This document shows positions 1-64,000 of a stretch of 64,000 nucleotides of DNA, piece by piece. Source of the DNA: an uncultured delta proteobacterium (GTDB lineage Bacteria; Desulfobacterota; Binatia; UBA9968); NCBI GenBank assembly GCA_963737905.1, contig CAVTUQ010000013.1:1-64000 (forward strand), read 5' to 3'. The notes beneath the pieces were generated by a model that worked only from the letters and a program-made list of their open reading frames with translations, was not told the DNA's origin and ran no database searches. The position numbers were made by a program, and so were the translations under genes. How positions within the stretch are numbered: position 1 is the stretch's first letter; every line of letters begins with the position of its first letter.

Positions 1-209
1 GGCTCGCGCCGAGGAGTTGTACCGAAAGAGCGTGTAAAATCCCTTTCCCTGCTTTTCAATACGGTAAGCGAGATCACGCAGGCCCCACTCATCGACGTGA
101 GACACAGCGCCTTCCTGGCCTTCGACGACTTTCTTGAACCGCTCAATAAATTCTTTCATCCGGTTCCCTTTTCGGGATGAACCACAAAAAGAGTTTCATA
201 AAGTGCCAC
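1..209 (-). CDS. rpsF: 30S ribosomal protein S6 (5' part; runs off the window; one apparent frameshift)
   Basis: Manual translation gives MALYETLFVVHPEKG..MKEFIERFKKVVEGQEGAVSHVDEWGLRDLAYRIEK, containing the S6 WG.R.LAY.I motif. GTG start with GGAGG RBS; follows pth. Confidence 0.9.
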
Positions 210-280
210 AGTTCTTATACCCTCCACGATAGATTTTTTTTCTGTATCCTAATCATAGCGCCACAGCGTTTACAATAAAC

Positions 281-846
281 CTAGGGCGCCCGGTTAAACT
301 GCTCCATCGCCCGTTGTCCACCCTCCCGCAGCAAAGATATCACCGCCTCAGAGGCGCGCGAAACAACCTCGTCGAGTTGGTCGACCTCCTCGCGCGGTAA
401 AAGATTCCAACACGAAATCAACCGGCGTCTACACCCTCCGGAGGCCGCCCGATTCCGACGCGGACTCTGTAAACCGGGCTCCCCCTAGGTTTTCTATGAT
501 TGAAAGGACGCCGCGATGGCCGCCTGCCCCTCCCGTGGGCCGAATCCGTATGCGCCCAAACACCAAATCCAGATCATCATGGATCACCGTCAAATCTTCA
601 GGTGCCGATCGAAAAGGGTCGAGGAGAGCCTTGACCGAGTCTCCGCTACGGTTCATGTAGGTCTGGGGCTTGACCAGGAGAACCTTTTCTCCCTCGTTCG
701 ACCACTCCCCGACCATGGCATCGCAGAGCCTTTTTTTAACCGTAACCCGTTCCGCCGCGCCATCCGCTCGATGATGAAGACCCTAAATTATGCCGCGTAC
801 CCTCGTACTTCCTGCCGGGATTCCCGAGACCCACGACGAGTTTCAC
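281..846 (-). CDS. pth: Peptidyl-tRNA hydrolase (frameshifted, probably sequencing errors)
   Basis: MKLVVGLGNPGRKYEGTRHNLG from 846; KPQTYMNRSG, VIHDDLDL and GGAGGHRG in ORF 429-716; stop at 281-283. Confidence 0.92.
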
Positions 847-884
847 CAATCGATTCCTGAAGACCCTGACAAAGCAGGTGTGCC

Positions 885-1534
885 TCAGGACTCCTCGCCA
901 CCTTCCTTTTGCTCTTCTTCTGCCGCTGGCGCAACGACAGCGCCTTCAACCGGGGCCGCGGCCGGAGTCGGAGCCTCTTCGACCGACGGCGGCACGACCG
1001 TCACTAAGGCAAAATTCGTTTCATAGATGCGGCTACACCCTCAGTCATCTGCAAATCCTCGACGTGAACAGCATCCCCGATATCGAGGGCACTGACTTCG
1101 ACATTGAAAAACTCAGGTATGTCCATGGGTAAACATTCGACCTCGATTTCGCGCACGATGGTCTGCAGTATGCCGCCGCGGACAACGCCCACCGCTTTGC
1201 CCACAAAGTGAAGAGGCACACCCACCTGGATCTCGCCGTAAGGTCGACTTCGTAAAGATCCGTGTGGATAACCTGGTAATCGGATGATATTGCATCTCCT
1301 TAGCCAAAGCGACTTTGGCCGCCAATGCCGTAGATGCGGACTTCAACCGGACCAAATGCGACCCTTCGATTCCCGCCACACGGCTCGAAAATTCTTTTTT
1401 GTTAAGCTCCAAAGGAACCGGCGGAGTTTTGGGCCATATAGAACACCGGGGATCTTTCCGTCACGGCGCAACCGGCGAGCCTGGCGTTTGCTGCCGACTT
1501 CCCGCGGCTCGACTTGAATTTCTAACGTTTCCAA
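885..1534 (-). CDS. rplY: 50S ribosomal protein L25/Ctc, long form (frameshifted)
   Basis: ORF fragments 1343-1534 (ARRLRRDGKIPGVLYG), 1113-1412 and 1004-1225 (VPLHFVGKAVGVVRGG..IEVECLP.DIPE) join into L25; lies between prs and pth. Confidence 0.92.
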
Positions 1535-1571
1535 AAGAACTTACCTCCTATGGTTCGTTACTCGGAACCCT

Positions 1572-2525
1572 CTACACGAAAAGAGAGCTAATGGATTCTT
1601 CGTCGTGCGTCCGTCGAATCGCCTCGCCGATAAGATGAGCCACAGACAAAACTTTGATCTTGTGGCATCGTTGCGCGTCAGCCGCCAAAGGGACGGTGTT
1701 GGTAACAATCAACTCCTCCAGTGGCGATTCTTCGATTCGCTGGATCGCGGGCCCGGACAGCACGGGGTGCGTACAACAACCGAGAATCCTCCTAGCGCCC
1801 TCCCGCTTCAGCGCATCGGCAGCCAACGTGAGGGTGCCGGCGGTATCGATCATGTCATCGAGGAGGACCGCGATCTGATCCTTAACTTCACCGATAATGT
1901 TCATTTCCGCCACGACATTGGGGCCGACTCGCCGTTTATCAATGATCGCCAACGAGGCATCCAACCGCGTCGCAATCGCTCGTGCCCGCTCGACTCCGCC
2001 GGCATCCGGCGAAACGATCGTGACTTCATTATGATTCAGTTGTTTCTTCAAGTGTTGCAGCAAGACCGGCGTCGCATAGAGGTTATCAACGGGGATATCA
2101 AAAAATCCCTGAATTTGTCCCGAATGGAGATCGAGGGTCAGCATTCGAGAAGCTCCTGCGGTCGTAATCAAGTCGGCAACCAGTTTTGCGCTGATCGGGA
2201 CGCGCGGCACAACCTTGCGGTCCTGACGCGCATACCCATAGTAAGGGATGACCGCGGTTATCCGTTTTGCCGACGCCCGTTTGAACGCGTCCAACATGAG
2301 CAAAAGTTCCATCAAGTTGTTGTTCCCCGGAGCCGACGTGGATTGCAAAACAAATACATCTGCTCCGCGCACATTTTCCTTGATCTCGACCTTACTCTCA
2401 CCGTCACTGAAAGTCTCCACGACCGCTTTTCCCAACGGCACCTTGAGGTACTGGCTGATCTCCTCAGCCAGAGGAGGATTGGAATTCCCGGCAAAGATCT
2501 TTAGTTCGACAGCATGCTGGCTCAT
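1572..2525 (-). CDS. prs: Ribose-phosphate pyrophosphokinase
   Basis: FSDGE, PYYGYARQDRK, DLHSGQIQGFF, VSPDAGG and DDMIDTAGT motifs. Confidence 0.98.
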   Translation of the reverse strand: MSQHAVELKIFAGNSNPPLAEEISQYLKVPLGKAVVETFSDGESKVEIKENVRGADVFVLQSTSAPGNNNLMELLLMLDAFKRASAKRITAVIPYYGYARQDRKVVPRVPISAKLVADLITTAGASRMLTLDLHSGQIQGFFDIPVDNLYATPVLLQHLKKQLNHNEVTIVSPDAGGVERARAIATRLDASLAIIDKRRVGPNVVAEMNIIGEVKDQIAVLLDDMIDTAGTLTLAADALKREGARRILGCCTHPVLSGPAIQRIEESPLEELIVTNTVPLAADAQRCHKIKVLSVAHLIGEAIRRTHDEESISSLFV

Positions 2526-2614
2526 GGGCTCGAAACTATTCTTTCGTCACGGTTTTCGCAACCTGTGTTTTAGCCCGTCCTGCGATCAATCACTAGGGCG
2601 CGTCTACCAAAATG

Positions 2615-2646
2615 AGTGGCGCCGTTCGGCTACGAACGGCGCCACT
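2615..2646. terminator. Perfect 14-bp hairpin downstream of tRNA-Gln (terminator or processing stem)
   Basis: AGTGGCGCCGTTCG-gcta-CGAACGGCGCCACT; only a short T-run follows on the minus strand. Confidence 0.5.
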
Positions 2647-2694
2647 TGAAACCCGAGTTGATTCTACTTTCTTACTGGCTTGTAGCTAATAAAC

Positions 2695-2768
2695 TGGCTG
2701 GGCGGGAAGGATTCGAACCTTCGATACCGGATCCAAAGTCCGGGGCCTTACCACTTGGCGACCGCCCA
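2695..2768 (-). tRNA. tRNA-Gln(UUG)
   Basis: Cloverleaf TGGGCGG..CCGGA-CTTTGGA-TCCGG..GAAGG-TTCGAAT-CCTTC-CCGCCCA-G-CCA; usual position between ispE and prs. Confidence 0.97.
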
Positions 2769-2816
2769 CCCCGAACTCCTACAAGAGCAGTTCAACCGCT
2801 TTGGATTGGTGGCTGC

Positions 2817-3104
2817 TCATCCACTTCCAAGAGCCCTTTGGCTCCCCCCTTCGGCAACAACTTTCTGGTATTCCGCGATTATTTTCTCCTCGATCATCCT
2901 TCGAGTTTCGTTATTGATCGGATGAGCGATATCTTTGTAGGTCCCGTCTTTGCGTTTCTTGCTGGGCATCGATACGAAATACCCCGTAGTGCCGCGTATG
3001 ATCTTGAGGTCCCGGATCACAAAGCAGTGATCCAGCGTGATTGTTACGTAAGCCCTGAGTTTCTCTTCATCCACAGGAAAGACCCTAACCTCGGTAACCT
3101 GCAT
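2817..3104 (-). CDS. spoVG: SpoVG family protein
   Basis: MQVTEVRV..TLDHCFVIRDLKII..FVSMPSKKRKDGTYKDIAHPIN signature. Confidence 0.95.
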   Translation of the reverse strand: MQVTEVRVFPVDEEKLRAYVTITLDHCFVIRDLKIIRGTTGYFVSMPSKKRKDGTYKDIAHPINNETRRMIEEKIIAEYQKVVAEGGSQRALGSG

Positions 3105-3171
3105 AGGGACCTCCTCTTGACCAAGCCAGTTGCATAGCTGGCTGTTGATTTAACGGGCTTTTGCTATTTGC

Positions 3172-4038
3172 CTAATTTAAAACACGCACTAAAAAAGCCT
3201 GGACCTCCCTCGCTTTCCGCAACCGCCGAAACGCTCGCTCCGCGCTTCGCTTTGATTGAAAAACACCAAACACCGAAGAGCCACTTCCCGACATAAGAGT
3301 TCCAATGGCGCCCTGGCGAGCTAACTCTTCCTTGAGTACTCCGATGCGAGGATACCGCCCCATGGTAACCGTTTCGAGATCGCTGACGAGTAGTTTTCTG
3401 AGGTTTGCAGAACACCCCAGAGACAAATTAATGCTAGTATTTACAATAGCTTTTGTCAACTTAGGGGAGAGCTTCCTATATACCCACCTGGTTGAAACCG
3501 GGAAGCCTGGGTAGAGAATGACCAGCCAAAGTCGTGGCACTTCTCGCAGGGGGGTCAAACGTTCGCCGATTCCACGTGCACGGGCAGGGATGCCCCTGAT
3601 AAAGAATGGCACATCCGCACCTAGAGCGGATGATATTTTTTCCAGCCGCTTCAACGTGTACCCGAGGCGAAAGAGTCGATTCAGACCGACAAGTGTCGCT
3701 GCCGCATCCGTGCTGCCACCGCCCAACCCGGCCCCAACCGGAATTCGTTTGCGAATACGAATCTCTACAGACTCATCGATACCCTTCTCGTTCAATAGCA
3801 GTGAAGCGGCTTTGTAGGCCAGATTCTTTCTGCCCTGAGGAACCGACGGATTATCAGAACTCACCCTTAAGCGATCCCTTAGTGCGTTCTGATTTCCGCT
3901 TTTTCTCCCTTTTTCAATAATGATCTCATCGTAAAGCGATATCGGAAGCAAAAGGGTGTCGAGCAGGTGGTATCCATCCGCCCGCTTGCCCACCACGCGT
4001 AGCCATAGATTGATTTTCGCCGGTGCTCGAATCTTCAC
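3172..4038 (-). CDS. ispE: 4-diphosphocytidyl-2-C-methyl-D-erythritol kinase
   Basis: APAKINL, KRIPVGAGLGGGSTDAA, LGADVPFF and MSGSGS motifs. Confidence 0.97.
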   Translation of the reverse strand: MKIRAPAKINLWLRVVGKRADGYHLLDTLLLPISLYDEIIIEKGRKSGNQNALRDRLRVSSDNPSVPQGRKNLAYKAASLLLNEKGIDESVEIRIRKRIPVGAGLGGGSTDAAATLVGLNRLFRLGYTLKRLEKISSALGADVPFFIRGIPARARGIGERLTPLREVPRLWLVILYPGFPVSTRWVYRKLSPKLTKAIVNTSINLSLGCSANLRKLLVSDLETVTMGRYPRIGVLKEELARQGAIGTLMSGSGSSVFGVFQSKRSAERAFRRLRKAREVQAFLVRVLN

Positions 4039-4086
4039 GCGCCATTAGGTAACATAGCTTTTTCTCAATTGCGAAGGACGCCTTCA

Positions 4087-4893
4087 ATGACATCTGCGAT
4101 TCAGAATTTTATGTCGGTCGCATGGGAGGCGGCCACGGCCGCCGGCACTTTGATTCGCGAGCATTGGCAAAAACCGAAAAGTATCGATTACAAGGGCGCC
4201 ATCGACCTGGTCACTTCGGTGGATCGACAATCTGAGCAACTGATTGTCGAATTGTTACGGAACCATTTTCCAAACCATTCCATTCTGGCCGAGGAAGAAA
4301 CCAATTGGGTTGGCACCGAGGGCCGTCACCGCTGGATCATCGATCCACTGGATGGAACAACGAACTTTGCTCATAGTTACCCGCAGTTCTCTGTTTCCAT
4401 TGCCCTGGAATGCGACGGTGAAGTCATTCTAGGTTTGGTTTACGACCCCTTGCGAGGCGAGTGTTTCAGAGCAGTCAAAGGTGAAGGGGCTACTCTGAAC
4501 GGAAATTCTATACGAACTTCTGCTGTTAAGGAGTTGGACAAGGCGCTTCTCGCCACCGGCTTCCCTTATGATCAGCGTGAAAAAGCGGACTTCTATCTGA
4601 GCTTTTTCAAGGCGTTCATGACCCGCTCTCAAGGCATTCGGCGCAACGGCTCCGCAGCTCTGGATCTCTGCTATGTGGCCTGTGGTCGAATCGATGGCTT
4701 CTGGGAACTAAAGCTTCGCCCGTGGGATACTGCGGCTGGCGCCCTCATCGTGGAAGAAGCCGGCGGCAGGTTAAGCGAGCTGTCCGGGAAAAAGTTTTCT
4801 ATCTGGGGTGAGGAGACTCTCGCCTCCAACGGCGCTATTCACAATGAGATGGTTTCGGTAGCGACAGCCGCGGGTTCGTTGACTGGGCTCTAG
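4087..4893 (+). CDS. suhB: Inositol monophosphatase family protein
   Basis: DLVT.VD, WIIDPLDGTTNF, GSAALDLCYVA and WDTAAG motifs. Confidence 0.93.
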   Translation: MTSAIQNFMSVAWEAATAAGTLIREHWQKPKSIDYKGAIDLVTSVDRQSEQLIVELLRNHFPNHSILAEEETNWVGTEGRHRWIIDPLDGTTNFAHSYPQFSVSIALECDGEVILGLVYDPLRGECFRAVKGEGATLNGNSIRTSAVKELDKALLATGFPYDQREKADFYLSFFKAFMTRSQGIRRNGSAALDLCYVACGRIDGFWELKLRPWDTAAGALIVEEAGGRLSELSGKKFSIWGEETLASNGAIHNEMVSVATAAGSLTGL

Positions 4894-4917
4894 GCCAGTG
4901 ATAGAAAAACAATCCCT

Positions 4918-4992
4918 GCGCCCGTAGTGAAAAGGATATCACGAGGGTCTCCGGAACCCTAGGTCCGAGTTCGATTCTCGGCGGGCGCACCA
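4918..4992 (+). tRNA. tRNA-Arg(CCG)
   Basis: GCGCCCG..AGGGT-CTCCGGA-ACCCT..CCGAG-TTCGATT-CTCGG-CGGGCGC-A-CCA cloverleaf. Confidence 0.95.
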
Positions 4993-5377
4993 CCTCTCCT
5001 AATTGTGTCCCAAAAATTTGCGAAACTTGTTGTGAAAGCACCGGTAATCCAGTTTTTCACAGCGTTTCCTTTTTGGAAAATTAATTCAAGCCTAATCGAA
5101 ATGAAGCGTTCAATTCAATCCTGCGATGTGCATCGTCAGTTTGCCTTAGATACACTGCGGGCCAATAACTGGATACACCGCCAAAATGGCAGCGTTTACC
5201 GGATCTAATATCCTTGACAAGATCTTGGCAACCGGGTGATATTTCGAGCGGTCTCGTTTGTTGTGGGATCGAAAAAGAGAAAACGTGATACACGGCCAGA
5301 CATTCGGCAGTAGACGCTATACGTTAGGGGCGCGCAGTACCACAGTGGGGAATAATTGCACATTTCGATGTGTTAAG

Positions 5378-5415
5378 GACCGCCTTCGGCTGCCACTGAA
5401 CTCAAACGTTGAGGC
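5378..5415 (+). mobile_element. Right half of a degenerate integron attC (probable cassette start at G/TT 5408)
   Basis: CGCCTTCGGCTGCCACTGAACTCAAACGTTGAGGC resembles attC right ends. GTTGAGGCCGC is near-complementary to GCGGCTTAAC of the downstream attC. Confidence 0.5.
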
Positions 5416-5520
5416 CGCCTGAGGCAAAACAGGTGGCGATGACTCATACGACTGTTTACTCGCCATTCTTACGTAGTACACTGAGGGCGGCCGATTCAAC
5501 CTCGCAAGAGGATAAAACCA

Positions 5521-6669
5521 ATGAATCCCCTTCCACAGGTAGATTCCGAATTGGAACAGCGAGCGTCGTCCTCTCTGCTGGATGTGTTGATTCGCGCCAG
5601 TTTGATTGGCGTGCTGGCGGTGCTGTGCTACCAAGTCTTTTCGCCATTTCTGACGCTGATGGTCTGGTCAATCATCTTGGCGGTCACGTTGTATCCGTTG
5701 CACCAATGGCTCGCCCACAAGGTTGGCGGGAAGCAATGGCTCGCCTCGACTATTCTGGTGATCTTCGGTCTTTTGTTGATCATCACTCCGATGGCGTTGC
5801 TGATGAATTCGTTTGCCGACTCCGTCCGTCATTTTATCGACGCTGTGCAACAAAACACGCTGGCAATACCCGCCCCGCGAGAGGGCGTTGAGAAATGGCC
5901 GCTGGTTGGCAAGCAGATCCACGATGTCTGGTCGAAAGCTCATACCGACCTGCCCGGATTCGTGCGGAGCATGCAACCGAAGATCGGCGAATTGGCCCAG
6001 AAAGCAGTTGCTATGGTCGCAAGCATTGGCAGCGGCCTGTTGCTGTTTCTGGTCTCATTCCTCGTCGCCAGCATCCTTATGGCATACGGTGAATCAGGCG
6101 CGCGCGGCAGCCGGGCGATTTTCGTTCGTGTCGCTGGCGCCGCGAGAGGCGAGGCCCTCGCCAAACTCTCGACGGCAACCATCCGCGCCGTCGCGCTAGG
6201 CGTCATCGGCGTCGCCTTCATTCAGGCAATCCTCATCGGGTTGGCGCTGCTGCTCGCCGGCGTACCGGCGGCGGGCGTGTTGTCGGCCATCGCGCTCGTA
6301 TTGGGTATTGCCCAAGTGCCAGCCCTAATCGTCACGGTTCCAGTCATCATTTACATCTGGTCGAGTGGTGATTACGGCACCGCGGCGGCGATCACACATA
6401 CCATCATCCTGCTGTTGACCGGCATGGCTGACAACGTCTTGAAACCGCTGATGCTGGGTCGCGGCGTCGACGCGCCCATGCCGGTGATCCTGCTCGGCGC
6501 ATTGGGCGGTATGGCGAGCGGCGGAATTTTAGGAATGTTTGTCGGCGCGACGTTGTTGGCGCTTGGGTATCAAATCTTCATGGGTTGGATCGCCACCAGT
6601 CCAAACTCGGATCCGGCAGTGTCACAAAACGAAGAGACTGGACCGGGCAATATTGGGCCAAAAACTTAA
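5521..6669 (+). CDS. AI-2E family transporter (PerM/YdiK-like)
   Basis: Multi-TM 382 aa protein with DNVLKPLMLGRGVDAPMPVILLGALGG...GILGMFVG family motif. Confidence 0.9.
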   Translation: MNPLPQVDSELEQRASSSLLDVLIRASLIGVLAVLCYQVFSPFLTLMVWSIILAVTLYPLHQWLAHKVGGKQWLASTILVIFGLLLIITPMALLMNSFADSVRHFIDAVQQNTLAIPAPREGVEKWPLVGKQIHDVWSKAHTDLPGFVRSMQPKIGELAQKAVAMVASIGSGLLLFLVSFLVASILMAYGESGARGSRAIFVRVAGAARGEALAKLSTATIRAVALGVIGVAFIQAILIGLALLLAGVPAAGVLSAIALVLGIAQVPALIVTVPVIIYIWSSGDYGTAAAITHTIILLLTGMADNVLKPLMLGRGVDAPMPVILLGALGGMASGGILGMFVGATLLALGYQIFMGWIATSPNSDPAVSQNEETGPGNIGPKT

Positions 6670-6703
6670 AGCCGTGGCCGATGTTCGGACAGTTCGGTTA
6701 GCG

Positions 6704-6812
6704 GCTTAACAACTCATTCAACCGGAGCCCGCGATAGCTCTCTTTTCATGATTGCTCTTTGCCATAAACTTGGATGCTGCTCGCGCGGGCCCGGTTAATT
6801 CGGTCGTTATAC
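6704..6812 (+). mobile_element. Integron attC site
   Basis: R'' GCTTAAC (RYYYAAC) and R' GTTATAC (GTTRRRY with one deviation), with imperfect inner inverted repeat AACCGGAGCCCGCGA / TCGCGCGGGCCCGGTT; 109 bp, just after the AI-2E stop codon. Confidence 0.8.
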
Positions 6813-7247
6813 GGCTGGAGAGTAGTCGATTCCTCACGAGGCGCCCATGAAGAGGATCCAATAGATCATTATTACAGCAACCAACAAAAACTCATTCATC
6901 AGAACACTTCTCGTTGTCAGCTATCAATATTTTCTTGGCTGTGTTCCGCATATGGAGACGTAAAAGCACAAGAAATGCCAGCCAGCAGAAAAGCTGCTAT
7001 CTTGGTGTTTTCTTGCTGGGATGGACCATCCTGACATATAGTTGCGATGAAACATCCTCGAATATCACTTCATCCCGGAAAGTAAAATCTCCCGCTTAGC
7101 GGTTATCTTTACGTAGTAAGTTTGACAACCAAGTTTGTCGGGCTGAGAAATGACAAAGACCCTCGGCAGGTCGTGTGGTAGGTATGGGGACTACTAGCTA
7201 CCCTTACGTTGTTAAGGCGTTCTTGGTTAGTTAACGAGAGGACAAGC

Positions 7248-7637
7248 TCAGCTCTCCGTTAAAGTGGAAGCTGGTTGAAGGAGTGTACGTACTGCCTCTG
7301 TCAATTCGCTGCGAGAGATGGGCTTAATTAAATATTTCGCTACACCCGCTTTAAGCGCTTTAGTTTGCCATTCTCCAATTGTCATGGCGGTAAGTACTAC
7401 AATGGGAATGCCGGACGTAGCGGGATCTTGTTTGAGCACTACAGTCGCTTCCACCGCGGTCATATCTGGAAGGTATAGATCCGTTATGATGAGATCCGGA
7501 CGCTCGGCTAAAGCCTTACTTATTCCCTGCGTTAAATTTTTAGCCCGTGAGATTTCATACCCAGCATTAGTCAGGTAAAAAGCCAGAAGCTGCGATAAGT
7601 CGGAGTTGTCCTCCACTATAAGTATTTTTTGCGTCAT
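7248..7637 (-). CDS. Single-domain response regulator (CheY/DivK-like)
   Basis: ILIVEDN, PDLIITDLYLPDM, IVVLTA and YLIKPI motifs. Confidence 0.9.
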   Translation of the reverse strand: MTQKILIVEDNSDLSQLLAFYLTNAGYEISRAKNLTQGISKALAERPDLIITDLYLPDMTAVEATVVLKQDPATSGIPIVVLTAMTIGEWQTKALKAGVAKYLIKPISRSELTEAVRTLLQPASTLTES

Positions 7638-7866
7638 TGAGAGACTGTTTCATCGAGCAACCCTCTTGCCAGGACGCTTTCGCAGAGAACTGAGAGCTTC
7701 CACGATAACAGTTGCCCTGTCGAAGTTTCGTAGCTCGCCCAAAATATGGCGTGACAAAGGGCATCGAATTGAATCAGCTCCTTACCGTTTGACAATTTGG
7801 CTCAACGGACTGCCAAGTTGTCAGGGAGGTATGCTGCTAGCACCCTAGATTGTTTAGCTTTGCGTC

Positions 7867-8088
7867 GTGGTGTGCGTTTTGCTCTCTGGCATTAGCCTAG
7901 AGGGTGAGATGGTGACGACTGAGAACAAGCCAATACTGCGCCGGAAGTCGATGGAACTGCTCAAGGAGCTAACCCAGATTCTTCAGGAGATCATAGGTTC
8001 CGGCGACGAAGAGAGTTTTCGTCGGTTGGAAGAAACAATCCGCGCGATAGATGAGAGTCGCCGGAAACCTGGTCGTACACTTCACTGA
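7867..8088 (+). CDS. Small hypothetical protein (true start may be downstream)
   Basis: Helical ORF ending RKPGRTLH; GAGG RBS-like sequence before an internal start. Confidence 0.35.
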   Translation: MVCVLLSGISLEGEMVTTENKPILRRKSMELLKELTQILQEIIGSGDEESFRRLEETIRAIDESRRKPGRTLH

Positions 8089-8193
8089 GTTACTCTTCCT
8101 TTGCTCGCTCTTTTTATACTTATGGCTACGCTACCAATTCGCTTTGGTTACTGACCATCCCATTTATACAAAGAAATCCCGTAGGTACGAAGC

Positions 8194-8297
8194 GGGTGAC
8201 AGGTGACAGATAGTGACGCTGTTTTTGATAACTTCCCATAAACCATCTTCATAGGGGACTTTCTAAAATCTGCGTCATCTAGTGTCACCCGTCATCC
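8194..8297. repeat. Inverted iteron-like TGAC repeats flanking an AT-rich spacer
   Basis: GGGTGACAGGTGACAGATAGTGACGC ... GCGTCATCTAGTGTCACCCGTCATCC. Confidence 0.7.
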
Positions 8298-8350
8298 AAG
8301 CCTAAGCGTTAACCCACCAGTAAATCCGCTGGTTGCCCTAATTCCCCGAT

Positions 8351-8689
8351 GTGAATTTTCCGCTCGCTGTGGCCAAAACATACATTGTCAGCTTTCGCAG
8401 CCATAACGACGACCGGCCGTCGAAGTTCATCGTCCTAGCCGACAGTATGAAATCCGCCATCAACATGGCCTGGGAGCATCGGCGCATGGGTAAGACCACG
8501 ATTTACGAACGACGTGATAAATTCGACATTGAGTTCCTCTGGATTCAACTTGAGGACGTCATCGAGCACGGCAAAGAAAAGAATGCAAAAACGAAGGTCG
8601 AATTGCTGCAAAGAATCTATCAGTTTCTGGCCAAAACGATGCCAAAGAACAAGCAACAAAAGAAGCGATCAGCTCACGCTAAGTCGTAA
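8351..8689 (+). CDS. Hypothetical protein (possibly chimeric remnant)
   Basis: 112 aa ORF with no recognised motif and a basic C-terminus. Confidence 0.35.
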   Translation: MNFPLAVAKTYIVSFRSHNDDRPSKFIVLADSMKSAINMAWEHRRMGKTTIYERRDKFDIEFLWIQLEDVIEHGKEKNAKTKVELLQRIYQFLAKTMPKNKQQKKRSAHAKS

Positions 8690-8959
8690 AAGCGTTCGAT
8701 AATTTTTCCTGTCGTGGGTTAGTCTGTAAAGAGGTGGTGAAAGAACGAGCGAGAACCAAGCCTAGTTTCAAATCAGTGATCGAATTCTTTAAGTTGGCGG
8801 GGCTAGTCTGTAAATCTCTTCAGGGATTTTCGGGTCGTGGGTGTCGGCAAATTCCGCGCTAACTCATCCATTTTTTGTTCTAACTCTTGGCGGATCATTG
8901 GTGACGGCATATCACCGGGCTTGACGACTGCGCAAGGCTTGAGTTTTAGTCCGATGAGT

Positions 8960-9142
8960 TCATCGTTTTTCTATCGCTTCGCAAGACTCTCTCGATGGTT
9001 CCTGCAGAAAATAAGAGCGATGACGCAGACCGCATTCATAAACGACTAGTCGGTATCTCGCTATTTTTTTGGCTTCGAAGTCGACCTGGGTCAGCGGGAG
9101 ACCACACTCTTTGCCTTCAACAAACACTGGGCAGTTCTGCAT
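8960..9142 (-). CDS. Small Cys/His-containing hypothetical protein
   Basis: MQNCPVFVEGKECG...YECGLRHR; strong AAGGAAGGTG RBS upstream. Confidence 0.55.
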   Translation of the reverse strand: MQNCPVFVEGKECGLPLTQVDFEAKKIARYRLVVYECGLRHRSYFLQEPSRESCEAIEKR

Positions 9143-10032
9143 ATCACCTTCCTTTACTTTACTTTGATAATTCCATTGATGGGCAATTCTAATGCCATAT
9201 CACCGAGTCAGGCTAATTTAGTGCAAGTCTGCGAATCAACAGAGATTGTTTACGACAAGAACGTGGTCAACTTTTCAGCTAACGATAGGCAGTGTGCCCG
9301 CCGTCTACAGGAGGTGTGCACAAGGTTATCACTCATCTATTTTGCTCTAGTCTCTTTGCGGGCTGGATTCTGGTGGGGATGTGTTAACGGAGTTTATGAA
9401 AGCGGTGAAAGAAGGAGCCCCACCGCGCGACATCTCCGACGTTGGGGGAACGCTGAAGCTGGCGGTTCTCGCTCACATTGGAAAAAATTAAATTTCAAAA
9501 ATTTTTGCTTGTGGGCTCCTGGGAAAGCTGAGGGGCGCGAAATCACGAAATTTAAATGCCGGGGGGCCGGGCTGGGCGCAGCGATCGGCGCGCGAGACAA
9601 CCTTGCCGCGTTTCTCGCCGGCGATCACCGCCTTCCGTCGGCCTAAACCAAGGGCCTTTCATCCTCCCACTTGGCGATGTTGGAGAAGGTGTTTCCTGAA
9701 AACTCTCTACCATTCATCGTTCTCCTGATCCGCGCGGCGTTCCCTTGGGGGAGAGGCCGTGCCAGAGAGCAACCGCAAGTCATAGGTACACGTTAGGTAC
9801 TGGGCTTTTTAACTTGCGGCTTTAGCGCAGGTTTCTGAACCTGATCAAATTCGGTATCTGAGGGTTCGGCGTCTATATTTGCGCCTCACATTCGATTGAG
9901 GCGCCGTTCAATTCAATCTCAGGCTGATCCTGGCCTTCCCACTCGACGAATACCTGTCGCCTTCCGCCGTGTAAATCACACTTTCCTTTATCTCTATCCG
10001 CGTGATACGTAACGCTCCAAACGAGGTGCGCA

Positions 10033-10200
10033 ATGAAGAAGGCTTCGGTGCCATCCATCGTGCTTGCAGTGATATTGCTTGCTGTTGGAGTGAGAGCCGA
10101 GGCGCAGCAGGCGAAGAAAATACACCGCATAGGCTACCTATATCTCGGCCTCGGAATTCAGCCTGGCAAAGAAGCATTCCGGCAAAGTCTCCACAAGCTA
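10033..10200 (+). pseudogene. Truncated ABC substrate-binding protein (ABC_sub_bind-like N-terminus)
   Basis: Signal peptide plus AEAQQAKKIHRIGYL..EAFRQSL, then the similarity stops. Confidence 0.7.
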
Positions 10201-10519
10201 AAATGGTCACTCTGGATGTTCAGTGAAGTCATCCATAGCGACGGGAGATATCACATTATGGAGCTGCTCCGGTTCCCCTTGTTTCGACGCATGAAACTTC
10301 CCGAGTTGGTCGAAAAGTCTGTCATTCAAGCGGATTTCACTGAACGGCCCTGACCACACAAAAACGTGCTAAATTGGACAGGTAAAAATCCACGGAGTCT
10401 AAAAATGGTCAGTAGTCAGGGAGGGAATATGAGCGCACGCGGCCGATTTCCAGTAGCGTTGGGATAACGGGACACCCAACTCCCACTAGGAAGCTTTTGA
10501 ACAACCCGGTGTAGTCGAA

Positions 10520-11521
10520 TTAGCCTGCCCGACCGTAAAGCTTGTCGATAAAGCCTGACTTTTTTATTTCCTCGAGAACGGTCGTGTCCATGACGCTCGC
10601 CGGTTTCACGTTGCGCGCGTTGGGATGGGGCAGGGAATCAAGCACGCTCTGAATGCCGTTCGGTTCCGGCACGGGAAATTCGCGCACGCTCTTGAGCGCG
10701 CGCTCGTAAACGTCCTTTTGCACGACCGGATCCTTGATATCTTCCTCGTCGAGAGCCGAGTAAACTGCCTTCGGCCGGGTTCTGAAGACATAGATGCCTT
10801 CGAGATAAGCCATGAGCAAACGGCGCAAAGTCTCGCGCTGGGTCTTGATGTAGGATACCGGGAACGCATAGCCGTAGCGGGCATAATCCATCGGCAAGTC
10901 GGCGAGATCCGCCAGAATGCGACAGCAGCCCGAAGCGATCATTTTGTGGACACTCTCGGGGCTGACCAGCGCGCCGTCGACATGACCGGCCGCCAGCGCT
11001 GTCATGCGGGTCGGCGTGTTGCCCGATTGTATTAGAATCGTTTCCTTGTCGGGGTCAATCCTCCATGAGCGCAAAACCATTCGCGTGATCGTATCGGACG
11101 CCGATCCGATCCGGCTGACGGCCAACCGTTTGCCCCTGAGATCTTCCGGCTTAGCGATATTTTTGCGCACGACGAATACGTGTTCGATACGGTTGATGGT
11201 GACAGTGACGATCTTCAAATCGGCGACCCCGGCGACTGCAAGATTGACCATGCCAGGCACTTCAGACTCCGAGCCGACGATATTACCGCCGGCCATGGCC
11301 TGGATCAAAACAGTGCCGCTGTTGAAATAGACGCTCTTGACGTTAAGACCGTACTTCTCCCAAATCTTGTCGCGCTCCATTATGCGGCGCAGAATGTTCA
11401 GCGAGCCGGCGCCGCCGCTATGGCCGAGAATGACATTGGTTGGCGGCGCTTGCGCCATTAGACCGGAGGGCAAGGCTAGCCACAAAAACAATCCTAAGGA
11501 AAGACCAAGGACTCCATTCAT
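10520..11521 (-). CDS. ABC substrate-binding protein, NMT1/SsuA-like
   Basis: Signal peptide; KYGLNVKSV, DLRGKRLAVSRIGSASD and C-terminal EEIKKSGFIDKLY. Confidence 0.88.
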   Translation of the reverse strand: MNGVLGLSLGLFLWLALPSGLMAQAPPTNVILGHSGGAGSLNILRRIMERDKIWEKYGLNVKSVYFNSGTVLIQAMAGGNIVGSESEVPGMVNLAVAGVADLKIVTVTINRIEHVFVVRKNIAKPEDLRGKRLAVSRIGSASDTITRMVLRSWRIDPDKETILIQSGNTPTRMTALAAGHVDGALVSPESVHKMIASGCCRILADLADLPMDYARYGYAFPVSYIKTQRETLRRLLMAYLEGIYVFRTRPKAVYSALDEEDIKDPVVQKDVYERALKSVREFPVPEPNGIQSVLDSLPHPNARNVKPASVMDTTVLEEIKKSGFIDKLYGRAG

Positions 11522-11550
11522 CTTCTGACTCTTTGCAGTTCTCCGCGCAT

Positions 11551-11583
11551 AAACTCGAAACCCGAGACTCGGAACTCGAAACT
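11551..11583. repeat. Intergenic heptamer tandem repeat (RRACYCG)
   Basis: aaactcg-aaacccg-agactcg-gaactcg-aaact. Confidence 0.75.
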
Positions 11584-11594
11584 GCCGAGAGACA

Positions 11595-12782
11595 CTACCG
11601 AGGTGTCTGCAACCAACGCTCAGGCTCAAGGCCGGGACGATTTTTGTATTTTTCAGCGATCGCCTTCACCTTCGGATGGTCCGCTGTGGTAATGCGTCCA
11701 TCCTTGTAAACGTAATTGTCGCCGATCTTTAGTTCGCCGCCGCGCATTTCGGCCGAAATATGCATCAAGTAGGGAAAATTTTTCGCCCGCCGGCTGTTGC
11801 CCATATGAAAATGAAAACTGCTCCAGTGGTGATGCTCGATGAAATGACGATAGGGAGCGTTCGGACACTGGTGCGGTTCTAACATGGCGGAAGGATGCAC
11901 TCCGCCGTGAAAGCCGCGGACCTCATAAGCCGCTTCGCCAAGGTACTTTGAAATGAACTTGTAGAACCGAGTCAGCGTTTCGGCTTCCTCGCCACCTTCG
12001 AACTTCTTAATGTAGCCCCTTTCGATGTAAACCCGGAGCGGTTGCTTAAACGGACACGGAACACCAATGTGCCGCGCCCAAATCACACCGATCTCATTGA
12101 TGATGCCGACGCCTTCGGCATCCCGCGCGCGGATCGAAGACCACACTCCTTCAGGAAACGGGCAATAAACGCCGATGTCGCGATAATGGGCGTAGTCTTC
12201 CACCTCCTCAGGCTTCACCACATAGCCCTCGATATGTGAACCGTTCGGATGGGTCATCACCCACTTGGCGCCGGGCTTGGCGAGCGCATTGGCTTGAATG
12301 CGAATCTCAGAAACAAGCTCGTACGGCGTTAGTCCCCAATTACTCGAAAGCAAAGACGCCGTCGTCGCCATGTTGCGAGCATAGGGAATTTTTCGCTCTT
12401 CAAGTATATCGGGAATTTCGCGCAATTCTTCTTCGTAAGTCAGATCGACCGCGTTGCTGATCACTACGTCAGCGGCGCGCATGGCGTTGGCGACGACGGG
12501 GGGCACGCGCCAGGCTTTGCTTGGGTCCGCGCCTTCGCCCCAGATAATCGCGGGCCGCGAAGGAATGTCGCACCAAATCACGGTAGCGTCCGCGCCCCGC
12601 TGGACGACGGCCGCATGCAGCCACGCCACGGTTTCCTGGTCAACGATGTTAACGCCGCCGTGGAGACCATCATTGGCGGCAACGATCACCACGTTCATGC
12701 CCGGCTTGACCTTGGCGCAATTGTCGACCATATCGGCCACGGCAATCGCCGCTTGTTTGGGGATAAGTGGAACTGGACTCAT
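11595..12782 (-). CDS. NicX-like / M29 aminopeptidase-fold metalloprotein (possible ring-cleavage dioxygenase)
   Basis: CAKVKPGMNVVIV N-terminus, FPEG, YIERGYIKKFEGGEEA, and His-rich HFHMGNS...HISAEM..GDNYVYKDG C-terminus; start set by GGAGA RBS. Confidence 0.55.
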   Translation of the reverse strand: MSPVPLIPKQAAIAVADMVDNCAKVKPGMNVVIVAANDGLHGGVNIVDQETVAWLHAAVVQRGADATVIWCDIPSRPAIIWGEGADPSKAWRVPPVVANAMRAADVVISNAVDLTYEEELREIPDILEERKIPYARNMATTASLLSSNWGLTPYELVSEIRIQANALAKPGAKWVMTHPNGSHIEGYVVKPEEVEDYAHYRDIGVYCPFPEGVWSSIRARDAEGVGIINEIGVIWARHIGVPCPFKQPLRVYIERGYIKKFEGGEEAETLTRFYKFISKYLGEAAYEVRGFHGGVHPSAMLEPHQCPNAPYRHFIEHHHWSSFHFHMGNSRRAKNFPYLMHISAEMRGGELKIGDNYVYKDGRITTADHPKVKAIAEKYKNRPGLEPERWLQTPR

Positions 12783-12804
12783 GAATTTCTCCAGTGCTTT
12801 ATGA

Positions 12805-12860
12805 TTTCGAGTTCCGAGTTTTGCGTTTCGAGTTAAACCCGAAACCCGAGACGCGAAACT
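12805..12860. repeat. Palindromic heptamer repeat cluster
   Basis: tttcgag-ttccgag-ttttgcg-tttcgag-tt / aaacccg-aaacccg-agacgcg-aaact. Confidence 0.75.
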
Positions 12861-12880
12861 CAATACAAGCTTGTCGGAAA

Positions 12881-13855
12881 CTACGACGCCGCCCTAACTT
12901 TATTCCGCTCCCCCTCAACCAGCGGCCGATACTTCGCGCAGAGTGCGTTCCAGCCTTCGGCTTTTTTCTTCGCCCGTTCGATGGTGGTGGCGGAAAAGTT
13001 CATGATCGGCGTGCGCGCCGGCCCCGGGTTAACGTATCCGGCGAATTCGATGGGCAGCTTCGCTGTAGCCCCTTCGTTGCCCCCAGGCCGCTCGCCTCCC
13101 GCCACGGCCATGATTTCACTGATCACTTGCAGCGCTTCTTGATCTTTGCCCGCTCTGACTAGATTTCGTAGATGGAGCACAGGCCATGGTCCCATCCAGG
13201 CGTCGATGGACCAGCAGCCGGCCGCGCCCATCCGGTAGTATGGAAACATTTGCGCTTGGTTTGTCATGACGCTGATTTTGCCGCGAATGATGTCCATTAA
13301 GCGGACAAATTCCCTCGTGTCGCGATGGCTGTCCTTCATGCCAATGATGTTTGGACATTTGACCAGTGTGGGAAATACGGACGCCGGAATTCTCACCTTG
13401 TGGTTGACCGGATTGTGATAGATAAGAAAGCCCAGCTTGGGAAACATCTCGGCGATCTGAGTGTAAAAGTCGGCCATGTACTCGGGCGACTGCGCATCAT
13501 AATAGGGCACACCGAGCAACGTTCCATCGCCGCCGATGTCCTGCACGAACTTCAGCCGCTCGACGACTTCCCGCGCATTCGGGCTGGTTGCGCCAATGAA
13601 GAGAGGCACGCGCTTCTTTACCGCGTCGACGGCGGCCACAGCCAAAGTCTTGTATTCGTCCCAATCGAGGTTGTAGCACTCGCCAAAACTTCCGGTGGTG
13701 GTGATCACATCGATCCCATCGTTGATCATCCGGTCCACGCCGGCCTTAAGATTGTCGACATCGACCGTGTTCTTCGAAGTCAGATCACCTGCATCCTTAG
13801 TCGAAAACGACGGCATCATCGCCATCACTCCTTGCACATCTTTTGCGGTTACCAT
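12881..13855 (-). CDS. DHDPS-family hydratase-aldolase, NahE/PhdJ-like
   Basis: TAKDVQGVMAMMP..DAGDL....TVD N-terminus as in NahE; GSFGE, IYHNP and Schiff-base Lys in GMKDS. Confidence 0.75.
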   Translation of the reverse strand: MVTAKDVQGVMAMMPSFSTKDAGDLTSKNTVDVDNLKAGVDRMINDGIDVITTTGSFGECYNLDWDEYKTLAVAAVDAVKKRVPLFIGATSPNAREVVERLKFVQDIGGDGTLLGVPYYDAQSPEYMADFYTQIAEMFPKLGFLIYHNPVNHKVRIPASVFPTLVKCPNIIGMKDSHRDTREFVRLMDIIRGKISVMTNQAQMFPYYRMGAAGCWSIDAWMGPWPVLHLRNLVRAGKDQEALQVISEIMAVAGGERPGGNEGATAKLPIEFAGYVNPGPARTPIMNFSATTIERAKKKAEGWNALCAKYRPLVEGERNKVRAAS

Positions 13856-13888
13856 AGGCCCTCCTTCTTTCGGTTCAATCGTTTATAC

Positions 13889-15061
13889 TTATAAATAGTG
13901 TTGACCGTCGAGGTGAAAAAACTTGACGGCATTGCCAGCCAACATCCGGCGTTTCTCGTCCTGGGGCACCCCGGCCATCTGCTCCTCCATGACCTGTAGA
14001 GAATTAGGCCAGCGAGTGACGATGTGGGGGAAGTCCGTCGACCACATGATTCTGTCCACGCCTACATAGTGGCGCAGCTGGACTCCGATGGGGTCGTCGA
14101 AAAAACCCCAATGCGCGTGCTCCTTCAAATACTCGCTTGGAAGATGCGACAGCCGTTTGAGTCCCAACAGCCGCTCCGCCCACGAGCAGCTGACTTTATA
14201 CGCCTGATCCATCTGCTGGTAAAAGTAAGGGATCCAACCGATGTTGTTCTCGGCCCAATAGATTTGCAGCTTCAGGAATCTGTCAAAGACACCGCTCAAG
14301 ATCAGTTGCACCGCTTCAATCGCTCCGCAGTGATGGATGCCGTGGCGCGCGACGCGCTCGACGAAATCCATGGGCCTTTCCTCTCCTTCCGGCTCCTGCG
14401 GATACTTCATTAGAAAAACATCTCGCCCGCGGTACTGCTTCGGGAATGACGTGTGAATCGTGAGCGGCATATCGAGATCGATCGCCGCCGCCCAAAACTT
14501 ATCGTCTTCAGGGGTCGGATAGTCTTTACCGCTCGGGAACGTATGAAGGCGAACCGCCTTGAACCCTTTTTCCTTGCAGCGTTTCATTTCCGCGATGTCT
14601 TCTTCGACGCCGATATTGGGAAGCACGGCAACTCCCACGAGCCGGTCCGGAGCAACCCTGCAGTACTCCTCGATAAAGTAATCATTAAAGCCGCGTAGAA
14701 TCCCTAGAAAGGTGCTTTTGTCTTTGATCGCGGTATTACGGGCTTCCGTAGCAAATATCAGCTCCGCGTCGATGCCGTCTGCGTCCTGTTCTTTTAGCCT
14801 CTGCTCGGGCGAACCCGCGCCGATAGCGTTGTCAAAATCGAGCTCGACCGGGCTGAACTCTTCCACAGACTTGCCGGCGAACTGGTTGGTTCCTCTAAAA
14901 GTAATGCCGCACGCCTCTTCAACGATGATATCCTTGCCATTGGGCAATTTCAGACGGCGCGGAGCGCGATCTCGGTATTGCTTCGGAACACGATGAACCC
15001 ACCTATCCGGAGCTGACTCAAAATGGCTATCGGCGGAAAAAAACTGATACGTTCGGGCCAA
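13889..15061 (-). CDS. Amidohydrolase_2 family protein (possible decarboxylase/hydratase)
   Basis: SADSHFE, QDADGIDAE, LTIHT, VFDRF and IMWSTDFPH motifs; TTG start with GGAGG RBS. Confidence 0.88.
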   Translation of the reverse strand: MARTYQFFSADSHFESAPDRWVHRVPKQYRDRAPRRLKLPNGKDIIVEEACGITFRGTNQFAGKSVEEFSPVELDFDNAIGAGSPEQRLKEQDADGIDAELIFATEARNTAIKDKSTFLGILRGFNDYFIEEYCRVAPDRLVGVAVLPNIGVEEDIAEMKRCKEKGFKAVRLHTFPSGKDYPTPEDDKFWAAAIDLDMPLTIHTSFPKQYRGRDVFLMKYPQEPEGEERPMDFVERVARHGIHHCGAIEAVQLILSGVFDRFLKLQIYWAENNIGWIPYFYQQMDQAYKVSCSWAERLLGLKRLSHLPSEYLKEHAHWGFFDDPIGVQLRHYVGVDRIMWSTDFPHIVTRWPNSLQVMEEQMAGVPQDEKRRMLAGNAVKFFHLDGQHYL

Positions 15062-15312
15062 TGACGCAATCCTCCACTGCCCAAGCGCTGCTGATCTGAA
15101 TTGCGCGCGCAGATTACGGATTCTCTTGTCTTTATTCCGGCTGCCACTCGGTGTCAATCGCTACGAAAAGATCATTGCGCGGTCGTTGCAAAACCGGAGC
15201 GTTCCCGTGTGAATCCGCTTGCGCTGCCGTGGACGAAGATAATAAACTCACCCATCGCCTTTAAAGTTTGGATTTGGTGGATATTTATCACGCTGTTGAA
15301 AAACCCTGATTC

Positions 15313-15437
15313 CAGGCTGTTCAAAAAGGTCCAGATGCGAGGCGCGCGAAGAGTCGACGAGCGGAGGCGTATTTGGTGATACGTTGGAGCGAGGCGATTG
15401 AGCGCAACGAAGCAGGTGGGCCTTTTTCAACAGTCTG
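15313..15437. mobile_element. MITE-like element with IS-type terminal inverted repeats
   Basis: CAGGCTGTTCAAAAAGG ... CCTTTTTCAACAGTCTG; a further partial end, GCTGTTGAAAAACC, at about 15292. Confidence 0.7.
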
Positions 15438-15464
15438 TCATGATTCGACAAAAGGAGCACAAGT

Positions 15465-16481
15465 ATGAGCAAACCAGCGATCGATCACCGCGACCGACTC
15501 GATGCATTGAATGGCAAGCTCAGCAATTTGGACATGCGCGGATATTGGCAACTCCGACACGATGCCGACCGCATGGAACCAAAGCTCTGGCGCTGGGTGG
15601 ATATTTATCCCGCGCTCATGGAAACGGCGGACGTCGTGCGAATAGGCGCCGACGCATTCCGGCGCAACGTGGGTCTGCAAACGGGCAGCCGGACGATTAG
15701 CATGGGATTTCAGATCGTGCTCCCCGGTGAAGCAGCGCCCCCCCATCGCCACACCAACACGGCGTTGCGCTTCGTCATCAAAGGAGGAGGAGCCTACACG
15801 ACCTCCAACGGCGAGCCCATGATCATGAATCCGGGAGATCTGCTGATCCAGCCGAACTGGGCATGGCACGACCATGTCAATCATTCAAACGAGCCGATCA
15901 TTTGGATCGACGCCCTTGATAGCGGCTTGGTCAATTTCTTAAATGGTTCGTTTCGGGAAGAATGGTCGGAAGGAATAAACCAGCCGCTGACGAAAAAAGA
16001 CGGAGCTTCACGACGCCTATATGGTCCGGTGCGCCAGCCGGCAGTCCAATCCGAATCGGCTGGAGTTCCCTACCATTATAAGTGGGGAGAGACCCTCGAA
16101 GCGTTGCAAGAACTCACTGAACAAGGAATACACGATCCCTACGACGGCGTTCTCTTGGAATACAAGAACCCGATCAACGGCGGTCCCACGTTTTTGACCA
16201 TGACCTGCCACTTGCAGATGCTCCTGCCGGGACAAGAAACCCGTTTTCATCGCCACACGGGAACAACTCTGTATCACACGGTCCAGGGACACGGAGCGAC
16301 TGTGCTCGATCAAGACAAATCGATTGAGCTGGTGTGGGACGAACACGACAGTTTCAGCCTCCCTTCATGGCGCTGGCACAAGCATCGCAATCGGTCCGCA
16401 ACTGAACCTGCCATCCTTTTCTCTTTGACCGATCGACCGATCCTGCAGATGACAGGATTGGATAGGGAGGAACGAGGATAA
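15465..16481 (+). CDS. Bicupin dioxygenase, gentisate 1,2-dioxygenase family
   Basis: QIVLPGEAAPPHRHT..LRF, WAWHDH, DPYDGVLLEYKNP and a second HRHT..WHKH. Confidence 0.88.
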   Translation: MSKPAIDHRDRLDALNGKLSNLDMRGYWQLRHDADRMEPKLWRWVDIYPALMETADVVRIGADAFRRNVGLQTGSRTISMGFQIVLPGEAAPPHRHTNTALRFVIKGGGAYTTSNGEPMIMNPGDLLIQPNWAWHDHVNHSNEPIIWIDALDSGLVNFLNGSFREEWSEGINQPLTKKDGASRRLYGPVRQPAVQSESAGVPYHYKWGETLEALQELTEQGIHDPYDGVLLEYKNPINGGPTFLTMTCHLQMLLPGQETRFHRHTGTTLYHTVQGHGATVLDQDKSIELVWDEHDSFSLPSWRWHKHRNRSATEPAILFSLTDRPILQMTGLDREERG

Positions 16482-16592
16482 CGCGGCCTAATTTGTCGCA
16501 CAACTTGAATGATTAAACATCTTGACGTGTAAACGATTTACACTGTGAAGTGGACTGTTCGAAGAGTCCAGGCAGTCCATATCGCGCTTGCG

Positions 16593-18365
16593 CTATTGGC
16601 CCAGTGTTTTGCCTATCCATTTTCGACCGGCGATCACGAAAATCAAATTGAAGGTGATGAGGACGACCAACATCGCCGCGGAACTATTGAAGCGGCCGCC
16701 AACGAACGCCTCATAGATAATATTGGCCACCACGACACTACCAGCAGAAGCCAATAGCAGTGCCACAGAAAAATCCTTCGCGGCATGGACCAGCACCCAG
16801 AGCCAGCCGTTCAAGAACGCCGGAGCCAGCAAGCGCAGCGTAATCCGGCAAAACGTCTGAAAGTTGCTAGCCCCGCTGGTATGCGATACTTCCTCCAGCT
16901 CTTTGTGAATTTGCAGAATCGCTGAGTGCATCAAGCGGGTGCCAAAGGCCAGGTAGCGAGCAATGAAAGCGAGCATCAAGAGTATCAGTGTGCCATGGAT
17001 CGGTGTGCCGACGAACATGAGAAAGAGCGCCAACGACGATATGATCCCGGGGATCGCGAGCGGCATGAAGGCAACGAAGTTGATCATTTTACTGAGCGGC
17101 GAAGGATTTCGCGCCACCAGCCAGCCGATGAAACTTACCAACATCATCGTCAGCGTCGCCGCTCCCACCGCCACGATGAGAGTATTCAAGAGGTAGCTAC
17201 CGAAGAAACGGTAGTCGAACAGTCGCTGGTAGTTGAGCGAGGTCCAGTTCATATCGGCAAAGGACTCTCGCACCGGCGGGACGTAGAATCGAAGGAAACT
17301 CGCATACAGCAAAACCGCGAACGGCAAAACGACTTTCACCAGGATAAAAAGGCAAATGGCGCTGAGGGCGATATATCTCCAAAAGCCAAGTTCGATCACT
17401 TTGGGACGATAACCCTTGCCAGTAACCACGGCATAGTCCGACGCTTGACGCACGAGATGATGATAAAGCCATGTGCCAGCGATTCCCATCACTAATCCAA
17501 GCATGCCGAAGGCCGCTGGGATCCCGTAATTTACTCCCATGTCGGAGGTCGGCACGAGGCTGAAGAAAATCTTTGTCGACAACACGTCGATCCCGGCCGT
17601 CGGACCCAAGGCTAGCGGCAATTCCAACGCCTCGAGCCCGGTAAGAAAAAAATAGATGGCCACCGCCGCCACCCCCGGACGCATCAGCGGCGCTGTAACG
17701 GTCTTCAACACTCGCCAGCGGCCCGCGCCGGCAACGGCGGCCGCCTCCTCCAGAATCGGGTCCATCCGCCGGAGCACCGCGGTGAGAAATAGCCACATGG
17801 TCGGCACCATTCCCAGAACGTGGACGAAAATGAGACCCTCAAGGCTATAGATGTTAAACGGCCCCTCCGCCGCATCGCTTCCCGTGAACGAACGCAAATA
17901 GACGTTCAGAGTGCCCCCGCGCGGCCCGAGGAGAAGGACCCAGCCAAGAGCCGTGGCAAAGACCGGCGTGCTCATCGGAATGAACATGAGCACGTACATC
18001 GCGTTGCGCAGCGGCATATCCGTTCGCTCCGTGAGAAAAGCGAACGCGAAGGCAATGGGCAGAGCAAAGAGAACGCCCAGCCCGGCGTAAGTGAGTGTGT
18101 TGCGAATGATGGGCAACCAGTCGGCGCCACCGAAGGCGTGAACATAAGGCGCAATCGTGTACGCCCCGGGGGCCAGCGGCAGGACACCGGCCGGTCGAAC
18201 GCTGGCAAGAACCATAAAGATCAAGGGAACAACGACCAGGACAGCGAGCACGACGAGCACCAAGACAGAACCGCCGAGCCGGAACTCGAACCATCGAAAT
18301 GGAGATAGTGGGAGGCGGTGTCGGACGGCGTGGGTTATGAAAACTCCCTGCCTGGACTCCATCAC
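16593..18365 (-). CDS. ABC permease, FbpB/ThiP-like (two fused TM domains)
   Basis: MDPILEEAA and IHKELEEVS EAA loops; TGKGYRP linker. Confidence 0.9.
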   Translation of the reverse strand: MMESRQGVFITHAVRHRLPLSPFRWFEFRLGGSVLVLVVLAVLVVVPLIFMVLASVRPAGVLPLAPGAYTIAPYVHAFGGADWLPIIRNTLTYAGLGVLFALPIAFAFAFLTERTDMPLRNAMYVLMFIPMSTPVFATALGWVLLLGPRGGTLNVYLRSFTGSDAAEGPFNIYSLEGLIFVHVLGMVPTMWLFLTAVLRRMDPILEEAAAVAGAGRWRVLKTVTAPLMRPGVAAVAIYFFLTGLEALELPLALGPTAGIDVLSTKIFFSLVPTSDMGVNYGIPAAFGMLGLVMGIAGTWLYHHLVRQASDYAVVTGKGYRPKVIELGFWRYIALSAICLFILVKVVLPFAVLLYASFLRFYVPPVRESFADMNWTSLNYQRLFDYRFFGSYLLNTLIVAVGAATLTMMLVSFIGWLVARNPSPLSKMINFVAFMPLAIPGIISSLALFLMFVGTPIHGTLILLMLAFIARYLAFGTRLMHSAILQIHKELEEVSHTSGASNFQTFCRITLRLLAPAFLNGWLWVLVHAAKDFSVALLLASAGSVVVANIIYEAFVGGRFNSSAAMLVVLITFNLIFVIAGRKWIGKTLGQ

Positions 18366-18392
18366 TCCTCCGCCGAAAATAATACGCGACCG

Positions 18393-19550
18393 TTATCGAG
18401 ATAATTTTTTCTTGCTGGCTACGCCGGCCTTCAGGGCCTCGATCGCGATCTTGCGGTACTCGCCAGACTTCTCAGCGTCTTCTTCAGTCTTGGGACCGAC
18501 CACCTGATCCGGCGAGGTGATACCCTGCTGGCGGACCAATTTGGTTAGCGGGAGATACTTTTCCTCTTCTTCGTAAAGACGGAGCACCGCTCCTCCAGTC
18601 ATTTTGGCTTCAAGATAAGTGCCGTCAAAGATATCCCATGCCCAAAATAACGCCGCCATGTTCGGATCATTGACGCTGGGCTTGGTGAGGCAAGCGACGG
18701 TCACATTTCCCATGATAAACTCTGCGAAGCCGATCTCGACCGGAGCTCCCAAGGTTTTCTGTTGCGCCACCCAGTTCATCGCCGCAAGCCCGATATCGCC
18801 TTCGCCTTGGACCAGCGCTTGGAGCACATTGAAACTTCCGCCGGCAACTAGCTTGGCCCCGTTGGCGCCAAGGTTGTGGGACAAGATGCGCATCCGTTCC
18901 ACGTCCCAGCCGGGCGCGAACGGCAAGGTGTACAAGCCAAGCGCTTGCGCGTCCCAAACAACTCGGTTGCGCCATTTGTCGGTCGTCAAGTCTTCTAACT
19001 TGAGGCCCTTCACTTCACCGGGCTTCACCTTCCGCGTATTGTACACAAGCGACCAACTGGTCGTCCCCATATTCATGCAGTGATCGCTCAGCACGCTACC
19101 GTCGGGACCGCCTCCGATATTGGGAACTCCCGCCCGCAGCTTGCGCGCCAAAGGCCAACCCTCGTAGATCGCCTCCCACGGCGGCCGGCGCGTATTTCCC
19201 GCTCGGAACATGCCGAGAATCAGAGGAGTTCCGCCATTCCACATATCGATAACTGCACGGCCACTTTTGGCCGATTCGACTACTTTGAGTGGCATGTCAC
19301 GGTGATGCCCCGGTTGCGATTCTATTTTCACTGGGAAGCCGAATTTTTTCTGAAAAGTTGCTTCCTTCGCCCTTACAATCTCCGCGTCTGTCCCTTCCAA
19401 AGCTACCGTGACCGTGTGATTCGATTCTTTGGCCTTAGCGATCAGCTCTTTCAATGTTCGCGGTGCCGGCGCTTCCGCGGCGGAAGAAGCACTTAAGGTC
19501 GCTAACAAGAACCAAAGGACGCTTCCATTGACCAATTTTTTTTCTCTCAT
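18393..19550 (-). CDS. ABC substrate-binding protein (AfuA/FbpA-like fold)
   Basis: Signal peptide; YNTRKVKP, EDLTTDKWRNR, GEGDIG and GAPVE; directly upstream of the permease. Confidence 0.8.
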   Translation of the reverse strand: MREKKLVNGSVLWFLLATLSASSAAEAPAPRTLKELIAKAKESNHTVTVALEGTDAEIVRAKEATFQKKFGFPVKIESQPGHHRDMPLKVVESAKSGRAVIDMWNGGTPLILGMFRAGNTRRPPWEAIYEGWPLARKLRAGVPNIGGGPDGSVLSDHCMNMGTTSWSLVYNTRKVKPGEVKGLKLEDLTTDKWRNRVVWDAQALGLYTLPFAPGWDVERMRILSHNLGANGAKLVAGGSFNVLQALVQGEGDIGLAAMNWVAQQKTLGAPVEIGFAEFIMGNVTVACLTKPSVNDPNMAALFWAWDIFDGTYLEAKMTGGAVLRLYEEEEKYLPLTKLVRQQGITSPDQVVGPKTEEDAEKSGEYRKIAIEALKAGVASKKKLSR

Positions 19551-19641
19551 TCGACTAACTCCTCGAGTTACGTTTGTCGGTTTCTAGCCGGTCGTCTGAA
19601 GTTAACCCGAAACCAGAGACCCGAGACTGGCGGCCATCCGG

Positions 19642-20853
19642 TTACTGTCCGACGGCTTGCGCCTGAGTTGCGCGGCCATGAGCGTCAAGATCGGCAGCAG
19701 CGTCGAGCTGGAAAAATCGAATCGCATTGCCGGCCACCATGGCGTAGCCTTCCTCCTCTGTCACCTTGACAAACGTCTCGTTGATGACCTTCTGTGAATT
19801 CGGCCAATCACCGGTGGCATGAGCAAAATCGCTGCCCCACAGCAAGATGTCCACGCCGATCTCACGCCGGCATTTCACTCCCCACGGGTCACGCATGAAA
19901 CCCCACAGGCAGTTCTCTTTAAGATACTCGCTCGGGCGCTTCGCGGGAGCTTTGAAGCCGAAGTCGCGCTCGCCCCAGTAACGATTGCGCTCATGGTTGT
20001 CATCGATCTGGTCGAAGCTGTAGGGCAGCCAACCCGCCTGGCTCTCGGCCCAGTAAATTTTGAGGTCGGGGAAGCGATCGAAAACTCCCGCCATCGCCAT
20101 TTGCAAGGGAGCGAAGGGTTGCTCCCCGGCGAATCGGAACATCAACGACAGCGGGTCTCGATCGGCCTTCTCTCTCGGCATATGGGGATACTGGAAAATG
20201 GGTCCCTTAGTGCCCATACGTGTCGTTCCGCCAAAGGTATGCGAGCAGACCGGCACGTTCATCGCCAAAGCGGCTTCCCAAAACTTGTCATCTTCCGAGG
20301 TAACGTAAGATTTCCCGCTCGGAAACCGGTGCAGGTTGACTCCTTTGAGCCCGATCTTGAGGCAGTATTCCATCTCAGCGATGGCATCGTCCACTCCGGT
20401 ATCCGGAATGATTCCCATGGCAAGGAGGCGAACCGGATTGTAGGCGCAATATTCTTCGGCGAGCCATTCGTTGTAGGCGCGGATCATCGCCCGGTAGGCT
20501 TCATCGTCGGAAATACCATGCCAGTACACCGGATACGAACCGTGCGTAAACATGACTTCGGCGTCCACTCCGTCCTGGTCTTGTTCCCAGAGGCGTTGCT
20601 CCGGGCCGCCCGTGCCCGGCCCCTCGAACCAATATTTTTGCAGTCCGTGTTGCTCGTAGGGGATGCCGGTGATGGTCGTGGCCCCGGGGCTTCGGGGCGG
20701 ACGGTTTTCCACGATGATGGCCTCGTTGCCGTTGGCAAGAATCACCGTGCGGGGTGCGCGATCGCGCCAGCGCTGGGGCACACGAGGCGTCCAACGTTCT
20801 GGCCGGATGTCCAGGTGGGAATCAGCGGAAATGCACTTGTAGTGCCGCGGCAT
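19642..20853 (-). CDS. Amidohydrolase_2 family protein
   Basis: ISADSH, QDQDGVDAE, VFDRFPDLKIYWAE and WGSDFAH motifs. Confidence 0.88.
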   Translation of the reverse strand: MPRHYKCISADSHLDIRPERWTPRVPQRWRDRAPRTVILANGNEAIIVENRPPRSPGATTITGIPYEQHGLQKYWFEGPGTGGPEQRLWEQDQDGVDAEVMFTHGSYPVYWHGISDDEAYRAMIRAYNEWLAEEYCAYNPVRLLAMGIIPDTGVDDAIAEMEYCLKIGLKGVNLHRFPSGKSYVTSEDDKFWEAALAMNVPVCSHTFGGTTRMGTKGPIFQYPHMPREKADRDPLSLMFRFAGEQPFAPLQMAMAGVFDRFPDLKIYWAESQAGWLPYSFDQIDDNHERNRYWGERDFGFKAPAKRPSEYLKENCLWGFMRDPWGVKCRREIGVDILLWGSDFAHATGDWPNSQKVINETFVKVTEEEGYAMVAGNAIRFFQLDAAADLDAHGRATQAQAVGQ

Positions 20854-20883
20854 GACAGTTCCTCCCCCTCGTTCGCTCAACAC

Positions 20884-20946
20884 GTTCAACAGTTCAACGT
20901 TCCAGGTTCAAGGTATTGTCCCGATTCCACTTTGAACCTTGAACTC
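20884..20946. repeat. Intergenic GTTCAA / TTGAAC inverted short-period repeats
   Basis: gttcaacagttcaacgttccaggttcaagg ... tttgaaccttgaact. Confidence 0.6.
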
Positions 20947-20953
20947 TCATTGG

Positions 20954-22006
20954 CTACTTCTGTTCGCGGTAAAGCCGTATGGCCTGGAGCAATGGACGAT
21001 CGCTCACGGAGAACAAAATGGCGGGCTCCGCCGACGATCGGTTGCTGAAGCGGTGCCATTGCCAGGATGGAATGATAAAGCAATCCCGCTCGCCCCACCC
21101 AAAGTTCTCTTCGCCTCCCTTGTTCTTTCCGATCCCGACGACACCCGAACCGCGCACAACATGATAAATGGTGTTGCTGGTATGGCGATGGCTCTCGGTC
21201 TCTTCGCCGGGACGGAGCATCTGAATGCGGCAACCGAGAGTCTCGGTCGTCGGTCCGCCGGTCAATGGATTGGTATAATCTAGCATCACGCCATCGTAAG
21301 GATCTGCCTGCCCCGCCTCGGCAAGAGCTTCAAGCGTGGCGACAGTCTCTCGCCAGCGGTACTTAACCGGAAATGGACCGGTGCCTTCCAAAGCAACGGT
21401 AGACCGAAGAGAACCCATCCGTGTCATGTAATAGCCGTCCGGTTTTGTGAAAGGCTGCACGGTTCCCTCGGGATACTTCTCGCGAAAGTACGCCTCAACG
21501 AATTCATTAAGCGGGGTATCCATTGACGTCAACCATAAAGCAGGCTCTGTCCCGGTATTCTGGGTGCCGTGCCATGTCCAGCTCGGCTGGATCAAGAGAT
21601 CGCCCGGATCCATGAATTGCTGCTCGCCTTCCGCCGTCGTGAAGGTGCCCTTGCCCTGGATCACGAAATAAAGTGAAGCGGAAGTGTGGCGGTGGGATTC
21701 CGTGATCTCTCCCGGATTGAGGTGTTGGATCGTGACTCCGAAAGTTTTCGCCGTCCCTACCGCAACGGGCTGGGATGGATTGACCAGACGGACGGTCCGC
21801 ATCCGCATGAAATCATCGATGGGAACAATCTCACCGGCTTCGAGTAAACTCGGCAGAAGATCATCCCAACGCCACACCCATGGCCGAACTTCTTGCTTTT
21901 TTTCCTTCGCTTCCTTTTGCCAAGCGCCTCTTAGTGATGCGCCTTTAACCTTGGCGTCAAGAGTTTCCAATCGTTGTTGAAGGTCGGAAGATTCCGCCTT
22001 TGCCAT
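20954..22006 (-). CDS. Bicupin dioxygenase, gentisate 1,2-dioxygenase family (divergent active site)
   Basis: QHLNPGEITESHRHT, WTWHGT, DPYDGVMLDYTNP and a second HRHT..WHRF. Confidence 0.85.
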   Translation of the reverse strand: MAKAESSDLQQRLETLDAKVKGASLRGAWQKEAKEKKQEVRPWVWRWDDLLPSLLEAGEIVPIDDFMRMRTVRLVNPSQPVAVGTAKTFGVTIQHLNPGEITESHRHTSASLYFVIQGKGTFTTAEGEQQFMDPGDLLIQPSWTWHGTQNTGTEPALWLTSMDTPLNEFVEAYFREKYPEGTVQPFTKPDGYYMTRMGSLRSTVALEGTGPFPVKYRWRETVATLEALAEAGQADPYDGVMLDYTNPLTGGPTTETLGCRIQMLRPGEETESHRHTSNTIYHVVRGSGVVGIGKNKGGEENFGWGERDCFIIPSWQWHRFSNRSSAEPAILFSVSDRPLLQAIRLYREQK

Positions 22007-22122
22007 GGTTTCCTCCTAATCGCGAGCCGTTTCGTTTCTGCTCCCAAGGTCTCGAGTTCCCGATTAACAACAAACCTCAAAACTCGAAACTCTCTTCAAG
22101 CTAGATTTCACCTACACCCGCG

Positions 22123-22146
22123 TTGCCAATATTGTCAATATTGTCA
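22123..22146. promoter_or_regulatory. Candidate operator (TTGYCAATA direct repeats) overlapping a minus-strand TTGACA
   Basis: TTGCCAATA-TTGTCAATA-TTGTCA about 120 bp upstream of the cupin operon. Confidence 0.45.
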
Positions 22147-22189
22147 TCTTCCGTTTTCTGAAAGCCTGTCTTTGGCAAGCTGCAGCGGA

Positions 22190-22345
22190 GGATCTCGCCT
22201 GATTTAGCATCGTCAGGGTGGCGATACCGGCAATGTAGATATCGGGGATGAATTTTTCGCCGCGCCGTTCGGTCATGATTCTCCGCATGAACTGCGTCCC
22301 CCCTACCGCTCACCGTAGTGGCCTTGATTTCAAGGTAAGCTTCCT
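22190..22345 (-). pseudogene. Internal fragment of an ABC substrate-binding protein gene
   Basis: Manual translation across one frameshift gives YLEIKATTVSGRG/TQFMRRIMTERRGEKFIPDIYIAG, parallel to YPFIKPELFRGGG..RILNEARGG..WDV of the SBP at 49548. Confidence 0.55.
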
Positions 22346-22495
22346 GATCTTACCAGCCACGGTTGCCGTGCAGTCGAACAGCTCATCCGGCGTAGACAAT
22401 GGATGAAAAATGTTTTAACCCATAGATAAGAAGATCGGCGCTCTTCATGGATAAGGCGTCGAGCTTTTCCTTTAGAGTGACCGAAGGCATTCATC

Positions 22496-23647
22496 ATGTC
22501 GGATCGTGTCGCCATCATCGGAATCGGATTTACCTCGATCCAACCAACAACGCCGCAGCGATCATTTAAAGAACTTTCTTTTGAAGCGGCCCAAAAGGCT
22601 TATCTCGATGCCGGGGTTAGTTTCAACGAGATCGAGTCGTTTGTCACATGCGCTGAGGATCTCAATGAGGGCATTTCGATTTTCGACGAGTACACTCCCG
22701 ATCAACTCGGCGCCGTGCAAAAGCCGATGCACACCCTCACCCAAGACGGGCTCTATGGCATTGCCGACGCGCTGATGCAAATCCGCGCCGGCATCGCCGA
22801 ACTGGTTGCCGTCGAAGCGCACAGCAAGGCTTCCAATATCTTAACGCCCGATTGGGTCCTCGACTATGCATTAGACCCAATCTACAACCGGCCGCTGGGT
22901 TTCAATCCCCACGCCCTCGCCGGCCTCGAAATGAACCTCTTTTTGCACCAAACCGGCATCAGCCCGGCACAGTGTGCACAGGTGGTAGCCAAAAATCGTC
23001 GTAATGCGCTGCGCAATCCTGTTGCCGCCTATCCCCTAGAGCTGAATTCGACTTATGTAGAATCGTCGCCTTATTTCGCCTATCCACTGCGCGAAGCAGA
23101 GATGGCCAAAACCGCCGACGGCTGCGTGGTTGTAGTGTTAGCAAGCGAGTCGAGGGCCAGCAGAGCTCGTTCAAAGCCCGTCTGGGTCCTGGGTGCGGGC
23201 TTTGCCAATGACAGCCCAACTCTTGAGTCGCGCGACTGGGGCAAGGCGGAATACGCCCGCATCGCCGCTGATATGGCCTTGCGGCAGGCTGGCATCTCGA
23301 ATGCGAAAGAGATCGACATGTTTGAGGTCGACGACACCTACGCTTACAAGGAAATGCAACATTTGATTGCTCTGGGACTCTACGATGAACCCAAGGAAGC
23401 TGGGAAAGCGCTCGAATCGGGAGAGACCAGGCTAGATGGCAAGATGCCGGTTAACGTTTCCGGAGGCAATTTGGGCATGGGCGATCTGTTGGAAGCCAGC
23501 GGACTCTACCGCATCGCCGAAATCGTTCTCCAGCTGCGCCAGCAAGCAGGACCACGCCAGCTATCAAAGGCAAGGATTGGGCTGGCACAGTCTTGGCGCG
23601 GCATACCGACTACAAGTGGCGCGGTGATCATCCTGGGTTCGGAGTGA
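22496..23647 (+). CDS. Thiolase-fold protein lacking the catalytic Cys (Ltp4-like subunit)
   Basis: SCP-x-type thiolase fold (KNRRNA..NP, DGCVVVVL, NVSGG); TQDG in place of CxS and GDLL in place of GHP. Confidence 0.75.
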   Translation: MSDRVAIIGIGFTSIQPTTPQRSFKELSFEAAQKAYLDAGVSFNEIESFVTCAEDLNEGISIFDEYTPDQLGAVQKPMHTLTQDGLYGIADALMQIRAGIAELVAVEAHSKASNILTPDWVLDYALDPIYNRPLGFNPHALAGLEMNLFLHQTGISPAQCAQVVAKNRRNALRNPVAAYPLELNSTYVESSPYFAYPLREAEMAKTADGCVVVVLASESRASRARSKPVWVLGAGFANDSPTLESRDWGKAEYARIAADMALRQAGISNAKEIDMFEVDDTYAYKEMQHLIALGLYDEPKEAGKALESGETRLDGKMPVNVSGGNLGMGDLLEASGLYRIAEIVLQLRQQAGPRQLSKARIGLAQSWRGIPTTSGAVIILGSE

Positions 23648-23651
23648 AACC

Positions 23652-24827
23652 ATGGCTTTACGAAAAGTTGCCGTCGTCGGCGCGGGAATGACAAAGTTTA
23701 TGCGCCGGGCCCTGGAGACTCCCAAGGAGCTCGCGTGGCTTGCCGCGAAAGCCGCTTTGGACTCGGCTGAGATGAAACTCGACCAGATCGACAGCGTCGT
23801 GTCAGGCAGCGCTCCCGATGCCTTCGACGGCGTTCATATGAAGGGAGAATATTTGTCGGACGGCTCGGGTGGGTGGAAAAAACCGTTCCTGCGCTGCTAT
23901 GTGGGCGGCGGCACTGGTGTCTATGCGGTGGCTCAAGCCTGGTTTCATATCGCCTCAGGCCTCTTCGACACCGCGCTCGTGGTCTGCGAAGAAAAAATGT
24001 CAAGCTGCAACCCCCATCCGCAAGCAGCTTTTATAACCATCTTCGATCCCATCACCGAGCAGCCGTTGGGACCGAACTTGCTGTGGATTTTTGCCCTTGA
24101 GCAAACCCGGTACATGGAGACCTACGGCATTCCTCTCGAAGCAATCGCACGCGTGTCCGTCAAGAACAAGCGCAACGCTTTGAATCATCCCGCCGCGCAG
24201 CTCGGCGCCGAGCTTTCGGTACAGGATGTGCTGGCATCGGAGGTGATGGCCTGGCCCGTGCACCGTCTTATGGTCAGCCCGACAAGTGACGGCGCGGCCG
24301 CCATCGTCTTGGCTGCGGAAGATAGGGCACGTCCGATCACGAACAATCCGGTGTGGGTTCAGGGAGTCGGTTGGTGTTTGGATACCGCTTATTGGACCAA
24401 CCGTGAGCTCGCCTATCCTGACTACGTGGAGAAGGCGGCTTGGATGGCCTACCGAATGGCGGGGATCAACGAGCCGCGCAAAGAAATTCATATCGCCGAG
24501 CCCTATGACCCGTTCGCCTACAAGGAGCTCCATCATCTCGAAGGATTGCAGCTCGCGCCGAAGGGGCAAGCGCCGCAGCTCTTGGCCGACGGGGTATTTA
24601 ACCGCGACGGCAATTTGCCGGTCACGCCCTCCGGCGGATTGCTCGGCGTCGGCAATCCGATCGCGGCGGCCGGGATGATGAAGATTTGCGAGTTATTTTG
24701 GCAGCTCCGGGGCGAAGCCGGCGCGCGACAAGTGCCGGGCAAACCCGAGCGTGGTGTCGCGCAGGCGTGGGGCGATCTTATGCAAGTGGGCACCGTCGTT
24801 GTCATGGGAACAAAGGAGCCGGCATGA
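23652..24827 (+). CDS. Thiolase-fold protein lacking the catalytic Cys (Ltp3-like subunit)
   Basis: GSAPDAFDGV, VGGGTG, EPYDPF and SGGLLGVGNPIAAAG; resembles actinobacterial Ltp3. Confidence 0.8.
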   Translation: MALRKVAVVGAGMTKFMRRALETPKELAWLAAKAALDSAEMKLDQIDSVVSGSAPDAFDGVHMKGEYLSDGSGGWKKPFLRCYVGGGTGVYAVAQAWFHIASGLFDTALVVCEEKMSSCNPHPQAAFITIFDPITEQPLGPNLLWIFALEQTRYMETYGIPLEAIARVSVKNKRNALNHPAAQLGAELSVQDVLASEVMAWPVHRLMVSPTSDGAAAIVLAAEDRARPITNNPVWVQGVGWCLDTAYWTNRELAYPDYVEKAAWMAYRMAGINEPRKEIHIAEPYDPFAYKELHHLEGLQLAPKGQAPQLLADGVFNRDGNLPVTPSGGLLGVGNPIAAAGMMKICELFWQLRGEAGARQVPGKPERGVAQAWGDLMQVGTVVVMGTKEPA

Positions 24828-25351
24828 AAACAGAGCCCGCGACAGTTCCGGGAACGCCGCTCGATGTGAAAGACATGAAGCGGGGAAAGTTCTTCACCGT
24901 GGATTATGCGCCTCAACTTCACTATGCCTGGGACACGGGCGAAGCCAGCGCGCGCTACCTGGCTGCTTTTAAGGAAGGACACCTCATCGCCCGTCGCTGC
25001 CGTAGCTGCGAGCGTGTCATGATCCCGCCGCGAATGTTCTGCGAGCGCTGCTTTCGTCCCACCGACGAATGGGTTTACGTCAAAAACACCGGTAAGATCC
25101 TCACCTTCTCGCTTTGTTATGTCAGTTGGAACGTCACGCGGCTCAAACAGCCGGACATCCCCGCGGTCATTGCGGTCGACGGCGCTTCCGACGGCATGGG
25201 AATCCTGCATATCGTCAAGAAAGTTGCGCCGGAAAAAGTTTACGTCGGTATGGCTGTGCGCGCGGTCTGGAAGTCCAGGGCCGAGCGCACCGGCAGCGTC
25301 ACTGACATCGCACACTGGGAGCCGATCAAGAGATCCGGAAAACGGCCATGA
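24824..25351 (+). CDS. DUF35 Zn-ribbon/OB-fold protein
   Basis: RCRSCERVMIPPRMFCERC and GMAVRAVW; ATGA overlap with the upstream gene. Confidence 0.9.
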   Translation: MKTEPATVPGTPLDVKDMKRGKFFTVDYAPQLHYAWDTGEASARYLAAFKEGHLIARRCRSCERVMIPPRMFCERCFRPTDEWVYVKNTGKILTFSLCYVSWNVTRLKQPDIPAVIAVDGASDGMGILHIVKKVAPEKVYVGMAVRAVWKSRAERTGSVTDIAHWEPIKRSGKRP

Positions 25352-25821
25352 CGAAGTTAACGGGAAAATCAGAAACCTCTGTTTGGCGCGGCAAAATTCC
25401 TCTTCGGTCGAATTACACGGCGGGCCGAGGCGGGCAGATTTTTTTAACCGCGCTGAAGCAGCGGGGCAAATTGATCGGCACCCGCTGTCCTCAATGCGAT
25501 CAAGTCTACTTTCCCGCGCGCTCATTCTGCGAACGTTGTTTTAGCCAATTGAGCGAGCAGGTAGAAGTTCCGCGCGCCGGGCGGCTGGTGAGCTACACGT
25601 TATGTTTCGTCGACCGCGATCGCGCGCGCTTGCTGAAGCCAGTCGTATTGGCGCTGGTGCAACTGGAAGGAGCCACGACGGTTTTTCTCCACCGCCTCCT
25701 GGGTGTGGACGACCCGATCGAGATAAAGATCGGGAGCCAAGTGGAGATAGTCGTCAAACCTAAAAGCAAACGTGTCGGCTCGATTCTCGATATCGAAGGC
25801 TTTCGCATCGTCAAGCACTGA
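25348..25821 (+). CDS. DUF35 Zn-ribbon/OB-fold protein
   Basis: RCPQCDQVYFPARSFCERC and RVGSILDI; ATGA overlap. Confidence 0.9.
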   Translation: MTKLTGKSETSVWRGKIPLRSNYTAGRGGQIFLTALKQRGKLIGTRCPQCDQVYFPARSFCERCFSQLSEQVEVPRAGRLVSYTLCFVDRDRARLLKPVVLALVQLEGATTVFLHRLLGVDDPIEIKIGSQVEIVVKPKSKRVGSILDIEGFRIVKH

Positions 25822-25909
25822 GACCCTCGCGAGCGATCCTTTGTTGCCGACTTCGGTGCGCGATTGGGATAAGTTCGCGATAGATTTTTCGTCGCAGGGT
25901 CACCGGGTC

Positions 25910-26875
25910 TTAGAAACCCATTTTTTCGAGGATTTTTTCCGCAGCGGTGTAGGGGTCTGAATGTCTTTCGGCAATCTGCCGCGCCCAGTGTTCAAGCTCG
26001 GGCTTCTCGATCCTGTTTTTCATTTGAGCCATGAGGGCATCCAGGACCAACCCTTCCAGTTGGCTCCGCGAGACTTCCAATATTTTCTGTTTATGATTGC
26101 CGCTTGCCATGAGCTCCGCCCGGTGCGCTTCGATTCCATCGATGAGCGCTGCGATTCCTTCGTTATGGATTGCGGAGACTTTTAATATCGGCACACCGAC
26201 ATCATCCGGCAGATCTCTCAGTTGCAAAAATAGCGCGTCAGCCCCGGATAAATCAGCCTTATTAACGACCAGCAAATCAGCGATTTCAAAGATACCGGCC
26301 TTCATCGCCTGAACCTCATCGCCACTCTCGGGCGTAATGATCACCACGACCGTATGAGCGATGCGGGAAACCTCGACTTGGTCCTGACCGATGCCGATCG
26401 TCTCAATCAGAACGCAATCTTTACCCATCGCATCGAGCAGTTGGACCGCCTCATCAATGCAACTCGAAAGACCACCTTGCCCCCCCCTTGTCGCCAAGCT
26501 CCGAATAAAAACCCCTCGATCTAAGAAATGATCCCGCATTCGGATCCGATCGCCTAACAGCGCGCCTCCCGAAAAGGGGCTACTGGGGTCCACGGTGAGA
26601 ACGCCTACTTCCTTTTTCCGGCGACGCAGTTCAGCCGTCAGGCACCCGATCAACGTGCTCTTTCCTGATCCAGCAGCGCCGGTGATCCCGACAATGTGCG
26701 CACGACCCGTCCGGGAATAGAGCTGTTTCATTACTTCTTTGGCCAACGGGTTCCCGCTTTCGATAAGACTGAGCGCCCGCCCGCCGGCACGTGGGTCTCC
26801 CTTCAAAACCGCCGCGGCGAGTGCGGTGACTGCGGGCTGGCGAGACTTGGTCGGTTTACGTCGCGGCTTTGACAT
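25910..26875 (-). CDS. meaB: B12-mutase-associated GTPase MeaB/ArgK
   Basis: [41 protein letters not shown] and NKAD motifs. Confidence 0.95.
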
Positions 26876-28019
26876 CGACTTGCTGCAGCAGTTCCTTCGC
26901 AATAATCATCCTTTGAATCTCCGACGTGCCCTCGCCAATTTCACAAAGTTTGGCGTCACGAAAATAACGTTCCACTGGACAGCCTTTCATATAGCCGGCA
27001 CCGCCATGAATCTGAATGGCTTGGTTCGCCGCCTTGTTCGCGATTTCCGAAGCAAAAAGTTTGGCCTCTGAAGCAAGCCGCTTAAACGGTAGACCCCCTT
27101 GCTTGAGCTCCGCGGCTCGATAGACCAGGAGTCTTGCGGCATCGACGTCGGTGGCCATATCCGCAAGTTTCCATTGGATCGCCTCGAACTCGGCGATCGC
27201 TTTGCCAAACTGACGCCGCTGTTTGGCATAGCCAAGCGACTGTTCCATTGCGGCCCGGGCGATTCCGACAGCCAGTGCGCCGATCCCGATCCGGCCGCCG
27301 TCGAGGATTTTCAGAGTATGATCATAACCCCGGTTTAGCTCACCCAGCAGATTTTCCTTCGGCAGCTGGAGATTTTCCAAGCGCAATTGGGCGGTATCCG
27401 AAGCCCGGACGCCCAGCTTGTTTTCTATCCGCCCGACTTCCAGGCCATTCCGCTCGCGCTCGACGATGAACGCCGAGATTCCTTCTCGACCTCGGGAGGG
27501 TTCCGTCGCTGCCATGACTACGTAAGTCCCTGCCGTCGATCCCTGAGTAATGAAGATCTTCTCCCCGTTAACGACCCACCGATCACCGTTGAGAGTAGCC
27601 CGGCTTTTGAGCCACTGGGCTCCCGATCCCGCCTCGGGCTCGGTAAGCGCCCACGCGCCGAGCTTTTCGCCACGCGCCAGCGGCGGCAAGAATTTCTGTT
27701 TTTGCGCTTCATTTCCGCAAGCGGCGATATGGCCGACGCAGAGAGAATTATGCGAGGCCACGAGCAAAGCGACCGCTGCATCCACCGCAGAGATTTCTTC
27801 GATAATAATGGCGAGACTCAGCGCATCGAGGCCGGCTCCGCCGTAATCTTCCGAAACCATGATGCCAAATAGCCCAAGCTCCGCCATCTTTGGAATCAGC
27901 TCGGTGGGAAACTGTCTCGACTCATCACGTTCGGCCGCCCCGACGGCGATCTCGCGCCGAGCAAATTCCCGCACCGTTTGCTGCAGCGCTTTTTGTTCTT
28001 CGCTCAACTCGAAGTTCAT
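26856..28019 (-). CDS. Acyl-CoA dehydrogenase
   Basis: [30 protein letters not shown] and [17 protein letters not shown] motifs. Confidence 0.95.
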
Positions 28020-28112
28020 CGAACTTGCCCGCCTCTCCCGCGCCCAGGCGGCGTCCTCTTAGCCTGGATAATTCACGATCAAGGAAGGAACCCTCCGGAT
28101 CAGAGTTCCATC

Positions 28113-28177
28113 CGTTCAAATAGTTCAAATCGTTCCAAACGTTTTGAACTGTTTGAACAGCTTGAACGTTTTGAACC
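28113..28177. repeat. Palindromic 9-mer repeat cluster
   Basis: cgttcaaat-agttcaaat-cgttccaaa / ttgaactgt-ttgaacagc-ttgaacgtt-ttgaacc. Confidence 0.8.
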
Positions 28178-28191
28178 AACTCAACGGAGGC

Positions 28192-28602
28192 CTAGCCTCG
28201 CCTAGGAATCGTTTTCACGAACTGGATGATTTCGTCCATAGAGGCGCCCGGAGCGAAAATTTTCTTAACCCCCAGCTTTCTGAGACTGGCGACGTCGCCG
28301 GCCGGGACAATACCACCGCCGAAGACGACCACATCGGTCGCTTTGTTTCTCTTGAGGAGCTTCATGACCTGCTTGAAAAGCGTGAGATGCGCCGCGGAGT
28401 GAATCGAGAGACCAATGGCGTCTACATCTTCCTGCACGGTGGCACTAACGATCTCTTCAGGGGTGTTGTGAATGCCGAGATAGATCACCTCCACGCCGGC
28501 ATCACGGAGAGCGCGCGCCACGATTTTGACGCCGCGATCGTGCCCGTCCAGTCCCACCTTGGCGATGAGCACGCGCAGCCGATGATTTCCCGTAACGGCC
28601 AT
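28192..28602 (-). CDS. icmB: Acyl-CoA mutase small (cobalamin-binding) subunit
   Basis: GLDGHDRG (DxHxxG), IGLS and FGGGIVP motifs. Confidence 0.88.
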   Translation of the reverse strand: MAVTGNHRLRVLIAKVGLDGHDRGVKIVARALRDAGVEVIYLGIHNTPEEIVSATVQEDVDAIGLSIHSAAHLTLFKQVMKLLKRNKATDVVVFGGGIVPAGDVASLRKLGVKKIFAPGASMDEIIQFVKTIPRRG

Positions 28603-28691
28603 CCCTGGATTCTCTAGAATATTGGAGTGACGGTGTACGACCCTGCGTCATCCGATCAGGGCCCATCACTCCACCAGTCTATCTATTCTTC

Positions 28692-30287
28692 CTAGATCGT
28701 GCCGGTTTCCCGATACTCGCCGTAAACGTTTTTGAGCATTTCACAGATTTCTCCCACGCTTGCCTCCGCCCTTACCGCATCGAGAATAGGCAGCAGGAGA
28801 TCACCGTTTTCCGCGGCTATCCGTTTTAAGCGATGCAAGGCGGAGCTAACACGCCGAGCGCCGCGTCGTTTTTTTCGCTCGCGCAACTGGCGGAGTTGGC
28901 GCCGTTCGACCGCGTCTTTTATTCTAAGAGTCTTGATCGGTGCTGTCTCTGGTTCGGTGAAGGCATTGATCCCGACGATGATTTGCTCCCCCGAGTCAAC
29001 TTCCTTTTGATAAGCCAGCGCGGCGCGATGAATCTCCTGTTGCGGAAAGCCCAGCTCAATGGCCCGCACCATCCCACCCATGTCGTCGAGCTTTTTGAAA
29101 TAGTTCATCGCCTCCGTTTCCAGCCGGCTCGTCAGCCACTCGAGATAAAACGACCCTCCCAGAGGATCGATCGTGTCCGCCACACCCGATTCATGGGCGA
29201 TGATTTGCTGCGTACGCAGCGCGATCTTCACCGCCTCCTCCGTCGGCAACGCGAGGGTTTCATCGAGCGAATTGGTATGCAGCGACTGGGTCCCGCCGAG
29301 GACGGCCGCGAGCGCCTGGAGCGTAATACGAACCACATTATTGTAGGGTTGCACCGCCGTCAGCGTACAGCCCGCCGTTTGGGTATGGAAGCGCAGCGCC
29401 AGAGAAGCGGCATCTTTCGGAGCAAATCTTTTTTGCATCTCCCGAGCCCACAGCCGGCGGGCGGCGCGATATTTGGCAATCTCTTCAAAGAAGTCATTGT
29501 GGGCGTTGAAGAAAAAGGACAAGCGGGGCGCAAAATCGTCTACGCTCAGACCCGACTCGATGGCCGACTTGACGTAGGTCAATCCATCGTAAAGCGTGAA
29601 GGCCAGCTCCTGGACCGCGCTCGAACCTGCCTCCCGGATGTGGTAGCCGCTGATGCTGATGGGATGATACCGGGGTACCGATTCGACACAGAAGCGCACG
29701 ATGTCGTTGATGATCTTGAGCGAAGGGCCGGGTGGACAGATCCATTCCTTCTGCGCGATATATTCTTTCAAGATATCGTTTTGCAGCGTCCCGCTAAGCC
29801 TCTTGAAATTTATCCCCTGGCGCTCAGCAACGACCAGGTACATGGCGAACAGAACAACGGCAGGCCCGTTAATGGTCATCGATACGCTCACCTGGTCTAA
29901 CGGGATATGTCGAAAGAGCGTTTCCATGTCAGCGGCAGAGTCAATCGCGACACCGCACCTTCCAACCTCCCCCTTCGATCGCGGATGATCAGAGTCGTAA
30001 CCCATTAAAGTGGGCATATCGAAGGCTACCGATAAGCCGGTATTACCCTGGGCGAGAAGGTAGCGATATCTTCGATTGGTTTCCTCCGCTGTAGCAAAGC
30101 CGGCGAACTGGCGCATGGTCCAAAGCCTGCCGCGGTACATCGACGGGTAAACCCCGCGCGTGAACGGAAACTGTCCGGGAACTCCCAGATCGCGCCCATC
30201 GTCGAGATCGCGGATATCATCGGGCTTGTAGAGTTCCTGGATCTCGATGCCCGAGAGGTTTCTAAAAGTTTTCTTCCTAAGATTCAT
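28692..30287 (-). CDS. icmA: Acyl-CoA mutase large subunit, isobutyryl-CoA mutase type
   Basis: Mutase motifs; RQFAGF (Phe, not MCM Tyr) and KEYIAQKEW (Gln, not MCM Arg). Confidence 0.82.
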   Translation of the reverse strand: MNLRKKTFRNLSGIEIQELYKPDDIRDLDDGRDLGVPGQFPFTRGVYPSMYRGRLWTMRQFAGFATAEETNRRYRYLLAQGNTGLSVAFDMPTLMGYDSDHPRSKGEVGRCGVAIDSAADMETLFRHIPLDQVSVSMTINGPAVVLFAMYLVVAERQGINFKRLSGTLQNDILKEYIAQKEWICPPGPSLKIINDIVRFCVESVPRYHPISISGYHIREAGSSAVQELAFTLYDGLTYVKSAIESGLSVDDFAPRLSFFFNAHNDFFEEIAKYRAARRLWAREMQKRFAPKDAASLALRFHTQTAGCTLTAVQPYNNVVRITLQALAAVLGGTQSLHTNSLDETLALPTEEAVKIALRTQQIIAHESGVADTIDPLGGSFYLEWLTSRLETEAMNYFKKLDDMGGMVRAIELGFPQQEIHRAALAYQKEVDSGEQIIVGINAFTEPETAPIKTLRIKDAVERRQLRQLRERKKRRGARRVSSALHRLKRIAAENGDLLLPILDAVRAEASVGEICEMLKNVYGEYRETGTI

Positions 30288-31440
30288 CGGAAGGCTCTCC
30301 TTCCTGAATCAGCTGGCGCGCAATAATCAAGCGCTGAATCTCGGATGTTCCCTCGTAAAGCGTGGTGACGCGGGCGTCACGGAAGAAGCGTTCCACCACA
30401 ACATCTTTAGTGAAACCGTAGCCACCGAAGATTTGCACCGCTTTATAAGCAATGCGGTTACATGCCTCCGAAGCAAACAGTTTGGCTATGGCCGCTTCGC
30501 GGGTCACTTTTTTCTCCTGTTGCCTCAGCCACGCTGCGCGGTAAGTCAACATTCGGGCGGCGTCAATCTCCGTCGCCATGTCCGCGAGCATCCATTGGAT
30601 TGCCTGAAAGCGGGCGAGCGGCTGACCAAACTGGCGACGCTCTGCCGCATGAGCCAAGGATTCGTCAAGACACCCCTGGGCGATGCCAACCGCCTGCGCC
30701 GCGATGCCGATCCGGCCGCCGTCCAGGGTCGCCAGCGCAACCTTGAACCCTTGCCCGTCTTCGCCCAAGCGGTTTGCCTCGGGGATGTGACAATCATCGA
30801 AGGCCAGAGCTACGGTATCCGACGAACGGAGCCCCAGCTTGTCTTCCAATTTGCCGACAACAAAACCAGGTGTGTTTGTGTCAACCAGAAATGCCGAAAT
30901 CCCATGCTTGCCTTTCGCCGGATCAGTCAACGCGTAAACCAGTGCAACATCGGCGTGGTTCCCATTGGTCGTAAAGGCTTTGTTGCCGCTCAGGACGTAA
31001 TCACTGCCCACCCGTTTGGCTCGGGATTGAATCGAGCCCGCGTCAGAACCGGCACCCGGTTCGGTCAAGGCGTAACAACCTTGCCACTCCCCTCGGGCCA
31101 ACGGAGCAAGGTATTTTTTCTTCTGCATGTCGGTGCCGAAACGCAGAATCGAAGCGCAGACCAGGGAGTTGTTTACACTCATGATCGTTCCCAACGATGC
31201 CCAAACTTTGGAAATCTCCTCCAGCGCTATGACATAAGAGATGAGGTCCATGCCCGCGCCGCCGAACTGTTGGGGTATGAATACCCCCATCAGTCCCATC
31301 TGGCCTAGCTGTCGAATCAGTTCAGTTGGATAGACACTGTCGTGGTCCATTCGCGAGGCGACCGGTTTGATTTCCTTTTCGGCGAAGGCCCGCGTCGTCT
31401 CTTGGACCAGCAGTTGTTCTTCCGTGAGTTCGAAATCCAT
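30277..31440 (-). CDS. Acyl-CoA dehydrogenase (butyryl-CoA/short-chain type)
   Basis: [32 protein letters not shown] and [10 protein letters not shown] motifs. Confidence 0.95.
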   Translation of the reverse strand: MDFELTEEQLLVQETTRAFAEKEIKPVASRMDHDSVYPTELIRQLGQMGLMGVFIPQQFGGAGMDLISYVIALEEISKVWASLGTIMSVNNSLVCASILRFGTDMQKKKYLAPLARGEWQGCYALTEPGAGSDAGSIQSRAKRVGSDYVLSGNKAFTTNGNHADVALVYALTDPAKGKHGISAFLVDTNTPGFVVGKLEDKLGLRSSDTVALAFDDCHIPEANRLGEDGQGFKVALATLDGGRIGIAAQAVGIAQGCLDESLAHAAERRQFGQPLARFQAIQWMLADMATEIDAARMLTYRAAWLRQQEKKVTREAAIAKLFASEACNRIAYKAVQIFGGYGFTKDVVVERFFRDARVTTLYEGTSEIQRLIIARQLIQEGEPSDES

Positions 31441-31519
31441 TTTCGATGACGCTCTAAAATTCAGCAGTCAAAATGCAATGTTGTGTGCCTCTCATCTCCT
31501 AGCCCATGACTCCTTCCTG

Positions 31520-32698
31520 CTAAATCCTTTCCACCATCAACGCTACGGCTTCCCCTCCGCCAATACACAAGCTTGCAACACCGCGCCGTAGGTTCAAGTC
31601 CTCCAGGCTATGAAGCAAAGTCGTAAGAATGCGCGCGCCGCTAGCACCGATGGGATGCCCCAGAGCGACCGCCCCGCCCCGGACATTGACCCGATTTGGG
31701 TCCAATTGCAGTTCCCGGTTGACCGCGATCGAACAAACCGCGAAGGCTTCGTTAATTTCGAAGAGGTCGACCTCCGCGACGCTGCGATCCGTCCTTTGGA
31801 GCAAAGACGATATCGCTCGTACCGGCGCAGTGGTAAACCATGCGGGGTCCGTGCCGCTTGTGGTGTAACCGATGATTCGGGCCCTTGGCTTGACCCCCAA
31901 GATGCCGGCTTTCTCCTCGGACATCACGACCACGGCGGCGGCGCCGTCGCTGATCGAGGAAGCATTTCCCACCGTGATACTGCCGTTTTTCTCGAAGGCG
32001 GGTTTTAAGTTCGGGAGACTTTCGAATTTGACGCGGGTTGGCTCTTGATCCTCTGTCGCGACCAACGCTTCCGACGAAGAGTGGGGCAGACTTACTGGAA
32101 CCATTTCACGCTTGAACTGCCCGCGTTCCTCCGCTTTAAGCGCCCGCTGGTAACTCGTAGCCGCGAATTCATCCTGCTCTTCCCTGCTGATCTTCAAGAA
32201 GCGGGCGCAAATTTCTGCTGCCGCTCCCATGTGAAACTGATTATAAACATCCCACAGCCCGTCATGAATCATACTATCCACGAGTTCTCCCGGTCCCATT
32301 CGGTAACCCGTGCGGGCCTTCATCAAGAGATAGGGGGCGTTACTCATGCTCTCCATACCCCCTGCTACGACGGTTTCCACATCACCTACCATAATCGCCT
32401 GCGCTGCCAACATCACCGCCTTTAACCCGGAGCCGCAAACCTTGTTAATTGTGGTGCAGGCGACTTCGTGAGCGAGCCCGGCTCCGAGGGCCGCCTGGCG
32501 CGCCGGCGCTTGTCCCAGCCCTGCGGATAAAACATTGCCCATGAGGACTTCGTCAACCTGGTCGGCTCTTAAATGCACCCTGCCCAAGACCTCGCGGATT
32601 ACCATACTGCCCAATTGCGTCGCGGTGAAGCTACTCAGTTTTCCTTGAAAGCTTCCGATGGGTGTGCGCGCCGCGCCGACAATCACGGCCTGTCTCAT
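31520..32698 (-). CDS. Acetyl-CoA C-acetyltransferase (canonical thiolase)
   Basis: NKVCGSG, EINEAF, GHPIGASG and CIGGG catalytic motifs intact. Confidence 0.95.
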   Translation of the reverse strand: MRQAVIVGAARTPIGSFQGKLSSFTATQLGSMVIREVLGRVHLRADQVDEVLMGNVLSAGLGQAPARQAALGAGLAHEVACTTINKVCGSGLKAVMLAAQAIMVGDVETVVAGGMESMSNAPYLLMKARTGYRMGPGELVDSMIHDGLWDVYNQFHMGAAAEICARFLKISREEQDEFAATSYQRALKAEERGQFKREMVPVSLPHSSSEALVATEDQEPTRVKFESLPNLKPAFEKNGSITVGNASSISDGAAAVVVMSEEKAGILGVKPRARIIGYTTSGTDPAWFTTAPVRAISSLLQRTDRSVAEVDLFEINEAFAVCSIAVNRELQLDPNRVNVRGGAVALGHPIGASGARILTTLLHSLEDLNLRRGVASLCIGGGEAVALMVERI

Positions 32699-33168
32699 GG
32701 AATCCTCCTTTAAAGCGCTCTTGACGACCTACGTCCGAGAAAATGACGCTGTTTTCTTGAGACAATCGCCGTCACGGCGCGTGCGACAAGAAGCCCGCTG
32801 CGAGAAGGCGAGCCGATAGCCCGCTTTCGTAAGTTAGCGCTATCCGGGGTTGCAGGGACAAAAATATTCGGGACGATGGGAGCGTCGAATCGCCGCGGGC
32901 GATCGTTGACGGGGAAAAGCCGGGCCGGGCCTGCTTCCCTGTCCAAAGAAGCGATTGGGCTTTTTGGGTCGTGTCTTGCCGCCACCGTGGTACTCCTCCC
33001 GGATCGGATGGTTGGAGCCACTCGCTGTTCGAATTCTACCAGAATAAACAATCTGGGGAAATGTTGATAACATTTCATGTTAACAATATTTCACTTGGGT
33101 GCTAGACTATTGTTGTAATCACATGCGTTGGCAATCGAACAGTTCTAAAACAAGTCAAGGAGTCCACC

Positions 33169-34248
33169 TTGCCCAGGACAACGATCAAGAGCTTTGAGAT
33201 TGAACGACTTCAGATCTTGGACGGGCAGGGAAATTGTGACGAGGCTTTAAGGCCCGCGCTTTCCGACCAGCAAATCCGCAGGCTTTATGAAAGCATGATC
33301 CTTGCCCGCACCCTTGATGAGAAGGCTTTTAAATTGCAGCGGGGAGGACGACTGGGAACCTACGCCTCGATTCTCGGCCAGGAAGCGGCTCAGGTCGCCA
33401 GTGCGCTGGCCCTCGAGCCAACCGATTGGATGTTTCCTTCCTTTCGCGAACCTGGGGCGTCTATCGTCAGGGGTTTGTCGATTAAAACGATCCTCCAATA
33501 TTGGTCCGGGGATGAACGGGGGAATATCACCTTGGAGGGACAAAACGATTTCCCGATCACGATTCCAGTGTCAACGCAAATTCCCATTGGAGTAGGGGCC
33601 GCCTGGGGCGCCAAACTGAAAGGCGATAAGATCGCCGTCCTCGTGTACCTGGGAGATGGGGCGACTTCGAAAGGAGATTTTCACGAGGGGCTGAATTTTG
33701 CCGGGGTCTTTTGTTTGCCCGTGGTCTTTCTCTGTCAAAATAATCACTGGGCAATTTCTGTCCCCTTAAAGCGCCAGACGGCTGCGGCAACGATTGCGCA
33801 AAAAGCAATCGCCTATGGTTTTCCCGGGATTCAAGTGGACGGCAACGACCCCTTTGCCGTGTACAAAGCAACCGACGAGGCGCTGAAGCGTGCCCGTGCG
33901 GGAAGCGGGCCAACGTTAATCGAGGCTGTGACCTACCGGCTTGGCGACCATACGACCGCCGACGACGCATCCCGCTACCGCAGCAAGGAAGAGGTCGAAC
34001 AGTGGAAAAAGAAAAACCCAATCGACCGGCTGAAACAATATATGGTCTCGAAAGAGCTTTGGGATGAATCCTACGGCCTCAAAACCGCGGCCCAGGCACG
34101 CGAACAAGTTGAAGCGGCGGTGAAAGAGCTGGAGGCGACAGCGCCGCCCCAGCCGCAAGATATCTTTCGCTACACGTACCGAGAAATGACCCGAGAGCTA
34201 AACGAACAGATGGAAGGTTTTCTTAGCGGCAACGGGCGCGGCAAGTAA
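33169..34248 (+). CDS. 2-oxoacid dehydrogenase E1 alpha (PdhA/BkdA type)
   Basis: GQEA, GDGATSKGDF..NN TPP motif and YRLGDHTTADD. Confidence 0.93.
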   Translation: MPRTTIKSFEIERLQILDGQGNCDEALRPALSDQQIRRLYESMILARTLDEKAFKLQRGGRLGTYASILGQEAAQVASALALEPTDWMFPSFREPGASIVRGLSIKTILQYWSGDERGNITLEGQNDFPITIPVSTQIPIGVGAAWGAKLKGDKIAVLVYLGDGATSKGDFHEGLNFAGVFCLPVVFLCQNNHWAISVPLKRQTAAATIAQKAIAYGFPGIQVDGNDPFAVYKATDEALKRARAGSGPTLIEAVTYRLGDHTTADDASRYRSKEEVEQWKKKNPIDRLKQYMVSKELWDESYGLKTAAQAREQVEAAVKELEATAPPQPQDIFRYTYREMTRELNEQMEGFLSGNGRGK

Positions 34249-34271
34249 CCAACCCCGCTCAGGAAAAAAAC

Positions 34272-35249
34272 ATGGCCAAGTTAACTGTGGTTGAGGCGAT
34301 CAACCTGGCGCTCAAGCAGGAAATGGCAAGAGACTCCAGGCTGCTGGTCTTGGGGGAGGATGTGGGGAAAAACGGCGGAGTCTTCAGGGTGACCGAGGGC
34401 TTGCTTGAATTGTTCGGGGAGAACCGCGTAGTCGACACGCCCCTTTCAGAATCCGCCATCATCGGTTCCGCCATCGGGCTAGCGGTCTACGGCTTGAGGC
34501 CGGTTGCCGAGATTCAATTTGAAGGGTTTGTTTATGGCGCCATGGAGCAACTGATCGGTCATGCCGCCCGCATCAGAACGCGATCGCGCGGACGGCGTGA
34601 ATGCCCGCTGGTGGTTCGCATCCCGTACGGCGGAGGGATCCACGCCCCGGAACATCACTCGGAAAGCAATGAGGCTTATTTCGTTCATACCCCGGGACTC
34701 AAGGTTGTGGTTCCGTCGACGCCCTATGAAGCAAAGGGACTGTTGCTTTCAGCGATTCGTGATCCGGATCCGGTTATCTTCATGGAGCCCAAGAGAATTT
34801 ATCGCGCCATCCGAGAAGAGGTCCCGGACGAGGAGTATCTAATTCCACTGGAGCAAGCTCGGGTCGTTACGGAAGGCAACCACGTCACATTGATCGCCTG
34901 GGGCGCGATGCTCCACGTGGCGCTTCAGGGGGCCAAGCTGATGGCCGACCGGGGAATCAGCTCTGAGGTGCTTGATCTGCGCACACTCTCTCCTCTCGAT
35001 ACCCAGAGCATTGTCGAATCGATAAAGAAAACCAACAGAGCGGTCATCGTCCACGAAGCACCGCGAAGCTGCGGTGTGGCGGCGGAGATCATCGCCCGCA
35101 TCAACGAGAAAGCCTTGCTGTATCTGGAGGCCCCGGTAGAAAGAGTCACCGGATTTGATACGGTCATGCCGCTGCCAAGATTGGAGCAGCATTTTCTTCC
35201 CGATGCCCAAAGAGTTGTTCGGGCCATCGATCGAGTGATGAACGCATAG
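34272..35249 (+). CDS. 2-oxoacid dehydrogenase E1 beta
   Basis: GEDVG..GGVF, DTPLSE, EIQF, HHSES and DLRTL.PLD motifs. Confidence 0.93.
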   Translation: MAKLTVVEAINLALKQEMARDSRLLVLGEDVGKNGGVFRVTEGLLELFGENRVVDTPLSESAIIGSAIGLAVYGLRPVAEIQFEGFVYGAMEQLIGHAARIRTRSRGRRECPLVVRIPYGGGIHAPEHHSESNEAYFVHTPGLKVVVPSTPYEAKGLLLSAIRDPDPVIFMEPKRIYRAIREEVPDEEYLIPLEQARVVTEGNHVTLIAWGAMLHVALQGAKLMADRGISSEVLDLRTLSPLDTQSIVESIKKTNRAVIVHEAPRSCGVAAEIIARINEKALLYLEAPVERVTGFDTVMPLPRLEQHFLPDAQRVVRAIDRVMNA

Positions 35250-35271
35250 ATTCCCCATTAGCAAGAAGCGT

Positions 35272-36465
35272 ATGATCAAGGAATTTCACCTGCCCGACGT
35301 TGGTGAAGGCATCAGTGAAGCGGAGATCGTCAAGTGGCTGATCACCGAAGGCGCGCCGGTTAAAGAAGATCAAGACCTGGTGGAAATCGAGACGGACAAG
35401 GCGATCGTCACTCTGCCCTCGCCGCACTCGGGTAAAGTGTCGACCCTACACCGGCGCGAAGGCGAGATCGTCAAAGTGGGCGACCTTTTGGTCAGCATCG
35501 AAAGTGACAGCGAGAGCCCTACTCCCCTCCCGTCGAAGAAAGATACCGGTACCGTCGTCGGCTCGCTGAGCGACGAAGAGGTCGTCGAGCTACCGGAACC
35601 AGTGAAAGCCACTCCGGCCGTTCGGGCGCTGGCTAAGAAACTAAATGTCGATTTGGGCAAAATTCGCGGCACCGGTCCAGAAGGAAAGATCACCAGAGAC
35701 GACGTCGAACAGACGATCGGGGAGAAGCCGCTCGAGGATGCAACCGATGCTGATACCTATGGTCCCGTCGAAAAGATTCCCATACGCGGACTGCGCCGAA
35801 CGATAGCGAAACGGATGCAAGAGGCACGGCAGCGCGTCCCTGATGTTACGATTTGGGAAGACGCGGATATATCCGATCTGGAAACCGTACGATCGAAGGA
35901 GAAAAAAGGTGCCGCCGAAAAAGGGATCAAGCTAACCTACCTGCCTTTTATCATCAAGGCCACCCTCTCAGCCCTGAAAGCGCATCCCTACCTCAATGCC
36001 ACGTTGGATGACGAAACCGGGCAGATCCTATTGAAAAAATACTACAATATCGGCATCGCGGTCGATACCACCGATGGTCTCATAGTATTTTCCATCAAAC
36101 AGGCCGACCAGAAAAATATTCTCGAGCTGGCCAAAGAGATCAGCGCGCTGGCGGAAAAGGCTCGAAGCCGCAAGCTCGACCTCGCCGATCTCAGAGGAAG
36201 CACTTTTACCATTACTAATTATGGCGTTATCGGCGCGACCTATGGAACGCCGATCATTAATTATCCCGAAGTCGCCATTCTCGGCATCGGCAGAATCCAG
36301 GATCGCCCGGTTGTTAAAAGCGGCCAGGTAGCCATCCGCAAAATCATGCCACTCTCCCTCGCCTTCGATCATCGCGTCATCGATGGCGTCGAAGCCGCCC
36401 GTTTTCTTAACGTCGTGATCCAACGCTTGGAAGATCCGGACTTGATGCTGATTGAAGGCAAGTGA
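35272..36465 (+). CDS. 2-oxoacid dehydrogenase E2 (single lipoyl domain)
   Basis: ETDKA lipoyl site, ATPAVRALA..GTGPEGKIT and FDHRVIDG. Confidence 0.95.
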   Translation: MIKEFHLPDVGEGISEAEIVKWLITEGAPVKEDQDLVEIETDKAIVTLPSPHSGKVSTLHRREGEIVKVGDLLVSIESDSESPTPLPSKKDTGTVVGSLSDEEVVELPEPVKATPAVRALAKKLNVDLGKIRGTGPEGKITRDDVEQTIGEKPLEDATDADTYGPVEKIPIRGLRRTIAKRMQEARQRVPDVTIWEDADISDLETVRSKEKKGAAEKGIKLTYLPFIIKATLSALKAHPYLNATLDDETGQILLKKYYNIGIAVDTTDGLIVFSIKQADQKNILELAKEISALAEKARSRKLDLADLRGSTFTITNYGVIGATYGTPIINYPEVAILGIGRIQDRPVVKSGQVAIRKIMPLSLAFDHRVIDGVEAARFLNVVIQRLEDPDLMLIEGK

Positions 36466-36482
36466 CGAAGGGCTTTGGAGGC

Positions 36483-37412
36483 TTACAGCGCTCTTCGCCG
36501 ATAGCGTGCGACCGCCGGATTGACCCCAGCTTTTTTCCCTTGATCCCAGAGATAAAATCCCTTGCCGTTCTTTATGCCGTAGAATCCCGCCGCCACTAGC
36601 TTCCGTAACAGGTCTGGAGCTTGATAACTTGCTCCAAGTTCCTTCCGCAAAACCTCGGCAATGGCGAGTGTGGTGTCCAATCCGACAAAATCGAGAGTCG
36701 TTATGGGTCCCATTTTGTGACCCAGACACAGAGTCGTCTTGTCCGCGTCTTCGCAACTCATGATCCCTTCTTCCACGACTTTAACCGCCTCCATCAAAAA
36801 GGGAACAAACATCCGATTGATGCCAAACCCGGCTTTGTCCTCCGAAGCGATCGGTTCTTTGCCTAATTCATGACAGAAAGCAGTAACCCTGCCCCAGGTC
36901 TGGTTGGAGGTCTGCAATCCCCGAATCAGTTCGCAGCCTGGCTGAAGCGGCACAGGATTCATGAAGTGCATCCCCATGAAACAGTCCGGATGCTCATAAG
37001 CGCTGGCAAGGCGGGTAATAGAAATGGACGAGGTATTGGAGACCAAAGTGTTGTCGAAACCCAAGTTTGCAAGCGATCGGATCGTTTCAATTTTGGCACT
37101 CTCGTTTTCCACGATGGCCTCGATCACGATGTCGCATTGTAGAAGCTCTCGGCGATCGGTTGACCCGCGCAATTGCGAAAGAGTCCTTTCCCTCTCGGCG
37201 ACCGGCATGCCAGTCTTACCCTGGGATTTCTCATCGCTCCGGACAAGGCGCTCCAGGCTCTGTCGAATGTGCCTCATGCCTTTCTCCAAAATCTCCGCAG
37301 TCAGATCCACGACGACCACGTCAAAGCCCCGAGTCGCAGCCACCTGGGCAATACCTCTGCCCATTAGCCCAATCCCGATTACCCCGACTTTGCGAATGTT
37401 CGACGGCTGCAT
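36483..37412 (-). CDS. 3-hydroxybutyryl/3-hydroxyacyl-CoA dehydrogenase
   Basis: GIGLMGRGIA, EAIVEN, SNTSSI, GMHFMNP and D.VGLD motifs. Confidence 0.93.
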   Translation of the reverse strand: MQPSNIRKVGVIGIGLMGRGIAQVAATRGFDVVVVDLTAEILEKGMRHIRQSLERLVRSDEKSQGKTGMPVAERERTLSQLRGSTDRRELLQCDIVIEAIVENESAKIETIRSLANLGFDNTLVSNTSSISITRLASAYEHPDCFMGMHFMNPVPLQPGCELIRGLQTSNQTWGRVTAFCHELGKEPIASEDKAGFGINRMFVPFLMEAVKVVEEGIMSCEDADKTTLCLGHKMGPITTLDFVGLDTTLAIAEVLRKELGASYQAPDLLRKLVAAGFYGIKNGKGFYLWDQGKKAGVNPAVARYRRRAL

Positions 37413-37703
37413 GAACCAATCCTCTTTATCGTTACCTTATCCGATCACATCCCCTTACCAACTTCTTAATCGTTTTTTTTCCACGATGTAAAGGCGATTT
37501 CGGATTTTACTGGACTGCTTCGCTGGCTTTGCGGACGGGGGCGGCGGAAATGGCGACCGGGTTGCGCTTATGACTGAGGCGCGTGAACTCAAAGGAGCGA
37601 AAAGATGCTCGAAACAGGAACGGCTCGGCTTACGCGGCGGCAGTTCTGGTGAGTTAGGTGCCGGGGTCTTACTGTTGAGTTAGTGGAAGATCTTGCCCAA
37701 TAG

Positions 37704-38072
37704 TCAGATCTTATCTTTGGCGCGCAATCCTTGGAGGCGTGCCAACATCAGATCTCCGAGATTCTCCGTCGGGAAATGATCTGGAATTGTCATCGGTTCG
37801 GCTCCAAGATTGGCGAGCCGCTCGTTGAGCGCAGCAAGATCAGAGCGTGTTTGCCGATACTCATCCACCTTGGCTCGGCAATTCAGGATGCTCTGGTCAA
37901 TGTGCGCCAAGCAATCCCGCAGAATCGACTTTTGTTGCTCCGACAGACTTCGTAGCCGTTCTACTTCTGCCTGAGCGAACGGCTCCACGGCTGGACGGAC
38001 ACCTCCTTCGATTTGCGCCTGCATACCACCCACCGACCGCATCAGCCTTTCGCAGGCCTGCTGCTCTTTCAT
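37704..38072 (-). CDS. Hypothetical coiled-coil protein
   Basis: GGAAGGA RBS before MKEQQACE; heptad-like LAALNERLANLG; downstream of the HTH gene. Confidence 0.6.
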   Translation of the reverse strand: MKEQQACERLMRSVGGMQAQIEGGVRPAVEPFAQAEVERLRSLSEQQKSILRDCLAHIDQSILNCRAKVDEYRQTRSDLAALNERLANLGAEPMTIPDHFPTENLGDLMLARLQGLRAKDKI

Positions 38073-38248
38073 CAAGTCCTTCCCAAAACCGGTGGCCGCG
38101 CTAGTGCATCTATGGCTAGACGATTGATGAGGAAATAGCATTAAACCAATCGACGGCCTGGGGGCCAGGCACCTTCTGCTGCTAATAAGAAGCAAGCCGT
38201 ACAGTGACAGCATCAATGTACGGCTCCGAGGAATGATATGGATGCAGC

Positions 38249-38470
38249 TTACTTGCTGGCCATAGCACTTGCTTTCGAGTCACTATCGCCGTTATCCGAC
38301 AAACTCATCGACTTGCTGGACACTAGCTCCAACACATCGTTCCTGCTGAATCTCCAACTCCGGCCAATCCGATTGCCTGGAATCACTCCCCGCTCAGCCA
38401 GCTTGTAGACGGTCTTAAGATGGATCTTGAGCAGGGCAGCCACCTCGGACGGGGTCATTATCTCTTCCAT
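38249..38470 (-). CDS. Excisionase-like HTH_17 DNA-binding protein
   Basis: MTPSEVAALLKIHLKTVYKLAERGVIPGNRIGRSWRF; AAGGAG RBS. Confidence 0.88.
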   Translation of the reverse strand: MEEIMTPSEVAALLKIHLKTVYKLAERGVIPGNRIGRSWRFSRNDVLELVSSKSMSLSDNGDSDSKASAMASK

Positions 38471-38531
38471 CCGTTTTGTTCTCCTTCCAACACTTCAAGT
38501 ACTGCTTATTTTCCTATCAACACCTAAGATC

Positions 38532-38547
38532 AGCACAACCCGTGCCA
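38532..38547 (-). promoter_or_regulatory. sigma54 (-24/-12) promoter
   Basis: Minus strand TGGCACGGGTTGTGCT with GG-N10-GC spacing, about 60 bp before the HTH start. Confidence 0.65.
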
Positions 38548-38862
38548 ATTAGCCCAAAGGCGTTCCCATAATACCTAAGACACCATATTTCCAAAGAATT
38601 CCATGGCGGGTAGAGAACTCTAGGTAAGCACGATAAAGCGCAGCGAACCGCCTGACATGGACAAAATTGGCCAATCATTACGGTTTTCGGCCAGTCGTCG
38701 TTTTACCAGCTCAGACTATGGCGTATTGTAAACTGAGAACAGAGCGTTGGAGCGAGCGGGCGCAAGGCGCGGAGTTATGTTGATGGGTGCACTTTGATTC
38801 ACGAACTGGGTTTGAAGGGACAACGATGACCCTGTCAAACAGACGTTTATTATACTGGTCCC

Positions 38863-40356
38863 TTAGCCCTTCGTTATATGCGGTCGGGTGTGGCGCGCTT
38901 GCACGGCGGCCAGTTGCTTCTCCCACTTCGCAGAAAAGTGCTTTCGCGTATCGTTGCTTATCTGGCTGACAGCGGGAAATCGATCACGCCATTCGTAGGG
39001 CCGAGTTGCCTCGATGATCATTCGTGAGTTATGGCCCTTCTGGCCGGGAGGAATGATGGGATCGAGGGGGCCGCTCCAGGTACGGCGCAGGATATCAACT
39101 GAGGTGGCGGGATCAGACCTAGTGGCTATCGCCCAGACAACCTCATTTAGATCAGTGATGTCGATGTCCTCGTCTACGACTACCACATACCGGCCCAGGT
39201 AAGCCCCCGCATGACACTGGCAAGCGACTAGCGCAGCCTGTTTGGCATGGCCCGGGTACCGCTGTTTGATCGCCACAACGATCATGAATCGTTGCGCAGG
39301 CGGTGGAAGATACACGCCTCGGATGTCTGGAACGCCGGCTTGCTCCATTCCGTTCCAAACGGTGGCCGCGCGTAAACAGGACCGATACATTCCGTGAATC
39401 GTTGGCTTGAAGGGTGCGGCGCCGCAAATAATAGGATCATTTCGATAATACAGCGCCTTCACTCGCACAAACGGCTCGGCGCGCTGAGCGCTGGCATAAT
39501 AGCCAGGCCATTCGCCAAACGGACCTTCGGGTAACGATTCCCCAGGAATGATTTCTCCCTCGATAGCGATTTCAGCTGTGGCTGGAAATCGGAGCCCGGT
39601 TAAGGGTCCCTCCATTACTTCTATGGGCTGGCCCAGGAGTCCCCCGGTCCAGTCGTATTCGTTAACCCCAAAGGGAACGGCCTGCGACGCTGCGATGAAC
39701 AGCAGCGGATGCTGGCCGAACACCATTGCCACCGGGAAGGGCTTTCCCGCTCGCATCGCTTTCTCATAATGAATTTTGCCGTGCTTGCCGGGAGAGATAT
39801 AAAGACCCACTTTGTCCTTCTCCTGGAGCATCACGCGGTAGCAACCAACGTTTTCCACGCCGGTCTCGGGATCGCGTGTGATCACGAGATGGGCGGTTCC
39901 CAGGTAGCGGCCGCCGTCGCCCTCATGCCAACGCGGGACCGGAAACTTGAGGAGATCAATCTGATCGCCCCGCTCGATATTCTCCATTACAGGACCGGTG
40001 GAAACAATGTTCGGTTTGATCGGTTGAAGCGCCCGCAACTTCGCCCGCAAAGCATCGATCAGAGGAATCGTCTTCAGATCGGTCGGCAGGTTCAAGGTCA
40101 GGGCTGTGCGTTCCAGGGTCTCGAGCATGTTGGCGAGAACGCGGCGATCGGCGGCATATCCGGGAACCGCCTCGAACATGACTGCCGGCGGAGACGGCAG
40201 CCGCTCCAGTATGATTTCCGTCAACGCCCCGATCTCCAAGTCCCAATGAGCACCAGAGATGTGTTCCAATTGTCCCAGCGCTTGCACGCCGTCGAGCCAA
40301 TCGCGAAGGTCACAAGCATTTGCGGCTTCGCGGGTTTTCATTTCTGGCTTTGCCAT
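38863..40356 (-). CDS. UbiD family (prFMN-dependent) decarboxylase
   Basis: LEIGA, DGGRYLGT, NVGCYR, EGPFGEWPGYY, VVDEDID and WAIATR motifs. Confidence 0.93.
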   Translation of the reverse strand: MAKPEMKTREAANACDLRDWLDGVQALGQLEHISGAHWDLEIGALTEIILERLPSPPAVMFEAVPGYAADRRVLANMLETLERTALTLNLPTDLKTIPLIDALRAKLRALQPIKPNIVSTGPVMENIERGDQIDLLKFPVPRWHEGDGGRYLGTAHLVITRDPETGVENVGCYRVMLQEKDKVGLYISPGKHGKIHYEKAMRAGKPFPVAMVFGQHPLLFIAASQAVPFGVNEYDWTGGLLGQPIEVMEGPLTGLRFPATAEIAIEGEIIPGESLPEGPFGEWPGYYASAQRAEPFVRVKALYYRNDPIICGAAPFKPTIHGMYRSCLRAATVWNGMEQAGVPDIRGVYLPPPAQRFMIVVAIKQRYPGHAKQAALVACQCHAGAYLGRYVVVVDEDIDITDLNEVVWAIATRSDPATSVDILRRTWSGPLDPIIPPGQKGHNSRMIIEATRPYEWRDRFPAVSQISNDTRKHFSAKWEKQLAAVQARHTRPHITKG

Positions 40357-40395
40357 ACAGAACCTCCCTCAATCTGGTACAGTCAGCGCAAGATT

Positions 40396-41394
40396 TTAGT
40401 TTTCAACCTCTTCCCGATATAGCTGGAGCCCTTCCATCACAGGTCTATCATTGATGGAAAAGAGAATTGCCTCGTCGTCGGCAAGATTCTCATGAGAATG
40501 CCATTGCCAAAGGGGTACGACGAAAGAATCTCCCTTCTTCCATTCGAGGTGGCCTTCTCCTACCGCAGTTCGACCTCGTCCTTTGAAAACGTGGTAGAGG
40601 GCCGTGCTGGTATGGCGATGCGCCTTGGTTTTCTCGCTGGCTTTGAAGAGCTGAACCTCGCACGACATCGTCGGGTACGTGAATCCAGCCGTGACCGGAT
40701 TGACGTAGCGCAGCAGCGTACCTTCGTAAGGATCACGGTCGCTGTCGCCCATCGTCTTGAGCGCCTTGTAGGTGTTCTTCCAAGCGTAACGAAAGGGAAC
40801 GCCGCGCCGGTAGATTTCATTCTGCTTCGGCGTCCGTGCAAAGCCCAGACGGCTGAGCGATTCACCGGTTTGTCGGGTGATCGGCTGTTCATCCTTTTCG
40901 TAATCCTCGAAGAACAAAACGTTCAAGGACTGGATCAGTGGTCCATCCAGCCCATCTAACCAGATAATCGGGTCTTCGGATTCGTTGTGGTGATCATGCC
41001 AAGTCCAATTGGGCGTGAGGATTAGGTCGCCTTCTTCCATCGGAAACTTTTCGCCGTCGACAGCCGTGTACGCCCCTTTCCCCTGCACGACGAAGCGGAT
41101 CGCCGCCATGTTATGACGGTGCGCCCGCGCCACCTCGCCGGGATTCACGATAGAAAAGGTGAATTGAAGGGTATGAGAAGTCGACTTGAGCGGAAGGTGC
41201 GGACTCACGAGGCGGATGGCGCGTCGTTCCGCCTGTTCGATACCGATCGTCTCGCTTGCCTTCAACAAGCCGTCAAGCAGCGGCTCCCACTTCCAGAGAT
41301 ACGGCGCCTCCGACGAATGCGACGGAACACGCGTCTTCCAGAACCCAGAGAGCTGATTCTTCTCCAATTCGCTGTCGAGCTCCGTAAGCTTCAT
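40396..41394 (-). CDS. Bicupin dioxygenase, gentisate 1,2-dioxygenase family
   Basis: AERRAIRL, PGEVARAHRH..IRF, WTWHDH, WLDGLD and a second HRHT..WHSH. Confidence 0.9.
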   Translation of the reverse strand: MKLTELDSELEKNQLSGFWKTRVPSHSSEAPYLWKWEPLLDGLLKASETIGIEQAERRAIRLVSPHLPLKSTSHTLQFTFSIVNPGEVARAHRHNMAAIRFVVQGKGAYTAVDGEKFPMEEGDLILTPNWTWHDHHNESEDPIIWLDGLDGPLIQSLNVLFFEDYEKDEQPITRQTGESLSRLGFARTPKQNEIYRRGVPFRYAWKNTYKALKTMGDSDRDPYEGTLLRYVNPVTAGFTYPTMSCEVQLFKASEKTKAHRHTSTALYHVFKGRGRTAVGEGHLEWKKGDSFVVPLWQWHSHENLADDEAILFSINDRPVMEGLQLYREEVEN

Positions 41395-41414
41395 CGGCTC
41401 ACCCCTTCTTTGCG

Positions 41415-42122
41415 CTAGACTGCTTTTGACATCGCATGAGCCATCCCGCCAAAATAGGCGCGATGGAGATCCATCGACTCCTTGGCGGTATCGAGAACGT
41501 CTTGTTCTCTACCGGGAGCGACATATCTCTCGAGCACGTCAATAAACATGTCCGAATGTTTCACATCGGCCTTGCTATGCGCCGTAAAATTCGGCATCTG
41601 TTCGTCACGAAAGTTAAGATCCCGGCTCCAGATTTTGTAAAGCCGGGTGCAATTGCCGCCGCCAAGGTCGCCCAATAGCCGGTCGTCGTTGGTCCATTCC
41701 GCAATGGTCGAAGCGGCGATCGCCTCCTGCCACGGCCGATTGCGCGCGATCCAGAACCAACCGTAGATCGCCGCCTTGGTGGTCGGCAGCGGCTCGGCGT
41801 TCAGAACCTCATCTACGCTCAGCCCCAGCTCCTTCCCCTGGCGAAAAATAAGATCCAGATGGCCGGCCTTGGAGTGCTCATCTTCGACCAACTCTTCGTG
41901 CTCATGTTCCATGATGCGTTGTTTGACGTCGAACTCGGGACAATTCGCCGCCACCTGCGGCCAAAAATTTCTCCTTTGACGCACGTAAATGCCCAACTGC
42001 AACAGATAAATCCGCGCCCGCTCCGTGGTCATTTCAATCGAGTAGAAATGTTGCATTTCCGGCGATAGAAACAGGTCCCTTACGCAATCTCCCAATCTTT
42101 GCCGCCATTCCTGCGGTTTCAT
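41415..42122 (-). CDS. Heme-oxygenase-like diiron protein (CADD/PqqC/TenA superfamily)
   Basis: EE....GH, AE and HSKADVKH (HxxxDxxH) ligand pattern; all-helical, 235 aa. Confidence 0.8.
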   Translation of the reverse strand: MKPQEWRQRLGDCVRDLFLSPEMQHFYSIEMTTERARIYLLQLGIYVRQRRNFWPQVAANCPEFDVKQRIMEHEHEELVEDEHSKAGHLDLIFRQGKELGLSVDEVLNAEPLPTTKAAIYGWFWIARNRPWQEAIAASTIAEWTNDDRLLGDLGGGNCTRLYKIWSRDLNFRDEQMPNFTAHSKADVKHSDMFIDVLERYVAPGREQDVLDTAKESMDLHRAYFGGMAHAMSKAV

Positions 42123-42501
42123 TAACTTACCTCCCCGATTCTCGGCGTCACCATAATGACGTAATCAAAAATTCTCACGCCTTACTATCTTAATTACTTT
42201 GCGTTGTACAAATAAATTGTCTTCATTTAGCAGTAGCCGATCCCTCAAACCGTTGTCAAGGAGGGTTTGAAGCCGTCGGCTTGGGGAAAAGTATTGTCGA
42301 GTATTCAGCGAAAGCGGCGGATCAAGCTCGTCTCGACTCCCCCCGGAACTAATTAATTTTGCATAGCATACACCTTTAGTCTTGACTAGAGTCGCACTTA
42401 AAAGTAAAAGACCCACTAGAGTTAGGTCTAAAGTCGTATATATGGAGAAGACTTTCCAGCGACGAACCTGGTTTGCAACTGTCGGCATCCAGCTTGGTAA
42501 A

Positions 42502-43947
42502 ATGAGCCGGCCTCAACTCATTTACACAGGGCTGCTCCTGGGCCTCCTTTGCCCTTTAATTTGGGGCGGCTGTAGCCTCCAACAGCCGCCCCAAGAGCAG
42601 CAAATTGGGAACCTGGGTTACTTCGAGTTTCGGGCTCCCGACAATCGCATGAAAGGTGTCATCGTCGGAGCGGCCCGCGGAGTTACCGAACCCGGCTCGG
42701 CAGAATACGCAAGATTGATCAGCAAACGAACCGGCGCCGGTTTTCTCATCGCTTCCGGATTCGCGTCAAAGCGACTGGCGGTTACGCAGCCGCTGGTGCG
42801 CGTGTCTGCGCTGGTGTCTAACGATCCTCTCGACCGAGGAAGTATCTACCGAGAGTTCAAAACTCTACTTCGACAAACCGCCGACGGCAATGTCAAATTA
42901 TATATCGGAGTGCGTTCCGCTGCGCAGGCAGACGCCGTGGATCGAATCGAGGTCGCCACCAGTGGCTTCACGTTTGAGCAACTCGCAATCTTAAAGGAGT
43001 CTTTTACTCGCATCAGAGATGAGGCATTGTCCGGCAGTTCGATACCAAAAATCGCCATCGCCGTGGAACCGTTGGAGAAAATCTCTTGGCGTGTTTCGGG
43101 AGTGAAACATCACGGCGTGCTTATGTTTGCGGAGCGGGGGCTCAATCTTCGCCTTCCTGAAAGCTTGTCCGCAGCGGCGGCCGAATCTTCTTATGTGAAA
43201 ATCCTTTCGGCTTGGATCGCCGAAATTCTCACGCTCCTCGAAGACGATGCTTCCCAACGTGATATCGGCGTCAAGCTGATGGATTACGGCAGAATTGAAT
43301 CCATCCCGTCCAGGAAGCACCAAAATGGCGTTGTCATCGCCGCGCCGCATGGGACTTTTGACGAGCACACGGCCGAACTGGTGAACCAGGTGAGCTATCG
43401 AACGGGCCTCGCAGCTGTTATCGCGCTCGGGTTTACTCCCACCGAGTGCGCAGGATGGCGTATCAACGTCAATCGCCCCACTGAGCGGCTCTATCCCTCG
43501 GATAATATCGAAATCCGTTCCCAGCGGGCGCAAGAAGTCTATCACGCCTTCAAACAAAGTGTCTTGGAAGCTTCACGTGGCAGCCTAAACTTATACGTCG
43601 ACATCCACCAGAACGGTCGGCAAAACAACATTGAAGTCGCAACCATGGGAATTTCCAGGGAAGAAGCCCAGTTCATCAAAAAGATCTATCGCGAAGCCCG
43701 GGATCGGCTCCTCAAGCTTGCGCCGGGAGTAACATCCGTAGATCTGATGATCGAACCCGTCGACAATATCGAAATTGGTGCCTGGGCCGCCAAAGCTCAA
43801 GGTATCTTGGGTTTAGCGCAAAAAAGTCTCCACTTTGAATTTCCTCTTTATAATACGTTGGGATCATCCAAAGCTCGCGAAAGCTATACGGAGATAGTCG
43901 GAGTTGTCTTGGACCAGATCGTTCCAACCTTGCTCGGTGAGAAATAG
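42502..43947 (+). CDS. Putative lipoprotein with two tandem Zn-hydrolase-like domains
   Basis: Hydrophobic leader ending WGGC; internal duplication; second copy has APHG..DEHT, NRP and DIH. Confidence 0.6.
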   Translation: MSRPQLIYTGLLLGLLCPLIWGGCSLQQPPQEQQIGNLGYFEFRAPDNRMKGVIVGAARGVTEPGSAEYARLISKRTGAGFLIASGFASKRLAVTQPLVRVSALVSNDPLDRGSIYREFKTLLRQTADGNVKLYIGVRSAAQADAVDRIEVATSGFTFEQLAILKESFTRIRDEALSGSSIPKIAIAVEPLEKISWRVSGVKHHGVLMFAERGLNLRLPESLSAAAAESSYVKILSAWIAEILTLLEDDASQRDIGVKLMDYGRIESIPSRKHQNGVVIAAPHGTFDEHTAELVNQVSYRTGLAAVIALGFTPTECAGWRINVNRPTERLYPSDNIEIRSQRAQEVYHAFKQSVLEASRGSLNLYVDIHQNGRQNNIEVATMGISREEAQFIKKIYREARDRLLKLAPGVTSVDLMIEPVDNIEIGAWAAKAQGILGLAQKSLHFEFPLYNTLGSSKARESYTEIVGVVLDQIVPTLLGEK

Positions 43948-44009
43948 CCATGGAGGCGGTCGCGGCGTCAGGGTCAAGGACAACTATAGGAGTTAACTAA
44001 AACATCGAC

Positions 44010-44025
44010 TTGGCATTGCGGCAGC
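44010..44025 (+). promoter_or_regulatory. Possible sigma54 promoter
   Basis: TTGGCATTGCGGCAGC has GG-N10-GC spacing but a weak -12 element. Confidence 0.3.
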
Positions 44026-44071
44026 TGGCAGCAACAGAGACCTGAATCGCGTGGTTCTTGGGATTTTGCTT

Positions 44072-45433
44072 ATGCCCAGAGTCCTTGTTATCGAAACGAG
44101 CGATGCGGCGCGGACATTAATTGAAAGCCGATTTGACGGTCGTCTATCCATCGAATCCACGACTACCGTAAAAGCAGGCTTAGACACCCACCAACGAAAT
44201 CCATTCCAGCTAGTCGTCTGGGACACAGTCTCCAGCCCGTCCGAGTGTGTTAATCCTGTTCAGACCCTAAAGAAATTTCTCAAGTGCCATCTTGATACCA
44301 GAATGATCATCCTTTCTGATATCACGGAGCCCAAGACCGTTAGTGTGTGCAGTCTTCCATGCGAATGGCTCCAGCAACCGGTAGATGAGACGGAATTTTT
44401 GGCGCTTGTCGAAGCGGCGCTTCACCGCAACTGTATAGCCGATGGAAGTCGATCCGCGAACATGGAATCGCCCGTCTCGACAAAGTTTGAAGGCATATTG
44501 GCCATTACGCTTACCATGCGACCGGTGCTTCAGCACATCATGAAAGCCGCCGCCGAAGATATTCCTCTCTTGATCAGCGGAGAAACGGGTACGGGCAAGG
44601 ATCTGGTGGCCGCCGCGATCCACAAAAGAAGCAGGCGGAAGCACTTTCCTTACGTGCCCGTCAACATGGGTGCGATTGCGTCTGAGCTTATCGCCAGTGA
44701 GCTGTTTGGCCACGAGAGAGGCGCCTATACAGGCGCCTCCGAATCACGCCCGGGATTGTTTGAACAGGCGCAAGGTGGAACGATCTTGCTCGATGAGATC
44801 ACGACTATTGATGAGAAAACCCAAGTTAGCCTGCTGCGGGTTTTGGAAACCAAAACCGTGCGCCGCGTGGGTGGAGAAAAGGACTTACACGTTGATGTAC
44901 GGGTCATTGCCGCGACGAATGAAAACATCGAGCAAGCAGTCGAGGCCGGGCGCTTTCGAGAGGACCTCTATTATCGCCTCGACGTCTTTCGCATCCACCT
45001 GCCACCGCTACGCGAACGTCAGGGCGCTATCTCGTTACTCACGGATCATTTCGTGGCCCGCTTTGCGGAATCGTATAAGAGAAATATCCGGTTAGTTTCC
45101 CGCGAGACCTACCGATTGATGCGACGCTATCCTTGGCCCGGCAACGTAAGAGAATTAAAGAACGTCATTCAGCGCGCGGTTTTGTTAGCGAAAGGCACCG
45201 AGCTTACACCCGACCTTCTTCCGCAACGTCTAAAGGATGTTGATGACTGTGGGGCCACAAAGTCCACCAAGCAATCCCCTATTCGTCTAGGAATGAGCCT
45301 TGGGGAGGTGGAAAAAGAATATCTTAAGATGACCCTTGCCCATATCAACGGAAACAAGATGAAAGCCGCCTCGATTTTGGGCATCAGCCGCCGTGCGCTG
45401 TATAACAAACTGAAGAGATTCGAAATCCTGTAG
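44072..45433 (+). CDS. sigma54-dependent activator (atypical REC-AAA+-Fis HTH)
   Basis: GETGTGKD, SELFGHERGAYTGA, LDEI, FREDLYYRL, WPGNVREL and LGISRRALY motifs. Confidence 0.93.
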   Translation: MPRVLVIETSDAARTLIESRFDGRLSIESTTTVKAGLDTHQRNPFQLVVWDTVSSPSECVNPVQTLKKFLKCHLDTRMIILSDITEPKTVSVCSLPCEWLQQPVDETEFLALVEAALHRNCIADGSRSANMESPVSTKFEGILAITLTMRPVLQHIMKAAAEDIPLLISGETGTGKDLVAAAIHKRSRRKHFPYVPVNMGAIASELIASELFGHERGAYTGASESRPGLFEQAQGGTILLDEITTIDEKTQVSLLRVLETKTVRRVGGEKDLHVDVRVIAATNENIEQAVEAGRFREDLYYRLDVFRIHLPPLRERQGAISLLTDHFVARFAESYKRNIRLVSRETYRLMRRYPWPGNVRELKNVIQRAVLLAKGTELTPDLLPQRLKDVDDCGATKSTKQSPIRLGMSLGEVEKEYLKMTLAHINGNKMKAASILGISRRALYNKLKRFEIL

Positions 45434-45801
45434 CATGTAAAATTTGCCGATGAGCTGCGAGTTTTTCTTCTCGGTAATAGTGCGTCGGCAACTAAACCGA
45501 CAGGAATCTTGATATATCTGCACGCTGAATTTCCAGTATATCGTGTTTAATCCAAAAGCCACAGATGCATAGTCAGAAGATCTGAAAGCGCCTATTCGGG
45601 GCCCGACCCTACATCCTCGGCTGTTGATGACCCCGGTCTCGCCCTACGGGTCCCACCCGTATCGCCCTAGAGTGCGGTGAAGTGCAGCTTGTGTATGTAT
45701 GCTGGCGCAAAAGAAACGGCGGCAGCAAGGCTCTTGCAGAGGCGCCGAGACTCGTACTAAGTTCCGCCTGCGAGATTCGACGCGCCGGGGGGCCAGACAA
45801 G

Positions 45802-47160
45802 ATGACCCAAATCCTCGTCATAGAAAAGCGCGGAGAGATCCGGAGAATGGTCGAGAGTCGCTTTGGCGCTCGACTGGTGGTTGAGTCTGCTCCGACTTTC
45901 ACAACCGCTCGCGAACGCATCGCCCTCGAGCCTTTCGAGATCATTATTTGGGAATTAAGGAGTCCAACGGCGAATGCCAAATTTGCCGAACGTTTTCAGA
46001 AGCTTTCCCGGGAATACCCAACGACCAAACTGGTGGTCGTTTCCGATCAAGACGAACCGGACTTCACCTCGCGTGCAAATATGGGGTGTGAATGGGTTCG
46101 TCAGCCGTTTACCGAGGGCGAACTAGTCGCCGCCATCGAAATATCCCTTGGGCCCAAGATACCACCGCATCAGAGGTTCTCGCCGGGTACGGAAATTGAA
46201 ATACCGATCGAGTTCGATGGGATTCTGGCCGTCAGTCTTGCGATGCGATCCGTGCTTCAACAGGTCACCGAAGCGGCTGCCGAAGATATTCCCGTTTTGA
46301 TCACGGGTGAGACCGGCACCGGGAAGGATCTCGTGGCTGCCGCTATTCACAAGAGAAGCAAACGAAAAAACTCGCCCTTTCTAGCGGTCAATATGGGAGC
46401 CATTGCCTCAGAGCTCGTCGCCAGTGAGCTGTTCGGCCATGAGAAGGGAGCCTTCACCGGAGCCACCGAGGCGCGCGCCGGTTTCTTTGAGCAGGCTCAA
46501 GGTGGAACGATTTTCCTTGATGAGATCACGACGATGGATGAGAAAACCCAGGTCAGCCTGCTGCGAGTTTTGGAAGCGCACACCATTCGTCGAGTGCGGG
46601 GCGAGAGAGATATAAAGGTCAATGTGCGGGTGCTGGCGGCAACAAACCAAGATGTCGAGCAATCGGTAAAAGAACAGCGTTTTCGTGAGGATCTCTATTA
46701 TCGCCTCGATGTCTTTCGCATTCACATTCCGCCGCTGCGGGACCGGCGTGGGGGTGTTTCGTTGTTAACGGATCATTTTGTCTCCCGCTTCGATGACCTT
46801 TATAAGAAGGACGTCCGCGTTGTATCGCCTCATACTTATCGTTTGCTGAGGCGTTATCCCTGGCCTGGCAACGTTCGCGAGCTGAAGAATGTGATTCAGC
46901 GCGCCGTGTTGTTGGCAAAAAGCGCCGAGCTAACTCCCGATCTGCTTCCACCGCGGATTCGAGAGGCTGACGCCTCGAGTACGGCGGAGGCTTCAAGCCA
47001 GACCCCGATTCAAGTAGGAATGCCGCTCGCAGAGATCGAAAAGGAATTCATAAAAATGACCCTCGCGTCAGTAAGCGGCAACAAGATGAAAGCTGCTTCG
47101 ACACTCGGTATTAGCCGACGCGCATTATACAACAAGTTAAAAAGATACGGTCTGCTTTGA
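45802..47160 (+). CDS. sigma54-dependent activator (atypical REC-AAA+-Fis HTH), paralog of the preceding gene
   Basis: GETGTGKD, GAFTGA, FLDEI, WPGNVREL and Fis HTH motifs. Confidence 0.93.
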   Translation: MTQILVIEKRGEIRRMVESRFGARLVVESAPTFTTARERIALEPFEIIIWELRSPTANAKFAERFQKLSREYPTTKLVVVSDQDEPDFTSRANMGCEWVRQPFTEGELVAAIEISLGPKIPPHQRFSPGTEIEIPIEFDGILAVSLAMRSVLQQVTEAAAEDIPVLITGETGTGKDLVAAAIHKRSKRKNSPFLAVNMGAIASELVASELFGHEKGAFTGATEARAGFFEQAQGGTIFLDEITTMDEKTQVSLLRVLEAHTIRRVRGERDIKVNVRVLAATNQDVEQSVKEQRFREDLYYRLDVFRIHIPPLRDRRGGVSLLTDHFVSRFDDLYKKDVRVVSPHTYRLLRRYPWPGNVRELKNVIQRAVLLAKSAELTPDLLPPRIREADASSTAEASSQTPIQVGMPLAEIEKEFIKMTLASVSGNKMKAASTLGISRRALYNKLKRYGLL

Positions 47161-47395
47161 CTTTGATGTGAACAAAATGCACACCCGATTCGATTGATCA
47201 TCACGTCCGGGCCTTAACTTCAAACACAAATTTATTACGACCTTATCTTCGCTGCCTACATTCTTCACACAAGAGTAAGGGACGCCGCGAATTCTGCATC
47301 CGATGCTGCACAACTACAGAATAATGTGAGTTACGAGCGGCGAGCTTACCGCCTACAAGAACATAGCTCTCCGTTTTTACAAAACAATTTAACTT

Positions 47396-47410
47396 TGGCC
47401 TCGCTATTGC
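47396..47410 (+). promoter_or_regulatory. sigma54 (-24/-12) promoter
   Basis: TGGCCTCGCTATTGC (GG-N10-GC with TTGC), preceded by an AT-rich tract; TGT-N11-ACA at 47167-47183. Confidence 0.6.
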
Positions 47411-47425
47411 CCTGTGTCACAGGAC

Positions 47426-47926
47426 ATGGCGAAACAGATCAACAAGCTTACTTTCAACAGAGCGTCGTCGTTCTCATTCGAGCCGGATATTCTCGCTCCG
47501 CAACAGTACCTCAAGAATTACCGGCGCACTAGCCCCGCGGAACCCGAAAAGGCGCTCATGCTCGCTGTCCTCGCGGAAGCCGTAGATACTTATCAAAGAT
47601 TCGCGCTATCCGACTCGTTCCGCGCACAAGCGCTTTTTCGTGAAGTGGAAGCCTGGTTTTGGGGCGAAGAGCCCGATTCTCTTTTCTCGTTTCCGAGCAT
47701 TTGCGAGGTATTCGGCCTCGATCCGGGATTTTTGAGACGCGGGTTAATGCAATGGACAGCAAATCGACAGCGAAACACGTCACCGCGGAAAAAATTTCAA
47801 CTACATATGGAGAGAGGTCGTGCTCGCAAGCCTTTAAACACCATTGGAACGAAACCAGCTTCAAACCATTCGGGTAAGGACCGGCGCTGGGATCGTCTGG
47901 TATCGCCGGGTCTGAGTAGCGGATGA
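47426..47926 (+). CDS. Conserved hypothetical helical protein
   Basis: EPEKALMLAVLAEAVD..EVEAWF..FSFPSICEVFGLDPGFLRRGL; basic C-terminal tail. Confidence 0.7.
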   Translation: MAKQINKLTFNRASSFSFEPDILAPQQYLKNYRRTSPAEPEKALMLAVLAEAVDTYQRFALSDSFRAQALFREVEAWFWGEEPDSLFSFPSICEVFGLDPGFLRRGLMQWTANRQRNTSPRKKFQLHMERGRARKPLNTIGTKPASNHSGKDRRWDRLVSPGLSSG

Positions 47927-47962
47927 AACACGCGGGAGTCATAGCAGGAGGGGCACGGAACT

Positions 47963-48373
47963 ATGCGTGCACAAAACCCGGAACCAAAGAAAATCTTGTT
48001 GGTTTGTTCGCCGGACTGCAACCGCGTGGAGCAACACCTTCTTCATGCCGGTTATTGGGTGACCAAAGTGGGTGAAGGAGCCGCGGCCATAGAACGCGCG
48101 AAGCACGAGCTACTCAATGCCGCTGTGCTCATTTCCACAGGTAAGGAGATGGATTTAGCGGAGACGGTGTTGAATTTGAGGGACGTCAATCCCGCGGTTG
48201 AAATCATCATCATTGCCAATTTGGACAATGCTGAAGAAAAAGCTGCGCAAACGGCTGCCATCGTTCAGGCTCTGCCGGAAACGACCGTTCTGACAGTCAG
48301 GGAGCTCGATCGTTATTTGGCAGCGCCCGCATGGAAAAGGGAAGCCGGCTCGTTAGAGCGACCGCTAATCTAA
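47963..48373 (+). CDS. Degenerate receiver-like protein
   Basis: KILLV..GYWVTKV..GAAAIE..AAVLIS..EIIII REC topology without the phospho-Asp. Confidence 0.6.
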   Translation: MRAQNPEPKKILLVCSPDCNRVEQHLLHAGYWVTKVGEGAAAIERAKHELLNAAVLISTGKEMDLAETVLNLRDVNPAVEIIIIANLDNAEEKAAQTAAIVQALPETTVLTVRELDRYLAAPAWKREAGSLERPLI

Positions 48374-48467
48374 AAGTAACGAGGCAAGACAAAAATGACT
48401 AAAGGTTCGATCTCGGGCAAATGAAGTAAAAGAGGCTTTACTCAATTTAATCCAGACAGGAGGAACC

Positions 48468-49478
48468 ATGAAAAAATTCGCAGTGTGGATGGCGCTATTT
48501 CTGTTCAGCGGAATTTTCAGCTTCGCCGTTGACGGCGAGGCCGCAGACACGGTGAAACTGGCTTACGTCTCCGACTCCCCCGCTTCTTCAGCGGCCTACT
48601 GGGTAGCCAAAGACGCCGGGCTGTTTAAAAAGCATGGACTTGACGTGGAGATGCTCTTTATCAATGGAAGTACCCGGAGCGTTCAAAGCCTGATTGGCGG
48701 CGACCTGCAGTTTGCCGGAGCTGTCGGAACTTCCGCCATGAACGGCGCAATGGCTGGCGGGGACATCGCCATTATCGATGGACTGGTCAACACCCTCCCT
48801 TACTATTTGGTCGGTAACCCCCAGATCAAGTCACCCGAAGATCTAAAGGGGAGATCGGCCGCGACTCACATCCCTGGAACCTCAGCGGATTTTGCGTTGC
48901 GTCTGGCTTTGAAAAGATTTGGGATTCCCTACCAGAGTATCAAGGCGGTCATGGTGGGAGGTATGCCTGCGCGAATAGCGGCGGTGACGACCGGGCAATT
49001 AGATTTCGCCGTGGTCACCGAGCCCGGAAAGATCAAAGGGGAAAAGGCCGGACTCAAAATGATCTTAGACATGGCCAAACTCAACATACCCTTTCAGTTC
49101 ACTTGCACGGTAGCGACCAGACAACTGATCCGCGAAAATCCCAAAGCGGTTCAGCAAATGGCTGAAGCGATGGCCGAGGCGATTCACTACTATAAGACCC
49201 ACAAGCCGGAAACCATCAAGATTATGCAAAAGTATTCCCGCGGCCAGAGCCTCAACGTTTTAGAAGGTTCCTACGACGCATACAAGGATCTCTTTGTCGC
49301 AGATACCTATCCGGCCCTAGAAGGGCTCAAGAACACGCTGGAAATTCAGGCCTCCTGGGATCCTAAAGCGGCGCGCGCCAATGCGGAAGATTTTGTCGAT
49401 TTACGATTTGTCGATCAGCTAAAAAAATCCGGTTTCATCGACAAGCTGTATAAGGGCAACCAAATGAGCCGGAACTAA
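48468..49478 (+). CDS. ABC substrate-binding protein, NMT1/SsuA-like
   Basis: WVAKDAGLFKKHGLDVE, DLKGR and QLKKSGFIDKLY. Confidence 0.9.
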   Translation: MKKFAVWMALFLFSGIFSFAVDGEAADTVKLAYVSDSPASSAAYWVAKDAGLFKKHGLDVEMLFINGSTRSVQSLIGGDLQFAGAVGTSAMNGAMAGGDIAIIDGLVNTLPYYLVGNPQIKSPEDLKGRSAATHIPGTSADFALRLALKRFGIPYQSIKAVMVGGMPARIAAVTTGQLDFAVVTEPGKIKGEKAGLKMILDMAKLNIPFQFTCTVATRQLIRENPKAVQQMAEAMAEAIHYYKTHKPETIKIMQKYSRGQSLNVLEGSYDAYKDLFVADTYPALEGLKNTLEIQASWDPKAARANAEDFVDLRFVDQLKKSGFIDKLYKGNQMSRN

Positions 49479-49547
49479 TAAACAGATCGTCACCGGCTGG
49501 GCGGCCCGCCAGGCGACCGCTACGGTTTGGTGGCGCAGGAGGAGATC

Positions 49548-50574
49548 ATGAACCAAACACGTAAACTGTTGCTACTGTCCCTGGCGAGCGCTTTTCTATT
49601 TTCCTGGTGCGCTGTCTCTCTCGCGCAAGCAAGAGACAATGACGAAATCATCGAAGCGGCAAAAAGCGAAGGCAACGTGTCCTTTTACACCACCATGAGC
49701 TTGTCCCAGAGTAAAAAGGTCGTCGATAAATTCCAACAGAAATATCCCTTCATTAAGCCGGAGCTGTTTCGCGGCGGCGGCGACGAGGTGTTGAATAGAA
49801 TTCTGAATGAGGCTCGCGGTGGCCTCTATGCCTGGGATGTCGTATCGACACGAGGAGATTCAGTTCTGACGTTAATGGATTCTAAACTGATCACGTCCTA
49901 TCGGTCACCTGAAAATAAATTCATTAGCGCGGATCTGGTCGACGACGAGGGCTATTGGACAGCTTATTATGTGAACCCCTATGTGCTCGGCTACAACACC
50001 AATCTAGTGAAAAAAGAGCGATGTTCCCAAAACTTACGAAGAGCCTCGACCTCAAGTGGAAAGGGAGAAAGATCTCCATCGAGGACTCAGCTTATGGTCT
50101 GCTGGAGGGGAACGAGCGCGGCATGGGGTAAAGAACAGGCGGTTGACCTAGTTTAAAGAAGCTCGCGACCAGGAACCCGTCGTCATGAGAGGGAACACAA
50201 ACCGGGTGCAACTCGCAATGGCGGGAGAATATCCTTTAATCATTGCTTACGCACCGACGATACAAAGAGAAACATCTGTAGGCCATCCGATGGATTGGGT
50301 CCCTCTTGAACCTGTGCCGGTTCAGGTCAACCCGATGATGCTTGCAGCCAACGCGCCCCATCCGAACGCGGGGAAGCTCTTCATAGATTTCCTCCTGTCT
50401 AAAGAGGGTCAGGAGATGCTCGTCGGTTTTAGGCGCATCCCTTCCAGGGAGGACATAGAACCCGACCCGCCTCGGCTCTTCAGAGGTTACAAACGGATTG
50501 TCGAGCATCCCGAAGATTATAAAAACTTCAATGAGACGATAAAGCTCTATCAAGAAATCCTCGGCATTCGCTAA
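49548..50574 (+). CDS. ABC substrate-binding protein, AfuA-like (frameshifted)
   Basis: ORFs 49527-50156 and 50185-50574: AAKSEG.V.FY, YNTNLV and APHPNAGKLFIDFLLSKEGQ. Confidence 0.85.
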
Positions 50575-50713
50575 GGACAAAAGACAAGTGGGAGGAAAAA
50601 TAAACAGAGGCTGTTTATATGACTTCGATCGCAAAAGCTGTTTGCCAGTCAGCCACCTGTTTTCATTGACAATCGATCCAAGCGCTACGGACGCGAGAGA
50701 TCGGAGGAATACG

Positions 50714-50893
50714 ATGAAATGCGAACGTTGCTTTTACACGGACGGAAAGAACGCGGAATTTAGAGTCCGCAGCGACGTTATCGACCTTAAAGTTTGCCCC
50801 AGTTGCGCTAGCGAAGCGCGTGCGCTTGCGCTCAGCGGTCGAACCACTTCACCGAAGACTTTGGGTTGCGGACGACCGTTCAAAAGAACATGA
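50714..50893 (+). CDS. Small CxxC...CxxC zinc-binding protein (3' end uncertain)
   Basis: MKCERC...VCPSCA; GGAGG RBS. Confidence 0.55.
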   Translation: MKCERCFYTDGKNAEFRVRSDVIDLKVCPSCASEARALALSGRTTSPKTLGCGRPFKRT

Positions 50894-50980
50894 CGGACTT
50901 CAAATTTTTGTCGGATAGTTCTGACCGGAAAGAAAGAAGACAGTGCGAAAGATGAAGCGGACAACATCAACGGAGGTTCT

Positions 50981-52027
50981 ATGATGAAAAAAGCTGCCTG
51001 ACCCTAGTCGGCATCGGGAGCATTTGCTTTTTCTCTTGCTCTGCCCGATGCCTCCGCGGAAGACTTTTACAAGGGCAAGACCATCCGTTTCATCGTCGGC
51101 TACGCGCCCGGCGGCGGCTACGATACCTATACCCGCGCCATCGCTCGCCACATCGGCAAACACATTCCCGGAAATCCTTCTGCCGTTGTTGACAACATGG
51201 AGGGTGCGGGGAGCCTTTTAGCGGCGAATTACATGTTCAACAAAGCCGAGCCCGATGGGCTCACGGTGGGCGATTTCAATAGCGGCATGGTGACCCAGCA
51301 AGCGTTGGGGGCAAAAGGGATCCGGTTCGACGCCCGGAAGTTCGGCTGGGTCGGGTCCCCCGGCAAGGGATGGCCGACATGCATGGTGATGGGATTTACC
51401 GGGCTCAAAACCCTCGACGATGTCATCAAATCGGGAGATCAGCTTAAGTTCGGCGGAACCCGAGCCGGCGCTTCCTCGGATGATTTGCCAAAGCTCATGG
51501 ATGCGCTGATGGGAACCCATCTTCAGGTCATCTCCGGATACAAAGGCACCGGTCCGATACGTGTTGCTCTACAGCGCCGCGAGATCAACGCGCTTTGCTC
51601 CGGCTGGGAATCCATGCGCGTCACCGCGCGCGCCATGCTGGACGCCAAGGGTGATGACAAATTAATTCCTTTCGTAATTCACGGCCACGTAGAAGATCCT
51701 GAGGTTAAGGATCTGCCCCAATACACGAAAGTGATTAAGGGTGAAGAAAATGTGAAGGCCTTCAAGGCCTGGGCCAACCAATATGATTTTCAGCGGCCCC
51801 TGATGGTTCCACCGAAAACCCCAAAAGATAGATTGCAGGTCTTGCGCAAAGGATTGCAAGAAATCGTCGCGGACCCGGAATTTTTGGCGGAAGCAAAAAA
51901 GAGCAAGATGGTCATCGATAAAGTGACCGGCGAGGATATCGAGCGATCTGTAGAGGAAATTTTAACGATTACGCCGGCAGTTAAGAAAAAACTCATGGTT
52001 CTGGCACCGGCCAAGGCGAGCAAGTAA
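50981..52027 (+). CDS. TctC/Bug tripartite tricarboxylate transporter binding protein (5' end disrupted by apparent errors)
   Basis: FYKGKTIRFIVGYAPGGGYD, NMEGAGS, SGYKG and RPLMVPP. Confidence 0.88.
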
Positions 52028-52093
52028 CGCATCGGAAAAAGAAATGGAGTTTAGAATCCACCGGCTCGGCCGGCAACAATAACGGGAGACTTT

Positions 52094-53099
52094 ATGAATA
52101 AAACATGCATCGGACTGGTTTTACTGCTTTCCCTGTTCGCTTTTCCAGTGAATTCTCACGCGGCGGACCAAGTTCGTTTCGCCTACATCTCCGACTCTCC
52201 GGGGTCCTCGGCTCCCTACTGGATCGCCAAAGAAGCGGGGATCTTCAAGAAGTACGGCCTGGACACCGAACTGATCTTCATCAACGGCAGCACGCGAGGA
52301 ATCCAAAGCATGATCGCCGGCGATATTGATTTTGCGGGCGCAGTGGGCACCTCAGCGATGAATGGCGCTATGGCCGGCGGCGACGTTATGATCGTCGACA
52401 GTCTCGTCAATACCCTTCCGTACTACATTATCGGCAAGTCGAGCATTAAATCACCGGAGGACCTCAAAGGCCGCTCCGCCGCTACGCATATTCCCGGGAC
52501 GTCGGCCGATTTTGCGCTGCGTCTTGCGCTGCGGAAATTTGGCATCGATTACACGGACATCAAAGCTGTCATGGTCGGGGGCGCGGCGGCCCGCGTCGCG
52601 GCCGTGCATCAATGGACAGGTGGATTTTACGATGGTGACCGATTCGGGAAAAATTCAAGGAGAGAAGGCGGGGTTGAAGGTCATCATCGACATGGCCAAA
52701 TTGAAAATCCCGTTTCAATTTACCTGCACGGTAACCACGAAAGCGATCACCCGAGCGCGTCCGCAAACGGTGGAAAGCATGGTCAAGGCGGTGGCCGAGG
52801 CCGTGCATTTCTTTAAGAACAACAAAGAGGAATCCATCAAAATCATGTCGAAGTATACCCGCGGGCAGAAACCCGATGTTCTTGAGGGTTCTTGGGTAGC
52901 CTACAAAGATCTCTTAGTGGAAGACACCTATCCTACGTTGGAAGGTCTGGACGATACTCTGGCAGTCCAAGCCAACTGGGATCCAAAGGCCGCAAAAGTA
53001 AAGGCGGCGGATTTCGTCGATCTTCGCTTCGTCGATAATTTAAAGAAGAGCGGCTTCCTAGAAAAACTGTATGGCGGAGCCAAGCTGAGCAAGTTTTAA
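52094..53099 (+). CDS. ABC substrate-binding protein, NMT1/SsuA-like (one frameshift near 52605)
   Basis: ORFs 52094-52816 and 52512-53099; close paralog of 48468. Confidence 0.88.
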
Positions 53100-53190
53100 A
53101 GACTCTCAGGAGATCAACGGAACCTCACGAAATACGCTGACGGGGGATCACTTCGATTACTAACCTCTAACAAAAACAAAGGAGGATGCC

Positions 53191-54242
53191 ATGAAAAGAC
53201 AAATCACCCTTGCCGCAGTGATTATCGGCGCGGGACTGCTACTTAGTCTCTCCCCTACGATGGCCACAGCCGAGGACTTTTACCAGGGCAAAACCATCCG
53301 ATTTATCGTCGGCGCTCCCGCCGGAGGAGGTTACGATACTATACTCGGACAATCGCGCGCCATCTTGGCAAACATATTCCGGGAAACCCATCGATGGTCG
53401 TGGATAACATGGACGGAGCAGGGTCACTGATCGCTGCAATTACGTTATAACAAAGCTGAGCCAGATGGTCTGTCCATCGGCGTTTGGATCAGCGGACAGA
53501 TTATACGTCAAGCCTTGGCGATAGAGGCCCCAGATTTGACGGCCGAAAATTCGGCTGGATCGGCGCGCCGAGCACGGGGGACCCGACCTGCGCAATCATG
53601 GGTTTCACCGGGTTCAAAACTTGGGATGACGTGCTCCATTCCAAGCGTCCGATCAGAATGGGCGGTGTGCGAGCGGGGACCTCATATGACGATGTGCCGA
53701 CCATTTTAAACAACGTGGCGGGAACAAAATTTGAAGTGATAACGGGCTATCGGGGCACCTCCCCCATCCGTCTGGCGATGCAGAAGCAGGAAGTCGAAGG
53801 GGCGTGCTTGGGGTGGGAATCGATGCGGGTTTCGAATCGAGCCATGCTCGACGCGAAGGGTAATGACAAACTGATTCCCTTCATTACCTATAATAAGAAG
53901 TTTGAAGATCCCGAAGTTAAGGGTCTGCCGCTGTTTACCGAGGTCATAAAGGGCGAAGACAATCTGGCGACGTTTACAACTTGGGCGGCCTCTTATGAGT
54001 TCCAGCGGCCTTTTTCAGTACCGCCGGGAACGCCCCCGGAGCGGCTTGAGACCTTGCGCAAAGCCTTCGCCGCAACTTTGAGAGATCCGGAATTATTAAC
54101 CGAAGCAAACAAGTCTAAGCTCTATATTGATCCCGTATCAGGGGAAGAGGTCGACGGATATGTAAAGCAGATATATTCAATGTCGAAGAAAGTGAAGCAA
54201 AATCTAAGCTTTGGTGAAATCAACCAGAAGAAAAGTAACTGA
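53191..54242 (+). CDS. TctC/Bug binding protein (frameshifted)
   Basis: FYQGKTIRFIVGAPAGGGYD, then TGYRG and RPFSVPPGTP in ORF 53484-54242. Confidence 0.88.
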
Positions 54243-54276
54243 TTCGATCTAAAACATCGCGCGCAAGGAGGATTAG

Positions 54277-55329
54277 ATGATGAAAAGACTTGGACTACTG
54301 GCCGTCACGACTGCGGCGTTTATTGCGACAGGTAACATGTCAAACGTGACTGCCGAAGACTTTTACAAAGACAAGACGATTCGGGTCACCGTGGGCTTGG
54401 CCCCGGGCGGAGGCTACGACACGTACGCGAGAGCTGTTGCCCGCCATATGGGGAAACATATCCCGGGCAACCCGAGTTTCGTTGTCGATAACATGGAGGG
54501 CGCGGGAAGCCTGATCGCGGCTAACTATACTTACAATAAAGCCGACCGCGACGGCACCTTTATCGGGGTATGGAACAGCGCGTATATTCTTTATCAAGCG
54601 CTTGGCGATAAGGCCGTCAGATTGGACGGCAAAAAGCTCAACTGGATCGGCGCGCCCGTCAAAGGCTCACCGAGCTGCAGCATCATGGGCTTTACCGGCC
54701 TCAAGACCATGGACGAAGTTGTCAAGTCCGGGAAGGCGTTAAAGATGGGATCCACCAGGGCGGGTTCTACATATAACGATTTGCCGATGATCTTGAATCA
54801 GACCGTGGGCACGAAGTTTAACGTGATCAATGGCTATAAGGGCACATCGCTAATCACGGTCGCTATGCGATCGAAGGAAATCGAAGGCGGCTGCTGGGGC
54901 TGGGAGTCGGCGCGCGTTACTGCCCGCGCCATGTTGGATGCGACTGGAGACCAGAAACTCATACCGATCCTTGTTCACCGGAAGTGGGAGGATCCGGAGC
55001 TTGCCAACGTACCCATCATACGCGACTACATTAAAGCAAAGGCTGGTGATGATGGCGTGAAGCTTTACAACACCTGGGTCAATCAATATGAGTTCCAGCG
55101 TCCGTGGGTGATGCCTCCGGGAGTTCCCAAAGATCGCGTGGAAATTTTGCGTAAGGCGTTCAAGGCGACTTTCGAAGACCCCGAATTTCTTGACGAAGCT
55201 AAAAAGACCAAACTCGAACTCGTTTACGTTGGCTCCGACGAGATCAACGGTCTCGTGAAAGAGATTCTCAATATTTCGCCGAAGGCAAAAGCGGGACTTC
55301 AGTTTCTAATTCGGAAGACAACGAACTAG
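54277..55329 (+). CDS. TctC/Bug binding protein
   Basis: GLAPGGGYD, NMEGAGS, GYKG and RPWVMPPGVP. Confidence 0.92.
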   Translation: MMKRLGLLAVTTAAFIATGNMSNVTAEDFYKDKTIRVTVGLAPGGGYDTYARAVARHMGKHIPGNPSFVVDNMEGAGSLIAANYTYNKADRDGTFIGVWNSAYILYQALGDKAVRLDGKKLNWIGAPVKGSPSCSIMGFTGLKTMDEVVKSGKALKMGSTRAGSTYNDLPMILNQTVGTKFNVINGYKGTSLITVAMRSKEIEGGCWGWESARVTARAMLDATGDQKLIPILVHRKWEDPELANVPIIRDYIKAKAGDDGVKLYNTWVNQYEFQRPWVMPPGVPKDRVEILRKAFKATFEDPEFLDEAKKTKLELVYVGSDEINGLVKEILNISPKAKAGLQFLIRKTTN

Positions 55330-55400
55330 CCGTAGTTTCAGCGCTCGGATTTCAGCAGATACCGCCACGAGTCTGAAGAGAAAGCGTTCAAGGAGGAGTT

Positions 55401-56447
55401 ATGAGAAAAATCCTTTTGCTTAATAGTGCTGTCTCCTTTGTGTTCGTCTTCTTTTCGGCGCTTTTGAGTCCGGCTTTAGCCGCGGATTTCTACCAGGGAA
55501 AAAACATTCGCTTCATCGTCGGCTTCGCCGCTGGTGGCGGTTATGACGCCTACGCTCGCACGGTCGGCCGATATATCGGCAGGTATATTCCGGGGAATCC
55601 TTCGATCACGGTGGAAAACATGGACGGTGCCGGGAGCGCGATCGCCACCAACTACATGTACAACAAGGCTGAAAAGGATGGTTTGAACGTAGGTATTTGG
55701 AATTCACAAAACATCTTCAACCAGATGATGGGAGATCCAAGCCTGCGCATGGACGGCCGAAAATTCGGCTGGATCGGTTCGCCCAGCAAGGATTCCGTCG
55801 CCTGCGCTATCATGGGTTTCGCCGGTCCCAAGACCTTCGCTGAAATCGTCAAGTCGAATAAACCCTTACGCATGGGCGCCACCAGGGCCGGCAACACGAC
55901 GCAACTGCCAGAAATGTTAAACCACTGGGCCGGCGCCAAATTTGAAATCATCCGGGGCTATACGGGTACTTCAAAAATTCGTCTCGCGATGCGCTCCCAT
56001 GAGGTGGATGGTGCTTGCTGGACGTGGGATTCCATGAGGTCCACGGCTCGGTCAATGCTCGATGCCAAGGGCGGCGACCAGCTGGTCCCCTTCATCATCA
56101 ATGGTAAGTGGGAGGACCCCGAGGTTAAAAACATCGCCCAGTTTAATGAAGTGATTAAAGATAAGGACAATCTTAACGCGTTTAACACGTGGAACTCAGC
56201 TAACGAATTTGCTCGCCCTTTCTCGCTTCCTCCGGGCTCGCCGCCCGAGGCGCTCAGCATCCTGCGCAAAGCCTTCAAGGCGACGATCGAAGACAAAGAC
56301 TATATCGCCGATGCCAATAAATCGAAGCTTCCAGTCGACTATATTTCCGGGGAACAAGCGGATCAGTACGTCAAACAAATTTATTCAATTTCCCCCGAAG
56401 TCAAGAAGCGGCTTGAATTTTTGGTGAAGAAACCGAAAACCTCCTAG
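55401..56447 (+). CDS. TctC/Bug binding protein
   Basis: GFAAGGGYD, NMDGAGS and RPFSLPPG. Confidence 0.92.
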   Translation: MRKILLLNSAVSFVFVFFSALLSPALAADFYQGKNIRFIVGFAAGGGYDAYARTVGRYIGRYIPGNPSITVENMDGAGSAIATNYMYNKAEKDGLNVGIWNSQNIFNQMMGDPSLRMDGRKFGWIGSPSKDSVACAIMGFAGPKTFAEIVKSNKPLRMGATRAGNTTQLPEMLNHWAGAKFEIIRGYTGTSKIRLAMRSHEVDGACWTWDSMRSTARSMLDAKGGDQLVPFIINGKWEDPEVKNIAQFNEVIKDKDNLNAFNTWNSANEFARPFSLPPGSPPEALSILRKAFKATIEDKDYIADANKSKLPVDYISGEQADQYVKQIYSISPEVKKRLEFLVKKPKTS

Positions 56448-56456
56448 GAGATATCC

Positions 56457-58574
56457 ATGCTGGAATATCTGCAAGCATTCAATCACGGGCTCATCAATGT
56501 CTTGCCCTATTTCACGCCGCACGGCACCGAAACCTTTCTCTACATGATGATCGGCATGGGGATCGGCTTCGTCGTCGGTATCCTCCCCGGTCTTGGCGGT
56601 GCGACGACCCTGGCCCTGATGCTGCCGTTTATCTACAACATGGATCCCACCACAGCGTTCGCCTTTCTGTTGGGCTCCAATGCCGTCACTGCCACCACCG
56701 GCGATGTGACTTCGGTTCTTTTTGGAGTACCTGGGGAAGGGATCTGCGCCGCAACGATTGTCGATGGCCATCCGATGGCCAAGAACGGCGAAGCCGGGCG
56801 CGCTCTGGGGGCGGCGTTAATGAGCTCCCTTGTCGGGGCGGTTTTTGGCGCTTTCATGCTGGCGCTGGCGATTCCCATCGTTAGCCCCCTGGTTCTATCC
56901 ATCGGTTCGGCGGAGTTTTTCATGCTGGCGGTGCTCGGGGTCACCTTTGTCGCCTCGCTCAGCGGAGCCAACGTTCCCAAGGGTCTCGTGGCCGGTGGGC
57001 TGGGGCTGGTGCTGGCGATGGTGGGGCTTGACCCCATTGAGAGCGTGCCGCGTTTCACCCTGGAAGGCTTTTTAGGTGAAGACAATGCGCTTTTTCTGTG
57101 GGACGGCATTTCCCTGATCAGCGTCACCATCGGGCTTTTTGCCATTCCCGAGATTATCGATCTTGCGGTTCAGGGAAGCAGCATCGCCCGCGAGGGCACC
57201 CCGACCAAGCTCGGCGGAGTGATGGAAGGGGTCAAAGACACTTTTAGACACTGGAAGCTCGTGCTTCGCTGCAGCGGCATCGGCGCCTATATTGGACTCA
57301 TTCCCGGGATGGGCGGCGGCCCGGCCCAGTGGCTCGCCTACGCCCATGCCGTGCAGAGCTCCCCCGACAAAGAGCGCTTCGGCAAGGGAGCGGTGGAAGG
57401 GGTGCTCGGCCCCGGCGCGGCGAATAACTCCAAAGAAGGCGGCTCGCTCATTCCCACGCTTGCCTTCGGCGTCCCGGGCAGCGTCTCCATGGCGATTCTT
57501 CTCGGCGCTTTTATCATCCAAGGGATCGTGCCCGGGCCCGATCTGTTGAATCCGGCCAAGTATTTAACCCTTACCTTCTCCTTTGTCTGGATCATCGTGA
57601 TCACCAACATCCTGACCGTAGCGATCTGTTTTCTCTTCCTTAACCAGATGGCCAAGATCACCTTTATCAAAGGGACCTACCTGATCCCGTTTCTTTTGTT
57701 TCTGGTTTATCTTGGTGGGTTTGCCACCAAGAATAGTTTTGGCGACATGCTGTTGATCGTGATCTTCGGCGCCATCGGCTGGCTCATGGTGAAGTTTGAC
57801 TGGCAGCGCCCGCCCTTACTGCTCGGCTTGGTCCTGGGGGGGATCGCGGAGAACAACCTGTTTATTGCCAGCCGCATCTATGGCTACAGCTGGCTCTGGC
57901 ACCCCGGCGTTTTAGTCATTGCTTTCATCATCGTTGCCGGCACGGCTTTTCCTTATTTGCAGGCCTGGTTCAAGCGTCGACGCCAAAAACGCGATCCATC
58001 CGAGATGGCTCAGAAACCGGCCCCGGTCAGGATCGAGCGCCTGCCGATTGCGACCCGCATCGGCCAATCTCTGTTCGCCCTTTTGATCTTGCTAGTCATG
58101 GCTTACGTCGTTTACGAGGCGAAGTGGGGATTCGGTTCCTGGGAACCGCGCGCCGCGCTGTTTCCCTGGACCATCGGGCTACCCTGTCTGGTGCTGGCGA
58201 TCTATGTGTTCATGAAGGATAGCCTGCAATCGACTCGCAAAGTTAAAGCGGAGGGAGCGGCTTTGTGGAGTGAACCCGAGGTCGACCCCATAGTCGAGCG
58301 CCATCGGACCCTGGCCATCGGCTGCTGGATTGTGGGCTTTTTCGTGGCCATCTGGATATTTGGATTTGTCCCGGCCTCTGCGGTAGCGACTTTTCTTTAT
58401 TTGAAATTCGGGGCCGGGGAGAAATGGCCGATATCGCTGGTCTTGACGGCGGTTTGCTGGCTGTTCTTTTTCGGTGTCTTCGACTACGCGCTGCAACTCC
58501 CCTTTCCCACCGGAAGCCTCTTCGAATGGGTCCACATCGATATTCCCGCCGTGCGCAGCGTGTTTTTCAGCTAA
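56457..58574 (+). CDS. tctA: Fused TctA-TctB tripartite tricarboxylate transporter permease
   Basis: GILPGLG, DGHPMAKNGEAG, AANN and LAFGVPGS TctA motifs, plus about 200 aa C-terminal TctB-like region (ALFP..LQLPFP). Confidence 0.9.
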   Translation: MLEYLQAFNHGLINVLPYFTPHGTETFLYMMIGMGIGFVVGILPGLGGATTLALMLPFIYNMDPTTAFAFLLGSNAVTATTGDVTSVLFGVPGEGICAATIVDGHPMAKNGEAGRALGAALMSSLVGAVFGAFMLALAIPIVSPLVLSIGSAEFFMLAVLGVTFVASLSGANVPKGLVAGGLGLVLAMVGLDPIESVPRFTLEGFLGEDNALFLWDGISLISVTIGLFAIPEIIDLAVQGSSIAREGTPTKLGGVMEGVKDTFRHWKLVLRCSGIGAYIGLIPGMGGGPAQWLAYAHAVQSSPDKERFGKGAVEGVLGPGAANNSKEGGSLIPTLAFGVPGSVSMAILLGAFIIQGIVPGPDLLNPAKYLTLTFSFVWIIVITNILTVAICFLFLNQMAKITFIKGTYLIPFLLFLVYLGGFATKNSFGDMLLIVIFGAIGWLMVKFDWQRPPLLLGLVLGGIAENNLFIASRIYGYSWLWHPGVLVIAFIIVAGTAFPYLQAWFKRRRQKRDPSEMAQKPAPVRIERLPIATRIGQSLFALLILLVMAYVVYEAKWGFGSWEPRAALFPWTIGLPCLVLAIYVFMKDSLQSTRKVKAEGAALWSEPEVDPIVERHRTLAIGCWIVGFFVAIWIFGFVPASAVATFLYLKFGAGEKWPISLVLTAVCWLFFFGVFDYALQLPFPTGSLFEWVHIDIPAVRSVFFS

Positions 58575-58600
58575 CGGTTTAATGCAGATCGGAGGACGAC

Positions 58601-59644
58601 ATGCGGAAAATTAGCAACGTTTTTGTCTTTCTATTTATGGCTCTAGTTCTTGCACCTAGCGCGAACGTTAAGGCGGCGGAGTACTATCAGGACAAGTCGA
58701 TCAGGATCGTCGTCGGTTTCACGTCCGGCGGTTTCTATGACCGTTGGGCCCGATTGCTGGCGCGCTTCATGCCAAAGTACATTCCCGGCAAACCGGAGAT
58801 GATTGTGCAGAATATGCCGGGTGCCGGCGGCCTCATCGCCGCGAATTACACCTTTAACGTGGCCCAACCCGACGGCCTGAGCGTGGCCTCGCTTTCCTAT
58901 GGTCTGTATCTCGATCAAATGGTGGGACGCAACGAGGCCAAATATGACATTCGCAAGTTTGGCTGGATCGGCTCCCCGGAAAAAAGCGACGTGCTTCTCT
59001 ACATGCGCTCTGATGCGCCGTACAAGAGTATCGAGGACATCCGCAAGGCCAGCACGCCTCCCAAATGCGGCTCCACCGGCACTTCGGGAACGGACTTTAT
59101 CCTGGCGCGTTTGCTGGAAGACACCCTCGATCTGAAAATCAACACGGTCATGGGCTATCCCGGTGGTAGTGAAATCGATCTGGCGGTGGAAAAGGGCGAA
59201 GTGCAGTGCCGCGGCATGACCTCCGCGCCTTACTTCGGCCGCGAGCCCTTCATTTCTTGGGCCAAGAGAAACTTCGTCAACGTCTTGGTATTCGGCGGCG
59301 TCAAACGCGATCCGCGCATTGCGGATACGCCGACCCTCTATGAGATATTCGACAAGGAGAACACCCCAGAAGAAAGCCGACAGGTCGCGGACGTGATCTT
59401 GCGCGGCGGCGACTTCGGCCGCCCATTGGTCACTCCTCCCGGGACCCCTGCTGATCTTATCAAGATATTGCGCGACGCCCATTCGAAAGCCATGAAGGAC
59501 CCGGCCCTTTTAGACGAAGCCAAGAAAGGCAAAATGGAAGTCGAAGCGGTGAGCGGAGAAGACCTGGAGAAGCTCGCCAACAAGATGATGAGTATGCCAC
59601 CGGCCGTAGTAAAACGAGTCAAAAATGTCCTGGCAGCGAAATAA
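58601..59644 (+). CDS. TctC/Bug binding protein
   Basis: GFTSGGFYD, NMPGAGG, GYPGG and GRPLVTPPGTP. Confidence 0.92.
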   Translation: MRKISNVFVFLFMALVLAPSANVKAAEYYQDKSIRIVVGFTSGGFYDRWARLLARFMPKYIPGKPEMIVQNMPGAGGLIAANYTFNVAQPDGLSVASLSYGLYLDQMVGRNEAKYDIRKFGWIGSPEKSDVLLYMRSDAPYKSIEDIRKASTPPKCGSTGTSGTDFILARLLEDTLDLKINTVMGYPGGSEIDLAVEKGEVQCRGMTSAPYFGREPFISWAKRNFVNVLVFGGVKRDPRIADTPTLYEIFDKENTPEESRQVADVILRGGDFGRPLVTPPGTPADLIKILRDAHSKAMKDPALLDEAKKGKMEVEAVSGEDLEKLANKMMSMPPAVVKRVKNVLAAK

Positions 59645-59710
59645 CGCCGCGCCTGGAAACATCGACGGAAAGGTTCTACACAATTCTGAATTTCGATTGG
59701 AGGTTTCACC

Positions 59711-60751
59711 GTGAATAAACTTGCACTGATCCTAGCTGCGCTTATCTTCTACTCGATTCCCGGAGCAGCCCGGCTGTATGCTCAAACACCCTATTATCAA
59801 GGCAAAACGATTACCATCGTCGCAGGGACCAAAGCTGGCGATGTTTACGATCTCTACGCCCGTATGTTCGCGCAGTTCATGCCCAAATATATCCCGGGAA
59901 ACCCTAACATCATCGTGCAAAACATGGCAGGCGCAGGTTCTATGATCGCCGCCAACTACGTCTATAACGTCGCCAATCCCGACGGGCTAACGATCGGCGC
60001 GATCTTTCCCGCCCTTTATTTCGATCAAATCATTGGCCGGCAAGAAGTCAAGTTCGACTGGAGCAAATTCGCCTGGATCGGCAGCCCAGTCACCTCTAAT
60101 CACCTCCTGTACATGCGTGCGGATACGCCGTACAAGTCGATCGCCGACGTCGTCAAGACTTCGACTCCGCCAAAATGCGGCGCGACCGGGACCAGCTCGA
60201 CCGCCTATTATGTACCGAAGCTGCTGGATGAAGTGATTGAAACGAAGTTCGACGTCGTCCTCGGTTACCAGTCCGGACAGGATATCGACCTGGCGGTTGA
60301 AAGGGGCGAGCTGGTGTGTCGAGCGTTCACCATCACGGCTTTTTTCGCCCGTGAGCCCTTTATTACGTGGCGCAAAAACAACTTTGTGCGGGTGCTCATG
60401 CAAAGCGGCCGCAAGCGGGATCAGAGACTCAAAGAAGTTCCGACCATCTACGAGCTCATGGATCAATACAAGGCCCCGCCGGCGGGTAGAAACCTGACAA
60501 CCCTCGTCCTGGCGGCGGGTGACTTCGGCCGGCCCTACGTGCTGCCTCCCAGTACGCCGGCGGACCGCGTGAAAATTATTCGTGAAGCGTTCCAAAAAAC
60601 CTTGAGCGACGAAGCGGCTTTGGCCGACGCAAAAAAGAAACGCCTGGAGATCGACCCCAGTTCCAGCGACGAGCTGGAGAAATTGGCTAAGGAAGTGGTC
60701 AGTCAGCCTCCCGATATCGTGGCAAAAATGAAAACGCTGTTGGAAAAGTAA
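59711..60751 (+). CDS. TctC/Bug binding protein
   Basis: GTKAGDVYD, NMAGAGS and GRPYVLPP. Confidence 0.92.
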   Translation: MNKLALILAALIFYSIPGAARLYAQTPYYQGKTITIVAGTKAGDVYDLYARMFAQFMPKYIPGNPNIIVQNMAGAGSMIAANYVYNVANPDGLTIGAIFPALYFDQIIGRQEVKFDWSKFAWIGSPVTSNHLLYMRADTPYKSIADVVKTSTPPKCGATGTSSTAYYVPKLLDEVIETKFDVVLGYQSGQDIDLAVERGELVCRAFTITAFFAREPFITWRKNNFVRVLMQSGRKRDQRLKEVPTIYELMDQYKAPPAGRNLTTLVLAAGDFGRPYVLPPSTPADRVKIIREAFQKTLSDEAALADAKKKRLEIDPSSSDELEKLAKEVVSQPPDIVAKMKTLLEK

Positions 60752-60832
60752 GTCAAATCACGAACGAACAACTAAACCTAGGCAGGATGGCACGGAGTTC
60801 AACCCTTGGCAGGAGAATAGGAGAGGTATCAG

Positions 60833-61870
60833 ATGCGACAAATTAAAGAGATAAATATCGGGTTACTGACGGTTCTGATGGTCCTTGGCTTCAGCGGCTT
60901 CGTGCAAGCCAATTCTTTGGAGGATTTGGTAGCCGGTGCCAAAAAAGAGGGGGCCTTAGAGCTCTATGGCCCGTCGACCCTCACGCCTCAAGGCGCCGAC
61001 ACGCTGGCGGCGGCCTTCAATAAAAAGTACGGCCTCAACACGAAGTTGACACTTCACCCCTCATTGAACATGACGCGCGACGTGGGAAAACTTGTAGGAA
61101 TGGCCGCCACCGGAGTGGCTCCCGAGTGGGACACGATGATCGTAACGGATGCCCACTATGCGACGCTTTGGCTGAGAAAACTCGTCGAACCCTACGATTA
61201 CAAAAGCGCGGGGGTTGATCCCCAGGTCATTCATTATGACAGCGGGTCAATTACCTTCGCCAACCAGATCGTTCTCCCGGCGTACAACAAGAAAACAATG
61301 CCCGCCAAAGATGTTCCGACGAAGTGGGAGGACCTGCTTGACCCCAAGTGGAAAGGCGGCAAGCTCGGAGTATCCACCGCAACCCATCACTTTGCCCGCC
61401 TGGCGGTGGGAGCCTGGGGCGAAGAAAAAACCGCAAAGTTCGTAAACGACATAGCGAGTCAAGAACCTGTTCTGGGAAGGCTGGCAGAATTATACAACCG
61501 CCTGCTTTTGGGTGAGATATCCATTGCGGTAACGCTTACCGACAGCAATATTAACGAAGCGAAAAAGACCGGCGCTCCCGTGGTATTTGCTGATGCAATC
61601 CAACCGGTGATTTCGCCCGCCTATCAATCAGGCGTCATTAAGGGAGCTACACATCCGAGCACCGGCCATCTCTTCTCGATTTTTCTCACTTCGGACGAAG
61701 CGCAAGATATTTGGGAAAAGTATAACGGCCAGACCTCGGCATTCGTTCCCGGCACGACCGCTTATAAATTTCTAAAGGGCAAACAAGCACTCTTCATGAA
61801 CCAGAATCAAGCCAAGACCGTGGATAAACTGGCGCGACAGTACGGCAAAATGCTCGGCTTTAACAGGTAA
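60833..61870 (+). CDS. ABC substrate-binding protein, AfuA/FbpA-like
   Basis: GAKKEGALELY, WEDLLDPKWKG, GAPV and HPS.GHLF. Confidence 0.88.
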   Translation: MRQIKEINIGLLTVLMVLGFSGFVQANSLEDLVAGAKKEGALELYGPSTLTPQGADTLAAAFNKKYGLNTKLTLHPSLNMTRDVGKLVGMAATGVAPEWDTMIVTDAHYATLWLRKLVEPYDYKSAGVDPQVIHYDSGSITFANQIVLPAYNKKTMPAKDVPTKWEDLLDPKWKGGKLGVSTATHHFARLAVGAWGEEKTAKFVNDIASQEPVLGRLAELYNRLLLGEISIAVTLTDSNINEAKKTGAPVVFADAIQPVISPAYQSGVIKGATHPSTGHLFSIFLTSDEAQDIWEKYNGQTSAFVPGTTAYKFLKGKQALFMNQNQAKTVDKLARQYGKMLGFNR

Positions 61871-61993
61871 GCGAAAAGTAGTTTATCGCTGACTCTAGTC
61901 TCGCGAATGATGCGGGTAAAATGTTCGAGGACTATGATCATTTTCTCGGATTGCACATAGGATTGGCAGTAAGCAAACTATGAAGGAATTAAG

Positions 61994-63763
61994 ATGAAAA
62001 CCGCTCCCGCGCGGGCGATGCGGCTCGATGTTTTCTCCAGATTCTCCAAGCCGTTCGAACTAGGACAGTACGGCGTTTCTTTTTTCACTGCAGGTTTGCT
62101 CGCACTCCTTATCTTGATCGTGGGCGTGCCCCTTTTGATGGTCGTGCTCATGAGCCTTCGGACGGGCTTTCCCGGTGAGGGGGGGCCACTCACCTTGCAA
62201 AACTTCGTCGACGTCTATGCGGATGTGAGCACTTATGAAGTCCTGGGCAATACGATGCTTTTCGCGCTGGGTTCTGTTGCAGTGGCGCTGCTTTTCGCCA
62301 TCCCGCTGTCCTGGCTTCTCATGCGCACGGATATCCCCTTTAAAAAGACCTTTTATGTGCTGCTCACCGTGGGAATCCTCATTCCGGTTTTCCTACGCAC
62401 AATCGCCTGGATTCTTCTATTAAGTCCCCGCATCGGCTTGCTGAATCAATGGCTCGTAAAGATTTTCAGTTTGGACGGGCCGCCCTTGAACCTCTACACC
62501 ATTACCGGAATGGCTTTTATCCAGGGAGTCTCCTTCGTCCCGGGCGCGTTTTTCATGCTCTCTGCTGCGTATCGCGCGATGGATCCTTCGCTAGAGGAGG
62601 CAGCCTATACCTCGGGCGTCAGTAAACTCACGACATTCCTAAGAATCAATGTCCCACTTACTTTGCCGGCCATTGCCGCGGTTATGGTTTATCTTTTCAT
62701 GACTGGGATTGCCGTATTCGAAGTCCCCGCCATCATCGGACTCCCTGCGAGAATCCTGGTTTTGAGCGCGCTCATCTATACGGCAACCTCTCCACCGACG
62801 GGACTGCCCGAATATGGCATAGCGGGGGCCTACGGCGGCATCATGCTCGTAGCGGGTTTGGCTCTTGCCTATTTCTACGTGCGCCTGGTTAAACAAGGAA
62901 AGAAATTCACTGTAATAACAGGGCGGGGTTACCGTCCCCGCGAGATCGCCTTGCGCCGATGGAAGTGGGTGGCCGTATCTTTTGTCCTGCTTTACCTCTC
63001 GATCGAGGTTTTTGTTCCGTTTCTGGTTCTGCTCTGGACATCATTTATGCCGTACCTTCAACTTCCTTCTGCAGCCGCTTTGAAATCGATGACGCTTAAG
63101 AACTATGTGACGATTCCCGACTACGCGGGTGCTCAGCCCTTTATCAACACTTTTATCCTCATGATCGGGGTGCCCACGATCGCTATGTTTCTCAGCGTTC
63201 TCGTTTCGTGGGCCGTGGTTCGAACCCAAGTACGCTTTCGCGGGATTTTGGATACGGTAGCGTTTTTACCTCACGCGATTCCAAGCATCTTGTTGGCCGT
63301 GGGGTTGGCTTATCTCGGTTTGGCCTATAGAGACTATTTTCCTATATACGGGACTGTTCTTATCATCATGGTGGCCCATGTCATCAACTGGATCGCTTAC
63401 GGTACCAGGACGACTAATAGTGTGATGATCCAAGTCCATCGAGAGTTGGAAGAAGCGGGGAAAGTCGCGGGAGCCTCTACACCACGTGTGGTTTGGAAGA
63501 TCGTCTTGCCTTTGATCGCCGCGGGAGTGCTCAACAGTTGGGTTTGGATCGGCATGCTGTCTTATAGAGAAGTCACCATGGCGCTGACCCTTTATACCAG
63601 GAATAGTGTTGTGATATCGACGGTGGTCTGGCAATTCTGGAGCAACGGTTGGATCCCGCAAGTATCCGCCCTCGGAGTCATCTTGATTCTTTTTGCGCTC
63701 ATTGTAGTAGGCAGCGTGAGAGTCGCGCTCGCCAGGGTCGGCGAGATCGGCTCGGCAACATAA
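61994..63763 (+). CDS. ABC permease, FbpB/ThiP-like
   Basis: MDPSLEEAA, TGRGYRP and VHRELEEAG. Confidence 0.92.
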   Translation: MKTAPARAMRLDVFSRFSKPFELGQYGVSFFTAGLLALLILIVGVPLLMVVLMSLRTGFPGEGGPLTLQNFVDVYADVSTYEVLGNTMLFALGSVAVALLFAIPLSWLLMRTDIPFKKTFYVLLTVGILIPVFLRTIAWILLLSPRIGLLNQWLVKIFSLDGPPLNLYTITGMAFIQGVSFVPGAFFMLSAAYRAMDPSLEEAAYTSGVSKLTTFLRINVPLTLPAIAAVMVYLFMTGIAVFEVPAIIGLPARILVLSALIYTATSPPTGLPEYGIAGAYGGIMLVAGLALAYFYVRLVKQGKKFTVITGRGYRPREIALRRWKWVAVSFVLLYLSIEVFVPFLVLLWTSFMPYLQLPSAAALKSMTLKNYVTIPDYAGAQPFINTFILMIGVPTIAMFLSVLVSWAVVRTQVRFRGILDTVAFLPHAIPSILLAVGLAYLGLAYRDYFPIYGTVLIIMVAHVINWIAYGTRTTNSVMIQVHRELEEAGKVAGASTPRVVWKIVLPLIAAGVLNSWVWIGMLSYREVTMALTLYTRNSVVISTVVWQFWSNGWIPQVSALGVILILFALIVVGSVRVALARVGEIGSAT

Positions 63764-63841
63764 CGGGTATGGAAAACATTTGGCGACGGAGAGGCCGCGA
63801 AATAAGCGGGCGAATCTTTGTATCGCATATCAAGGAGGTCA

Positions 63842-64000
63842 ATGATGGATCTCAAAAGACTCTTGCAGGTTATCGGTCTAATTTTGATTCTACCCGCGCT
63901 TGCTGCAGCGCAAGAAGAAATCAAGTTTCCTGTGGCGGCTTCGTCCAAGGTCCTTGGCTTTGCTCCCCTCTGGGCGGCCTCGGGAATGGGGTTTCTCAAA
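63842..64000 (+). CDS. ABC substrate-binding protein, NMT1-like (5' part, truncated by the window)
   Basis: MMDLKRLLQ..AAAQ..GFAPLWAASGMGFLK; AAGGAGG RBS. Confidence 0.7.
   Translation, partial: MMDLKRLLQVIGLILILPALAAAQEEIKFPVAASSKVLGFAPLWAASGMGFLK

Follow-up and report, generated by a model that had tools for sequence, protein, structure and literature searches.

The window analysed here is a 64,000-nucleotide stretch of the Binatia contig CAVTUQ010000013.1. An intact trio of open reading frames lies on its minus strand, encoding a protein with the fold of heme-oxygenase-like diiron oxidases (HDO), a bicupin resembling ring-cleaving dioxygenases and a UbiD-family (de)carboxylase (Table 1). 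The genes are spaced by 20 and 39 bp, and RBS-like purine-rich runs (GGAGG, AAGGGGTG and GGAGG) are found before all three starts, in agreement with the compact arrangement, each gene with its own RBS, described in the first-pass annotation. All three genes, with identical junctions, are also contained in an independent contig from soil (98% alike), and the layout is therefore not an assembly artefact. Contigs from an RNA library (run X8) bridge both gene junctions, which does not by itself imply expression or co-transcription. Scans of the locus for promoters and terminators yielded signals not above those of shuffled sequence.

Table 1. Position and size of the features at the HDO/cupin/UbiD locus (numbering of the window).
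Feature	Position	Strand	Size	Remark
HDO-fold protein gene	41415..42122	-	235 aa	
Gentisate/salicylate-1,2-dioxygenase-like bicupin gene	40396..41394	-	332 aa	
Spacer between cupin and UbiD genes	40357..40395	-	39 bp	apparent deletion scar
UbiD-family prFMN (de)carboxylase gene	38863..40356	-	497 aa	
Gene for a protein of no known family	37704..38216	-	170 aa	~600 bp past UbiD in 41 fetched loci

The spacer between the cupin and UbiD genes equals the post-cupin spacer of close relatives joined to their pre-UbiD spacer; judged from the sequence, a clean deletion removed a 334-aa gene resembling that of 4,5-dihydroxyphthalate decarboxylase. In relatives, the 334-aa protein matches the 4,5-dihydroxyphthalate decarboxylase 9JP7 over its full length (E 1.5e-44) and has a binding-protein fold; it is likely a 4,5-dihydroxyphthalate-decarboxylase-like protein and a predicted decarboxylase. 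Its gene lies between cupin and UbiD in 42/48 genome loci with enough downstream DNA. In family f3, moreover, 20/21 loci have a DHDPS-type aldolase gene directly upstream of the HDO gene, as do a single f1 locus and a single f2 locus, and a RidA-like gene is often found upstream in f3 loci (weak match, E 7e-4, under the cut-off). The trio in the window is a shortened form of a conserved four-gene operon, to which deeper branches add the aldolase. The three-gene module proposed initially thus stands as far as conservation of the trio is concerned, but its usual form has four genes, the fourth of which has been deleted here; the fourth and fifth genes of the relatives strengthen the proposed aromatic catabolic context. 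The 170-aa gene recurs in loci that all belong to the window's own family; the encoded protein is probably a linked neighbour, which does not imply membership of the pathway.

Orthologs of all three genes were present in 68/123 genomes and stood together in 63 of these 68, the other 5 being broken at contig ends; the trio is thus conserved in other genomes, on which the earlier proposal depended. The HDO gene adjoins the cupin gene in 72/75 genomes holding both, and conservation of the operon extends to 62–71% identity, counts that reflect few independent events because the genomes are related. Flanking genes vary freely, whereas the core gene order stays. The operon is conserved across one order of Candidatus Binatia; when 204 genomes sampled from other orders of the class were searched with the HDO profile (E 1e-25), none matched, and hence no cultured host was found. 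No ferredoxin or reductase gene was present in the operon at any locus mapped, and no Rieske gene in the mapped copies. Pattern-based neighbourhood scans favour close relatives and gave operon-type copies only; others were found by the whole-genome search. In genus g18, 12/12 genomes keep an HDO ortholog whose neighbours are housekeeping genes, and neither the orthologous cupin nor the orthologous UbiD is present; this HDO ortholog is under purifying selection (dN/dS about 0.06–0.12 in 6 pairs). Eight fetched second copies of the HDO also lack orthologous partners.

The 235-aa protein scored over the cut-off for PF14518 (53.8 bits) and PF03070 (41.8 bits). Its predicted structure is a confident HO-like fold of seven helices (pLDDT 93.5), with matches at Z 20–24 to CADD, BesC, HrmI and FlcD; the superposition on CADD gave Z 23.1 and an rmsd of 2.3 over 207 aligned residues with 17% identity. 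The ligands E77/H88/E142/H182/D186/H189, which complete a 3-His/3-carboxylate set, are in register with CADD and invariant in 167/167 ortholog sequences from the fetched loci, and the E..H/E/HxxxDxxH diiron pattern read from the window alone was correct. By fold and ligand set, the protein likely belongs to the HDO superfamily and is a predicted dimetal O2 enzyme. Arg50, Arg51 and Arg221 are also invariant and, from their register with CADD, would be pocket residues.

The protein was compared with the named families of this fold. The scores were 33.8 bits for CADD (TIGR04305, cut-off 200) and 17.2 bits for PqqC (TIGR02111, cut-off 240), and the TenA thiaminase II profile TIGR04306 gave no match. 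In TenA thiaminase II, a catalytic Cys stands in place of the metal site; a true TenA is encoded elsewhere in this genome (G000:C37:70845-71516, 165 bits versus a cut-off of 130). CADD-type 4-aminobenzoate (pABA) synthases sacrifice Tyr27 and Lys152 (PMC11965152). In the profile alignment, the place of this Tyr is taken by Met23 in 157/167 orthologs (Leu in 10) and that of the Lys by Leu161 in 167/167. Tyr residues of the HDO had been noted near the N-terminal tyrosines of CADD, but its Tyr27 is off by one helical turn from the sacrificed Tyr27; a CADD-like self-sacrificing role, left open earlier, is now unlikely, and the grouping with folate-linked CADD or TenA that would have spoken against the first proposal was not seen. 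CADD was thus rejected on the replacement of both self-sacrificed residues, the low score and the absence of folate genes among the recurring neighbours; PqqC on its score, the presence of the metal ligands and a separate position in the tree, where the HDO forms its own clade apart from reference PqqC; and TenA on the missing profile match and the separate TenA gene.

The pABA synthases CADD and NePabS (1RCW, 8VA9, 9PJ4) share the seven-helix fold and the E-H-E-H-D-H set with the HDO, but differ by the sacrificial Tyr/Lys pair and the folate context. Fold, motif and Pfam match are shared with the 3-His/3-carboxylate class (UndA, BesC, HrmI, AetD, RohS; PF14518). According to the accessible part of PMC13108848, function has been validated for about a dozen of >10,000 HDOs; those described there are biosynthetic (natural products and cofactors), have mainly fatty and amino acids as substrates and include none that hydroxylates an aromatic ring, whereas the HDO studied here stands in a ring-cleavage context. 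By sequence, the closest match was SSO2700 (E 7e-11), a Sulfolobus TENA/THI-4 domain protein (4LQX) whose title names no function; it also shared first place among the fold matches (Z 23.7). It has Glu at the place of His182 and is longer, with an extra N-terminal part.

In the cupin, the Cupin_2 domain was matched twice. It has the bicupin architecture, the 3-His site and the equivalents of Arg83, Arg127, His162 and Asp174 in common with gentisate, salicylate and 1-hydroxy-2-naphthoate 1,2-dioxygenases (2D40, 3BU7, 2PHD): the metal site His92/His94/His133 together with Arg58, Arg100 and His135 is kept in 120/120 orthologs, and Asp147 (equivalent to Asp174) is kept as well. The differences lie in the pocket. 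Gln108 of the gentisate and salicylate dioxygenases aligns with Ser81, fixed in 120/120 orthologs, as the first-pass annotation had spotted; position 104, aromatic in GtdA, is Gln77 (Gln/Leu among orthologs), and position 106 is Thr79 (Thr/Ser). The score for the GtdA profile TIGR02272 was 298 bits versus a cut-off of 442, the MabB cut-off was not reached either, and in the tree the cupin clade is separate from reference GtdA and PAH-cluster cupins. The protein is a member of the gentisate-type (class III) ring-cleaving bicupin family, with that activity predicted, and the changes in its pocket suggest that the substrate is not gentisate. A gentisate 1,2-dioxygenase proper was discarded on the profile score and the loss of Gln108 and of the aromatic residue at 104.

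The UbiD protein contains three UbiD domains and exceeds the TIGR00148 cut-off (294.8 versus 244.85 bits); Arg174, Glu277, Glu282, Asn169 and His192 are unchanged in 86/86 orthologs. The nearest solved structure is 7PDA (E 1e-111; the next has 1e-58), with the database title 'UbiD family decarboxylase', which we take to be the phenazine-1-carboxylate decarboxylase PhdA. The R159/E269 spacing given in PMC10850782 fits this label. The PhdA operon holds ubiX and the maturase gene phdC, both of which are missing from the operon described here; the ubiX gene expected elsewhere in the genome was located as a single copy at G000:C8:221274. The substrate of the UbiD is not deducible from its likeness to PhdA, because UbiDs at a comparable distance are numerous in the genome.

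The genome is rich in related genes, with about 30 HDO paralogs that have diverged and carry different pocket residues, 44 UbiD, 34 bicupin and 27 decarboxylase-like genes, 302 NMT1-like genes and 34 Rieske matches. None of the latter is on this contig, and flavin monooxygenase families were absent from the 30 further window ORFs scanned; the absence of such oxygenases from the window, put forward earlier in favour of the HDO, was thus confirmed, but is weak as an argument given the Rieske matches genome-wide. A partner gene was found within 1.5 kb of 8/22 other HDO clusters and of 5/17 Rieske clusters (p 0.74), compared to 24/224 NMT1 binding-protein clusters (p 0.003 versus HDO), 7/100 amidohydrolase clusters (p 0.001 versus HDO) and 160/4227 genes of this genome. 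Neighbouring cupin/decarboxylase-type partners are as frequent for the HDO genes of this genome as for its Rieske genes. Sister HDO clades (30–33% identity) adjoin other cupins, UbiDs, decarboxylase-like genes, aldolases and an FAH hydrolase, and three other HDO genes of this genome directly precede a UbiD.

The operon is probably catabolic, for the oxygen-dependent breakdown of a carboxylated acid with an aromatic or N-heteroaromatic ring. A plasmid cluster of Massilia sp. WG5 (NZ_CP012641.2), presumably for phenanthrene breakdown, has aldolase, cupin and 4,5-dihydroxyphthalate decarboxylase genes of the same families as the partners in the Binatia operon, but carries Rieske oxygenases where the latter carries the HDO and UbiD. 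The HDO itself may be the ring-activating two-iron-type oxygenase of the operon, an assignment to which we give slightly less than an even chance. The UbiD, with prFMN from the unlinked ubiX, and the dihydroxyphthalate-decarboxylase-like protein would strip surplus carboxyl groups. In the HDO, Arg50/Arg51/Arg221 would hold the acid, and a peroxo-diiron species would set a hydroxyl beside a carboxyl, either hydroxylating the ring or decarboxylating the acid oxidatively; the electrons would come from the substrate itself or from a donor encoded at an unlinked site. Cleavage by the cupin would then fall between the two carbons of the salicylate-type product that bear the carboxyl and the hydroxyl, and the aldolase would release pyruvate and an aldehyde from the resulting 2-oxo acid. 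A ring-activating HDO is favoured by the conserved trio with its extra genes, the correspondence to the Massilia cluster, the invariant ligands in a confident HO-like model, the pairing that repeats in sister clades, and the frequency of partner genes near HDO clusters of this genome, which is like that of Rieske clusters. However, the operon has no ferredoxin or reductase, the Rieske enzymes of the genome could activate the ring in trans, the characterised HDOs described in PMC13108848 include none with ring hydroxylation, 14 of the 22 other HDO clusters are without a partner within 1.5 kb, the related genomes represent few independent events, and the HDO is kept without its partners in g18 and in the second copies. 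More tentatively, HDOs could form a further ring-activating class that replaces Rieske and flavin oxygenases without a linked reductase, with about 30 paralogs per genome in one Binatia order; the operon in the window would then, with the same reserve, be the most conserved example.

We consider it unlikely that the operon is catabolic but has the HDO at another step, with the ring activated by Rieske enzymes encoded elsewhere. On an amino- or aza-aromatic acid, the HDO would then catalyse N-oxidation or oxidative deamination; it could also cleave a C–C bond of a side chain or oxidise a ring-fission product. These reaction types are known for HDOs, the likeness of the UbiD to a phenazine-carboxylate decarboxylase and the RidA-like gene hint at substrate nitrogen, and the many Rieske matches and the solitary HDO of g18 fit as well. 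On the other hand, the mapped operon copies lack Rieske genes, HDO clusters are tied to cupin and decarboxylase genes at the rate of Rieske clusters, and the RidA match is weak. It is improbable that the HDO is a helper that oxidises prFMN for the UbiD or handles iron or oxygen on behalf of the cupin. Oxidative maturation of a UbiD enzyme can depend on a separate protein (PhdC), a single ubiX stands beside 44 UbiD matches in the genome and HDO genes precede UbiDs at three other places; but PhdC has a flavin-reductase fold, the tie to the cupin is tighter than that to the UbiD, and some 30 paralogs with differing pockets fit many substrates better than one cofactor.

The remaining explanations are very improbable. 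A metal-free or hydrolytic protein like TenA or PqqC, including a TenA-like variant that deaminates an anthranilate-type to a salicylate-type acid, would agree with the PF03070 match, the 'PqqC' labels of relatives and the NMT1/THI5-like binding proteins that frequently neighbour HDO paralogs. The latter link is unspecific because of the sheer number of NMT1-like genes, all six ligands are invariant, including His88, in whose place PqqC has Gly, and the TenA profile matches another gene. The linkage could equally be a gene order that was inherited and implies no common function, given a lineage rich in catabolic paralogs, as the gene numbers and the parting of the HDO from its partners in g18 would allow; yet the core order stays while the flanks change, paralogous clades show the pairing again, and it is commoner than for two catabolic control families. 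There is, finally, a similarly slight chance for a variant self-sacrificing 4-aminobenzoate synthase for folate: no PabB scored over the cut-off in 61/61 genomes of the order, 59 of which have a single chorismate-binding enzyme, this genome has folP, CADD ranks in the top two by structure, and Tyr27, Tyr39 and Tyr46 are invariant among orthologs. Against it stand Met23 and Leu161, the low CADD score, the lack of folate genes nearby and a genome (G114, 100% complete) with neither PabB nor an HDO profile match.

A catabolic ring-activating HDO, if confirmed, would bring new chemistry to the fold and open a new way into aromatic degradation. It would also assign a concrete pathway for the first time to an uncultured lineage that is abundant in soil and freshwater; the main genome paper on this lineage (PMC8262859) does not contain the word 'aromatic'. 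A literature search that covered mainly openly accessible main texts found no paper in which an HDO is described together with a UbiD or a ring-cleaving cupin. The operon is directly expressible and screenable, because it is small, soluble-looking and single-copy. In a protein atlas, relatives of the HDO were found in unnamed PF14518/PF03070 clusters only; databases often auto-label them 'PqqC', which misleads metabolic reconstructions. No fusions were seen when proteins of 528–2000 aa were compared with a wider HDO alignment (7992 candidates scored), which is weak evidence. Plasmid searches found no homologs of the HDO or of one distant relative, and the plasmid matches of two other distant relatives were PqqC-like genes only. 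Distant relatives of the HDO carry the labels Chloroflexota, Acidimicrobiales or Alphaproteobacteria.

The three tightly spaced minus-strand genes reported in the first-pass annotation were found as stated, separated by 20 and 39 bp and with each start preceded by an RBS-like run; they encode a heme-oxygenase-like dimetal oxidase (HDO), a cupin and a UbiD protein. A public 4.7-kb contig from a soil run, 98% alike, covers the whole trio with identical junctions. The window is contig C13 of a 6.7-Mb genome (G000, 87% complete) whose named relatives are Candidatus Binatia. Whole-genome searches covered all 123 genomes of the order, and orthologs were tallied among the matches listed at identities of at least 70% (HDO), 62% (cupin) and 67% (UbiD), with weaker paralog matches left out; the tally may miss HDO fragments cut at contig ends. 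HDO was present in 91 genomes, the cupin in 81, UbiD in 74 and all three in 68. The trio is thus conserved in other genomes, being grouped on a single strand in 63 of the 68 and split over contigs in the remaining 5. HDO and cupin were adjacent in 72 of the 75 genomes with both, and the flanking genes varied widely between relatives. Because the genomes of the order are kin, these counts show retention and not many independent events. Beyond this order, 204 genomes sampled from the class gave no match to the HDO profile at E 1e-25.

Features discussed in the text (window coordinates, or contig and coordinates in G000; L, fetched locus; f3, a family of the order)
Feature	Location	Strand	Remarks
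HDO gene, 235 aa	window 41415-42122	minus	PF14518/PF03070 match
Cupin gene, 332 aa	window 40396-41394	minus	Cupin_2 match
UbiD gene, 497 aa	window 38863-40356	minus	UbiD match
170-aa protein	window 37704-38216		no known family; downstream of UbiD in many same-family relatives; paralog on C25
521-aa ORF	window 42382-43947		divergently transcribed; two repeated halves; lipoprotein-like start; no match in Pfam or NCBIfam
Two paralogous sigma-54 activators	window 44051-47160		side by side
Further ring-cleavage modules	window 11595-22006		two further gentisate-dioxygenase-like cupins, two amidohydrolases, DHDPS-family aldolase, ABC parts
Genes often before the aldolase-HDO block	L032:3198-4785 and other f3 loci		CmcJ/NvfI-family oxidoreductase, RidA-like gene, TctC binding protein
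HDO of a different clade	G000:C19:106033-111942, G000:C15:55371-57666		directly ahead of UbiD genes, three times
HDO and decarboxylase-like genes (L151)	G000:C34:58058-64220		HDO, then three tandem full-length 4,5-dihydroxyphthalate-decarboxylase-like genes
Tandem HDO paralogs (L142)	G000:C19:89055-95529		four intact and one broken, 44-50% identity; also binding proteins and a glyoxalase-fold gene; comparable arrays in relatives
Second HDO copy (L138)	G000:C1:109587-110298		80-85% identical; frameshifted near residue 128; no partners; follows a metallo-beta-lactamase-fold gene
PabB/folP observation	G000:C9:70626-72113 and G000:C30:36513-37280

The typical operon of the order is larger than the trio of the window. 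Layouts were compared at 57 genome loci, and the 48 with at least 3.5 kb of downstream DNA read cupin-X-UbiD (23), cupin-second UbiD-X-UbiD (18), cupin-UbiD (5), cupin-second UbiD-X (1) or cupin alone (1), where X denotes a 334-aa protein homologous to 4,5-dihydroxyphthalate decarboxylase (its sole PDB match was 9JP7, at E 1.5e-44). X is kept in both genomes of the same genus as G000, and no ortholog was found in G000 at E 1e-90. Since the 39-bp cupin-UbiD spacer of the window is a join of the two spacers, left and right, that flank X in the closest relative, X has been cleanly deleted from the window. The cupin directly adjoins UbiD in 8 of 67 pairs, so X is either dispensable or replaced by one of its 27 paralogs in G000. 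A DHDPS-family aldolase lies immediately upstream of HDO at 20 of 21 f3 loci (upstream DNA is lacking at the 21st) and at one locus each of families f1 and f2, which suggests aldolase-HDO-cupin-X-UbiD as the ancestral operon. No reductase gene was linked to the operon, which counts against the HDO as its oxygenase.

The absence of a Rieske gene from the window, which had been used to argue for the HDO as oxygenase, stands but says little, given 34 Rieske matches in G000. This genome also holds 29 PF14518 matches, 44 UbiD matches, 302 NMT1-like binding proteins and 34 gentisate-dioxygenase-like bicupins (12 of them close); families of this size required that chance neighbourhood be excluded. 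Gene clusters of G000 were therefore compared by Fisher tests for a same-strand gene of the bicupin, UbiD or X family lying no more than 1.5 kb away. Such a partner accompanied 9 of 23 HDO clusters, or 8 of 22 once the focal cluster is set aside, as against 5/17 for Rieske, 24/224 for NMT1, 7/100 for amidohydrolase and 1/8 for aldolase clusters, and 160/4227 for all genes. Among 18 fetched paralog loci from other genomes, seven (L200-L203, L207, L209, L210) have HDOs of sister clades (30-33% identity) next to different cupins or UbiDs, X-family genes, aldolases or an FAH hydrolase; L204 and L217 have a distant UbiD as sole partner, and the other nine lack a cupin, UbiD or X family.

The predicted HDO model was confident (pLDDT 93.5). 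Its best fold matches, which were tied, were SSO2700 (Z 23.7, rmsd 3.0, 229 aligned) and CADD, a self-sacrificing 4-aminobenzoate synthase (Z 23.1, rmsd 2.3, 207 aligned), followed by BesC, HrmI, TenA and FlcD at Z 20-21. E77, H88, E142, H182, D186 and H189 were invariant in 167/167 ortholog sequences, from collections that partly share loci, and retained by 40-45 of the 45 proteins in a wider alignment; the available text of PMC11363339 gives this HDO ligand motif. Arg48, Arg50, Arg51, His220 and Arg221 are also invariant, and the register of Arg50 with the inward side of the CADD helix points to a putative carboxylate-binding pocket.

A CADD-like self-sacrificing role, left open at first pass, is unlikely: the protein scored 33.8 of 200 bits, and the sacrificed Tyr27 and Lys152 of CADD (available text of PMC11965152 and PMC9522330) align with Met23 and Leu161. 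The invariant Tyr27 sits four residues past Met23, the CADD Tyr27 position. PqqC identity was rejected at 17.2 of 240 bits and TenA identity for want of a match; G000 carries a true TenA on C37. A quick tree built from 67 proteins, none of them CADD, placed the HDO orthologs in one clade (support 100) that fell within a larger group of uncharacterised proteins and stood away from the reference PqqC and TenA sequences. A small opening is left for a folate role, as PabB exceeded the cut-off in none of 61 genomes of the order, while G000 has folP; 59 of the 61 have a single chorismate-binding enzyme, which is TrpE in G000. However, a 100% complete genome (G114) lacks both PabB and this HDO clade. 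The CADD cut-off was reached by none of 23 scanned HDO paralogs.

The cupin keeps its three-His site in 120/120 orthologs, along with residues equivalent to Arg83, Arg127, His162 and Asp174. The Ser noticed earlier in place of the gentisate-dioxygenase Gln proved equally constant (Gln108 to Ser, 120/120), and Gln occupies this position in 19 of 20 other aligned bicupins; the one without it is a very divergent paralog. In salicylate dioxygenase, according to the available text of PMC10306065 and PMC4019311, the carboxylate is bound by Gln108 and Arg83 and the 5-hydroxyl by Trp104/Asp174. Set against these contacts, the residue pattern would still make a salicylate-type substrate likely, and gentisate itself less so. 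The nearest structure to UbiD was 7PDA. A single ubiX, sought elsewhere in G000, lies on C8. UbiD scored above the family cut-off and kept R174, E277 and E282, numbered much as in Fdc1, in 86/86. A prFMN maturase, PhdC, appears in the available text of PMC13040415.

Overall, the operon is real, conserved and apparently undescribed, and an uncharacterised HDO stands where an oxygenase would be expected. An annotated plasmid cluster of Massilia WG5 (aldolase, cupin, Rieske oxygenases, 4,5-dihydroxyphthalate decarboxylase) and a Mycobacterium plasmid (ring-hydroxylating dioxygenase, cupin, aldolase) bring together the partner families of the Binatia operon and have Rieske enzymes where it has the HDO. 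The operon is probably catabolic, of the kind used in aerobic aromatic catabolism, and the HDO could, on a more tentative reading, be its ring-activating oxygenase. The available text of PMC13108848 has about a dozen validated HDOs, mostly acting on fatty acids or amino acids, and lists none for aromatic catabolism; that of PMC8262859 contains no occurrence of aromatic, gentisate or UbiD. The HDO-cupin-UbiD module was not described in the literature listings searched, though members of the clade could appear in the network tables of PMC11363339.

Counting against the ring-activating role, the HDO also occurs outside the operon. In genus g18 an ortholog (73-78%) is present in 12/12 genomes without cupin or UbiD alongside, mostly between heptosyltransferase and cyclophilin genes; no ortholog of UbiD or X turned up in any of the 12, and cupins, only paralogous, in 2. 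These copies are under purifying selection and nest inside the ortholog clade. Eight fetched second copies likewise lack cupin/UbiD partners. Such solitary copies indicate that the HDO has a use beyond the operon or works in trans with other paralogs. In relatives, second copies that are intact often come after an NMT1-like binding protein.
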